64,000 nt of DNA from Geosiphon pyriformis uo1 (taxonomy: Eukaryota; Fungi; Glomeromycota): contig JAAOMT010000039.1 of NCBI GenBank assembly GCA_016748015.1, positions 152,259-216,258 on the forward strand, read 5' to 3'. Within the stretch, counting starts at the first letter, position 1, and each line of letters begins with the position of its first letter. The translations under genes were made by a program, and so were the position numbers. The notes under the pieces are model-generated. The model was given only the letters and a program-made list of their open reading frames with translations. It had not been told where the DNA came from and did no database searches. Below are positions 1 through 64,000 of this stretch, piece by piece.

Positions 1-800
1 AAATTTTATTAAGCTTTTAAGTTTTATAAATTCTAAATAATTAAAGAATTTAAAATTAAGTTTATTATTTTTAAGTACATAAAAAACTTTATTTGTAATA
101 AAGAATTGTTTTACAATATTTATTTTAAAATATTGTCCTAAATTATTTAATTATTAAAAATAAGCTATTTTTAGAGCCTAAAAAAGTTAAATTTAAAATA
201 AATAAGATAATAAAAAAATAAACTAAGAAACAAATAATATTAAATAAAGTTTTTAATTTATAATACTGTTAGTATATTCTGTTAAATTATGTAAATAATA
301 GGATGTTTTTAAAGTACTAAAAAGAATAAAATACAAGTTGTTAAATGTAATCAAAATTTTGTTAAATAATAAGACTGCTAATTTGTTTGTTATTATAAAT
401 AAACTATAAAAACATTATAACAAATTTGTTTTAAGTTTTTTGTTAAATTTATTAAATATATATTTACTAAGTAAGTTAATTTTCAAATTATAAAAAAAGA
501 CTTGAAAATTAATAAAAAAAGTTTTAAAAAATACTTAACTTATTATTTTAATTAAAACTATTAGAAAAATACTTTTTGATTAGATTTTTACATCTATATA
601 AGAAGTTTTAAGTTTTTTATAGAAATAATTTTTGTTTTAAAAATACTTTAATTCAATCTTTTATTTAGTAATTAATATATTTTTTAATAATATAATTTAA
701 ATTAAAAATACTTAAATTATTATTTTATTTATTTAAATATTGTTAATAAGTTTTTAAAATTAATAATATTTTAATTAATAATAACAAAACAATAATTATT
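1..800 (+). mobile_element. AT-eroded relic LINE ORF2, N-terminal RT region (left arm of an old element)
   Basis: Hand translation of ~345-660 gives NNKTANLFVIINKL*KH...NT*LIILIKTIRKILFD*IF...VLKNTLIQS. This is colinear with the neighbouring LINE's DGKAAGLSGIPNKLWKH...NTKPIALVETSQKILSKILSDRIS...VLKSTSTQIP, with most C/G replaced by T/A. Confidence 0.75.
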
Positions 801-999
801 TTTATTAAACATATGATTAAATATTTTTTTAAATATTAATTAATTAATTATTTTTTTTTATTTAGCTTTTATGAGTACAGCTCAACTACTACCTAAGTAC
901 ATAGAATTAACAAGACTTTAAATTAAGTGTGGCTCATGTGTTGTCAACATGTGACTGGCCACTCAGGCCAACTCAAAGCAATACTATGCACTCAAACCT

Positions 1000-3900
1000 T
1001 CCAGTACAGGAAAGTCATACAGAAAACCAAAATGCAAGCTTACTAAACTAGAATACAAACCAAAACAAATGTGTACACCCAACCTGACCCAAAATCAAAA
1101 ACTATTTTACAAGACCACACAGATGCCAGGCCAGATATGATTGGAAACACAAAGCTATTTCTTGGCAAGAGACTGTGTTTCTCATAATACACTCTTAATT
1201 TGGCAGTCAGTATCTAAATAGAAGATCAATGACCTTCCACAAACTCACAGACCAGATTAATGACCAACAAACCCCCATCGAATTTAAAGCCTAACAAATG
1301 CACTGTGTTAGCCACCCATTTCTTCAACACAAAACCCTTAGCCAGGACTATATACAAACTGTCTGACAATTCAACATTATGCAAGGAGTGAGTCACAGCA
1401 CAATTAACATCACCAATTTCAGGCAAGCTAGTCCATGTCTTAATTGTGTCAGAAATCAACTTTTGCTTGACATTAGCATCCCAGGCACATAAAAACATAT
1501 GGTCAGAATCTTTAACCAAATCACAATAGATACACACCATGCTAGGATAACTTGGTTTGTACCATTTTTTCTATACAGCCGTGGGCAGCCTATAATGGAG
1601 AGCCTTCATGAAGTAAGATTTCAGCACTGTAGTGACAGAGCTGGAGAAGCCAGAGTAGATACCACCATCGGAATGCCAAACTTGAAAGGTTCAGCACATA
1701 TCAAATTGTTTGACAAGATTCAAATCAACAATGCCACCCATACATTTGAACTTCCAGCCAACAAAATTAACAGCATCAAATAGACACCATATGAACTGAC
1801 AAGTGTTTCCAAAAACAGATTGGCCTTCTACAGCAATAAATTGACATGCTATACTGACTGGCAGCACAAACTTAGATTTAGTGACAGCATCAGCAAAAAA
1901 GTCTGCATGTTTGTTACCAACCACTCCAGAGTGGCCCTTGACTTTATTTCAACAAACCAAAAGTTTCTTAGAAGCAATAGTGATATGAATGTGTTCCTTC
2001 TCAATCCAGCATTTATCGCAAAAATTGGGACCAACAGAATTAACCAATGAAGCACACATGTCCAAGGAAGCCTGGCTATCTGTGAACAACATAACTGAGC
2101 TAGAAGTTGAAATGCATTCCAAAGCAAGAGCAATGGCCTGAAGTTCCACCAGAGTCGAAGAAAGCAAACCATATACTCTAATCTCTACACTCAAGTCAAC
2201 ATCCGAGAAGTAAGCAGCAGTATCACCACAAGTGCCTGCAAAACCCAAACCTTTGACTGACCCATCTGTGTATACACTTACAATACCAGGCCTATTTTCA
2301 ATAAGACAACCATTAGCAAAACCAAAATTGCATAAGTGTATGTCTGAAATAAAATAGTAGACCAAAGCACCAATGCTAGCTAGACCACCACTAAAAATGA
2401 ATAAGACTAAAGAGACAAACCAACCAGGAACCCAACCTTTGGGATCCAGTCTTTTCCATTGGCAAAAAGTGCTCCAAGTGAAGCACATGCCATTATGATC
2501 CAGAAGCTGATTTGCAAACACAATTCCGAATTTTCTTAAAGAGGCAATCACACTTAAGTATCACATCACACCCAAAACATTAGCAACAAGAACACCAACA
2601 CCAGACTGGAAAACATTAAGAATATTATTGACCAATGAAGACCCACATGATGCAAACATGTTGGTCATGCTGGCCAGAAAGCAATTGATTGGATTAACAG
2701 ACAATTTAACCAGAAAACTAAGGGGTTGTTGGGGCATCCAACTGACAGTCTGTAGGTCCATGACTCTGTACTCAAACAACCTGCTGAGGATGCCACCAGA
2801 GTTGGCAAACCCAACCACACTGGCTAATAGATTTTCGGTCTGCAATTGGCTAAAAGATTTGAGACCATACATCTAAAGATAATATAAAGCCTTATTAGCA
2901 AAATTTTTAGGTAAGCTGGCTTTGATTTTCAGCCCTTTTCTAAGCAGTCTGTCTCATTTTTTACACACATGTGCTGAAACATAGCTAAATTAGATCCTGT
3001 AATTAACAATGGGCTGAAGCACAACAGACATCAGATACAAAAATTGCTTGTCTAAAATGGTCTTCCTCAATATTAAATTGGTAAAAAACTGAACATCTGA
3101 GTGTGCTTTGGCAAGACTGGGTATAAAAAAACCATTTGTAGACAAAAAGATGTCCAAGTATCTGTGTGGTTTCTTTTTTTTTGCTATTGAAATGACAGCT
3201 CCACTAATAAACAACCAAGGATTCTCTACTTTCATGTTGATGGGTATGGCGACTGTTTTATCTGTGTTGATGGAGATGTTATTGACTCCAAAAAACTCAC
3301 TTGCTATATCTAAAATGTTTTAAATAGCAGTTATACTATTACCAATCCATATTGTGTCATCCACAAAAACTTCAACAGCCAGAAAAGATGTCAAGCCACT
3401 TCTAAAATTTTTGAATCCAATCTATACCCAAATAAATCACCACAATACTTAATTTTGCAAAGCAAAGAATCATAAAAGATTCTCCACAACAAAGGCGAGA
3501 AAACTTCTCTTTGATCTAAATCATCATAGACAACATAACTATCTGTGAATCCAAAGTTAGTCATGACTCGATTGAATCTGCCATTGTGTAGGCTACCAAA
3601 AAATCTAATAAAACGGAGACACATCTTGATTCTAGCCAGACTATTATGTAGATGAAACTATCCAACAGAATTATATGCCTTTCACATATTCTGAAGCACC
3701 AGTCACAGCTCCTTATTCTTTTCCAAAGCATCTTTAACAATCAAACCAATAGCAAAAATTGGGATCTGTGTGGATGTACTTTTCAAAACCAAGAAATTGT
3801 CACCTTGTAGAACATTAAACTTACTACAAGTCACAGAAATCCTGTCAGACAATATCTTAGACAATATCTTCTGAGATGTTTCAACTAAAGCAATTGGTTT

Positions 3901-5646
3901 GGTGTTTGTGAGAGTCCCCTTCCAATCATACAGTTTCGAAATCATAGACACCCATGTGTATTTCCAATGAACAGGCATTGCACCTAACACCAAACACACA
4001 TTGAAAATATCTAGCAAACCACCCAAAACTTGCACATCACCATGTTTCCAAAGCTTGTTAGGAATGCCAGACAAACCAGCAGCCTTACCATCAGGCAAAC
4101 ACTTGACCACTTAAAAAAATTTATCAGACCCTATATTGCACATAACTTTTAAGAAAGCATTATCATCAACATAACTTAGGGGAGCATATTGGGCAGCCCA
4201 GCGAGCAGGTAGAACATCAGGGATTGCACGCTTTTTCGTCCAACTCTCCATGATAGTGTCGACTGTAGATTTAACTTCACTAAACTCCAAAACTAAATCA
4301 TTGTCAACCACCAAATGATCGAGGACCACCTTATAAAAAGGTCATTCCAAAATGCTTTTAATCATATGGTTCTTGTCAGTACAAAAATTTTCCATGCACT
4401 TGTTAACCACTTTTCTAATAACAGCATCCCTGGTATTCCTGGATTCAAAATACTTGGATCTATAGTATTTTTTTTTAACACTCAACAAATGGCCAAGAAT
4501 TGCATCATGATCAGCACCATTATTAACCATGGCACGAAATATGGAGGCTTCCTCAAAATCAACAACAGATCAGATGTCAACAAAGTGGTTAGCCACTGGA
4601 TTCCAATACAAGCTCAAATTTTTTACCAGCTTGTAGATTAATAATTCTAGCTTAAAGAACTTTAAAGAAACCTTATTCCTTGAATACTCAAAATCATTAA
4701 ACCAGAACTTAGAAAACACTTGATCAGCAGAGCAAACTACCACCTCCCTAAGAATATTCCATATTTTATCTAAATTACTGTCTTTTTTTGTGATGTCAAA
4801 GTCCACAAATCTCAACTGAAATTCACTAGAAAAACACTCTCTGAATTGCAATCATTAATCATTACTAGCTGACTTAATTTTGAACTTCTATTTGTCTCTG
4901 TTAGTTTGCTTATGCAAGCTGTTCAAATTGACATCCACAAAACCATCCAAACCAACTGAAACCGAGACTGCCTTATGATTAGACTCAAAAAAATCTGAAG
5001 CAGAACTAACAGCATGTCTGGTGACTGCAAAAGCCAAACTTGCACTAACAAAAACAAAGTCTATGGTCTTCTCAACCTCTCTAAAATTGCTTCATGTGAA
5101 AGCCTTGACCAAAGAAGATCTACTGAGTGAGTTAACCAAATCCAAATCTGAACAGAACCTGAAACACATACTTCTTCTTGAACTATTTTTATTGAAATCC
5201 CCACCAATAACCAAGAAAGTACTAGAGTTGACAGCCTTAGCAATAAATGCATTAATCTCCAGAACTTGACTGAATTTAGCTCCAGTTGAAACACTAGCAT
5301 ATAGACTCAAAATTGAAACTAAAAGCTTGCCTTTGAACAAGAGCTGTACCAGAATAATCCAACCTGGAATTTTCTCAATTTTGCATACATAATGAGCCAG
5401 ATTATTGTTCATGATTATTGCTACTCCAGCACCAAGAAAGCCCTTATCCAAGCCCGTCAAAAATATTCTTACTTCATCAAACTTATTGGCTATTTATGGC
5501 CTAATATTAGACTTCAACTTTGTTTCCATGATAATAGAAACCATATTACCAGATTTTTTATGCCAACGAACAATGTCTTCCTGCTTGGCAGGAATATTGA
5601 TACCCCGAACATTACAGGTAGCTATCTTCCAGATCAAATCACTCAT
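1000..5646 (-). pseudogene. LINE ORF2 (AP endonuclease, reverse transcriptase, RNase H, C-terminal Zn finger)
   Basis: APE motifs: WKIATCNVRG, IMETKL, GVAIIM, IGGDFN. RT motifs: KAAGLSGIP, TKPIALVE, DQREVFSPLLWRIFYD, and FVDD at ~3356-3367. RNase H motifs: VYTDGS, ELQAIALAL, FTDSQA, GNKHAD. C-terminal CIYC...DHMFLC. Confidence 0.93.
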
Positions 5647-7516
5647 TAAAAAGAAGAAGAGGCCAATGAACTCGAACCAGCACAAATCAGCTTTAACTTT
5701 GCCAAAACAGAACCAATAGAGGCCTCAAAAGCCACCAACTTAGATTCCAAACAGCCAATCTTGGTAGTCAAGATCTTTGAACTACTCAGACCCAATGTTG
5801 AAATACTAAGAAAAGCAGAGGAGGGGGATGATAGTACCAACTCAGAATCATCCATGACCACATCCACAACCAAATCCTCTTTGGCAGCAATCAAAATAGC
5901 TGAGACTTTAGGGAGGAAGTTGAAGCTCACAGCACCAATTTCATGTTGCTGAGTTTTTGCATAATGTCAGAGACTTGGTCAGTTAGCAATTCTAAGGATT
6001 GTTCTAAAAAGATCAAACAAGCATCCAAAAATGAATTGTCAACCGAGATGGGAGGGATACTGTTATTTAAACCTGAGATGCTAGAAAGAGAGGAACTGAA
6101 ACCAGAAACAAAGTGAAAACCATCAGAAAAACCAGCAAGTGAGACCATCTGGATCCAAAACTTATTACTAAAAGCAGCAGGGCAAGATATTAGAACACTC
6201 TTTTTCTCATACAACTTAGCCAACTGAAGATAACATTCATCAGATACAACTCTTATAAATGGTTTTTTTAAAGGCTTAGAGGTAGTTGCAACAGATGCAT
6301 CACATTTTAGAGCAGAATGACCAAACTTCCCACATCTCTCACACCAAACTAGATCCATTCTTGTCCAAGAAAGTCTAACACTACCAAGAATTGGCTTCAT
6401 GCAAAAGACAGATTCCAGATTATTATCAGATTCAAAACCAACTACTGTACAGCAAATCCTATTGCCAGTTCCCAGAGATCTGTTTATGACACAAGTTTTC
6501 CCATTAGTCTTTTCCAGAAGAGTCCTAAGATTATATGCTGTTGTTCCTATCAACAGAGTAAACAACAGCACCCTGAACTGATCCTTTGATGTCCAGGTCT
6601 CACAATCCCCTACTGTTTTGGCTATATACACAGAGTTTTTACCAATCAGAAATGACCATTTTGAGGCCAATGAATTAGCTTGGTCTGATTCAGCAAACTC
6701 CACTACAGTCTTTTGCCACATTCTCATTAGTTGAATTTTGATTGACTTAATTTCCCCAAATTCAGATACTGCGGTGACAATTATGTCCTTAGACATGTCT
6801 ATGGAAATTTCCTTAATCACTACAGCTTGATCTGATCTTATTTTTTGTTTCTTAAGATTGCCATTTATGTCAATCCCTTTTTCTTTGGCCAATGATGTGG
6901 CCATCTCCATGCTTTTTTCTGACATAAACATTAATTGGATAATCCCTTCAAATTTTGAGGGGGTAGTGGCTCCCCCAAAACCATTGACTGTTGAAAAAAT
7001 TTTCCTAATTAACTGAGTCTTTGCCATTGCTAATTTACCTTCTACAGCTGAGAGATTAATATCCAAAGCAAATAACTTTCTAATTGACACTTCCACAGAA
7101 GTCTTAATAATTTTAGGATCAATCCACTTTTTTTCTAAAGAGATAGGCAAGTGAGAAAGAAGCACAACTTCATTATCATCCATATGAAAATTAGGAGAGC
7201 CAAGTGGAGAACCAAAACCAGCACCAGTGTTGACTCACTTTGCCTTAAATGTAGTAGCAGCTGAACCTAAAAAAGACTCACCATTTGTTCCAGACATGCT
7301 AACATCCTCATCCTCACCAGATAAACTCTCCACATCAAAATAAACACTGCCACTAGATCCAAATTTGCTCAAGGATATATCCCTTTTATTACCAAAATGT
7401 TTTACATTACCAAGAACAACTTTTTTCTTCTGAGAAAAGAAGCCACCAGCAGAACCGTGAAAAGCATCCTTAAGAGCCTTCTTCTTAGGTGCAGTGCTAC
7501 TAGCAGTAGTCTCCAT
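5646..7516 (-). pseudogene. LINE ORF1 (gag-like, zinc knuckle)
   Basis: ORFs 7235-7600, 5927-7183 and 5646-5930. CCHC knuckle CERCGKFGHSALKC, an RRM-like segment (VSEFGEIKSIKIQL...VVEF) and a C-terminal coiled coil. Confidence 0.88.
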
Positions 7517-7699
7517 ATCCACGAAAAATAGGTTACTATTAGATAAAAAAATATTGATATAGACTAAAAAAACAAAAAACTTCTTTTTTAGAAAATGCAC
7601 TTTTTGGAGATTTGTGGAAGTAAGAGAGAAAGAAGTTTTTTTTTATTTATTTTTATTATAAAATAAAAAAACTGTACTTATATTTTAAAATTTTTCTAT

Positions 7700-9310
7700 T
7701 AAAAAAATTGTTCAAATTTAATATAAAAAAGTATATTTAAATATTAGATTTTTTGCCAAAATAATATTAAAAAAATATATTTTAAATAAACAGTTTTTTT
7801 ATTTGGTTTAGCAGTTTTGTAGTTATTAAATTTAATTTAAGTTTGTGTTTAAAAGTATATATAATAAGTAAAACTTGCTAATTAAGAAAAAATTAAAAAT
7901 TAAAATCAACTTATTTCAAAATTTTTTTAATAAAGCAATGTATTTTCTTTGTTATACATTTTAAAAAAAAACTTTTATAATAACTTTTATAAATATTAAT
8001 AATTCTTTAATAGATTTTTAATAATAAGTCAATAAATTTACTAATTTTAAAATTTTTACTAAAATATTATTTAGTTTTTGAACAATTTTTTGGTTAAAAC
8101 AATAAAAATTTTTTGAAGTGTAATATTTTTTTTGCTAATATTGTTTAAATATGTTTTAATAATTAAAAAAATTTCTATTATTAAAAAAACTTGATTTTAA
8201 AACTTAATTTTTACTTCTATTATAAATTTTATTAAAAAAAATAGTTTTATAAATAAAAATTTGTTTGTATTATTTAACTTTGTTTTGTTAATATTTTTGA
8301 TTTTTCTTATTTACTTAAACATTTAAGTGTTTTTAATACATATATGTTAAAATAAACTTAATTTTTACAATTACTGCTAAATAAAAAGATAATATATTAA
8401 TAATATAAATAAAATAAGAATTTATTTATTAATAAGTTTTTAATAAAAGATTTTAATCTAATAAAAACTGATTTAATATAATATTTTAACAGTTATTTAA
8501 AAATTAACTTATTAAATTGTAATTTAATTAGTTTTTATATTTATTTTATAAAGACTTTATACAAAAAATATTTATTATTGTGAAAAATAAACTTTATAAT
8601 TTCAGTTAATTTAATGAAAATTATGTTTGTTGTAGTTTATAAGAAAACTCTAATTACATATTTTTGTGTATTTTAACATTTTTATAAAAAAAACTATTAT
8701 AAAAAACTGTTTAAGTAAGTAAATTATTTTGGCTAATATGTTATTTATGTGTTTATTTGTTTTTTAGTGCTAAATAACATTAATATTAATGATTATATAT
8801 ATATAACTATTGTCAAAAAATTTTGTTTTTAAGAATTAGTTATTTTAAGTTGTTTGTATTATTAAAAATATTGTTAAAATTAGTTTATATATTATAAATT
8901 TTGTTTATAATATGATTGTATACCACAAAGTAAATATTTAGTTGCTATATTTTAAGCTAAAAGCTAAGTATAAAAAAATAAGTTTAATTTTTGATAATAA
9001 ATTGGTTTTGTTAATACTTGTGATTTAATTGTACTTGGCTTTAGAGATTTTGTTCATAGAAAAAGTTTTGCTTAAGATTGGCTGGTTAGTTTTGGTCTTG
9101 TTATTGGTTTGCAATTAGTTTTTAATGTTTTTTATAGTCTTATAAATGTTTTTAATAGTTTGAGTATATAATGTAGTCTTGATTGATTTAAGTATTGCTT
9201 ATGTATAAAAAAGACATAGCCTATACTTATTTTAGAATTTTTAATAATTGTATTGTAGTAGATAGTTGGAATATATTTAATAAATAAATAATAATAATAA
9301 TAATAATAAT
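7700..9310 (+). mobile_element. AT-eroded relic LINE, post-RT region through 3' UTR and (TAA)n tail (right arm of an old element)
   Basis: 7740-7950 translates IRFFAKIILKKYILNKQFF...KKLKIKINLFQNFFNKAMY, matching the young LINE's VQFFTNLILRKTILDKQFL...KGLKIKASLPKNFANKALY. 9155-9290 aligns with the reverse complement of the young element's 3' UTR (870-1000) and ends in (TAA)n. Confidence 0.75.
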
Positions 9311-9659
9311 TAAAATTACATTTTATTGCAAAATAGGTGATAATTTACTATTTTAAATAATTTGAATTATTATAAGGTTAAATTCTAATTTTAAGTTTAT
9401 AATTTTATGTCAGTTTACAAAAATTATCAACAAAATATTTGTAAAATATAAGTTTGTAGATGCAAAAAATTAATAAATATTATTTTTATTTGTTAATTTG
9501 TTTTTATTTGCTGCAAACAAAAACTTAAATCATTAAAATTCATGTTTTATTATCAATTGAATTTAATACCAAACAATATAAATTATTTTTAATTTATATT
9601 GTTTAATTTACAATTAAATTTTTTTAAAATTTATTATTTAATTTATTCACTATTTCTAT

Positions 9660-9670
9660 TATTTTTATTA

Positions 9671-9706
<36 letters not shown>

Positions 9707-10620
9707 TGATTTTGCAACAATTTCAAAATTTGATTAAATACAGTAATTAAATTATGCACATATTAATTTCAAATTTTTATCAAAATCCAAAATTTTTCGC
9801 ACACCGAAGTAGCAATATCCGATACCGAATGCAGCTCTGTCACTGATGACCTTTACAACAACCGCACCTTTCCACCAGAATCGACCTATCCTTATCCAAT
9901 CTTCTGACCAGATCGATAATCTCAGCATCCTAATTTCTGATCAAACCCTCCTTCTCATATAGGAACGCTTCTTAGCCGTATCCATCCAGACTCGTTGTCT
10001 CGGAAGATCCATGACCAATCTAACAAGTACCACAACCTTGCCGTGGCTAGCTTTGCACACCCAAAATCCTATCCAAATCCACGAACCAATCGTTAAAAAA
10101 CAAAACCCTTGGCCGGTACCACTGCTTGCCAACTTCAGATTTCCAAAAATCCTCAAAATCATTCAAAATTCAAAAACATGATCCGACGACTCTACTTCGC
10201 CACATCTAAAACATTTGGAGCTGGGATAATCCTTATTGTATATTTTCATTCTCAACAACTCTCAATAAACCGCGGAGAACTTTCATTGCGTAACGAAATC
10301 CAGCCGACTTTCTTCTCGTGGTAGCCGACTTCAAAAGTGAATTTAGGTGCTAGACCATCACTATTTCGACGATATCACTGTCCACACATTTCTGCACTTT
10401 CTCAATTTTCTTAATAGCTTCATAAAAACCCTGACATACCGCATAGCGCTGTAAAATATTGGAACACCGATACCGTTCACCAAAAACGGTTTTTCTCTAA
10501 CCAAAAAATGTTCAGAAGGTTTAATTTTACGATAAAGAGTTCGCTCGCTTACATTATAAAAAGTTGCTAATTTATTTCAAGCATAGCCTTTTTTGTGTAA
10601 GTTGATTAAGTGCTGAGTTT
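9660..10620 (-). mobile_element. 5'-truncated LINE of a different family (ORF2 C-terminus and tail)
   Basis: The - strand gives AMKVLRGLL...IYNKDYPSSKCFRCGEVESSDHVF and RVWMDTAKKRSY(M)EKEGLI, parallel to the young LINE's C-terminus. (TAA)n tail at ~9660-9702. CpGs are retained. Confidence 0.75.
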
Positions 10621-11519
10621 CTAAGAAAAAATTTAATAACTTTGTATTATTCATATATTATTTTGTAAAATAATAAAAATCCTATTAGACTGTTCCCAAT
10701 ATCAATTTAACACATCCCTCCATATCCATCATTTCCCTAACTGAAACTGGTTTGTTATTCTCATTTACTTGGTAAACTTGATATTTTCTCTTTTGACTAG
10801 TAGTTGCTATAACTCCAACCACCAATTTACTAGGAGGAACCAAAGCTCCTTTCTTTTCAGCTTCTTCCTTATAAAAACTTTCATTTTTAAACAATTTACG
10901 ATCTAACTTGTCTTTCAAAAAATCTTTGCCGATAGTTTCAGATATTTTTAAAAGTAAACAATTTGACAAGAAATTGTCGATATAAAAAAATATTTTTGAA
11001 ATTTTGAGTAAATATTTAAAATAAAAATATAATTTTAATAATTTGTAATTAGTACAATGCTTAATTACAATTATTTTGCAATTTATGTAATACTTATTTG
11101 TTGCATTTACATTCTATTTTAATTAAAATAAAAAAATAAGTTTAGATTACATGAATTCAATTTGATAAAAAAAATTTTACTTTTTTTTAAGTATATTATC
11201 TTAATTTTTGGTATAATAATAAATTGCTTTTAGAATCAAAAAATTCAAATTATATTATAGAAAGCTAAATATTAATTATTATTTATTTAAAAAGTAAAAA
11301 AAATGTGGTCTAAATGCAAATAACTTGTAAAAAAGATTTTATCGTTTGTCCAATTTTTAAAAAAAATAATTAATTGATTAGTACTTTGAATTTTTCAATA
11401 AATTATGTACTTTTTGAATATGTTTTATTATTGATTTAAAATAATTTTATCTAAATTTTTTGAATGTCAAAAATAAAAATTAAACTTATTTTTATTTACA
11501 TCTTATTTTCTAAGTTTTG

Positions 11520-12226
11520 TTATTAAATAAAACTTAAAATAAACGACAAATTCTTTATGGCATTCATGTCATCTTTTTATTACAGCATTTTCAGCTTCAC
11601 ATTTATCGTAGTTGCGCATTTTTTTTTGGAAGATCACAACAAACCACAATTTAATTTTTAAATAAACATTAGAGTAAAAATTTAAAAGAAAATTTTTTAA
11701 TTAATTTTGACAATGAAACATATTGCTTTCATTCTCTTCAAGAGAATATGTTATTAGATTAATACTCTAATTTTAAATCTTCCGGTTTGAATTTATCATA
11801 TGTATCATATGTTTTATTTTCTTAACAAATTTAAATTTTATTCTTATAAAAATAAATTCAATGTAACATCGAAATTTTAGAAAAATAAAAATTCTTTTGC
11901 ATAAAAATCTTATGCTTTGGTAGGTGATGTTTTATTTCCTTTGATTAAACTTTGGCTAAATCTCATTGAGAGCTTTCATTCTACATTGCAAAGACATATA
12001 ACTTTGACTCACCAAAAATCTTTGTTGAAATATGACCATTCCTTTCGGTGTAAAAAAATTTTTATCTCGACAAAAAAGTTAGAAAAGCATAGGGTCTTAA
12101 AATTTATACCTTGCATTAATATTAATATATATTGCATACCATTTTTCTACCGATGCGCGACAGAAAATACATCTTCATTTCCTATGCTATTATGTTAGTG
12201 CACTCTTTTAAACTTTTCTTAATCAA
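11520..12226. repeat. Dispersed repeat family, copy 1
   Basis: Colinear similarity to 16230-17070 and 51530-52686, e.g. atggcattca(a/t)gtcatcttttt, aaagcat..ggtcttaa, tattgcatac and terminal ttttcttaatcaag. Confidence 0.8.
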
Positions 12227-12509
12227 GAAAATAATTTACCTACCAAGAATCACGAACATATAATTTCCACTTAACTTGATGATATCAATCTTAGCTATTC
12301 TAATATTTCTATCTCATCAATTTAAATAATATTAAACAAAGAGTTTGGCACAATTTAACAACATTTGGTCAACCCTAACGCCATTCAGACCATAAAAAAC
12401 ATGTTTTGCGGCACATTATTTATGAAAATTGGTTTGTTCCCCTTGATAATTCATAAATTAAATAAAGGTAAAATTTAATTATTCAAGTAAATCTAATATA
12501 ATAATACCA

Positions 12510-13100
12510 TAGAGCACTGCTTATAGTATTAAGACCGGAGACACTACACGATTTTATTTTGAAGATTGAATAAGACCCGAGTGTTTTATATATTTATTAT
12601 ATATTTGGTCTTCCTGACTTTTAATATATATTGCTTCATTTTCATTAGTTTCGTCAACATTATAATCCTCTATTCTATATTATGAATATTTTCATAATTA
12701 TTCAAAGATAAATCATGTATTTTGCTTTCTTGTTAAAAATGAATTCCAATAGTATTAATACTATTAGATTGTACATGCGAAAATGGAGAAGTAATTTTTC
12801 CTCCAATCTTTCCATTTTATTTGAAATGCCACAACATTTGAATGATCTTTGAATTGATGGAATTTCAATGCATTTTTCACCCATTTAGCCACTGTTGCAT
12901 AGGATGGTCATTTAATTTTGCCAGAAGGAGTATATTCTTTAATTTCATTTGCCATCCATTTATTATAAATGTGACAAATCTGTTAAAATTAATCAAATAT
13001 TAGAATATATTTTAAAAATCATTTTAATTATCTTAGCTTTAAAAGGTTTACATAATTTGTGTTCGATTATTTTTTTGCTATCTTGTAAAGTATCCCCATG
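12510..13100 (-). mobile_element. pogo/Tigger-like (DDE_1) transposase C-terminal remnant
   Basis: - strand fragments read KPFKAK...WMANEI/KEYTPSGKIK*PSYATVAKWVKNA...IQRSFKCCGISNKM, typical of pogo transposase C-termini. Repeated taagacc motifs near 12530-12580 may be terminal repeats. Confidence 0.7.
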
Positions 13101-13434
13101 CATGTATAGTACTATTCAATTTTCTGATTAAAAATTTTTGAATAATACCCGATTACTGTAGGCAGTGCCCTCTGGTAATTTATTTTAAATAGAATATATG
13201 TTAACTGACGCAGTAAAAATACTCGATGGCTATGGGAATAATATATTGTAGGGGTATATTGTTTAAATGAAAAATTTCAGATAAAAATCACGTTATCTGT
13301 GATAATCAATCGCAGATTAAAAAATAAAAGACTACGCCATCAACTGCGCTACTAGTGACTCACGGATTTTGCTCAAGGTAAACAAAAATGTAGGCTGAGT
13401 TATAAAGACTAAGAATTGTGATTTCTGGAGATTC

Positions 13435-14943
13435 ATGGCGCCCCAAAAACTCCTTCACGCTTTATCTCGAGACTTCGGGACCTTATTGAATAACGAAATA
13501 TTCGTAGATGTTAGGATTATCATCGGTGATGGTTCTAATACTAAAACTTTTCATGCTTATTCGCCGATTTTAGCAGCAAGATCCTCCTATTTTGCTGTAG
13601 CACTCTCTAGTAATTGGGTTAAAAGAGAAAATAACACCATCATCTTCTCTAAGCCTAATATTTCACCACAAATGTTTGAGATGATACTTCGGTAAGTTTA
13701 GTTTGCTTAAAATATACTTGCTAATATTTTATTCATACATTTGATTATTGTTTTATCTAGATATTTGTATAGTGGTGAAATATCTCTTAAGGAATACGGA
13801 GTACCTATAATATTAGAATTGCTTGTTGCCGCCGATGAGCTTATTATGGAAGATCTAATTAGCCACCTTGAAGACTATCTAATTAAACAACATGAAGAAG
13901 AGTTGAAAGAAAACTTTTTCACTTTACGTGAAACATCCAATAGGCATGAATCTTTTAAAAAGCTCCAAGATTTTTTTACCAACATAACTGCTAGAAATCC
14001 AGCTGCAATCTTTAATTCAAAAGAGTTCACTAACCTCAACAAAAGTGCTTTAGCTTCAATTCTATGCAGAGATGACCTTAATTTAGAAGAATCTCAAATA
14101 TGGGAAAAGATTATAGAATGGGGAGTTGCCAAATCGGGTAGCAATATTAAAGCAGAGGAAATTCTAAATTGGACAAATGAAAACTTTGAGGCCTTTAAGG
14201 AATCAATTGAAGAGCTTCTACCTTTAATACGGTTCTTTCATATATCCTCAACTGTATTCTATCACAAAGTAAAGCCATTTGGAAGAATTTTACCTAAAAC
14301 TTTATATCAAGATCTTTTACATCATTATCTAGTACCGGGTAGTCAGCAAAAATCTGTAGACGCTCAGCCATTTCGCCTTCAACTAGATATAGAATCGAAG
14401 CTTCTTTATTTGCATAATGTGAGGCAGCTTGATCACTGGGTTCAGGACAAAGATAACAATACTCCTTTTCAAAACCAACTTGGAAATAGTTTTGACTTGT
14501 TACTTCGAGGCAGTCGAGATGGATTTACCCCAGGTGATTTTCATCGATTATGCAATCACAGAGGATCCACAATTAGTGTTATCAAAGTGAAAGAAACTGG
14601 TCAACTGATTGGTGGATATAGTCAAAATCCTTGGGCTTCTTGCAATAGTTGGATATATGGAACAGAAAGTTTTATTTTTTCTCTCGGAGATGGCAAAGCT
14701 GAAAATGCTAAACTTAGCAAATCAATTAACGAACGGGGACCTTTTGATAAATCAACTTATGGACCCTATTTCGGTATGCGTAATATTGTAATAGGCGGTA
14801 GTGATTTTCAAAATAGTCCTGGATGCTATTGTCATAATGATTCATCATATGAGGATGTAATAATGCCTGGTTCTGAAAATGAACGAGTGTCCTTCTTTGT
14901 TGAGGAGTATGAAGTTTTTAAAATCAGCGAAATACGTTATTGA
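13435..14943 (+). CDS. BTB/POZ-BACK-TLDc domain protein (~479 aa; exons 13435-13691, 13761-14943)
   Basis: A GT-AG intron at 13692-13760 joins the frames (MILR|YLYSG). BTB: DVRIIIG...FHAYSPILAARSSYF. BACK: RDDLNLEESQIWEKIIEW. TLDc: LLLRGSRDGF...FHRLC...IGGY...YGPYFG...EEYEVF. Confidence 0.93.
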
Positions 14944-16229
14944 GTTTTATACAATTCATTTTGCATTTTCTAAGCTATATATTAAATGGGGCTCTTTATT
15001 ATTGTAATTTGCATTAGTAGAGTTATCCATAGCTTATTGATTTAAATCCCAAAATAAAGATATACAATTGAATATAAATATTATTTCACTTATCTTTATT
15101 TTACTTTGTGAAGTCTGCTATTAAAAACCTATCTTAAAACTTATATATAATCTTTAAATTTCATAAATTTATACAATTGGCTCAATAATATTAAAAAAGT
15201 TCCTACTTCTTTAAAATATAGTTTTAAATCACTATAAAGAATGAGAGTTATTATTCGAGTTTTTACTAAGTAATGAGTGATTCTCAAGCCAAATGTAACT
15301 CGAAATTTCAATTTGTTCATTCTTCCCCTTTGAATTTAAATTGACAAAGAATCAGAATATTTTTCTATTGAGCTTGCCCATATTCATCAGAAAATACAAA
15401 TCAAAATAGTTTTCAGACCTTCGTAATATCATATGTGTTACCCTATTCCTCCGAAACATTTTTCATATGATGAAATTAAATTTAATGAATCAAATTTAAG
15501 CCAATAAATTATTCAAATTCAATAATGCTTTTAAATAAAGCACCTTTTTATCATTTATATTAATATTCTACTCGAAAAGAAGAAATTTATTTTGACTCAT
15601 TTTTTTATGTTACATTATAAGTTCGACAATATGTACCATTCAATTCTTATTCTTTTCTAAATAATGAGAAACTTTCATTGAAATATTATTTTATAATTTT
15701 TATAGTTTTCCTTAAAGTATTTAAAGTATAAAGGTATAATTTAGAATACTTACAAACTAAAAAGAGTTTTTCAATAAGATCATTTCAATTATTTAACTTC
15801 TAACAGTCGTAATCTTAAAAATAATAATAATAATAAAAGTATAACCTTTATTATAACGTATTTAACTTTAATTTCAATTTCATATTACTTTTTTAACTTA
15901 TACTTAGAAATGTGTGTTTATGTTGATATTATGTGACGAAATTTGAAAGTCATAATATGTAATCAATAATTATATAAATTGAAATTACATGTTAAAAGAA
16001 ATTAAAATTTTGATATTTTTTTTAAGGATATCTGAGGATTGATATAACAATATTCTATAAAATAATCATTTCTTGATATTCCTCAAAAATAATTAGAAAT
16101 TCAGATTTTAGAGTTATTATTAAAAATTGTTTAATTTATTAGTAGTCCCAATGTATTTTTTAATCTATATTGTTCTTTTTTGGAATACTTAGACCTATCT
16201 ACAATATAATCCTTCTTTTTATTGATAAA

Positions 16230-17070
16230 TAACAACTCATTTATGACATTCAAATTATATTTTTTATTAAAAAAATTTCAACTTCATATTTATTATAGTA
16301 ACACATCTTTTTGAAAACTTACAACAAACAATAATTTAATATTTATGGTAAAAGAAATCTAAGAAATAGAGAATAATTTTTTTTAATACATAATATGATT
16401 GATAAAAATATAATATTTTAATTTTATTTCAAAAGGATAAATCATTATTTATTTTAATAGTTTTAATATTTTAAATCATCTTGACTGAAATTTACTATAT
16501 GAATCATATATCTAATTTCTTTTAATAAAGAATAATGGTAAGAACATTTAGGTCTTTTAAATATTATTCTGATAAATAAGAAAATTTAATAAAATACGAA
16601 AATTTGTAAAAATGAGTGATTCTTTTCCATAAAGATTTTATGCTTTGGTAAGTGATTTTATTTTTAGAAATATCATTTATATAAAAAGGTTGATTATAAT
16701 ACTTTAATAAAATATGCATTATAGAAAAAGACTAGTAAATAAAATTCTTTTTGCTTTATTATATCTAATTGAAAAAACATTTAAAATTTCCTAGAAATTT
16801 TTAATAAATTATAGGATGTAATATTCCATATTTCTTTAATTAGACTTTGATTAAATTTCATTAAAAACTTTTTATCTACATTATTGAAAAAACCTTGTTA
16901 AAATATCATCATTCTTTTCGGTACAAAGTAATTTTTATCTTAGCAAAGAAGTTATAAAAGCATGAAGTCTTAATATTTAAAGCTTATATTATTATAATAT
17001 TGCATACATTTTTCTACAAAAAGTATTTTCTATCATGTCAAAGTACTCATTCATATTTTTCTTAATCAAG
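16230..17070. repeat. Dispersed repeat family, copy 2 (more AT-eroded)
   Basis: Colinear with 11520-12226 and 51530-52686; shares tatgctttggta.gtgat with copy 1. Confidence 0.75.
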
Positions 17071-17119
17071 GATTTTAACTATCAATATTTTGTTTTAATG
17101 ACTGATGTTGATCTACTTA

Positions 17120-17262
17120 AGGACCGGGAACTAGTCCAGCCCTTCTTTATATATCCGAATACCCCCTCCCAAATCTTATTACTAATTAACCGAATTAGTA
17201 AGCCGACTAGAATATTCCGGCATATTCAGCGAGTATTCCTGATACGTCGCGAACTCGTGACA
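17120..17262 (-). mobile_element. Probable truncated LTR fragment
   Basis: A CpG-rich island in AT-rich DNA. The - strand begins TGTCACG (LTR-type TG start) and contains TATATAAA. No partner LTR or internal domain was seen. Confidence 0.45.
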
Positions 17263-19170
17263 CATAGAATGCATTTTTTATTATCATTAATATAAATTAA
17301 GATAAAATAATTAATTTTGAAAATATTATTAGATCTTTTTATGACATGAAAAAAAATTTTCAAGTTGTTTTAAAAAAGATTATTCATATTATTATCATTA
17401 TTTTTCGAATGATATACAATTATTTATTTTATTCAAAATATTAAATCGGAATTAAATAAACTGATAAAATATTTTTAACCCTTTTTTTAAAAAAACGTTT
17501 TAAAAATCAAAAATATATATTAAAATTATTGTTTGCTAAGAAATATTACATTTTATTTATTTATTTATATAATCTTTAAAAAATAATTTTAATTAAAAAA
17601 TGAAATTGTAAATGTGACAAATAAACATTAAATTAATTATGATTTAGAGTTGTAATTATGTGACAATAAGACATTTACATTAGTAATAATTTATTGTAAT
17701 ACTTTTATTGCCAATATAAATTATTGTTATCATCTTTTTATAATTGTTATAAATATTAATAATTTTTTAAAATATAAACTATTTTTATATATAAAATTAA
17801 TTAATTAATTAATTAAAAGATTATATTGATTAATTGAAAAAGGAATTAATTAAAAGAAAAATAATTATTGAATATAACAAAATAAAATTTTTTTGAGAAT
17901 TAATTTTGAAGAGATAATTAAATTTTAAAAGTATATTAACAATTTAAAGCTTAAATAAAAGTATTATTAACAACTTTTATTGATTTATTTTAAAAAAAAA
18001 TTGAATCAAATGTCAATTACTAAAATTCTATTTTTTTTAGAGTATATTTTCATATTTTTAAATTTTCTTTCCATTATTTCAACGACACGTGAATAAATAT
18101 TTTTTACAAGAATTTAAACCAATATGGTGGTGATTATATTAATACTATTTTCATTTATTCAATAAATCAAAAAGATCACATTAGTCATGTTTTGCTTTGT
18201 TTTAAAAACGAGTTGATAAAACTTTGAAGTTCCCAAATTTAAATTACTTTCAACACAATTCACTTTACAGACAAACTCGATTACAAGATATTTAAATTTT
18301 TTTAAATTTTTGAGGAAATCAGTTCCATTGTTACTTGCAGTAAAAATTATTAATTTTCATTTCATCTGCGACAAGCTGTGTTACAGCATCAAATTAATGA
18401 ACGTGGAGATGTAGAAAAACAAAGAGAAAAATATGTGCTTACTAATAAAGTAAATACCATACCAGAACTTTACATTCAGTTTTATTCTAGTTTCTTTTTT
18501 TGCTTATTGGTCTATACTTAGTTTCACAAATCTTGTCCATAATTGATTTAATGGGAAAAATATGTAAAGATCAAACAAAAGGGATTGAAATAAAAAATTT
18601 ATTTCCATTGTTGTGATTAAAAAAAAATTTATATTGGAACTTCAAGAGAAACTATTTAATTAAAAAAAGAATATTTATATTTATCTGAACTTGTGATGAA
18701 AACTTAATAAAAATTCATTAACCAAAATCTTTTACATTTATAATATGAAAGGTATAAAATATAAAACGGAAATTTTATAAAGATTATAAAATTAAAATTG
18801 TTAACTATTTTTGCATCAAATAAAATTATCAAGGAAAGCAAAACCTGCAAAAGAAATTTAAAGGCAATAAATATTAACAAGAAATTTGACACTTTTTTGC
18901 TGATAAAGTGGTATTTTTGAAAATTAATTTTATTCTATCATCCCTCAGCATCAATTAATCTAATCATACTGCTATAAACATTTTACTTTTGTTAAAATTC
19001 AATTCAGATAAATTCCTGCCAAAATTTTTCTTAAAAGTTCAGATTCAACTTTAAAATTTAACCTATCAAATATTATCTTTAGTTCCTGACTAAGGAGCTA
19101 TATGAACTATCTTTTTTGCCAAATTGAACTGAATATTGGCCTCATTTTTAATACCCCATATTTCTATGGT

Positions 19171-20046
19171 TCAAATGAATTTTTTAATACTAGAGGGCGA
19201 AGATATCCCCCCAAATTCCATTAATCGCATGTGGAAATCATTGTACTCTCTGAACTCGGATCTTTCATGAAAATCGTAATGATGCTCTTGCTTTTCTTTA
19301 CGATCCCGCCCCACAATTTTTGAATCAATAGATCTACTGCTTGAAGATTTTGATTGAGATTTCACTATTTTTACTTTCTCATCAACTTGATTATTTTTTT
19401 CCAAAAAACTTTTCCCATTCTTATTGCCTCTGGGTGGGCTTTGATTACGCTTTGCCATATTATGATTAGATCTTGAATTTAGGTTTGGATGTTTCTCATC
19501 AAGATTCTTGAACAAATTCAATCTTTTCTCGTCAATATTTAAAAAACTTTTCTTCCTTTGATTATGAAATTCATTCACGCTACTACTACTCTTCTCAGAT
19601 TTCTCAATTTGACAAGGTTTTTTCTTATCTTTTTTATGCTCTATGGAAGCCTTGATACAATCTTCGCATGGGCACTTTAAAAATCCATCATTGTCAATAA
19701 TGAATCTCTCGTCTTCATCTGATGCCCTGATGTGAACACCATACCATTGTTCATTTATTAAATCAAATATTTTGTGATTTCCTGGGAGAGTTCGCTTTAT
19801 TGGTTTCAAACGATACTTTTTTTCCATGATTAAAGTGATTGAGTCGATAAAATTTCCAAGTCCAAGAACGGCTTCCTCTTTATTACCATCAACTCCATTC
19901 AGTAATTTTTTAACACTTTCAATAACAGAAAGACGTACACATGGTGGGGTGATTTCGGAGCGAAGAAAATCAAATTCTTTTTTAAAAATTTCATCTTTGA
20001 CTGGTTTTGAAAATTGGTCGAAATTATTGGATATTCTTTGAGCCAT
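19171..20046 (-). CDS. Hypothetical protein (291 aa), single exon
   Basis: Long open ATG-initiated ORF in AT-rich context, with a CPCEDC motif and a basic, low-complexity C-terminal half. No family recognised. Confidence 0.7.
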   Translation of the reverse strand: MAQRISNNFDQFSKPVKDEIFKKEFDFLRSEITPPCVRLSVIESVKKLLNGVDGNKEEAVLGLGNFIDSITLIMEKKYRLKPIKRTLPGNHKIFDLINEQWYGVHIRASDEDERFIIDNDGFLKCPCEDCIKASIEHKKDKKKPCQIEKSEKSSSSVNEFHNQRKKSFLNIDEKRLNLFKNLDEKHPNLNSRSNHNMAKRNQSPPRGNKNGKSFLEKNNQVDEKVKIVKSQSKSSSSRSIDSKIVGRDRKEKQEHHYDFHERSEFREYNDFHMRLMEFGGISSPSSIKKFI

Positions 20047-21779
20047 ATTTTAGAAAAACTTTTTAATTGTATGGGAAATATTATTTGAAGAGAAATAAAA
20101 AACAGAGAGTTGTTGTATTTAACAAGGAAAACAATGGTGCAAATTTAACCCAAATATATAAGTCCTTTCGAAAATATATCATCCTTCAGGTCGACTGAGT
20201 TTACAAGTTATTTTTAATTATCTGTAACATATTTACTCTTTTTGTCTAATCAATAGTCTCTCACAATCATACATGTCATATATTAGTCAGAATAGAAAGA
20301 TTTTGAATGATTTGGAAATTAATAGGGTTGCAAAAAAATTTCGGTCAATGATCAATAATCTAAGAATCCCATTAATCAGCTTTAAATGATATTGAATTTC
20401 AATACTAGAAATAAAAAATTTAGTTTGATTATCTTATTATTATCAATAAACTATATTCTACGAGTATTCGTCTTGGAATCTTAAATTTTTTTTCACGGGA
20501 TTTGAACTTTAAAAAAGGTACAAGAAAAACATTTCTACGTATTTGGAAAATAAGTATCTTTTTGAGAAACGTTTCACTTTGCAATTCTTTTAAGTATAAT
20601 TAAGTATTTACATAATACATGTAATTTATAGTTGAAAAAAAAAAAATTCCAATATCGTATGATCTTTGCTTTTTTACTATTACTTCAAAAAAGAAAAAAA
20701 AATAATTAATTTTATTACATGGTTTCAGCTTTCAAAAATTTATGATCCCAGAATTAAATTAGCCATCATTTGTTTATGTTAAAGCCCCACTTTCAAATCG
20801 AAATGAGGAAATAATATTATCAGGTTTTTTATTTAAAAGTTTCATATATTTTAGGTTTTCTTTTCACGTATTTTCACATAAAATTCTCAACCCCCCATCC
20901 CCTAATAATATATAAAATTAGGGAAATGCATGAAACCTATTAATTCCTTGTCTTTATATGTTATAATGTCCTTGTTATGTAACGAATCCAATTAAAATTA
21001 TTAATTGACGGTTTGCAGTATACATTTTATCATTTTTTGTGAACCTCTCACTAATGATCTGTTAATCAATAGGGAGTTGTTATCTCATACACCCGTGACC
21101 CTTTTCTCTTACTGAAGACCTGCATATGCTAAATCGTGAATATTATTTCCATTTTTGGACTACAGGTAAAAAAAAATTTAGATGATGTCGCGTATACTAC
21201 TGAATCTTCTTTTAGTTAGGGAAACAAAGGATTTAATCCATGATAAAACAAAGATCTCAATTATCACAAATTACATAGAAAGAATTCCCGAGCTTTTATT
21301 ATACAATCACTCACCCAGGCTAATAAAGAAATAAAGAAAGAAAGAAAGAAAGAATTAATAAAATTGATGTTACCCCACTGTACCTCAATCAATGACTATG
21401 AGTAACTTAATTCTCACAGAAGGATAACTCAAAGATAAAAACTCATAGAAATATTAATTTCTCAAAACTGCTTTTTACTTATTCTTGATCAGGTATCAAA
21501 AGCGAAGAGATTTCCCACACACAGTTTTTCATTACCATTCGAACAACCTCCTGGGGATTCTCTTCTTTACATTTATTGTCGCCTTGTTTCTTTGCCAATT
21601 CATTTTTACACCTCTTTTATTTCCTCATGCATACTTTCACCCGCTATTTTTAAAACATAAATATATTCGTTTTTTTTTTCTTTTTGAAAAGAATTCCTGG
21701 ATATCTTATCAGCCAGGGAAGAGAAAAATAAACGAATACATACAGACCATAAAACCACCTGAATAAATTCAATACAGCA

Positions 21780-23140
21780 ATGGAAATGAGCAATGCCACA
21801 GAAACAGTAATTTCGACGATCCTAAAACATTGTGACTGGCGCATAGAGATCTATAATTGTCAAAATTCTGGTTTCTGGACAACAGAGGTCGTCTTTTCGC
21901 TCGTCACATTTGGAATGTTGACATTGAGCGGTCTATTCATTTTTGCATACCGATTTCGATACATGTGGCAAGGTTTATTTGTAGAGCATGGTGGTGTAGG
22001 GATAAGACCATTACCAGTTGATTGTCTATTGTTATTTTTCACCATTGCTGCTTTGCTACGGACGGGACATTGCGTTTTTTTGTTGTTGGATTTGTATACA
22101 ATGTTCTGGCAACGAGAACTCGGGCAAGAATTGGCAGCGACCTTCTTGAGTTTTGGGAGTGTTACCTATCTTGTGGGTAAGCATTATCTATCAATTTTTA
22201 ATCATCTTTTAAAGACTAGAAAAATAATTATAAAACTTAATATTAATTTAAATTTCAAAATTCTTCAGGAATTATATATACAATTCCGGTTAGCTATACA
22301 TACGGGACATCTGGCATAGTCTCACTGGGAAGCTCAGCTGAAAAAAGTTCTTTAAATCTTAAATCCCACAAATTATTCATCCCAACCCCAGTACAACTTA
22401 ATGTTTGTCTGGCATTCTGGTGTTTTTGGCCTTCCCTCATTGCTCTTCCATGTGCTATTCTATCTGGAATTTCAAGAGATCAAGGAAACCTTATAGCAGC
22501 AGAAAAATTTATTACTGCAAAATATGCATTGGACTTTGTTTTTAGCATGAGTTTTTCTATAATCACGGCTTATTACGGGGTTAATTTTATTATTATTCTT
22601 CAAAGTACCATGAGAAAATTTGAAAGAAACTCGGTGGCCTTTGGTAGATTACAATCTAAGCTAACGCCCAATCCCACAAGGAAAGCTTTCTATCGGCTCA
22701 AATACACAATGACTTATCTATTTTTCATGTTTGCTTTCACCGGGCCTTGCTGGCTTCTATGGGGTATCTCTCATCAACAAATTGTGTCTACAGTGAATGG
22801 TCTCAACATCTTCCTTTCCATTATGTGGTATATCACGGGGCCACAAGGAATGATTGCCGTGTGCCAATACTTGCTTGCTAAACGCATTTACCAGATAACC
22901 TTCTCGGATGGCCATCCATCATCTATAAGTTCTGTGCAAACTCAACTAACATATGCTGATTTGACCAATCCACATACCCCAACCACACCATCAATGATAA
23001 AGCCGGCAGTGATAAAGGTTGATAATAGAGTTGATATTGAAATAAGGACTGTTGATAACTATAGTTCTGAGACGAATAATCATTGGGGAATGACTATGCC
23101 TGACTTTTCTGATACGGTGCCATACCATTCATCTGTCTAG
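21780..23140 (+). CDS. Seven-transmembrane GPCR-like protein (~422 aa; exons 21780-22176, 22269-23140)
   Basis: A phase-1 GTAAG...CAG intron restores the frame (YLVG|IIYTIP). Seven hydrophobic segments, a short Cys-containing N-terminus and an S/T-rich tail. Confidence 0.85.
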
Positions 23141-25468
23141 ATTCGAAAAGGCATCAATTTGTGAAAATTAAGGAGACTTGAATCCCTTGGACAAAAAAAC
23201 TTTATAACTTTTTGTAATTATATATTCCACAGAATTTCAACACATACAAATAGATTTAACTTTGTACAGCTCATAGATCATTTTTACTTCATCCCAATTC
23301 ATTTGTTATATATGCTTCAAACCATTGACTTTCCCAAACTATCATATCATTTGCATTTTTTCATCATCATTCCCTTAATTTCTGTTAATCCCAAATCCAC
23401 ACAATAATAATTTTAAAAAATGGTGTATACTTTTCATTTTTTCCTTCGTTTCACTTGAACTTTTCATTCTTGTATATACAGTCAATCTCTGGACCTATTT
23501 TATGAACCAAACATTTAGCAAAATAGTAAATTTTCACTTTTCAGAATGAGGCAAAAAGTGAAATAGTCGTGTTAAAGGACGAAACTTAAATTTTTAATAA
23601 TCTTAATGTTTGAATTGGTTTTGACTCGATAAAACCAAAGTCAATTCATTTTTTTATGAAATCCTTTTAATTGTGACAGTTACTTTAATTTAATTATTTC
23701 TAATGTGACAATGAGTTTAATTCAAAAAAAATAAAAACTACAAAAAAATCAAGTTCAAATGATTCTATCTTGTAATGAATTTAATATTGCAGCAAGAACC
23801 ACGTTGACGTTGTGTAACAACAAAGAATAAATAATAATGTTATTTTGAGGTTTTTAAAATTTCATTGGGTGGGCGCGTTTATTATAACCAGTTAGTTCGG
23901 TTAAAGACATCAAAACTGACGCGATCAAATATTTTTAATTACAAATTTATTCTTTATCAATGGCACTTTTTTCTTTAATTTCAAATTATAAATTCTCCAT
24001 TTCAGGATTATTTTTTTTCTAAAGTATAAAAATAATTTTTAAAGGAGTTCCAAAACAAATTCTTGGAGTATAGAGTTCTGCTCTTTTATATTATCCTAAA
24101 AAATATAAAAGAAAGAAATTTACTAATTAATTTATTAATTAATGCAAAAGAGAGAAAATTTTTTTATTATATCTGTTTAATCTGTAGGAATTATATATAT
24201 ATATATATCTATATATATATTGTAATTATTTATCAAATATTAAAAACATTTGATAAAAAATGATTTTTCTTTTTTTTAGAATTTATAACAATATATATAA
24301 AAAGATATCAACAGGATGTTTATTGATAAAAATATGATTATTGCTTTAAAAAATGGTTTATTAAAATAAAAATTTTTAATAAATATTAATTAAATTATAT
24401 AATTAATTATTTTTTTACTCATTTTCAAATGAACTTAAAAATTTAATTTTAATCAATTTAAAAAATTATTTTTATTTTATTTTATTGGTTTCATAATAAT
24501 TGGAATTAAGTTCTTATTTTATAATAATTTTTATATATTAATTATATATTACTTAATTTTTTCTAATTATTAGTTTTTTAGTGTTAAGAAAATATTATTT
24601 TAAATAATAATCAAATTAAAAACTATTTATTGACTATTATTTTTATGTATTTTCATAAATAACTAGAAATAATAATAAAATATTAAGTTTTATAATTCCT
24701 TAATTTTTTTTTCAATTGAATAAAATTTTAATATTTTTATTTATTAACATTTTAAAATATTTTAATAAATAATAAGTTAAAAATAAAATGAATAATGTAA
24801 TACTATTGTTTTTAAATCAACTAAAATTTAAAGGTTTTAATTTTTTATTATATATAAAATAATATTTTAGCAATATCAATTTTATAAATATTAAATTAAT
24901 TAATTTAAAAGATTAAAAATTTATGTTTTAATAAGCATTAATATTTTTAATAATTAAAAAAGTTTTATTAAAAAAATTGAATTAAATAAAATTAAAGCTT
25001 TTTATTTATAAAAACAATAATTTATTAATCTTAAATTTTTAAGTTAAAATATAATATATTCAAACAAAAAATTAATTCGAAAATTAAAAATTAAAAATAA
25101 TATTTGTAATTTCAATAAAAAAAACAAATTAAAAACAAAATTTATTTTTTATACAAGTTATTTATTTTAATAAATTGATAATTTTTGTATTAAATAAAAT
25201 ATTTAATTTTATTTATTATTAATAATAGTTAATTAATTAAATTATATTTTTTAAAACAATATTTTTATTACTTTTAATTTGATAATAGGTATTAAAATAC
25301 CAAAAAATATTTAATTTCAAATTTTAATAACATATTTTTTAAAATATAAATTTTTAATTATTATAGTAAATATTTTATTCAAAACAAATATTCTTAATTA
25401 TAAAATAAGCAATTTTATATCAAATTATCAATAGAGTTTTAAATTTAAAAAATAAGAAATAAGTTTTT

Positions 25469-25540
25469 ATTTAAAAAACAATTTTTTGTTTCTTAATACA
25501 TTAAAAACAATTTTTTGTTTCTTAATACATTAAAAACAAT
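25469..25540. repeat. Tandem duplication, ~29-bp unit, about 2.3 copies
   Basis: ttaaaaacaattttttgtttcttaataca repeated. Confidence 0.85.
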
Positions 25541-26986
25541 ATATATACAACTATTTATAATTAATTTAATAATAAAAATAATTTATTAAATATTAAAGTA
25601 TTTAATTCAATATTTAATAATAATAATAATAATTTAATTGTTATGTTAAATATGTAAATATTAAAAAATTTAAAATAAATTTAAAATAATTAAATCTAAA
25701 TATAACACATATATTTTTTATTAATTATAATAAGTATGTATTATAATTTTTAATATTTATTTATAATTTGTTATTGAAAAAATTGGCAAAAATTACAACA
25801 ATAAAATTAAATATTATAAATATTTTTATTATATTTAATTAAATTTTAAACTAATTAGAAATTTAATATATAAACTTTTCATTTTATTCTATTTTTATTA
25901 TTATTTATAACTCAAAAATTTTTTTGGTGTTCAATAGCATTAATCTTAAATAAATTTAATTTTGTTATAAATTTCAATTAAATTATATTAATTATATATA
26001 TTAATTAATAAATTATAAATAAATTTTAAGTGTTTTGAAAATGATTTATTACTTTTTTTTATAATTGCTTACAACTTAATCGTCATACATTAGAAGTGGA
26101 TCGCACGGCACGTGACCAGTTACTCACACATTAATGTTTATATCTAGTTTAAAAATAAAATTTATTTATATTAATAGAATTTTTAAAAAAATTAATTCAA
26201 AAAAATTAATTTTCTATTATATAATATTTGTATTTTTGATTAATTATTAATTTAATAATAATAAATTTGAAATAAAAAATAATATTAATCAATTATTATT
26301 AAGTGTAAATATTATATTTTAACATAATTGCAAATGTATTTAGACTTTTTATGCTTAAAATATATATAGTTTTTTTGAAATCCGTTCTCATTAGTTTTTG
26401 TTTTTCACAATTTGTTACTTTTTTCTTTGAAATCATTGAAATTGAGCGTAAATTAAAAATAGTGGGACAAGCCTAATTTTAATCTAAAAGTTTAATTTCT
26501 GATTATATTCAAATATAAATTTTGTCACGTGTTAATTTAATGTCTATTTATATAATACACAATGTTATTGGCCGATTCGGCGATTTATATATCAACCATT
26601 AATTATCAAGAATTCTTGGGAACGAGATTTTCAAAATTTACCTTGTAAATAAAATAAATGGCACAATGGTCGACTTCTCTACTTATATTATTCTTTCCTT
26701 TCGATGACCCCATTTGTTGGTTGGACAAAAAGCTTTTTTTTAGTTACATCATGCAGAATTCAGGCAATAAATAGAAATATGTGTGACGTTTCTCCATTAT
26801 GCACCACACAAGTCTTTTTCGTTTCCCTTTCATGAGGAACAAAATATCGAATTTCCCCAAACTCTCTTTTTACTCCTCGACGTTGTTTACGCTACAACTT
26901 TAATCACTTTTTTTCACATTTCAAAAAAACTCAACCCACTGATTCAAATTTCACTCGCTCCATGTTTTAATTCATTTAACCATTAA

Positions 26987-29900
26987 ATGCCTTCCGAAAA
27001 AAAGAAACATTTTATATCTCCACCTCCTGGTTTAGATTTCGTTACTCCACCTCATGATTCTTTGGTCGACGACCTAAGGTACGCGCTAGAACATGCGCGC
27101 GAATTATTCCCTGACATCGCATGGGAATTTACACTTGCACTTACGCCCACAATTGTTTATGCCCATAAATGTATGTCAATCGTTGCAATAGTTCTATTAT
27201 CTACTTTTTATCAAAGTTAGAAATCTATACAAAATCAAACAACATTGATGAGTCTGATAATTAACGTCCTTTGACGCACCTGTGTTTTGAATTTAAACAA
27301 TTATTCATGAATGTCATTTTACATGTCTCTATTGAAAGCTACAAAATCATTGACAATATATTTATTTATTTTCTAGCCATATTATACGCACGAAGTTCAC
27401 GTACCTTTCAGGAAAATTTTTTAAAAATCAAAGATGCAAATGGAATGTCAGTGCGGTCCATGAGAATGTCAAATCCGGAGCCAATAATTGTAAAAACAGA
27501 AGCAAATCCATTTTCACTTCGGCAGGAATTAAAATTTTTTTACACGGGTGAAGAAGGTAGTGAAGAGTTTTTGGCTGCAGTTGATACTACGGCTGAACTT
27601 GAACAAGACAAATTGAAAGAGGATTTACTTTACATGCTTAAATCAAAACTTTATACGGACGTTGAGTTGTTACTGTCCATTTCTGAGGATTCTCTGGATA
27701 TTTTCCCGGAAGAGGACTTTACACCCACTTCACATCGTGCCCATCGATTTATGCTTGCTTCGAGGTCAGAATACTTCAAAGCTATGCTGAACTCCCAATT
27801 CATTGAGGCTCGCCTATCCACAATTCACTTAGATGCTAGCATTTTTACCCCAACATCTCTCAACTTGATTCTTACATTCGTTTACACTGGAAATCTATCA
27901 TCCTCATCAAAACCTCTAACCTTGGAAACATGTGAAATGGTGTGGATAGGAGCAGATTTTCTTGGCATAAAATCATTATGTGACGAATGTGTACATCGTA
28001 TCGCAACAAAGGTTCACTCATTTTCATGTACGTGCGCCGAATGTCAGGCAGTTATTCCGCGAGTAGCTGGTTTTGCTAAAGAGCATCATGTTGATATGCT
28101 TTGGCAAGGATCGCTGCACGTGTTGTCACAAGGCTTCGATAGTATGTGGCCTCAAAAAGCCTTTGCAGAATTAGAGGAAAATATTAGGGAGGAGGTTCTT
28201 TTGAATTTATTAGCCAAAATTCAAAATAGTAATATTGTTGAAACTTTCAGAGGATGCCGAAAAATACTTGCTATTATTGAGGTTAAAGGTATCGGATTAC
28301 CTTGGATAGAGATAATACGTGGGATGGCTAACCATGTCCGTTCATATACAGCTGGTATATTGGTCGATGATTTTCAGCAGCTCTGTGAAGAGGATAAAGA
28401 ATTTTTAAATTGCGTGGATGGAGTTGGCTTCAGCTCAGATTTATTAGAAGACATTATGAAGATTGTAGTCGAAGAAGGTCTAACGGAGCAAAACGCTGGA
28501 ACTGTACTTAATTGTATCACTGGTAATTTATTGTTGAGGGAAGCTGTTCTGGATGCAGAGAGTGTGGAAACGAAGCGAATCCTACTTCAAGCGAAACAAA
28601 ATGTCTCCGATTATATCAAAAAAAGGTGGATTGGGGTAAAACAGCATGGTGGGTTCAGCGAGTTAAAAGATTGGCTTTTAGATGAGTTTGCACAAGGTAA
28701 AAGCCATTCACGAATATTTGGTTTTCTGTTTTTAATATTTTAGCCATTGATATTATCACCTTCGCAATGTCGTTTTTTAATGATAAATATTTTATATTTC
28801 TAGATCTTGGTATTACAAAAGCGGAATTGACGGAAACTGTTAGTGAACCAAAACCAAAATCTCGAACACCTGTGACAACAAATGGTATTCGTACCAACGG
28901 AAAAACAACCTCCCCCTCTACTTCACCTAAAGGTAGAACTACTCCATCAACAAAATCATCCTTATCGCTGGGGTCTTCCTCAACAGTTACAAAGACCATT
29001 TCAACATTTACCACAATCTCAACAACCAATTCAACAGGTTCTTCCAGCCCAAAAACAATTCGAAGATCCGCCACAACATCGGTGGCATCCTCGACTGGTA
29101 GTTCAAAAGCTTCTGATCTTTCTGCTGCCAAAAAAAGCAAAAGTGTACGCATTGTGACAACTCCAGCAACATTTGGACGACCAACAAGAGCGAGTGTTTT
29201 GCGTCAGAAAGCCTTAGCAGAAGCTGCTGCTAAAAATCCAGTTAAGCAGAGAACAAAGACCATGCCTGAACGAATTTCCAATTCTAGCACAAATAGTGTC
29301 AGCTCTCTACCGCCGGTCGCTGGATTAAGTAAATCTAAATCAGCTAGCGCATTAAACTCTCGCGTGACGCGGCCAGATTCAAAATCCTCACTAAATGTGC
29401 CAGGAGTATCGACACCTCCAGCTCGAGGTCGTATTTCAACAAAACAAACAGCATCGGCAGCTTCTTCACGGGCAAGTTCTATTTCATCGATTCGTTCATC
29501 AAAGTCACCTTCTATTTCACCTAGCCGTTTTGGGGGTGTACGTCAAACTCGAGCTAGTATCCTTCGTCAACTTAAGTTTGACGAAACAGAACAACGTCGT
29601 GGCCGGGATCGACAACGTAAAGCTTCATCTCCAACATCTTCAAGGGCAAGCTCGATAGCTTCCGTGTCATCTGTTGCAAGTTCAACAAACTCTTCAAACG
29701 TTGTGCATCCAAAAAGATCAGGATCACAATATTCCACATCTACCAGCATGACAACCGCATCTACTGGGTCAATCAGTAGTTTACCAGCTAAACCTCATCA
29801 AACGAAATTATCTACCACAAAAGATCCTGACATTTCTGTGGGTAGGAGAGTAATTCTACCGACAAAAAACAATTCTCCTGGTACTATCCAGTTTTTGGGC

Positions 29901-30132
29901 GAAACAGAGTTTGCCAGGGGTCATTGGGTGGGAATAGCACTAGATAATCCAGGTAAGTTATTGGTTATATTATGAATTGTTTTAAATTTTTAATGAATGG
30001 ATACTTACATATTTTTAATTTGCAACACATTTAGTTGGGAAGAACAACGGGACTGTTGCCAACATACAGTACTTTGAAACTTCTCCAAATCAAGGCATCT
30101 TTGTGCGACCTGACTCAATATTAATAATATAA
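26987..30132 (+). CDS. BTB/POZ + S/T/R-rich linker + C-terminal CAP-Gly protein (~916 aa; exons 26987-27170, 27377-28696, 28804-29952, 30035-30132)
   Basis: Three phase-1 GT-AG introns give a continuous frame. Tandem BTB-like segments: YAHKSILYARS and HRAHRFMLASRSEYF...FVYTG. CAP-Gly: VGRRV...[32 protein letters not shown]...YF...GIFVRP. Confidence 0.92.
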
Positions 30133-31169
30133 ACTGCCAGGGGATGTTCCTTCACAAAAAATCGCGCATTTAGATGATGGGGTCAATAGGCATGCACCTG
30201 AACAACTAAGATTTCATATACGACCAAAGCAGATCATGCGGCAAAGAATAGAATTTCTATATCCGTAGATTTCCCTTGTCAAAATAGATCCAAAATCAAG
30301 GACGAATAGATTCCACTTAGATTAAAGTTTGGAAGTCTCATAAAGCAGTAAAAGAATTTTCAAATTTTTTATAAAAACACTGGGCATGAAGCAACAAAGG
30401 AATTTAGGTATTTTGGGAAATAATTTCAATGAGGATCAACCATTCTTTCCGATTCCAAATAAATTATCTTTAGCCTAGAATCAATCCTTTCTGACCACTC
30501 TTTTACCCTTCACATAATTTGTGGACAATTCATTTGCCATTTTTTGTGATAGTTTTCTGTGTTTATCCCTGGTCTCCCATTCCCTAAAAATGATTTTAAA
30601 AGTCATATTCCTCTTTGACTACATCCATGTTTTCAAAGACATCTTGCTTCACATTCCCTTAATTATTCATATCTAGCCTTTGCGTGACCATCTAGTGTCA
30701 ATTGGCGGGCATGTTTAAACTTTCTTTAACAACCCTTACTTCATAATTTTAGTGATATCAAATCATGACGATAACCCTTGTAATTTCCTATCACTTGGTT
30801 AATCTAATTCAATGCCCAATTTTGGTTATTTATCCCATAATATTATTAATAATTGTAATACCTACCTTTAGTTGGGTCTATCTAGTTTTTCATCAACCAT
30901 TGTATTATATCAAAGATTTCAAAAAGCTAGGAAAGAGGAAGCGTGATCGCGGTTTTCCAAAAAAATCCTTGTTGAAAGTAGTCTTGCATGAATTATTGTC
31001 TGTTGATCAGTTATAAGAAACTATATTCAAAACATTAGCAAGCGAGCCAACTCAAAATATAGTCACCGTTAGAATCAAAAATTTTCAAATAAATGACTAA
31101 TATTTAAACTAATTCATTTATCCCCTTGCGTCGTATTGAATTAATCTTTGACCATTTCAAAATGATATT

Positions 31170-31245
31170 TCCTTGACAGAAATTATGCAACAAATCAATA
31201 ATAGGGTAATACTAAGTATTGCTATATAACTCCTATTATTTCCTG
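31170..31245 (-). ncRNA. Candidate omega-RNA scaffold / right end of Fanzor copy A
   Basis: Starts at the ORF stop. Stems AATAATAGG/CCTATTATT and AATAC/GTATT, plus an overlapping AGTTATATAGCAA/TTGTTGCATAATT pairing. The 5' part is conserved in copy B. Confidence 0.5.
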
Positions 31246-32470
31246 GCTTCATCAAACAATGCCCAGAGGAAATCCCCCCGAGCGCCATCTACCAGAATCC
31301 TACAATATTGGTAGTTGTACACTTTGGACCCTTGGATCCTTTGGATGTGTCACGCTAACCACAAGTCTTGGATATATAAGTTTCATTCTAAATAATAGCA
31401 TGGACCTTAATTGCTAATCAGACTTTGTCGAAGCGATAATGCCCCAACAAAGCATTTTTTCATGTAATCTTTCTTGTCTTGCGATTCACCGTGTCCGACA
31501 CTTTAGGAGGAATCACAATCGTATCAAATTCGCGAGAAAAGAGTCACTGAATTTTACGTCTTATCAAGTCTCCAGGCCATTTTATTCTTACCCTTTGAGG
31601 AGGATGCTAATAGCCTATCCTTTTTGCAGATGAGGCCCAGAAAAAAAATAAAGTAGAAGATGGAACCTGATAAAGAAAATGTATATCAAGATCTACATGC
31701 AACTTGCAACAGTATCTAGTTCTGTCTCATGCTAGCAGTGCCAAGTTGAGGCTCTTGAACAAAGATTGGTTGACAAAATTACATGAGGCATAAAGTTTAA
31801 ACTCTGAGCCTTAAAATTGTCCTAATCATCCAAGTACTTGCAAATACGAACTATACGTTCAATAATATGTTCGTCAATCTTGCCTACACCCTTTTGTGCT
31901 AGGTAAAAGGTATGGACGCCGAGACAGTACTATCCACTTGGATTTCGCGGAGCTGTTTTTGCATCTCATATACCCAGAAAAACTTCCACTCACTCGTTTT
32001 GGGAGAGGTGAGCTTGCCATTTGACATTACTTGTGAGGAATAGGGTACCTATGATTATTCCTCCTTTTTTCAAAATGAAGTCACAGAGCACGCTTCGATA
32101 TCGAAATGATAGAGTGTATTTGGAAGAACTTGTTGATTCGCGTTTGTCTCTTGTTGATTCATGTTTAACTTTTGCTAATTTACATTACGCCTAATTACTT
32201 CTTCCCTAGTAATCAATGCTTCATCGATGATATTGGCGGGCGCTTTGCTGTGCATACCCCGAAACACACAACAATTCGCATTAACTTGCGCTTAGCATTT
32301 TCGAGTTTCTCGTCTTCGTGTTTGCTAGCGTCTTTTTCTGCCCAAATATCTGTATAAAGCTTAAGTTTATCTTTGATGGATTGAGGCCTGCTGTGATGGA
32401 CCGCTTTTTGTTCATTGTGATCACTCAATAATAGTTTCTAAATTTAAAACCAAGACCTAGACAAATTAAT
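31236..32470 (-). pseudogene. Fanzor2 / IS607-TnpB-like RNA-guided nuclease, decayed copy A
   Basis: Frame-hopping translation gives SRSWF...IIDEALITREEVIRRN...KYTLSFRYR...GVHTF...KGVGKIDEHIIERIVRICKYLDD|LICKKDRLL...FSREFDTIVIPPKVSD.VNRKTRKIT..MLCWGHYRFRQSLI..IIxNETYISKTCG...GSKVYNYQYCRILV..GARGI...ALFDEA. These match RuvC-I, bridge helix, RuvC-II, Zn ribbon and RuvC-III in order. Confidence 0.88.
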
Positions 32471-32479
32471 AAAATTTTG

Positions 32480-32700
32480 GAGCTTCGAGCACCATAATGC
32501 TATTCGATAAACTCAGATGTGTTGGATTGCAAAGACAGTGATTCCGTTTGCACCACCAAATTCAAGTTGAGTGTAATTTTCTTCCTTTCTTGTTATTATT
32601 CAAATACGAACGTGGTTAGTGGGTACTCTATGCCTCTGTCGGCCCACTTAGGCAAATCATGTTGCATTCTTCCGATTGAGCCATCCGAAAATGAAAACTG
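32480..32700 (-). pseudogene. Possible collapsed IS607-type serine recombinase (TnpA) remnant
   Basis: Upstream of Fanzor A on the same strand: LPKWADRG (cf. MerR-HTH LRxWxxxG) and EFIE*HYGARSS (cf. C-terminal ...YGxRS). The catalytic core is not visible. Confidence 0.35.
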
Positions 32701-33368
32701 AGAACCCAATCGCGGTAATTATAGAAACAGAAATCTTGAATTGACACAAGAAAAGTCTCAAACCCAAGCTAAAGTCCAAAACTAGAGGTAAATTAATGAA
32801 AGACGGTGTAATAAGCTTAATTCTCTTTGATGGTGCGGTTTAATAATAAAAAATACCCGACAGATAATGTTTATAGTGCCGATAGCAAAATTGCCACTTA
32901 TACTTTTTGGAGTTCCGAATAATAAGATAACATCATGATAGGAAATTTTCAGGACGTATCCAGTTTCAAATAATTATGAATTCACAAATCTGTTTCTGGA
33001 AATTCAAAAAATCTGTTTCAAAAAAGTTTTTGGAATTCAAAAAAGTGTTAATAGTCAAAATCGTGCAACATTACCCGATTTTTTTAAGTCCAATTTTTTT
33101 GGGTGATGAGCTCATAATCACTGATTCTTTGGAATGTATGTATTCAAAGTACCCTAACCTCAATCATAAATTTATCATCACCTATACGTCACTTGGTATT
33201 ACCAGTACTATCATGCACAAGGAAAATCAATAGGCATTAGCCGAAATAATGATGTATGATGGATTTTGAGTTCCTTCTTTTGACTGGAATTTTTTTTTTG
33301 GACTTATATAAAAAGGAGGTCTGAGTTATTCCCTTAGTTATCTGGCTCCTTTTTTTTAACACTTAATT

Positions 33369-34550
33369 ATGACTTGGAAAAATAATTCAATGGTCAAACA
33401 ATCTACATTACTTAAGATTAACCATTTCTACTCTAAATTTCCACGAATTCTCACAACCATACTTTACTTAGTATATTTCTTGAGTTTATCAACAATTTCA
33501 TGTTGGGCTTCCCCAATTGAGAAACGCGGTGTGGGGAGCGACGCCTCACAACAAAATAGCGATAATGGTATGTTTTTGATTTCCGTGATCATATGATTCT
33601 AAAAATCAAACTGAAATTTCTTCTCAATTATATTTTTATAACGCGTTACAGCCAGCAAAATTACGGTACATTCAACCATCCTTGGCATATTATTGATCGC
33701 GTTAGGGTTCGTCTATTGTTTCTTTGGAAGGAGATTTTTTCGAGTGACAATTTTCATACTTGGGTTCTATATAGGCTGTAAGTATTTACCTACTGACTCG
33801 TAAAGTTGAAGTTACGTAGAGTTGAAATTTTCACATTTTAACCGTATGATTTGTAAAACTTTCAAAGCTATTATCGCTTGGGTAATATTAACAAACGCAG
33901 AACCTAGCAAAGGATATGGCAAAGGGGCAGCAACTATACTCTTAGTGGTCTCCCTTGTGTTTGGGCTTCTTATTGGTCTTTTAGCCGTGTGTTGCGCAGA
34001 TTTCGCTGTTTATATGTTGGGTGGGCTTGGTGGTATGTATCCGAAGTTCAGAGAACCTTTGGCCGATTGAGATAATAAGAATACTTATATATATTCCTGA
34101 ATTTAAGGTTACGTCCTTGCCATATTCATCCTAGCCTGGGGAAATGATGGAATAATTACATCAAAAGCCGGCAGAATTATCTTTATATTGGCCTTTATTA
34201 TTGCTGGTGTGATCCTAACGATGTTATTTAAAAATATTCTCATCATCCTTTCAACCTCTTTGATTGGTGCCTACAGTATCATTCTTGGCATTGATATATT
34301 TGCTCGGACAGGGTTCAAGGAATCAGTTCGTCATTTTATGGATGGAAACCATGGCATTATTTATCATGCTAGTGGTAAAGTATATGGGCTGTTGGTAGCA
34401 TTGTTGGTGCTCTTTATTGCAGGGAGTGTATTTCAATGGAGATATCATAGAGGTCATGATTTCGGATACCGGAATGAAGCACCTGCAACAAAGAATACAA
34501 TTGGTAAAAAAAGAAATTGGAGGAATATGTTTAGCAGGAGAAGTGTGTAA
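33369..34550 (+). CDS. DUF4203 (TM7SF3/TMEM198-like) multi-pass membrane protein (exons 33369-33567, 33652-33777, 33868-34032, 34108-34550)
   Basis: Three phase-1 GT-AG introns. Motifs GFVYCFFGRRFFR, LGGLGGY and ILSTSLIGAYSIILGIDIF. Signal-like N-terminus followed by KR. The start could be 33390 instead. Confidence 0.9.
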
Positions 34551-34939
34551 ATCTTAGCCGCAGGGTAATAAGATAAATGCCCGAAAATCAATTCCCGCCA
34601 TTTAATTACATTTAGTTTTTATATTCCCTTTTGATTTTAAACCCTAACAATTATTTTGAATTATTTATTGTACTATTTAAGTTGACATTGGTGCTGACGA
34701 ATTTTTTTCTTCTCGTTGAGAAGTATTAGTATACAAATCTTGATACGTTGTAAAATTGCTACCTTGTAAAGAGAAAAATTAATAAAACCATTGTGTCGAG
34801 ATTGAAAATAGCTCTTTAAACTAGCTTTAATTAAATGAAAAGCATACTTGCAGTTGCTTAAAAAAGAAACTGAACACGAAAAAATCGAATTTCTCGCCAA
34901 GAGTAAAAAAGTATATTCGTTAAATCATTTTTATCACTT

Positions 34940-35735
34940 TCAGTGTATTGTGACAGAAACCGATATTTAAAAACGAATTTCTCAAAGTAAATTACCAAAC
35001 TAAGAGTAAAGATCCCTAGCCCTTTTTGGTACCGAATCGATTAACCTTTAACAAAAAACGATTTCAATGCTATTCCAGGCAATTTATAACTTTTCCCACG
35101 CATATCTACTTCATTCCATAAATGCTCGACTGGGTTTAAATTAGGAGACTGGAAAAGAATTATGAAACCATTTGGCGATCTTTTAATATATTTTCCAACA
35201 ATACTTTTGCCCATCTGACCCGAATAACTGGTACTTGCTTTCCTTTGACCAGGCTACTCTTCGATGTTTTTGTCCATAGTAGTGAGTCTAGACTTCAACG
35301 GCGGTGGAGCATTTCCGGATGATATTAGTCGGACAGCATTCTGTGGGCGACAGCTTTTGGTTTCTCATTGAAGCTCCCCGTTTCTTTTTTATTTTTGCAT
35401 ATGTTTAGAGCCGAAACCAGGGCTACCTGCTTTGATACAGCGGTTTCGTGGACCATGTATCCTTCTTTTCCCAGTGTAGATATATCGGGAGCGTTTTCTT
35501 GTAAAATCCGAGCATTGAAATAAAAAGAATGTTGTGTGAGATGAAAAAATTTAACTATTTATATTTAGTGGAATCTTAAGGCGATAAAAATTTAAAAATC
35601 CTTATTTTAATAAAGGAAAAATATAAAAACTAAATTATATGATATTTGTCATTTTAGCGAAAATATTTTATATGCTTTTGGCATACAATTCTTCAATGGC
35701 AAAATATTCGAATCTCGACATTTTTTCGTGTCTGT
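34940..35735 (-). mobile_element. Tc1/mariner DNA transposon remnant (internally deleted)
   Basis: - strand fragments read KPKAVA/RLISSGNA, RVAWSxESKYQLFGSDGQKYCWK and QSPNLNPVEHLWNEVD (Tc1 DD34E motifs). One end reads CAGTG at ~34941; the other candidate end is CTG|TA at ~35735, but the TIRs match poorly. Confidence 0.8.
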
Positions 35736-35789
35736 ATTTTTATTTTAAAATTAACTCAATTCCATTTTCTAGGTTACGATGCTTTCGGA

Positions 35790-36900
35790 TGGATTGCTAT
35801 ATAACGCGTATTACTTCTTGCAGGACCAAGGCTCCATCTCCTGAGCGCCATTTTCATTTTTATCTATCACAATCCCACAATTCTGACAGTTTCACACTTT
35901 GAACCCTCGGACTCTTTGGATTTAGCCACACTGACTAAAAGTCTTTGATGTGTTAGCTTCGCTCTGGATAATAGCACAAACCCCTGATAACTCGGCCTTT
36001 GCTGATCAAGCGTTGTCGAAAGTGAGAATGCACCCAAAAAAGCATTTTCTAATTTAATCTTTCTTGTCTTGCGATTTGCCATGTCCGACACTTTAGGAGG
36101 GATCACAATCGCGTCAAATTCGCGAGTAAAGAGTGACTGATTTTCACTTTGCAAACGTATAACTTTTCACCCCATCCGAAAAATCGCCTTATCAAGTCGC
36201 CAGGCCATTTCATTCTTATATTTTGAGGAGAATGCTAATAACTTAGCCTTTTTGCAAATGAATGGTGATAGGCTTTTAACAATTTATAGTACACATTGAC
36301 GGGTTATGAAAATGAGTGATATAGAACGGTTTTATGTGGATTGTTAAAAATCATATTGATAAACCTTGAAGTTTTTCGTCTTTACCCAAACATCTATGTA
36401 AGATCAGGTTTATCTTTGATGGATTGAGGCCTGTTGTGATCAAAATTTTTGGCGATGTCATTGAAATAATCCGATTAGCGATTTTTGACATGACCTAGTA
36501 TTATAAGCAACCCAACCACCGCTCGAAGTGCTTCTTTGAAGATGGTTTTGATCACCTTGATTAATAATATACGGTTGAGAATATCTTTCATCTTCTGACG
36601 TTTGCGACGAGCTGTTGTCGCTTTTCTCTTGTGCTATTCGCCTGTTCTAACGCTTTTCGCCGAAGAGAGCCACAATTTTTGCAGAGACCATACCGCGGCT
36701 TGTTCGTTACAATAGGGTCTTAAGTCCCAATCGTTTGAAATTGATACCTGACCCGATATCGCTGAGGAGTTTGCAGGTTGAAAATCGAGAAAGGGGGAGT
36801 TGCTTTTGTAACTTTTCTTGTTAGCATAGTTGGTGGTAATATCAGAAGTTAACTCAGTAAAGAGAGAGGTGGAATTTATTTTCACAATTTTGAGCCTGAG
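35790..36900 (-). pseudogene. Fanzor2 / IS607-TnpB-like nuclease, decayed copy B (internal deletion)
   Basis: N-terminal DLRPYCNEQAAVWS.QKLWL, then ICKKAKLL...LDKAIFRMG*KVIRLQSE...FTREFDAIVIPPKVSDMANRKTRKI..MLFWVHSHFRQRLISK..IIQSEANTSKTFSQCG...NCQNCGIVIDKNENGAQ. 36030-36260 is clearly paralogous to 31445-31633, and 36408-36440 to 32364-32397. Confidence 0.88.
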
Positions 36901-37572
36901 AAGCACTACTTAGCTATTAATTGGTATTTTTATTAATAGGTATTTTTAATCAATCTTTTCATTTTTAGAAGAATTCCAATTAAGTTTCAGTCCTCATGAT
37001 GGAAAATAAAAGACAGATACACCAAATAGTGAGTTTTGTAAAAGTATAAATAATATACTAACAAACTTAACTTAAAAAATTAGCATAATAAAAGGTTTTC
37101 TTATAATGAAAATCTATAATAATGAAAAGACTTTGCTAAAAATGATAAGTTATTTCTTACTAATTTGGTTAATTATTTCTTTGAAATATTACAAATTCAA
37201 AAGAAAATTTATATATATTAGATCATTTATATATATTAGCTGGAAGAAATTGTAAGATATAGAAGATCAGTGAAACAATTTATACATGTAACTATGTTTT
37301 TAAAAATGAAAAAAAAATCTCACATGTAATTTGTAATATTGGCTGAAGCTGATTATTGACCATTGAGAAGTTTAACCCAGTTTTGGGAATATCAATGATC
37401 AGATGGTCCCTGCTCATTTAAGACACACACTGTACGCCAAATTTCTCATTTAAAAAGTTTAGTTGTGGCATGTTTGCTGGAATCCCAATTAGATATCTTA
37501 AACTTCCATTCATTATATAACGGATAACTCATTAAATTTCTATTTTTAAAAACTTTATCGATTGATGTTAAA

Positions 37573-38409
37573 ATGGTCTTCAAATACGGATTCGCAATTG
37601 GTATTTAAATTCTTAATATTCCTACTTGTTTTAATCTTGAAAATAAAGAAAAATTTTCAAAATCTATTCGAACATTTTTTTCAATCACTTTTGTGATAAT
37701 CTGATAAAAAGGGGAAAATGTTGGTTCGATGTCAATCACTTCAGCAAGGATTATGACGCCATTACACGTTCCTAACGTTATTAGCCTTTCAGTCACTAAT
37801 TCTACAAGGTTTTTATTGATTGGCACGAAGCCCGGTAAGTGAATAAAATAACACCAAGTATATCAGATAAAATAATCTAAAATCATTAATAAAAAATTCT
37901 TTGAAGAAATCCTCGAATGGATTTACGACCACCCCACAATTTTAATTGAAACTTCTCTATTCGACAATCCAAACGAAGCGCCACATATTCCATTACCAGA
38001 CATCATAATCGATCTTTTACCATGTTACGATTCTGATGCTCATGCAACACATCAAAAATCTTTTCTACAATCTCTAAATCCGCTTTCTCATCCTGATCCA
38101 GCCACTGAACCAGTTCGTTTAGAATTTCGTGCGGTTAATCAAACTTTAGATGAAGAGATAAATGAATGGTATTTCCGGATTGTAATTCAAAAGGGAAAGA
38201 ATTTGGCAGAAGTTTTTCAACGAGTTAGTGAAGAATGGTCAAAAGTTCAGTATCCTAGCCTATGGGATAATATCAAAAAAGTTGCCGGTGTTGGAGTGCA
38301 GGCTTATAATGAGGTTGAGGAACAGGTTGAGAATTACAAGAAAGTTGAGGAACAGCATCATGGGAATGAAAGTGTGAGCTATGAAAATGAAAGTACAGAA
38401 GGAGACTGA
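37573..38409 (+). CDS. Hypothetical protein (~217 aa; exons 37573-37600, 37712-37834, 37907-38409)
   Basis: Two phase-1 GT-AG introns give an open frame MVFKYGFAIG|ENVG...GTKP|EILEWIYDHP...ESTEGD*. TATA-like element at ~37514. The ORF track misses most of it. Confidence 0.75.
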
Positions 38410-40471
38410 AGTTGGCAAGAAAAGATGTAATTAATTAACACGATTAAAACTTTGTTTTATTCTTGCTTGATATGTATTTTTCGATTCTGTCCTTTATTAT
38501 GATGAATCGCATTTTGGTTTAAGACAATCATTGAATATGGAGGATATGGTAGCTTTCGTATTGGTCATTTTGTTCAAATATAGTATGGGGAATTTTATTG
38601 GGTCTATATGATTACGAATTTGTATTTATATAGATAAAACCTCTATATTAGTCAGACTTCTTATAGTCACCACTTTTTATATCCTCAAGGTCTGATTACA
38701 ATGAGTTTAAACTGTAGTAGTAACAGTTTTAAACAAGCAACTATCTTTGGCACTCTAAAGAAATCTTTGCTATTAACAATTCAATGCGTTCCTTTCAAGA
38801 CGTCAACTTTTTAGGTGTGCCTTTCTTTTTTTTGGTTTCGATTTTTTTATTTAACATTCAAATCGTCTTCTTGAGGTCCTGGATTTTTTTATAAAAGCTT
38901 TATGGAGCATTTAATGTTTAACTTCCAAACTAAAAAATATACAGGTTTTTGGGAAAGTAATAATAGGCTATCATTAAACAAGTTCCTGAATTTTCGTCTT
39001 TCTGCTGGCAATTGAAATAATGAAATTACAAACAATCATCATTATAACAGTGAACTTGAGAAACTTGGCAAATATTATATTAAAGAGAAAAAGATCCTTA
39101 AATAGAGGAATCTGTTAAAGGAAAGTATAGTTATTTTTTTATTAAAACACTTGGTCAGTCATGACATCTGAATATACCGATTACCTTCCAGGGTTTGTCC
39201 TTGTAGTGAGAAATGATTTATCCTTGTTGGTAAGAACAAAGCTCAGCAGAATATCTTGGGGGTTTGTCCTTGTTTTGTGGTGTTTTATATACTAATGTTG
39301 AGCAGCTTAAAATAATTTAATATTCCACTTATTTTTACAAATTTCCTTATTTCAAATGAAAATACACTTGCTTTTTGATTTTCTAAACAATATCAATGAG
39401 TTTCCCTATTTTATTTAGGCTAAAAACTGATTTGGTTGTTAAGTGTAAAAGTTCTAGCACTTTTTTGAAAGCTTGTTTCTTTTTTATCAAATTATTTCGA
39501 CCTTAAAAAAATTAAATATCTTGGGTGTATTTTACTAATCTCAAGGCTACAATTAAAATTCAAGATTTGGTTCCAAATTACACAGACGGATAACTTTATT
39601 ATTGAAAACAAAAGTCTATCAATAGATCGCAGAACCCTTTCTTTTTATAATTTCTTTGACACGTTTTAGCATCGAGTCAAGAAAATTGAACAAATGTTTT
39701 TAATCTATCCAATAAATCCTGCTCTTCCAAGTCAGCTTCTGTTTGTGGCTTTCGGTTTTTTTTGATGAATTCAATTTTTAATTTCTCTGAGATTTTCGAC
39801 ATTCAGAACGTTTATCAATAATAGATTTTCATTTCTTTTAGTTCTAATCGTTTAAGACAATTTTTAAAGCAAGTAATGAACCTTCCAATAATTCCGTACT
39901 CTTTCTTGGGCATTTTTACCGTATAACATTCGTTTTAAGTAAGATCTTTTTGGCTACTAATTTTTGTATACATTTCAAAAATTCAAGTCGTTCTTTAACT
40001 AAACAATATATATTAAAAAAAAGATGAATGTCTTGTTATTAAAAGTAACAAGACAGATCCAATCTAAAAGTTGTTAGTATTACTAAATCTTTGAAATTCG
40101 TCTTGAGATCTTTTTACCCGTCTGTACATGTGCCTAGATATGCAAAACGTTCGAAGCGGAAAAAGTTTTAAAATGAGTATTTTGGACATCTTTGTGGGAT
40201 GCTAATATGATAAATAATCTTATGATTGAGTGCAAAGCCATTTAAGAATTGCGAATTGGGGCTTTGAATTCGTGGTTTGTCAATTTTGTTTTATTGTTAA
40301 TTCAATTTAGTGAATTTCGAGACTTTCATTTTTTAAACGTTTCTGGAAAAAACAGGATGAATGAAAGAGCAAATTCAGAACAAAATTCAATTTGGAAAGA
40401 AATTCTAGTTCTCACAAAGACAAAGATGAAAATGTTAAATTCTCAGTTCACTATTATTAATTCAAAAATCA

Positions 40472-40906
40472 TCAAAATTTTGGTAAAAGAACGGCCATTA
40501 ATACAGACAACAAGACCGCAAATGCAGCCTCGTTAAACATCGAAACCGCAGAACTTTTCTTTGCCGTAGTGCTGGTACTATTATTTGCGGATGTTGTGGT
40601 TCCCGATGAATTATTAGAGCCAGTAATAGGTTGAGACTCATTAGTTAGCTTATTACTAGAGTCTTGGTTGCCGGTAGGACTATTCCCGTTATCCTTCCCA
40701 TAACGAATCCCGTTTCCACCCCCAATACCGGTGCCACCCCCATTACCGTTACCACCCCCATTACCGTTGCCGCCCTCATTACTGTTGCCTCTCTGACGTT
40801 TCTTGACATCATTGATGTCGCTGGGAGTTGCAGTGACGATGGCTAACGTCAGTGAAAGAAGAAAGACAAATAAAACAATATAGAAAAAGTGTTGTCTTTG
40901 AGCCAT
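40472..40906 (-). CDS. Small secreted, probably GPI-anchored Gly/Asn/Ser/Thr-rich protein (144 aa)
   Basis: Hydrophobic signal peptide, KKR dibasic site, (GGNGNG)n, an S/T-rich stalk, an SSA omega-like site and a hydrophobic C-terminus. Confidence 0.88.
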   Translation of the reverse strand: MAQRQHFFYIVLFVFLLSLTLAIVTATPSDINDVKKRQRGNSNEGGNGNGGGNGNGGGTGIGGGNGIRYGKDNGNSPTGNQDSSNKLTNESQPITGSNNSSGTTTSANNSTSTTAKKSSAVSMFNEAAFAVLLSVLMAVLLPKF

Positions 40907-41989
40907 ATTTTTATATGAGAGGTGGGAAGAAAATTATAATATATGTTTAAAGAACAGTAATTAACCAATTGAGTAGAATTATTGTTACAAGAAAAAACTG
41001 CTGTTGAGATTTCAAAATTTATCTCTTAGGGGGTGCAGGATAGTATTTTTATGGTTTTTTTTGTCGAATGGCACAAGCGTATGAACGAATGAAAAATATT
41101 TTGTCATGACTTCTGAGGCCTGTTGACTTTTTGTTGATTTTTCCTTCTAATCATCACCTTGTGAAAGCTTTCGAACAACATTGAGCTCGCTGTGCTAGTA
41201 ATTCTTAAAGATTTCTTTTAGGTGAATGAATCTGTTTGAAAATTTCCCAATCTAAACCTCAATTGCTGGCAGGTAATGAAATGGATAAAAGTTATTTTTT
41301 ATCGCTTGGCAATTGGGAATATTCTATTTGCGCTCTTGTTTGTTACTTTGGCTTTTCCTATCGGCAAAAAGAATTATAATCAACTGTGAAATTTTTTTTG
41401 CGCATAATAAAAATTAGACTTATATAGAATGAGATCCAAGCAATATTTTTGAATTCCATTCCATTGTGGGCTTTGAACGAATGAAAATGATTCAGATTTT
41501 TGGATATATCGTAACCAAGCCTCATAAAATTTTACCAATTCTCTTCATTTTTTTTTTAAAATTTGTGTGACAATGATAAAGTTTCTGCGTCAGTTTTTAT
41601 GTAAAGGAAATATTTCGCCACGTGATCGGAAAAAAATTGAATAATAAGAAGAATGCTTTTGCGTGATCATTTTTCAAATTCAAGAACTTTCTAGAATGGT
41701 GGAGACGATGGTTGCCAATTTTTTTATCTTTGAAAGACTTTGGTAAAAATTTATTCAAAAGAAATAAGGTTTGATTTGATATTTATTTCCTTTCCGAAAA
41801 TCATATTGACTTTGTAAAATAAAATTTGTAGTCTCTTTCAATGGGAAAGATATGAATATGTTATTTGACCCACTTACATAAAAAATCCTAATATTGACCT
41901 CCCTTCAATACCGTAATGATGAGGAACATGGATCCCCAATGCTTTTTTCTTGGCTGTCATTGATACAATAGCAATCCAACCGGATTGAA

Positions 41990-43299
41990 TTATTTCTTCT
42001 TATAACAATTACCAGTAATCCCATCTTTGGAACACCGACCGCAAATTGGCTCTATTCTATCACAGCCACGATGTCTTTGGCGACAACGAGGACATGGTGA
42101 TGGTTTTATGAGAGGAGCCGTGGTGGAGGACGGATCGGGAGATGGTGACGTGATATTTCGAGTGTTTTGGGACTTTTTAAAAGCAAAAGGATCAGATTAT
42201 TAACTATAAGTGATCTAAAACCAAGGAAATTTTACAAACCCTATTTACTTGTGAAGCAAGAGCCGAGTTTTTTGGAGTCGGAGTTGGAGATTTTGCGGTC
42301 GCGAGTTTCTTATCGAATATTTGTAAATTTAATGTTTAGTACTTTTTATTCACAATTCTATTGACAGAAGGAATAGTTTCATTTATTTACCTTAGAACTA
42401 GATCTCGTCGATTTTGATCCCTCCACAGGTCTCCTATTCGATCGACTTTGATTATATAATATTACTGACGAATTTCGCCTTTTTTGGGCTCGGTAATCAG
42501 GTTCTGCCGTCGCAGGTCTTTTACCAGTAGATTTGGTTGATTTATAAGAGTTTGGAGATTCAAAGTAATCTTTACTTTTTGACCCGCCTTTGCTATTACT
42601 TGCCGACGATTTCCCTGTTGAAATTTTTTGCTGCTTTGCCGAAATGGGTGCTCTTTTAGGAGAAACGCTGATGGGAGCCGATAGACTTTTCAGTTTATAA
42701 CTTTGCCTCGTAGCATATGGTCTGAGGGTCGATATTTTATCAAAGACGCTCGAATCATCTAGAAAAGGGTTTGGGACATTAGGTTGATGATCCACGGTAT
42801 AATTTTCCGGACTGGAACCACGTTCGCTTTCATCACAGTCATTTTCAGATATCGCATCATCATATTCTTTTTCATCTCCCGAAATCTCTGCTGCTGAGGT
42901 ATCCTCTTCAGTATATTCAATCAGGGATGAAGGAATATTTTGTCTTCCATCGGGGAAATAATCCTGTGATAAATAATCTCTACTAAGGTCTGAATCTTCT
43001 ATGCCTTCGAAAGCCAGGCTTTCTTCAAATACTTTTTCGTGTGGATAATTTCGTTGGTATGTATCTGAAGATTCCACATGAACCAAATAAGAATTACTGG
43101 CAGCTTCCTCAAAAGAATCATAGTCAAGCGGAACCAGAATATTATGTTTGTCGTATAATTTTTCGAATGAGTTCAAGTGATAAACCTGACAAATTTTTTC
43201 ATGAATCATATCGGGAGTATCGGAGTCACAAATCTTTATGAGACGAGGCGAGTTGGTTCCCCCTTTGTAAATCAAAATTGTTTTGAAGTCTGCAGTCAT
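41990..43299 (-). CDS. Protein with C-terminal Zn(II)2Cys6 cluster (~383 aa; exons 43299-42391, 42308-42249, 42172-41990)
   Basis: Two phase-0 GT-AG introns. The last exon encodes CPRCRQRHRGCDRIEPICGRCSKDGITGNC (Cx2Cx6Cx6Cx2Cx8C). Acidic middle region and basic NLS-like QKRR. Confidence 0.85.
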
Positions 43300-44429
43300 T
43301 TTTGTTGGCTTAGGAGAAGAAATGGGGGAAATTTAATTAACCGACTATAAAATTTCGAATTTTGAGAGTCCCCGAAACAAGGATTCAAAGGGGGCGAGGC
43401 AAAATTTAAAAGATTGATTTTCGGATAGCAACCAATTAGTAAAATAATAATTATCTGGGTGCCTTTCAGTATTTGATATTATTCGAAATAAATTTTCCCG
43501 TTTTTCTTCCAAATTTTTCCTTCCTTCCTACCTTCGTTTTACCGGCGGGGGAAATTTTCGTTCGTTGATGCGGTCTCTGGATTGGGAAAAGCTTCACCTA
43601 AAGCATAAGAGGGTAACACCATTCACCCATAACGATATGCAGAAAAGTTTACTAACTATATATCTGATTGCCCGCATCAATGTGTACACTGTTGATCATT
43701 ATATCAAAGCAGCTCCTCAATAAATGCCTTTATAAATTTATTTATAAAAAAAAAAACCTTTTGTCAAAATAAGAAAAATGATTATAAGAATTTATTAAAA
43801 TATTTTTAATAATAATTTTATAGAATAATTAATTTTTTTTTACTTTTTATTAATTCATTAATAAATTAATATTACATAAATTAGTATTATTATTTATTTA
43901 TTATTTTTTAACTTTTATTTTATTTAAGAATTTAATTAATTATTTATTTATTGTTATAATTATTTATTTATTTATTTATTGTTATTATAATTATTTAAGT
44001 ATTTATTTATTTATTGTTATTATAATTATTATTTGCAATTAATTAATTATTATACTTATAAAAATTAATTAAAAATTTATTTTTTAATCTTTAAAAATAA
44101 TTTATTTAAAATATTTTATCAATTTAATTTTTTTTTCAAAAAGTTTTAAACAATATAAAATATTATATATTATTTATTTATAATAATAATAATAATAATA
44201 ATAATAATTAATAATTTAATTATAATTAATAATAAAGTAAAAGCTTACCATTTTTTTTTAAATTTAAAAGTAAAAATAATATGATTTGATTCATATTTTA
44301 AAAAGCAAAATGTTTTTTAAAATAAAAAAAATAAAAAAAATAGTGTCCTATATCTTAATCTAGCTAGATCCTAAATTTTGTTTATATATCACGTATAGTT
44401 TCTGAAGAATTAATATACATATACATTTA

Positions 44430-45100
44430 TTTAACTAAATAAGGAATCTCGATTCTATGGAATCCCGGATAAAAAAATATTCTTAAAAAAAGAAGATATT
44501 CTTACGTCAGTGTTATGCTACTCATGAAGAAAAATATCCTGAACCCTGGGGATTTGAGCCGGTATTTTTCCTTCGAATAAATATATATTCCAATACCAAC
44601 TTTGATATTTTGATAGGCTAATAATCTATAATTTTTTAAAGCTCGGTGATCCAAATGAAATTTACTGCGGATTATATCTTCGCATCCTTTAAAAGAAAAA
44701 TAAAGACTGAATTGAAAGAAATACCTATCGATAAACTTTATTTATAAAAGAACTCTGCAGGAGTGAATACTTAAACAAAGTTGAAGTGACAAGTCCGAAC
44801 TCTAGGCACTGACATTAGCTCTATATTGACAACTTTCAAATGAATGGCAAACAATCCGAGATAAAAGTTAAAACACTTTTAAATTATATCGTGTAACTGA
44901 CAGATATTTTTTTGAGGTGCTTATGAATGAGGTCCAGAAACTAGTTTGTTTCTCATTCAAACACACAGATGCTGCCATAATCCTTTTTGAAGAAGTCTCA
45001 AAACCGAGATTATGAAGTAGGCGGCGTAATTCGGAAGGCTATAAGGATATTTCATCTCGCCAAGATGGATATCCTAATTTTAGTGATTTCAATAAATTCT
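44430..45100. pseudogene. Decayed coding-like island, unidentified
   Basis: GC-richer patch with sharp AT-rich flanks, no ORF of 60 aa or more, and no motif recognised. Confidence 0.3.
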
Positions 45101-47226
45101 TTACAGATTTTTTATGAAAAAATCCTTAATATTTTCAAACTGTTGTAAATTTATTGTATTCATTTTCCCTTAAATCCTGTTTAGTTTAAAGTCACAAATA
45201 ATAGGAAAAAAATGTCCAATTAACAGTCATTTAATATTAGAAATGATTAAAAAATATTTTATTTTAATGTGAAAAACAATTAAATTAACAAAGTGTTCAA
45301 AATATCAAAAACTTGAAAAGAAAATTAAAAAAATAGGCTTATATATAGAATAATGATTAGGATCAGTGATTTTTTTAAAAAATAAACATAATAACAATAT
45401 AATAATTAAAATCATAACTTTCTAAATGTTGAAAATTAATTTTGAATAATTATTTAGACTACAATATATATATTATTATTTAAAGGGTATTATAAAAAAA
45501 ATAGTTTCCATAAAAAGTAACATTTTAGTATCGGTTTCAAACCTTACACATGTACATGTACATATGTACCTTATTAATTACCATTTATAGTAAAGAATTG
45601 ATCATCATTTTTTCAAGTTGCTTTCTGTTTTACTTTTTTAATGTACTTGAAATTATTATTATTATTATTATTATTATAATTATCATGATTTCTTAAAATA
45701 AATATGGGAATTACATTTTTAATTCATAAAAATAATTCCGTAGAGAAATAGAAAAATAAAAATTTCGCAACCCTTTTTTTCAATAAATTTCATCATTTGG
45801 AAGTTTCCTTTACATTCCTGTACTTCGGATATTACTACTTTCGTTCTGCATTACCAAAAAAATTGACAAAAGAGAACGTAAAAATCATTTTCAATATTTA
45901 TAGTTAAGAGCATTTAGAAATTAAAAATAGTTTTAGAATTTTTGATTTGACGAATTTTATTTTTTGATAAAGAGTAAATAAATGAAAAGAATGTTTTCAT
46001 AAACAAATATTCATGATCACAGGGCTTTAAAAATTGAAAAGACAATCAAAAGGATTTTTCAATTGTATCTTTCATTTTTTCTGAAATAAAGTTAAAAAAA
46101 TTAAAAACAATACAAATATTGTTTGAATAGAATAGAATCTAAAAGAGGAAGCATTTTCAATTTAAAATTCATTATACAAGCCCCTAAAAAAATGTAAAGG
46201 GTAACAAAGGGAATCATAGAAATTACAAAAAAAGCCATTTATGATTCTGCAATAAATTATCGAAAATAAGAAAAAACAAAGATATGGAGAAGATTCTCAA
46301 AAGATTTGATACCATCTTTATCCATAAAAAAAAAAAATCCAGTTTTTCAAATTTGTTTAACAAAGATGTATTCATAATTGAAAATTCTCTCTTTTAGATT
46401 TGTTTTTGTTTTAGGGTCTCTCTTTGAAAATAAAATTTATTTTAACGCGATAAAAATTTGAATATATATAAATTTTTTTGAAGGATTAAACTAAAATATT
46501 TTATTTACTAGATTTTTTTCGTGTGAGTGCTTAAATCTAATATTTTTTATATATTATATACAAATAAAAAGTGGTTTTATTGATAGTAAAATTCATATTT
46601 CATTCAAGAAAGTACATTAACTGATTATTTGTATGTGTGATTCTTTAAAGATATCTATCATTTTATTATTCTTTTATATCAATCAATCAATCAATTAAAA
46701 ACTGATAAAAATTTCGGATCAAATAGATTTGGTTTTTGGAATATCTGAATATCTGATATTTAAATCACGATTTAAAGATATCAAGTAGAACAATAGGAAA
46801 AAGACAATATTTACCAAATATTGTTTTTCAAAAATTAAAATCACAATGTGATTTGTGATTGTCGATTAATTCAGTTTTTTTTTTTAAAATATTATACCCT
46901 CGTGAGATGGTGATAGTGGTGTCTTAAATACCCGATACACAAAGAAATGTTTATAAAAATTGTTTATTGAAAAAAAAAAAGAAGGTATTTCGATTGTCAC
47001 GGACCATGGGGGGTGGGGTTGAATATCAAACAAATTTTTTTAATGACATAAAAATACCGTTTTCCTGAATTTATCTTTCGTCATTTTTTCTTTCGTCAGA
47101 GAGATAGAAATCTTTAAAATCTTTAAAATCATTACAAATTTTATAAATAAATTTGATTTTTTTTTAAACGAAACAAATTATTTTAAAATTAATTAATTTA
47201 TCATGGTATTAATAGCCCATGCATTC

Positions 47227-47262
<36 letters not shown>

Positions 47263-47731
47263 NNNNNNNNNNNNNNNNNNNNNNNNNNNNNNNNNNNNNN
47301 NNNNNNNNNNNNNNNNNNNNNNNNNNNNNNNNNNNNNNNNNNNNNNNNNNNNNNNNNNNNNNNNNNNNNNNNNNNNNNNNNNNNNNNNNNNNNNNNNNNN
47401 NNNNNNNNNNNNNNNNNNNNNNNNNNNNNNNNNNNNNNNNNNNNNNNNNNNNNNNNNNNNNNNNNNNNNNNNNNNNNNNNNNNNNNNNNNNNNNNNNNNN
47501 NNNNNNNNNNNNNNNNNNNNNNNNNNNNNNNNNNNNNNNNNNNNNNNNNNNNNNNNNNNNNNNNNNNNNNNNNNNNNNNNNNNNNNNNNNNNNNNNNNNN
47601 NNNNNNNNNNNNNNNNNNNNNNNNNNNNNNNNNNNNNNNNNNNNNNNNNNNNNNNNNNNNNNNNNNNNNNNNNNNNNNNNNNNNNNNNNNNNNNNNNNNN
47701 NNNNNNNNNNNNNNNNNNNNNNNNNNNNNNN
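47263..47731. other. Assembly gap
   Basis: Run of N preceded by poly-A. Confidence 1.
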
Positions 47732-47889
47732 AAAAGATTAATTTTTTAACAAAAAAAGTATATTTTGGTATCATTAATTTATTTAGTATCTTAATAAATT
47801 CTGTATCAAGAAAACCTGAGAACAAAAAAACAAAGATGCGACAAATAAAATTTTATATTGTTCACAGGTAAAGGAAAAAACTTTTTGTA

Positions 47890-47931
47890 TTGATGATGAT
47901 TATGATCATGATAATGAAAATGATGATGATC

Positions 47932-48001
<70 letters not shown>
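47890..48001. repeat. Compound (ATG/ATA)n microsatellite
   Basis: Directly visible. Confidence 0.95.
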
Positions 48002-48002
<1 letters not shown>

Positions 48003-48635
48003 TTTATTCTCATTCATCAGATCTAGCCTATAAAAAAAGCACAAAAGGTATTTGTAAAGCCTTTGTCTTTCCGTTTAACCTGTTTCTAAAAGTAACAGCC
48101 CACCAGTAAATTTTTTCAAAGAGGTGTGACTTTTATGAACAATGGAGAATTGTTGTTAATCATGAGAATTATGTCACTTTTGTGATCGGTCGGTTCGTAT
48201 ATTTATACATTACCACCCAATATTGTTAAAAAAACGTGATATGTTTCGCTAAAAATAAAATATTGAAAAAAAGCTAGTGTTGGAAGTTGATTATATAAAT
48301 TTTAATGGATCTGATTTTCAGATCTATTAAAGTACAAAACAAAAATTGAAACTTTTGGATAGAATTGTCAAAGCCCATATTTATCAGGAGGTTTTTCAAA
48401 AGGTTCACGTGGTCTTTAACCTTCCCTCTTAAAAACTTTCAAATATTCGGGGCCCCCCCCCTCCCCCACGCGAGATTAACTAATACCTATTCAAAATCAA
48501 TAAGTTTTAGCTATCCAGTCTACATAATTCGTTTTTCTTCAAGCTCTGCGAGTTTTCAGTTTCTGTTGCCTCAATAATTTTTTTAATCTGGAAATTGTTT
48601 TTGTGGATTCAAAGTTAATATCCGGCCGCCACTGC

Positions 48636-48638
<3 letters not shown>

Positions 48639-48667
<29 letters not shown>

Positions 48668-48668
48668 C
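48639..48668. repeat. (CA)n microsatellite
   Basis: Directly visible. Confidence 0.95.
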
Positions 48669-49323
48669 CACCATTATCAGACAAGAATTTGGAAAATTTC
48701 TCAACTCATCGACATTTTGTTGAGTGATCAAAAAAAAATCTAAACTTCATAAAATCCTTTTGACATAATAAAAGGTTCAATGCCACAAAATTATCAAACC
48801 AAAAAATCCGTACCCAATTTTGGTACATTGTACAAGACTGCACCACTGCGTTACCATGATGATTTTCCCAATTGATACAGATTTTTTTAAAATCACCCCC
48901 CTGAATACAATACTTCACTTTTCGATCTGATCCACAATTGGGTATGACAAACGCTCCAGATAATGCACAATCAACAGTCTATTGTTCGTCTCAGAGAACC
49001 CAGTTATCATGATGACTTTTTTTATTTTCGTGGTACGATTCAAATGATTATCCACTTTTGACATTTTCCTAACACACAATGGGTACACGATTTATTGATT
49101 CATAATGATATTATACAACCCAAGAGTTGATCGATGATTCAATTGTTGGTTGTTGGTATTTTGTTTGCGTGTTCTAATGTGACTTTTTATTTTGTGCTTG
49201 GGATGTTTTTTTTTTCTTCCGGAGCTTACAGCCGTGTAAACACTCTATATAGAAATTCTTATATTAATTAAGGTGACATTTTTCCCCACTTAATCTTCAA
49301 ACTTGGTCGATTTTTGTTGTCAT

Positions 49324-49376
49324 TAGTAGTAGTAGTAGTATTGGTAGTAGTAGTCGTAGTAGTAGTAGTAGTAGTA

Positions 49377-49430
<54 letters not shown>

Positions 49431-49442
49431 GTTGTAGTAGTA
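49324..49442. repeat. Compound (TAG)n(TAA)n microsatellite
   Basis: Directly visible. Confidence 0.95.
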
Positions 49443-49707
49443 CTCTTGTTCTTTTTTGCATGTATTTAGGGTGTGTTATTCTTTATACATCTCTTCTCAT
49501 AATCAATCAGCAAATTAGCAATTGTCACACGAACACAAGAAACAATAACCCGGAATAAATTAACATATATATATAAATATCTTGCTGCCGTTCTTTTCAA
49601 CTCAAAAAAATTATCAGGGACACGCGCTCGCGACTTCTTTGTAAAAAAGGCCATCATTAATTCCAATTTATCGGCATTAATTTGCACAATAAAGACTTGC
49701 TTCATTT

Positions 49708-49745
<38 letters not shown>

Positions 49746-49758
49746 AATCATAATCATC
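49708..49758. repeat. (ATC)n microsatellite just upstream of the F-box start codon
   Basis: Directly visible. Confidence 0.9.
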
Positions 49759-49765
49759 AAACAAA

Positions 49766-51373
49766 ATGTATATAGAAAACGGCATAAATCTTTTACCACC
49801 AGAGATTCTCAGTCAAGTTTTCAGGAACTTGCAAGGTGATAGTAAAAGTTTATTCTCCTGTCTACTGGTGAGCAGAGCATGGTGTCGACAAGTTGTACCG
49901 ATACTGTGGAGTTCTCCGTTACGTTACGGTTGTGTGAAAGAAGAGTCTAGCGGATTTTTTATCGAATCATTATTATCGTGTTTGAATCTTGACGAACGGG
50001 AAGAGTTACGGGTAGCTGGTATCAATCTCGATAAACCAAGAAAACCTTTCTTTGAGTACACGAATTGGATTCGAGAATTTGATTTTAAATCATTGGACAT
50101 TAAAGTCTCCTATTGGTTTTACAACCATTACCTGACCAACAGTCTAAATTACAAATCCGCTCAAGGGTCTAATAATTCTCAAATTGCTGCCGTGACCACA
50201 CAACTCTCAAAGTTAATCACAAATAGATCCCCTTTATTGACCAGTTTCTGGTTAACTAAACGAGATTCATCCATAAGCACACAAAGTTTACCTGATTTCA
50301 CCACTTTTCATAGACTAGATTTTGCCTTACGACGATTCGAACATGTTTATCTACATGGAAACTTTGATGAATTTGACGAACAAGATATTGACAACGTTCA
50401 TTCTTTATTGAGTGCGATGAAAGTTGTGTGTCGAAATATTCAAATTTTGGAAATTGAATTTCGTGGCTGTACCGACCTTTTCGAAAGACATGTTGAAGGT
50501 TTAATCCGATTACAAAAAGGTCTCGAAGAAGTTGCCTTTGATGATATCTCTGCGATGCAAACTTCTGCGATCGCTGCACTTGCTTCTCAATCTCATTCAC
50601 TCATCACCCTGGAATTTAGAAGTAGTTGCCTGGACAGAATCTCCCTTAGTCCATTGTCAAATTGTACAAAATTGAAGACTTTGGTTTTTGATGAATGTGA
50701 AATGTTTCCTGATGATTTCTGGCGTCCGTTGTTATGTAGTCAGATAAAATTGGAGAAGCTTCATCTTCGTGATAATCATTCTTACGGCAATTTGGAAGAT
50801 CTAATCAGTTTGATTCAAAAGTGCGGACCATCTCTACGAGAACTTCAATTAATACAACCATCCATTCCTCCAACTCTTTTACATACTGTCGCTCAATGTT
50901 GTCCCAATCTCACACATTTGGATGTTTTAGCTGATCCATCGTTGACAACAGCTTTGCAACATGTTCTTTCTCGATGCGATCAACTTACCTATTTTTCCCT
51001 ACGTGGTGAAGATGACGAAAATATTAATTGTGATGAATTATTACCAGCCTTAATAGAAGGCTTCCCAGAATCGGTACGTCATGTGAATCTATATTTTCCT
51101 GTGACGGCTACCGCTCTATCAACATTTTTAAGAGTTTGTGGTGGGCCATTACGAAAGTTGGGATTGCATCAAGTTGAAGGGATCTCGGATGAATGCGTGA
51201 AACTTTTAGCCGAATACGGTACAAGTCCTCAAGCATCTAAAGATCTTATAATTGGGATCGATCAGCAGACCTTACAATTTAAATGTGATAAATTCTTGGT
51301 GGAAAATTTAAAGAAATCGTGCCGATATACTCATGTTCTTTATTCCGATGCTAATCTTATACCTAGTTTTTGA
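49766..51373 (+). CDS. F-box / LRR (RNI-like) protein (535 aa)
   Basis: F-box LLPPEILSQVFRNL...LFSCLLVSRAWCRQVVPILW, followed by LRRs (LKTLVF, LEKLHL, LRELQL, CPNLTHLDV). Confidence 0.95.
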   Translation: MYIENGINLLPPEILSQVFRNLQGDSKSLFSCLLVSRAWCRQVVPILWSSPLRYGCVKEESSGFFIESLLSCLNLDEREELRVAGINLDKPRKPFFEYTNWIREFDFKSLDIKVSYWFYNHYLTNSLNYKSAQGSNNSQIAAVTTQLSKLITNRSPLLTSFWLTKRDSSISTQSLPDFTTFHRLDFALRRFEHVYLHGNFDEFDEQDIDNVHSLLSAMKVVCRNIQILEIEFRGCTDLFERHVEGLIRLQKGLEEVAFDDISAMQTSAIAALASQSHSLITLEFRSSCLDRISLSPLSNCTKLKTLVFDECEMFPDDFWRPLLCSQIKLEKLHLRDNHSYGNLEDLISLIQKCGPSLRELQLIQPSIPPTLLHTVAQCCPNLTHLDVLADPSLTTALQHVLSRCDQLTYFSLRGEDDENINCDELLPALIEGFPESVRHVNLYFPVTATALSTFLRVCGGPLRKLGLHQVEGISDECVKLLAEYGTSPQASKDLIIGIDQQTLQFKCDKFLVENLKKSCRYTHVLYSDANLIPSF

Positions 51374-51529
51374 AAATCGGGTAATCGACGAATTTAATTT
51401 ATTAATAGTTTCAACGAGCTCTTTAAATATATATATATATATGTCTTTTTTTGTTTTTTTTTGTTTTTTTTTGTTTTTTTTTGGGCTAATTAGGCTTTAT
51501 CTGTAATATAATTTTTCTTTTTATTTCTA

Positions 51530-52686
51530 AATAGTAACTCATCCATGGCATTCAAGTCATCTTTTTCATTTTTTCATTCATATTTCATCAAAACTTTTTT
51601 TCAAACTTCATATTCATCATATTTGCACATAGTATCAATCCCCATTGCATATATTTTTTTTAGGAAATCATAACAAACAACAATATAATCTTTAAAAATA
51701 AAGCTCGTGGTAAAAATTTCTGAAATATTTGATTTTTAATAATGGGGGAATTTTTAAAAGAACCCATAACACAAACGATATGATTGATGGAAGGATAATG
51801 TTGTCAAGGTGTGCCATCAATTTTTTGACTCTGATCTGTAGATTACAATGTGGATTGTATGTTTTTATTTTCGTAATTAATAATCGTAATGGATAATGGT
51901 TAAAATATTTTTTAAATTTATTCATTCTAATTAAAAGATAAATAATGAATGTGACTTGCGTGAAAATCTTTAGCAATTTTTTGAAAATATTATTTTGTAT
52001 AGAAAAGTTCATTATTTTTAATTATATAGTTTTTTAATAGAATGTAAATATTTTCAAAGCATAAAAGAGCCAGTATTAAAAATGATTTTTGCTTTTTTTG
52101 AAAAAAAAAAAAAAAAAAAAATCATTAANNNNNNNNNNNNNNNNNNNNNNNNNNNNNNNNNNNNNNNNNNNNNNNNNNNNNNNNNNNNNNNNNNNNNNNN
52201 NNNNNNNNNNNNNNNNNNNNNNNNNNNNNNNNNNNNNNNNNNNNNNNNNNNNNNNNNNNNNNNNNNNNNNNNNNNNNNNNNNNNNNNNNNNNNNNNNNNN
52301 NNNNNNNNNNNNNNNNNNNNNNNNNNNNNNNNNNNNNNNNNNNNNNNNNNNNNNNNNNNNNNNNNNNNNNNNNNNNNNNNNNNNTAAAAAAAAAAAAAAA
52401 AAAAAAAAGATCATTAACAGCTTTTTTCACTCACTCGACATTATTGAAAAAAACCTTTGTGAATATCGTTATTATTTCAGGACAAAAAGATTCCTATCTT
52501 GGAGAACAAGTTAGAAAAAAGCATGGGGTCTTAAGATTTAAAAGCTTTTGCATTGGTATTACTATATATATTGCATACTACCCCCTATTTTTTTTTTCTA
52601 TAGCTACACAACAGAAAAAAAATATCTTTTTCATTTCCTTTGTCATCATCATGTCAATGCACTCATTTTAAACTTTTCTTAATCAA
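51530..52686. repeat. Dispersed repeat family, copy 3 (interrupted by assembly gap)
   Basis: Colinear with copies 1 and 2 on both sides of the gap; ends ttttcttaatcaag. Confidence 0.75.
52129..52384. other. Assembly gap
   Basis: Run of N flanked by poly-A + atcattaa on both sides. Confidence 1.
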
Positions 52687-53448
52687 GTTCAATACAATTC
52701 GAGAATTTTGGTTTATTGTCTTCTTTTATTAGTTCGAAAGGTATACAGTTTCTTTTTTATTTTTATTTTTTTGCATTATTAGGAAAACGAATATTTTTAT
52801 TTTTTCAATTTCCCGAGTCATTAAATATGATATTAAAATTATGAGAAGATCATGCGTCATTTGTTTTAAGGGGTAAAACGTCCAAATTTAGAATTTTTAT
52901 TATTGTGAAACTTCTTTTTTCTTTTTCTTTTTTCTTTTTCTTTTTCTTTTTTTTTAAGCCACACAAACTTGAAAAGGAAGAAAGAAAAAATGACGTTAAG
53001 AGACATATCATTGCATTTTTATTTTTTATTTTTTATTTTTTATTTTTTTTTTGCAAACATAATACTTTTTCTCCCCTTGAGATTTTTTACTTTGAAATCT
53101 TAATTTATTTATATATTTAAAAGTCTATATAAATTTTTTTGTATTTTGATTAATTATAAAAAAAAAAATTTATAATTGTTAATTAATTTTAATTAATTAA
53201 TTAACTATGCACATTTTTTATATTATAAAATTAATACTTGATATGCTTTTTAATTATTATCAATGTATATATATTTTAAAATAAATTTTAGAATAATATC
53301 TTAATAAGTTGTAATCAATATAATATAATGTTTAATAATCATATAATAATAATTTTAAATTATATAAACACAATTATTTCTAATTCATAGAATCCTAATT
53401 TGCTATATTTCTAATATTCTTAATTAGTTTTAAGTTATATGATTTTTA

Positions 53449-53554
<106 letters not shown>

Positions 53555-54036
53555 CAAAAAATTTTATATTAAACTGTCGTGATTTTTTATTTTTCATAAA
53601 TATTGTTTTTTTTATGTTAAATTAACATATTATATAAACTTTTTTGTATTTTGTTTCAATATTTTATATGTTAACAAAATAAATAAAATAAAATAAATAT
53701 ATACTATTTTTACACAAAATATTTTTTGAAACTTTGGTTAATAATTTAAAAAAATATTTTTTAGTTTGTAAATTCTAAGACTGAAATGTTTTTTTTTTTT
53801 AAAATTAAAATGTTTACAATACGAGTTTTTTGATTATATAATAGCTTAATTAAACAATAATATTTGGAAATAATGTTTTTATAAATAAATTCTCTTACAA
53901 ATTTTGTATTTAGTTGTTAAATTGCTTTGGTTTTTCACTGTTTGATAAAATAAATTTATCGTTTTTACAATATATTAATTTTTTTTTTAGTTGTAATATA
54001 TAAAAATCCAATTAAATAAATTGTAATTTAATTAAA

Positions 54037-54113
54037 ATATTTGTTTCATTTTGATTTAAATTTCAAAGTATATTTGTTTCATTTTGATTTAAATTTAAAA
54101 ATATATTTGTTTC
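54037..54113. repeat. Tandem duplication, ~33-bp unit
   Basis: atatttgtttcattttgatttaaattt repeated. Confidence 0.85.
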
Positions 54114-57100
54114 AGAATTTATTATTATTAAGCGAAATATTTAAATTAAATATATATTAAGTTTAACATTCGAGTAAATTTTTCATCAATCTTATAAGTT
54201 TAATTAGCAAAATATTTATATTATTTGTAATAATATTTAATTTGTTTTAAATAAATATTATCCAAAAATGAGTTTAACTTTATAATTTTTTTTAAAAAGT
54301 TTCAATTTTTTGTTAATATATACTACAACTTTTGTATTCAATTGGTGAAAAGCATTTTTTTAAGTTGAATTTTATATTAATTTTGCTAATACGTATTCCA
54401 AAAAAAATGTCAACCAATTTTTTCTGCAACAAAATTTTTTTAAATTTTTAATTTCAAATTCAGTTTTTAATAATTTTTTATACTTTTTTTTAATTTTATA
54501 GCAATTTAAAATAAATTATATATTTATTAATTATCAAAAAAAAAACTTTTTTTAATGAATTACCCATTTCAAAAAAATATAAAATTAAATTGTTAAATTT
54601 TTTCTTAGGATTGTAAATGCTTTTTTTTTTTAATAAATTGTTAACTGGCAATTAAAATTTTATATAATTGTTGTTTAATTAATCAAAAATTTTTCATGTA
54701 TATACAATGCTAAACAATTTTTTTTCAAATTATTAATTAAAATAACAAATTAACAAATAACAGAAATAAAAATAGTTTTATAATTAATTTTATAATTATT
54801 TAATTTATATAATACTTAAATATTCAATACTATTATTTTTTTTAGTTTTTATTATGTACATATATATAATTCAATTATTATTGCATTAATATGTTTAATT
54901 TTATGTTCAACCATTTGATTGATTATTTTATTGTCTATAATATTTAAATGTTTTTTTTTTTACTTTAATTCAATTTATATAAAAATTTCTTTTAAATATT
55001 AACTCTAAAACATATCTATTTTATTCAATATTTATGTTACAAATCAAATTTATTTATTATAAAGCTATTAAAGCACATATTAATAAACTTTAATTCATAT
55101 TAAAAAGAGTAATATAACTAAAAAATAAATTTGGCAATGTTAAAAATAAATTATAATTAATACAGTTATATAATTGAAAATTACAACCATCTAACAATTA
55201 AGTATTATATTGGTTATAATTTATTAAGATATTATTTTTAATTGTAAAGTTTTAAATAAATTGAATTTAAATTTATACAATTTTTTAAACGTAATTTTTT
55301 TTTATACACAATTTTCTAAATATGAAATTACTTAAAACAATATTTAACAATTAAAAATAAACAAGTTTTTTGATTGTACAAATCTTAATAAAGCTAAAAT
55401 TAATCATGATTTTAACTTTAATTTAAATATTTTATTATCAATTAACAAAAAAAAATTCTTTAAAATTTTGGATTTTATTTAATAGTCAAAAACTTTAAAA
55501 CATATTATTTTAAATAATTAATAACTTATAAAAATGTTTAATATTACAAAAAAATATTATTCTAAATTAAATTAATATGTTGCATAATACACAAGTATAA
55601 TTAAATAAAATAATCAAACTATATAATATTAAAGAGTTGGCCAAAATCTTTAATAATTTATTATAATTTTTTGTAGTTTGCCAAAATATTAGCAAAAAAA
55701 TAATATTATAACTTAAACACTTTTAGGTGTTTTTATCAACAAAAATTAAAAAATAGATCTTAAAATTTGTAAAAAACAGTTTAATACAGCCATGTTGAAA
55801 GAATTACATAAATATTTAAACATAATATTATTAATAAAAATTTCAATGTATTAAACGTTAAAATAATTAATGTTCAGTTTCTTATTAACAAACTAAATTA
55901 CAAAATTTTTTTAAACAAACAAGTTTTATTTGTTATTTGTGAGTTTATTTGGTTTTTGTTATTTTTTATTTGTTCTATCTCTACGACGTTGGATTGCGAC
56001 ACATTGGTCCATCCAGTGGTCCCTGAGTCAGTCATAGTTCAGACCCTAAAAGATGCGAATACCCAGTAAATTTTTCATTTACAGACCCCTGTAAAATGTT
56101 CAAAGATTTTCTAAGACTAAGGTATTTTTCACATATAATTTCTTTCATTCTATCTTTTAAGAATGATTTCTGTTTTACTTTTTCCCTTGCCATCATTATT
56201 GTTTTTTTCTCGTATTGAATAAAATAAAACACGTAATTTGGTGCAGATTCAGGCGTACACGCCACAAAAATGTCAAAATGGCTTTTTACATATGAAGTCT
56301 AACTTTAAACGAGATCAGAGTAATAAATGATGGTCTAACTATTGCTTTTCATGTCTGCTATTACTTGCGATATCGAGAGAAAACAGGATCAAAACTGTTA
56401 CCGTAATTCCATAATTCATTAGAAAATATAGAACTGATCTAATATAAAATATATGAACTTAAATAATAGGACTATACACTCTTTTGAAAAAAGAACATGA
56501 AGAAAAAATTGTTCATATTATAAGGTAGCTAAAGTATTTCTTACCAAGAAAGAAATTTGTGAATAAAGTCGAAAAAAAACATGAGAAACAAAAATTACCA
56601 GAAACTTTTCAAGAAACAAAAGTAATAAAAGAATAACACATTTCACAAGACGTATGTTTAGTATTTATATAGAAATATGTTTATACACAATAATAATAAA
56701 ATATCATATATAAAAATTTTTTTGTAAACCAACCATATTGTGCATAAATTTACATATATATCATAAATAATAAAAATATGAACATATATGAAAATATTTT
56801 CTTAATAAGAGAACTCAAATCTATAAATAAGGAAACAATAAATACTAATTGATATCATAAAAACAAACCTTAAATATATAAAAAAACTTTTTTATCAAAA
56901 ACCTATTTTAATATATTTGGTATTGGATGCCATTATTTTGAAAATATTAAAATTGTTATTAAGAACATTACCACCAATTTTTTGAATTATGCCAAAGTCT
57001 AGTTTAATAAAAAATGATAATTGCATAATATTTTGGTTCTTTTTTTCCTTGCAAAAAATTTTTTTTTATAATTGAAAAGAATTTCTTGTTTTAACTTTCA

Positions 57101-58833
57101 CTTTGTTGAAAAACTTATACAAAGAATTGGGTTAAATAACCTAAACTTTTTTGTAAAATAAAATCTAAATTATCAAGTCTTTATTATACCTCAATTTTTG
57201 TGTCACCTACTAAAATATATTCTTTTTTTTTTTTGCAATATATAAAATTTATATTAATCACGATATTAATAATTTAATAAAGTTTTTTAGCAATAAATTT
57301 TACAACTAGAGATAAGGATTAAACTAGAAAATTGATCATTTAACCTTAATCAGCTTAAAGGTAAGAATATTAATTCGATTTTAAATCCTGTATGAAAGTA
57401 CTTATAACTACATGTATTAATTATACCTTCTAAAAATTGGGTGTTTAAATAATTACTATTACATATTTTCTTGTATTTTATAATTAAGAAAAGATTATTA
57501 GAGCTTATATAACATATGTATAAAATTTAATTGTCTTATTATTTTAAAGATTTATTACTTATAAAAGAGTTTTAACGTCGATTAAAAACTTTTAATTTTA
57601 TTATATTTAATTTTTTTATTTATATAATCAATTTTTTCTTGTATGTAGTTTATTGTGTTATTTATTTTATAAATATACTAATTAGTATTACACAAAATTG
57701 TCATTTTAAAAATATTTACTAGGAATCCAAAATTTTTTGTTATTTTATTAGTCTTGTTATTCCTTATATAACTTAAATATTCTTTCTATTAATTCAACTT
57801 TTTTAAACTTTTCTAACTAATAAATTTTATGTATAAAAATTCTATTTGAATTCATATTTAATTGACAAATATTAAGTATTAATTAGTTGTTTAATATAAT
57901 ATTAAAAATATTTAGCAAATTTAATAACATAAAATTATGCAAAAATATATTTTTTAAAGATTTATTTTATTCTATTTTTTTTTATAATTGTCCAATTTAT
58001 TAAACTAATATTTTTTTCTAATAATTGGTATAAATAAAACAAAAAAACAAAATAATATTAATATTTTATTAGTTTTAATAAAAATATTCACAAAAATAAT
58101 CACCAAAATAATATAAAAAATAAATAAATTAAAAATAAAGAATATGTTAAATTGAAATCAAAAAATTAACAATAAAAAAAAAACAAGATAAATAAATTAA
58201 TTAAAGTTATATAATTAATTTAAAAAGTTTTAAAAATAATTTACTAATATTACAAAAATAATTAGGTAATTAAATTATAAAATAGAATTCTAATATTAAT
58301 ATAAAATTTTATATATAAAAATAATGTAATAATAATATTTTGTCAGTACAATTAAATATTATAATGTTTTTGTAATATTGAAATTCAAATAAGAGATCAA
58401 TAATTAATAATAAAAATATTATTGTTATTAATTAAATTGTAATAATTTACTATGTAAAATAATTATATAAATATAAATTAACTTGTAATTTGAAAAAACA
58501 GCTTTTCAGTTTTATTTTTTATTTTGGTTTTAATTATTTTCAATTTTGATAAATTTCATAATTTTTTATAAAATATTTATTTAAACTTTTATCTTGGTTA
58601 ATTTAATCATTTTATTTGTGTAACTTTTGTGTTTTTGTAAATTTCTTAATTAATTTTCAAAAAAATCAAGTTTATTTTTCTTATTACTTGACAAGATCTT
58701 AATAAAATATTCATTTGCATATCAATAACGTGGTGGTGATTCACAATAAATTCTTTATGCTAAACAGCCAAGGGCATTTATTTCTGTTTCTAATTACATA
58801 TAAACATGTGAAATTGAACAATTTCAAAGGGGC

Positions 58834-61103
58834 TTAAGATATTGAACTGAAACTATTCTCATTGTTTGCAGGACCCTCATTGTTTGCATCTTCATTGTTT
58901 GCACCTTCATTGTTTGCACCTTCATTGTTTGCACCTTCATTTTTTGCAGGACTTTCATTGTTTGCAAATCGTGGACCCACAAAGAAGTACCAAAAAATTA
59001 CCCCAACTAACGTTACAATGACGCTTGTTAAGTATGGAAGATAGTAATGGTAGGTGGTATTTGCTTCATGTGGTAATTCGCAGGTTTTCTGGAGGCCTTT
59101 GATAATTATAGTAAAATTGGTATTATTCTGCTTTTGATTTTGACTTGTTTCATCAGGAATAAAGGAACCAAAAAAAATCCATGCAGCGAAAAGAGCAAAG
59201 ATAATTGGTATAGCTGTTGGTAAAAATTGTCTTTCAATTTCCCCTCTTCGTCGTAGTAGCTTGTAAAAGAATTTTAAGAATTGAAAAATATTTGATTAAG
59301 AAAAATAATAGTTGTTTACCGATTTTAAATATGCTTACCAATAAACCAAAAACAGTTAGACCCAAGTAAAACCAAGAAGAATGCTCGGTTACAAAAACCA
59401 AAAACTTGAAACAATCACGGGTTGGAGAACATAATGCAATCAACAAGCACCATATAGCTTGAGCCAGCTGAAGTAAAAAATTGAGAATTTTTTGAAATTC
59501 TAGCTATAGAGATTTAAAGTTTCATATTTTAAACTATTTGATTCTTACCAATGCATTCACAGGAGTATCTGTTCGTTTATTCAATTTTCTGAGACATGGG
59601 GAAAACAAAGGAATATATTCTTGATTTGCCGCAGCTACAATGATTCTTGCCCCTGTAGAAAACACGACCGCTAACGCTCCGAAAGCAGAACAAGCGATAA
59701 AGAACGCTAATATTCTAGCAGCATTTTGCCCTCCAACAGATAACGCTAATTGAACACCAATTATTTCGTTCAACCCTGAACCAGATTGTACAGCAAGGTC
59801 ATAGGGTACCATTGTGTAACCAATATTGGCTAGTATATCTAGGATCAAAAATAATCGCATTGAATATTACAGTTTAAACCAATTTCTTAAAATTAAAAAA
59901 GATGCAAAAGGCTTTAACGAGAGTATGTTCTTACATAAGATGCTCACAATGACGACACTAGAAATATTAGAAAGTGTAAGAGATGCTTCCGGATGTAATT
60001 CATCGAGTGTAACTTTTAATAAAGAAATTAAAAAGGATTTAATTTTTGAAATTTACTTTGTTCTCAATGAAAACAAGAACCAAGGAGTACATACAATTTA
60101 AATTATTCCATCCGCTATATGTAAAAAGCACAGGTAAAATCGAGGAAATAAAGGAGCCTGGAGTTAATTTTGAATTTTTGAAATAATTTTTCCAGTTGTT
60201 GTTACCCCAATCATGGATTGATCGTTTCATATAAATAAAACCAATAAGTGCAATCGTAAAAAGAGTCAAAATCTTAATAATCGCCAAGGTTTGGTTTATT
60301 CGATTAGCCCATTTCTTCGACAGTATTTGATAGGCAGTAATTCCAAGTATAGCAGCTACTGATATTATTCGTATTCGCCTGTGAAAAATTTTCAATTTCA
60401 TTTAAAAACGAAATTTGAAGAAAATTTATAAATTTTAGTTTCTTACCAAAACTCGTAACTTTTTAGATTCCATTCTGGATGCAGGCTATCTGAATCATCA
60501 CATGGATTATAAGCAGTAAAGGCGTAACTTATAGATTGGGTAAAGATGTTTGCCTCAGCCACTATAGTACCCGGTCGTATGGCACTAGCTAAAATGCTTA
60601 GATACTTTATTTGGTAGATTTGAATAATATAGATTATAAAAAGTTCAATTACTTACACTATAATTGAGAAACTGAACATATAACTAAAGAGTGCATGAGG
60701 ATATGGGAAGCTTCTTTTTAAATAGACCACTTCACCACCACCATCTTTAATTGAGCTTCCCAACTAAGAAATAGAATTAATTGACTGATTTCAGGAAAGT
60801 ATTTACCAAAGTTTTGATTAGTTTCAACAAACCTCAGCATATGATAAAGAACCGAATAACGACATGAATGCGCCTATTATCCAATAAACTAAAGCCATTC
60901 CTGGTGATCCAGCTTCATTTAAATATAAAGATTATCTTTTATAATATTGGATTTTAATTCTGAATTGAAATCAAACTATCGAGAGCTTTACCTGATGACA
61001 GAACCAATCCAGGTGTTGAAAAGATCCCGACGCCGATCATATTGTTGCAATTATTTCCAATACCGCTGAGAGTCGTTAGAAATCTATTTCTTTGTAAAGC
61101 CAT
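58834..61103 (-). CDS. APC-superfamily amino-acid permease (LAT/methionine permease-like), multi-exon
   Basis: MIGVGIFSTPG (TM1), SLSYAE|LGSSIKDGGGEVVYL, FTYSGWNNLN (TM6), GARIIVAAA...TPVNAL and PFKSK...WIFFGSF. Many short GT-AG introns (first exon 61103-60992); not all junctions were resolved. Confidence 0.92.
58858..58968 (-). repeat. Coding 15-18 bp minisatellite, (NNEGA)n permease tail
   Basis: cattgtttgcacctt repeated about 7 times with variation, in frame before the stop. Confidence 0.9.
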
Positions 61104-61658
61104 TTTGTTATTATATAATCAATTAAGATATTAATCAAAATTAAAAATTTTGTTGAGTACTCTTTGGCAGTTCTATTTATAATGAAAAAACTTATTATAA
61201 TTAACCGGTTTAAATTCTAGTATATAGAAAAATTTCCGTTTTGCATTACCACTTTTTCAAAAAGGGGGCAAAGACATAAAAGAAGATTATGTTGTAAAAT
61301 GTTCAATATTATTCTCCATAATTTAAAATGTACCCCTAGATTTTTAACTGTATAAAATATGGTTTTTCCATTGTTATTTCATGATAAAATCAGCAACCTG
61401 AGGACCTAACCATGATGAATAGTAAAGAAAGAGGGGAATTTAGCATATAGTCATTTATTTAATCCTTAAGTGTGTAGAAAGGTATAAATTTTCCCCAGAG
61501 TTGAAAAATTGTTTTCAGGTATGAAAAGATAATATTTTATTCTAGAATTCAGATTATTAATAAATTTTCGAAGCTTCTTACTGATCTTTAAAGAAGAGAT
61601 AAATTAAAAGATTTTCTTAAGTCGACTTCCTTCAAAGTAATTTTATGATATTAAAGAT

Positions 61659-61703
<45 letters not shown>

Positions 61704-63439
61704 CGGGTATTAATTATTAGAAAATTCTTCAAGGTCTGAACTATATTTAAATTTACTCTTTGTTGATCCAAATTTATCCTTATGCAGCTTTTAAAATTTG
61801 ATTAAACTTAGATCTGGTTGTACAAGCAGCAATTCTTGGTTATTTGATTGATGAAATTAAAATCAAAAGTTGGGGCGTTTTTAATTTATTAAAATTTACT
61901 CATTTTAGGGATTCAAGCCACAAATAAAAATTTAGAATTAAACAATCTCGTTATAATTTATTATGGTAAAAAATGTGGAAATCCTTTTCCGAAAAATAAA
62001 ATTAATGACCAGTTATCTATTCTTTGATCAAAAAGTCATTTCATTGTTTTGACTTTTCTGACAATATACCAATTATATAATTTTGTGAAACTGTTGATGT
62101 TTGATTTATAAAAGTAAAAAGTGTCATTAAAAACATTATAATATATACTGACTTGTCATATTGAAATAAAAATTTGTTAGCAAGAATGTTTCAAATTTAT
62201 AATCTGACTATTAAATAGATATTTAGAATATATTTCAGTTAAAATTCAAATATCAACCAGTATTAAAATTTATAAATTTTTTTTTATTTTGAGAAATAGC
62301 TCAAACTTTAAAATATATAAAGTAATTTATGATAAAGAAAAGTTTTATTTTTAAAATATTTAACTTAATATAATCTGAAAATCAAAAATAATCATTATTT
62401 TTATGATAGAATTTAATTTTTAAAATTTTATTTAAACTTTTAAAAATACGTCATATTCATTATTTGACAATTAATTAAATATTTTAATTTAATTTTCAAT
62501 AATAGATAAAAAAATTTGAATTCAAAATCAATTTATTGCGAGATTTTTATTTATTATAAAATTTAATTGAGGATTATTATTTTAAATTTAGATTAAATCA
62601 TATTTGGCTGCTTTTTGAATTGTTATAATTCTAATTTTTAAAAAACTTTCCCAATTTAGGTTTTATACTATCGAGTTAAAATTAATATCTTAATTTATAA
62701 TTAACTGTCTATGAAATTATAAATAAGAAAAAACTACAAATTATTACGAATTAGTTTGAATCTAGGTTAAAAAAAAAATAAGTATTTATTATTTTATTAT
62801 ATACACCAATTTAACACTCAAAAAATATTTACTTTTAAGCAAGTTAATTATTTTTATAAAAAATTTTATTAGTTCATTTTCGAATTAGGCTGGAATTAAT
62901 AATATTATATGTTAATTGTGTGGTAATTTTTTAACTTATAAATATTTTATAATATATTATAAATTTATATCTTAAATTTTTTTTAATAAACTACAGCTAT
63001 AATTAAAGAGAAAAAATATAATTGAAATCCAATACTCTAAATTGTAATATTAAACAACAACAAAAAAATTTTCTCAAAAATTTTCTTTATGAATATCATT
63101 CCCCAACTAAAGTTTAACTCGTAAACTGAAATTTTAATATTAGAAAAACTGCTTTCCAAAAGATATTTTAATTATGTTTACTTATTTTTTTGCATTAATC
63201 AAAGAAAATTCATCAAATTTCCTTTAAAGTTAAATTAGAGTAAGCGTCTTCTAATTAAATGAGTGTATGAGGTAAATGAGACGCGTAACTAAAGTCACCA
63301 ACTTTCATAAATATGATCTGACCCTTGATTATTTCACTTTAAAAAGTTTATTTATTACACGTGTTTACTATATATATAAACATTTTCCCTTTGAAAACAT
63401 TTAACCTCACGAAAACTTTTCCTTGAGCAAAATTTTACA

Positions 63440-64000
63440 ATGGTAAGTTACTAAATTTGAATATTGTGAATTGAAAATACTGATAATATCGTTGACTTTT
63501 CTCAAATTTTCCTAAACTTTAGCGCGTATCTCCAAATTCAAATGAAGAACAATCGTCAAATAGCCATAAAGAGGGTAAATATTAGTCTTCTTGTAAATTC
63601 AAATTTTTTAAATTTGTTATTTAAAACTCACATGAACAATTTCAAACGTGAATTTGAAGAAATCTTTGACGAGTTTAATGATGACTTTAGCGAAGATGGG
63701 GGAAATTCTCTTACCGTCGCAGAGTTTTCTAATCTAACCTTTGGGACGAACCCTTTGGAATTTGACCCCACTGATTTCGTTTGCGGAGAATTGGATGTTG
63801 CCAAGTTTTGTCAACTTGTTGTCGAACCAATGCTTCAAAATGATGAACAGGGAATTTTACGCAACCTTTTCCCATACTTAATTGATCTTCTTAACCGAAC
63901 AGTCACTTTTGACAAGATCGCTACCTGTATCAAAGAAACTCTCAAAATTTATTCAAACCCCACCCTTAAAAAATTAGAAATCTGCAAAGGTCGTGATTAT
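63440..64000 (+). CDS. 5' part of a hypothetical protein (exons 63440-63442, 63523-63574, 63660->64000)
   Basis: ATG|GTAAG with upstream TATATAAA at ~63373. The spliced frame MRVSPNS...KE|EIFDEFNDD...ICKGRDY stays open to the window end. Confidence 0.75.

Follow-up and report, generated by a model that had tools for sequence, protein, structure and literature searches.

Two degraded minus-strand stretches in a 64 kb piece of Geosiphon pyriformis DNA (hereafter the window), loci A and B, raise the question of which element left them, how it reached this fungus and what it encoded when intact. With high confidence, A and B can be assigned to decayed Fanzor2/IS607-type (IS607EU) elements of G. 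pyriformis, dead and inserted independently in ancient times (Table 1); IS607EU comprises the eukaryotic and viral IS607-type elements that carry Fanzor2 (Bao and Jurka, 2013; PMC3627910). As relics they are ordinary, and their interest lies in a recombinase gene that is nested inside the nuclease gene throughout the family.

Both loci are copies of a single repeat family, riddled with stops and frameshifts, in agreement with an initial annotation that described two paralogous minus-strand relics and whose quoted motifs can be read on that strand at both loci. The strand and the presence of the relics stand, but the borders given there (31236-32470 and 35790-36900) have been revised by homology to other genomic copies. 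The A-B repeats were recovered in the repeat comparison, with 64% identity between A and B over the best-aligned 225 positions; as each is 70-78% identical to other copies, they are not each other's nearest kin. They are old, independent insertions, neither of which is able to make a protein. B has its 3' end (CCATCCG) at 35786-35797 and a left end placed only to about 36959, and retains about 1.17 kb of an original element of at least 2.1 kb, while A is devoid of TnpA, of the N-terminal extension and of the Fanzor helix-turn-helix (HTH). The DUF4203 gene earlier placed between the loci is indeed there, as a three-exon PF13886 gene (TM7S3/TM198, formerly DUF4203), and the flanks of A and B consist of ordinary fungal genes (the intron-containing TM7S3/TM198 gene, BTB and CAP-Gly).

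Table 1. Features of loci A and B (window coordinates; all on the minus strand)
Feature	Position	Strand	Evidence
Locus A, 5'-truncated relic	31177..32403	-	Homology to other copies at 31180-32403, ceasing there; 3' end at ~31177-31198
A: REC/WED-region remnant ..PANIIDEA..	32159..32403	-	blastn to other copies, 70-78% identity; repeat match to B 36385-36440
A: WED strands and RuvC-I remnant	31825..32077	-	tblastn: P0029 residues 389-484, P0155 residues 391-476
A: ~180 nt without homology to any other family copy	31640..31820	-	Copy coverage falls to zero
A: former RuvC-II site, alternative Glu NETYISKTC, decayed Zn ribbon	31239..31567	-	Profile i-E 3e-9, tblastn, frames
A: family's conserved 3'-terminal block (ORF end, hairpin, terminal ..TTGAT.TGTT.CA..)	31177..31261	-	Alignment of 42 copies
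Locus B, whole IS607-type element relic (TnpA and Fanzor2)	35786..36959	-	Homology to other copies at 35790-36959
B: Fanzor2 N-terminal extension RPYCNEQ..QKLWL	36658..36831	-	+1 frame relative to TnpA, same DNA
B: IS607 serine recombinase (TnpA) catalytic domain relic, ..LSDIGSGINFKRLGLKTLL..	36668..36808	-	TnpA profile, tblastn
B: basic stretch KRK..RRKRQK, then Fanzor core start ..LLIKV..	36478..36633	-	Frame reading and by-eye comparison with P0029/P0155 (KGKKRK.., LQLKMYP); no statistical match obtained
B: RuvC helical region and former RuvC-II site, holding FDAIVIPPKVSDMANRKTRKI	36047..36271	-	tblastn (P0155 residues 474-553, P0029 residues 497-559), profile i-E 1e-3
B: alternative catalytic Glu SEANTSKT, Zn ribbon, RuvC-III IDKNENGA	35841..36045	-	PF07282, profile i-E 3e-12, tblastn

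Profile and tblastn searches, the kind of check suggested for this reading, returned significant TnpB/Fanzor matches at both loci. A six-frame scan of the genome found PF07282 in B at 35841-36014 (40.3 bits, E 4e-8, Pfam cut-off 26.3); single in-frame pieces were mostly blank in Pfam, with PF07282 at 21 and 12.6 bits. A profile built from 20 full-length relatives, none of them from the Geosiphon genome, gave its best matches in the C-terminal regions of B and A, with weaker matches collinear and nothing comparable elsewhere in the window, and the Zn-ribbon domain of PF07282 was matched in A through the family profile only. Likewise, tblastn places A and B on the intact relatives P0029 and P0155 (647 and 648 aa), the latter of which contains HTH_OrfB_IS605 (PF12323). 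The top structure for the family's C-terminal profile is the mimivirus Fanzor2 9b0l (E 2e-19), and no Fanzor1 chain was matched by this profile at E<=1. Another relative, P0049, matches 9b0l with E 4e-29, and the AF2 model of its full length (pLDDT 80) aligns to it over 416 residues (Z 27.3, model residues 18-469), a predicted correspondence that takes in the Fanzor2-specific N-terminal domain. The Fanzor2/IS607 label of the initial annotation is thus upheld by the closest structure, the unmatched Fanzor1 and the TnpA relic in B; the choice of Fanzor2 over Fanzor1 comes from the profile and fold matches, the tree discussed below covering fungal-type, viral and bacterial sequences.

The relics keep the order RuvC-I, RuvC-II, Zn ribbon, RuvC-III, with catalytic residues partly destroyed. 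In A, ..PANIIDEA.. probably corresponds, by eye, to PYxIRDxA in the consensus of the relatives, and GVHTF..GKI..RICKYLD at 31825-31929 is the RuvC-I remnant, in which DPGVRT has decayed to CLGVHT, so that the catalytic Asp is lost. The stretch without homology that follows is either an insertion or extremely decayed; beyond it, FDTIVIPPKVSD..NRKTRKI and ETYISKTC are found at 31361-31564, the RuvC-III motif is reduced to VDGARG and the DRD motif is deleted. In B, RuvC-I is deleted, including its DPG, the former RuvC-II site reads FDAIVIPP, Pro having replaced the canonical Glu, and two catalytic residues survive, the relocated Glu and the Asp of RuvC-III. Its C-terminal block, interrupted by two frameshifts and three stops, contains MLFWVHSHFRQRLISK at 35998-36045 and SEANTSKT..QCG, NCQNCG and DKNENGA within 35841-36002; the first CxxC of the Zn ribbon has decayed to FSQC and the second, NCQNC, is intact.

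These remnants display the Glu shift of Fanzors and pro-Fanzors, in which the Glu stands six residues before the first CxxC and the RuvC-II Glu is replaced by Pro or Gly (PMC10711439; PMC10530073), whereas in canonical TnpB about 50 residues separate the Glu from the Zn finger downstream. The sequence is IVIPP.. and SE-ANTSKT-FSQC in B and NEAYTSKTCSQCG in the family. The DPG of RuvC-I is present in family members and in close relatives (P0004, P0152, P0007, P0029 and P0155). A Glu adjoining the Zn ribbon had been taken as the mark of Fanzor2 and IS607-family TnpB, a criterion that fails: the relocated Glu is common to Fanzor1, Fanzor2 and pro-Fanzor TnpBs (PMC10711439; PMC13565253) and therefore does not discriminate Fanzor2. 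Fanzor1, such as SpuFz1 of Spizellomyces punctatus, is also a eukaryotic TnpB homologue with relocated Glu and DPG, multicopy in fungi, but it rides DDE or Helitron transposons (Mariner, Helitron, hAT) without a serine recombinase and has insertions of its own (PMC10711439). It is scarcely credible that the relics are Fanzor1 genes of a eukaryotic DDE transposon, such as a Tc1/mariner relic beside B. Fanzor1 is known in Mariner/Tc1 elements (PMC3627910), and the minus strand immediately downstream of B, at 35041-35214, weakly matches DDE_3 (E 0.05, ..NLNPVEHLW..), but the family-wide 3' boundary of B at 35786, where homology to other copies stops, falls about 270 nt short of the Tc1 relic region (upper limit ~35520), and B has a TnpA relic inside it. 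Fanzor1 was rejected as the identity of the nuclease, as it was absent among both sequence and fold matches and the Tc1 relic is outside the boundary of B.

The recombinase partner is detected by a TnpA profile of 101 sequences, whose sole match in the window is the relic in B (i-E 4e-10), and by tblastn with TnpA of L133, which is intact, as query (64% identity, E 3e-8); the catalytic-Ser motif upstream of the relic is deleted. At the corresponding positions, sister copies match PF00239 at 32-40 bits, and the L133 protein matches it at 64 bits together with MerR at 28.6 bits. This serine recombinase relic had gone unmentioned in the initial annotation.

The Fanzor2 family to which A and B belong accounts for at least 118 PF07282 matches in the 128 Mb genome, whose identity as G. 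pyriformis is borne out by P0001 and P0007, both identical to proteins of this species in GenBank. In about 40 copies the element ends in a common 3' end, ..ATCCATCCG, followed by unrelated flanks, and the repeat unit is the element alone; the many copies, the single 3' end and the unique flanks substantiate the earlier inference of a formerly mobile OMEGA nuclease family. The copies are old and AT-adapted, with a median identity to the family majority of 0.83 (0.80 for A and 0.75 for B). No intact copy or long ORF was found in this genome, where a full-length query was scored on the top 68 among 393 candidate places, and a rare intact copy may yet exist; the intact relatives anticipated earlier do exist in other samples (647-648 aa). 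The complementary deletions noted for A and B are real, but the basis for a reconstruction would be the family's 100 or more copies in the genome and not this pair. Published listings restrict Fanzor2 in fungi to a few yeasts and give Fanzor1 for Mucoromycota and chytrids (Bao and Jurka, PMC3627910), and in the literature searched we found no Fanzor2 family of at least 100 copies in a glomeromycote.

The same features bear on whether the loci could be fragments of an endogenised giant virus (Nucleocytoviricota) with IS607/Fanzor2 rather than copies left by transposition in the genome of the fungus itself. IMG/VR giant-virus contigs are the source of many relatives found, and giant-virus insertions have reportedly been seen in fungi. 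The shared 3' end and unique flanks of a repeat unit confined to the element, the ordinary fungal genes beside A and B and the position of the fungal-type clade apart from viral sequences make such an origin very improbable. A viral vector at the family's first entry is possible. On the tree, the Geosiphon fragments join P0029, P0155, P0004 and similar sequences from other samples with 98-100% local support, in a clade on a separate long branch that is about equally distant from bacterial and viral sequences (path 2.0-2.2), and the tree does not decide between a viral and a bacterial source. Geosiphon is known for its intracellular Nostoc, and cyanobacteria, including a Nostoc, have the same nested tnpA/tnpB architecture. 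Cyanobacterial pro-Fanzor IS607 elements are the closest prokaryotic kin, and Yoon et al. trace Fanzor2 to cyanobacterial IS607 (PMC10711439). Direct entry from the Nostoc endosymbiont is nevertheless unlikely given the firm grouping with sequences from other samples, a clade no nearer to bacteria than to viruses, the age and AT-adaptation of the copies and the lack of any cyanobacterial sequence among near neighbours on the tree.

Judged from its sequence, tnpA is nested in the nuclease ORF across the Geosiphon family, as a family-wide layout. The N-terminal motif quoted in the initial annotation (PYWN..KLWLPT..SWF) is genuine, but the same DNA also encodes TnpA one frame over. In B, the N-terminal extension aligns to P0029 residues 48-104 (tblastn) and matches positions 35-101 of the relatives' profile (i-E 5e-4), and the Trp of this motif is invariant in the 20 relatives. 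The two ORFs are offset by +1 and overlap by 450-780 nt in 59 of 82 loci, often with start codons less than 15 nt apart, and the +1 nesting recurs in most of the 80 loci from bacteria. The +1 frame contains 4- to 7-fold fewer stops than expected (51 where 207 were expected in one locus set, 33 where 221 were expected in the other), with no depletion in the +2 control frame. At codon level, synonymous sites of 47 loci from viruses or eukaryotes and 54 from bacteria are fixed where the Fanzor frame requires Trp, Leu or Pro. One Leu column is xTG in 44/47 and 54/54 sequences and one Val column GTG in 29/31 and 46/46, which yields two conserved Trp in the nuclease frame, while other Leu and Val columns have mixed codons. 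In several columns conservation is higher for the residue in the nuclease frame than for that of TnpA.

Dual coding under constraint in both frames is very likely real. It would be illusory if the N-terminal extension were a gene-calling artefact, a chance open frame over tnpA with the nuclease starting after it. Alternative-frame identity does exceed that of synonymous shuffles overall in the +2 control frame too, and the query used to rank the loci itself contains the extension. However, the confinement of stop depletion to the +1 frame, the codon fixation at the Trp-giving columns and the better conservation of nuclease-frame residues speak against an artefact, as does the AF2 model, in which the motifs are predicted to be structured and to align to the N-terminal domain of ApmFz2 from residue 53 onward; we consider it most unlikely.

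Classical IS607 of Helicobacter pylori and other bacteria likewise pairs an orfA serine recombinase with an orfB TnpB, and published accounts describe a partial overlap of the two (PMC6188088; PMC9956272), whereas here tnpA lies almost entirely within the nuclease ORF and the overlapped DNA encodes conserved, structured nuclease motifs. No description of near-complete tnpA nesting was found in the literature searched. Cyanobacterial pro-Fanzor IS607 TnpBs (PMC10711439) resemble the Geosiphon family in DPG, alternative Glu and serine recombinase partner and, as found here, share its +1 nesting of tnpA and its conserved Trp motifs; they differ in having prokaryotic hosts, intact elements, about 30-40% identity to the query relatives and a distant place from the fungal clade on the tree. 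It is tentatively possible, at somewhat less than an even chance, that an overprinted tnpA is a real and previously undescribed trait of the whole pro-Fanzor/Fanzor2 IS607 clade in cyanobacteria, giant viruses and fungi. The Fanzor2-specific N-terminal domain ('RuvC-R' and 'thumb' of ApmFz2) would then share nucleotides with the recombinase catalytic core, with selection acting on both frames. More speculatively, and rather improbably, leaky scanning might yield both proteins from a single capped mRNA, a pre-adaptation that, if true, might partly account for the spread of this TnpB clade, and no other, into eukaryotes.

The solved Fanzor2, that of Acanthamoeba polyphaga mimivirus (ApmFz2, PDB 9B0L; PMC11832414), and IS607EU elements share with this family the TnpB-like order HTH, WED/REC, split RuvC and Zn ribbon, the family-level RuvC-I DPG, the Glu six residues before the first CxxC and a MerR-HTH serine recombinase partner, and the N-terminal domain of the modelled relative is predicted to align to ApmFz2 residues 53-130; the Geosiphon copies differ in being dead, and the fungal-type clade is a separate long branch. 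Intact relatives suggest a living element of about 2.1-2.4 kb. In this clade, nearly all of tnpA is enclosed in the 5' third of the Fanzor2 ORF in a frame shifted by one, so that the same DNA encodes recombinase core and Fanzor2 N-terminal domain. TnpA would be a serine recombinase combining a MerR-like HTH with a resolvase domain, probably acting by cut-and-paste without terminal inverted repeats. Fanzor2 would be an RNA-guided endonuclease (N-terminal domain, HTH, WED/REC, split RuvC with DPG and relocated Glu, Zn ribbon) that, by analogy with TnpB and ApmFz2, may have bound an RNA guide transcribed at the 3' end of the element and cleaved the empty donor or target site; such cleavage, we propose, would bias inheritance of the element. 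In the Geosiphon genome the family amplified to at least 100 copies and then decayed, leaving pieces of TnpA, N-terminal extension and nuclease C-terminus in B and the part from REC through the C-terminus in A. The conserved 3' block had no match in Rfam. It is a candidate omega-RNA scaffold end, with a fold z-score of -1.2 in A and -3.0 in the best-kept copy, L030, and no fold signal in B, and with its hairpin it ends about 20 nt past the stop codon.

Two stop-broken relics on the minus strand of the window, hereafter A and B, are dead copies of a Fanzor2/IS607 element and members of a large, extinct family in Geosiphon pyriformis. All of the peptide motifs listed in the initial annotation were recovered when 31150-32550 and 35700-36950 (minus strand) were read in six frames, scattered over three frames that are interrupted by stop codons, and direct repeats connect the two loci. 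Pfam searches with single in-frame pieces were mostly blank, and six-frame and profile searches were required instead. In a six-frame scan of the entire assembly, PF07282 (Cas12f1-like TNB, formerly OrfB_Zn_ribbon) matches B at 35841-36014 with 40.3 bits and an E-value of 4e-8, which passes the curated cut-off. The 64-kb window was also scanned with a profile derived from 20 full-length relatives, all of them from non-Geosiphon sources. This profile matches B best at 35841-36002 (i-E 3e-12), with weaker collinear matches at 35992-36057, 36050-36220 and 36634-36837; it matches A at 31358-31567 (i-E 3e-9), with a marginal second match at 31822-31914, and gives no comparable match elsewhere within the window. 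These matches far exceed chance expectation.

The limits of the relics were set by homology to other genomic copies, and their domains were mapped by tblastn, with two intact relatives, P0029 (647 aa) and P0155 (648 aa), as reference (Table). B jumps from the start of the core to residues ~474-623 and therefore lacks RuvC-I and most of WED/REC, and A lacks everything before about residue 240 in the relatives' numbering; the proposal that the two copies carry complementary deletions is thus borne out by these maps. The stretch of A that is shared with no other copy is either an unrelated insertion or extremely diverged.

Table. Coordinates of the relics, their parts and the gene between them (positions in the window).
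Feature	Position	Strand	Basis or remark
A, whole relic	31177-32403	-	limits from homology to other genomic copies
A, REC remnant	32159-32403	-	map against relatives
A, WED strands and RuvC-I	31825-32077	-	DPGVRT decayed to CLGVHT
A, stretch without homology to any other family copy	31640-31820		~180 nt
A, RuvC-II to Zn-ribbon part	31239-31567	-	map against relatives
B, whole relic	35786-36959	-	limits from homology to other genomic copies
B, N-terminal extension	36658-36831	-	tblastn against P0029/P0155
B, TnpA frame	36668-36808	-	..LSDIGSGINFKRLGLKTLL..
B, basic stretch and core start	~36478-36633	-	comparison by eye with P0029/P0155
B, C-terminal part (residues ~474-623)	35841-36271	-	tblastn against P0029/P0155
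TM7S3/TM198 gene, exon pieces	33693-33803, 33822-34070, 34188-34550	+	

The initial annotation had based the Fanzor2 label on a catalytic Glu lying next to the Zn ribbon. This relocated-Glu motif is indeed present in B (SE-ANTSKT-(F)SQC; NEAYTSKTCSQCG in the family), where IVIPP occupies the canonical TnpB Glu position, but it is not specific for Fanzor2: it marks all Fanzors as well as 'pro-Fanzor' TnpBs (Yoon et al., PMC10711439; Jiang et al., PMC10530073; 2026 review, PMC13565253) and, being common to all Fanzors, is unable to separate Fanzor2 from Fanzor1. The label itself is upheld by other evidence, in which the mimivirus Fanzor2 ApmFz2 (structure 9b0l, 'TnpB-like protein L79') is the closest solved structure. 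Specifically, the C-terminal profile of the family (~90 residues) matches 9b0l at E 2e-19. Cas12f/TnpB chains rank below it, with E-values from 1e-13 upward, and none of the structure chains matched at E<=1 is a Fanzor1. Residues 88-464 of the full-length relative P0049 align to 9b0l (E 4e-29), and the AlphaFold model of this protein (pLDDT 80, pTM 0.69) aligns to it over 416 residues (Z 27.3); TnpB/Cas12f structures align to the model solely from residue ~92 onward, and no Fanzor1 entry is found among its top 50 fold matches. The domains of P0155 are PF12323 (HTH_OrfB_IS605) and PF07282. That IS607-like elements with a serine recombinase carry Fanzor2 is already established (PMC3627910).

B also contains a serine recombinase relic that was overlooked in the initial annotation. 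PF00239 (Resolvase) matches three places in the genome, the same sites that are matched in tblastn by the N-terminal piece of B. The sister copy L026 has an IS607-type TnpA in one frame (..YGRVSSTKQKEDLERQ.., ..SDIGS.FNFKRSGLETLLE.., ..RDRL..), and the adjacent frame reads ..DLRPYWNEKAEGYQKLW... A profile of 101 intact TnpAs has its sole match in the window at the corresponding relic of B (i-E 4e-10). This relic shares 64% identity with the intact TnpA from L133, the locus carrying P0155, and has lost the catalytic-Ser motif to deletion.

The N-terminal motif reported for the relics (RPYCNEQ..QKLWL) is a genuine nuclease motif conserved in long relatives, but the same DNA also encodes TnpA. 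The pattern PFW..S.KLWLPT.TD..SWF is seen in nearly all long relatives, and its two Trp are invariant in 20 sequences of ~35% identity. In three intact relatives the other frame of the DNA encoding the N-terminal extension is an intact TnpA with MerR-HTH and resolvase domains. Of 82 loci surveyed, which are metagenomic or come from one SRA contig or from IMG/VR contigs of giant viruses, 59 contain TnpA, and in nearly all of these the nuclease frame is TnpA +1; the two genes overlap by 450-780 nt and their ATGs are often <15 nt apart. Nesting is likewise found in most of 80 bacterial loci, chiefly of cyanobacteria (Microcoleus, Nostoc, Calothrix, Scytonema, Brasilonema), plus some from MAGs of Poribacteria and Caldilineaceae. 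In most loci of the TnpB/Fanzor2 clade surveyed (L051, L052, L054 and L133; L055-L132 from IMG/VR; L140-L219 from bacteria; and 36658-36831 in the window), tnpA is almost wholly contained in the 5' third of the ORF that encodes the nuclease. As loci were retrieved by C-terminal peptide patterns and ranked by a query containing the N-terminal extension, the share of nested loci is biased upward; this bias leaves the codon tests unaffected.

These tests compared the stops in each frame with those expected from synonymous-codon shuffles. The +1 frame of 47 distinct viral/eukaryotic TnpA cores contains 51 stops against 207 expected, whereas the +2 control frame contains 690 against 685; in 54 bacterial cores the corresponding counts are 33 against 221 and 615 against 642. 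At a fully conserved TnpA Leu the codon is TTG or CTG, which yields the nuclease Trp, in 44/47 and 54/54 sequences; at a Val it is GTG, which yields the Trp of SWF, in 29/31 and 46/46, while the adjacent Val, Ala and His columns are restricted to the single codons required for L-W-L-P-T. In the HTH region of TnpA, conversely, codons vary freely at conserved columns, and the +1 frame contains stops. In several columns the nuclease-frame residue is better conserved than that of TnpA. Stop counts and per-column codon use were substituted for a test of global alternative-frame identity, which was not discriminating, as values above those of the synonymous shuffles were obtained for the control frame too. 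On this codon-level evidence, it is very likely that both frames are real and that selection acts in both. The reading of RPYCNEQ..QKLWL as a mere out-of-frame translation of tnpA was rejected on the same tests and on the conservation of the motif in many full-length proteins.

The AF2 model gives the N-terminal motifs an ordered structure (helix 24-32, strands 41-46 and 64-69), and the alignment with ApmFz2 begins at model residue 18 and chain residue 53. The N-terminal domain of ApmFz2 was described as missing from other TnpB structures (Schargel et al.); in the model, the dual-coded part of the nuclease aligns with this Fanzor2-specific domain and would correspond to it. IS607 orfA and orfB have been said to 'often overlap' or 'partially overlap' (PMC6188088, PMC9956272), and no mention of near-complete nesting or of a dual-coded N-terminal domain was found in the Fanzor/TnpB literature searched, in which subscription coverage is thin. 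The nesting is a more interesting outcome than the relics: in hosts of three domains, one stretch of DNA encodes a recombinase core in one frame and a nuclease N-terminal domain in another, which represents an evolutionary constraint, matters for start-codon choice when Fanzor2 or pro-Fanzor genes are cloned, and offers a testable idea of how a two-gene bacterial IS can be expressed in eukaryotes.

Some of the surveyed loci deserve separate mention. The contigs of L109, L128 and L131 are presumably those of chloroviruses AR158 and NY-2A; L109 is nested (nuclease ATG 2983, TnpA ATG 2988), and judging from it the ISfinder entry ISvAR158_1 probably already displays this arrangement. In the metagenomic L054 (3916-4686), the TnpA frame has no ATG before the catalytic Ser and the overlapping nuclease ORF has its ATG at 4001, reflecting either a defective tnpA or unusual initiation. 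Nested elements also occur in MAGs labelled as Bacteroidetes, Poribacteria and Caldilineaceae (L140, L149, L156-L159, L161, L179, L182, L186, L216), and the best match of the bacterial collection is a 1994-nt contig of the Bacteroidetes-labelled MAG 'Glo_2'. Poribacteria and Caldilineaceae are sponge-associated lineages. Either these elements have truly spread outside the cyanobacteria, or the contigs were mis-binned.

Within the G. pyriformis genome, the family comprises 118 PF07282 matches in the six-frame scan, 83 DNA matches to B and, among 393 first-look candidates, 69 matches to P0155. All are stop-bearing or short: no open frame longer than ~290 aa covers any family match in the genome scans, none of 50 loci examined contains a plausible full ORF, and no intact copy occurs among the 69 P0155 matches. 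The suggestion that intact relatives exist elsewhere therefore holds for other samples (P0029, P0155) but not for the Geosiphon copies examined. In a set of 39 distinct copies, the median identity is 0.69 between pairs of copies and 0.83 between a copy and the column majority, which was used solely to measure divergence (A 0.80, B 0.75); the commonest changes are G>A and C>T. About 40 copies end alike in ..TTGATGTGTTACAATCCATCCG, ~20 nt past the family stop codon, and their flanks beyond this point are unrelated, which supports the view that the element was once mobile in this genome. A and B are 64% identical in their best-aligned region and each is 70-78% identical to other copies. A local or segmental duplication was rejected, since their flanks are unrelated and they are not nearest kin; they are thus separate old insertions. 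The same contig carries a third decayed copy, in which the TnpA/N-extension part is represented, at ~77 kb upstream of the window (G000:C483:74038-75428).

Although of little importance by themselves, the relics add a glomeromycote to the Fanzor2/IS607 host list, no report linking Geosiphon with Fanzor, TnpB or IS607 having been found in the literature searched. They belong to an extensive amplification, to at least 118 copies, which has since become extinct, with no intact copy among those examined, and inform when and where OMEGA nucleases acted in fungi; as ORF callers miss them, they are also useful for TE annotation. G. pyriformis houses intracellular cyanobacteria (Nostoc), which makes the origin of its Fanzor2 family a question of interest. 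In a FastTree phylogeny of 129 sequences, rooted at the midpoint only, the Geosiphon fragments cluster with P0004, P0152, P0029 and P0155 (98% local support) and, more widely, with P0010 and P0011 (100%), all relatives from other samples. Cyanobacteria are the presumed prokaryotic donors of Fanzor2 (PMC10711439), a point in favor of the Nostoc endosymbiont as the source, but the branch of this fungal-type clade is long and the clade is roughly equidistant from bacterial and viral sequences, so that the tree neither favors nor disfavors such a donor, which we consider improbable.

The conserved 3' block of the family has a hairpin directly before the terminal motif (AAUAAUAGGC..GCCUAUUAUU in the best-kept copies) and is a candidate omega-RNA scaffold overlapping the ORF end. 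Its fold z-scores are weak (-3.0 in L030, -1.4 in L012 and -1.6 in L044, all genomic copies; -1.2 in A and +1.3 in B), half of the hairpin block is deleted in B, and a search of Rfam for omega-RNA gave no match.

As for the surroundings, the TM7S3/TM198 gene between the relics (PF13886, formerly DUF4203; 33693-34550, plus strand) is apparently intact, with three exons. Between this gene and B, beyond the 3' boundary of the latter, lies a Tc1/mariner-like transposase relic (35041-35520, minus strand; ..SPNLNPVEHLWNEVD..; weak DDE_3 match, E 0.05), a separate dead transposon with no relation to B. Upstream of A, two long ORFs at 27271-29975 (plus strand), BTB/POZ (490 aa) and CAP-Gly (402 aa), look like ordinary host genes. 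Extremely AT-rich blocks (GC 10-17%; 8001-10000, 16001-18000, 24001-26000, 46001-48000 and 52001-56000) interleave with gene-bearing DNA of 30-40% GC.
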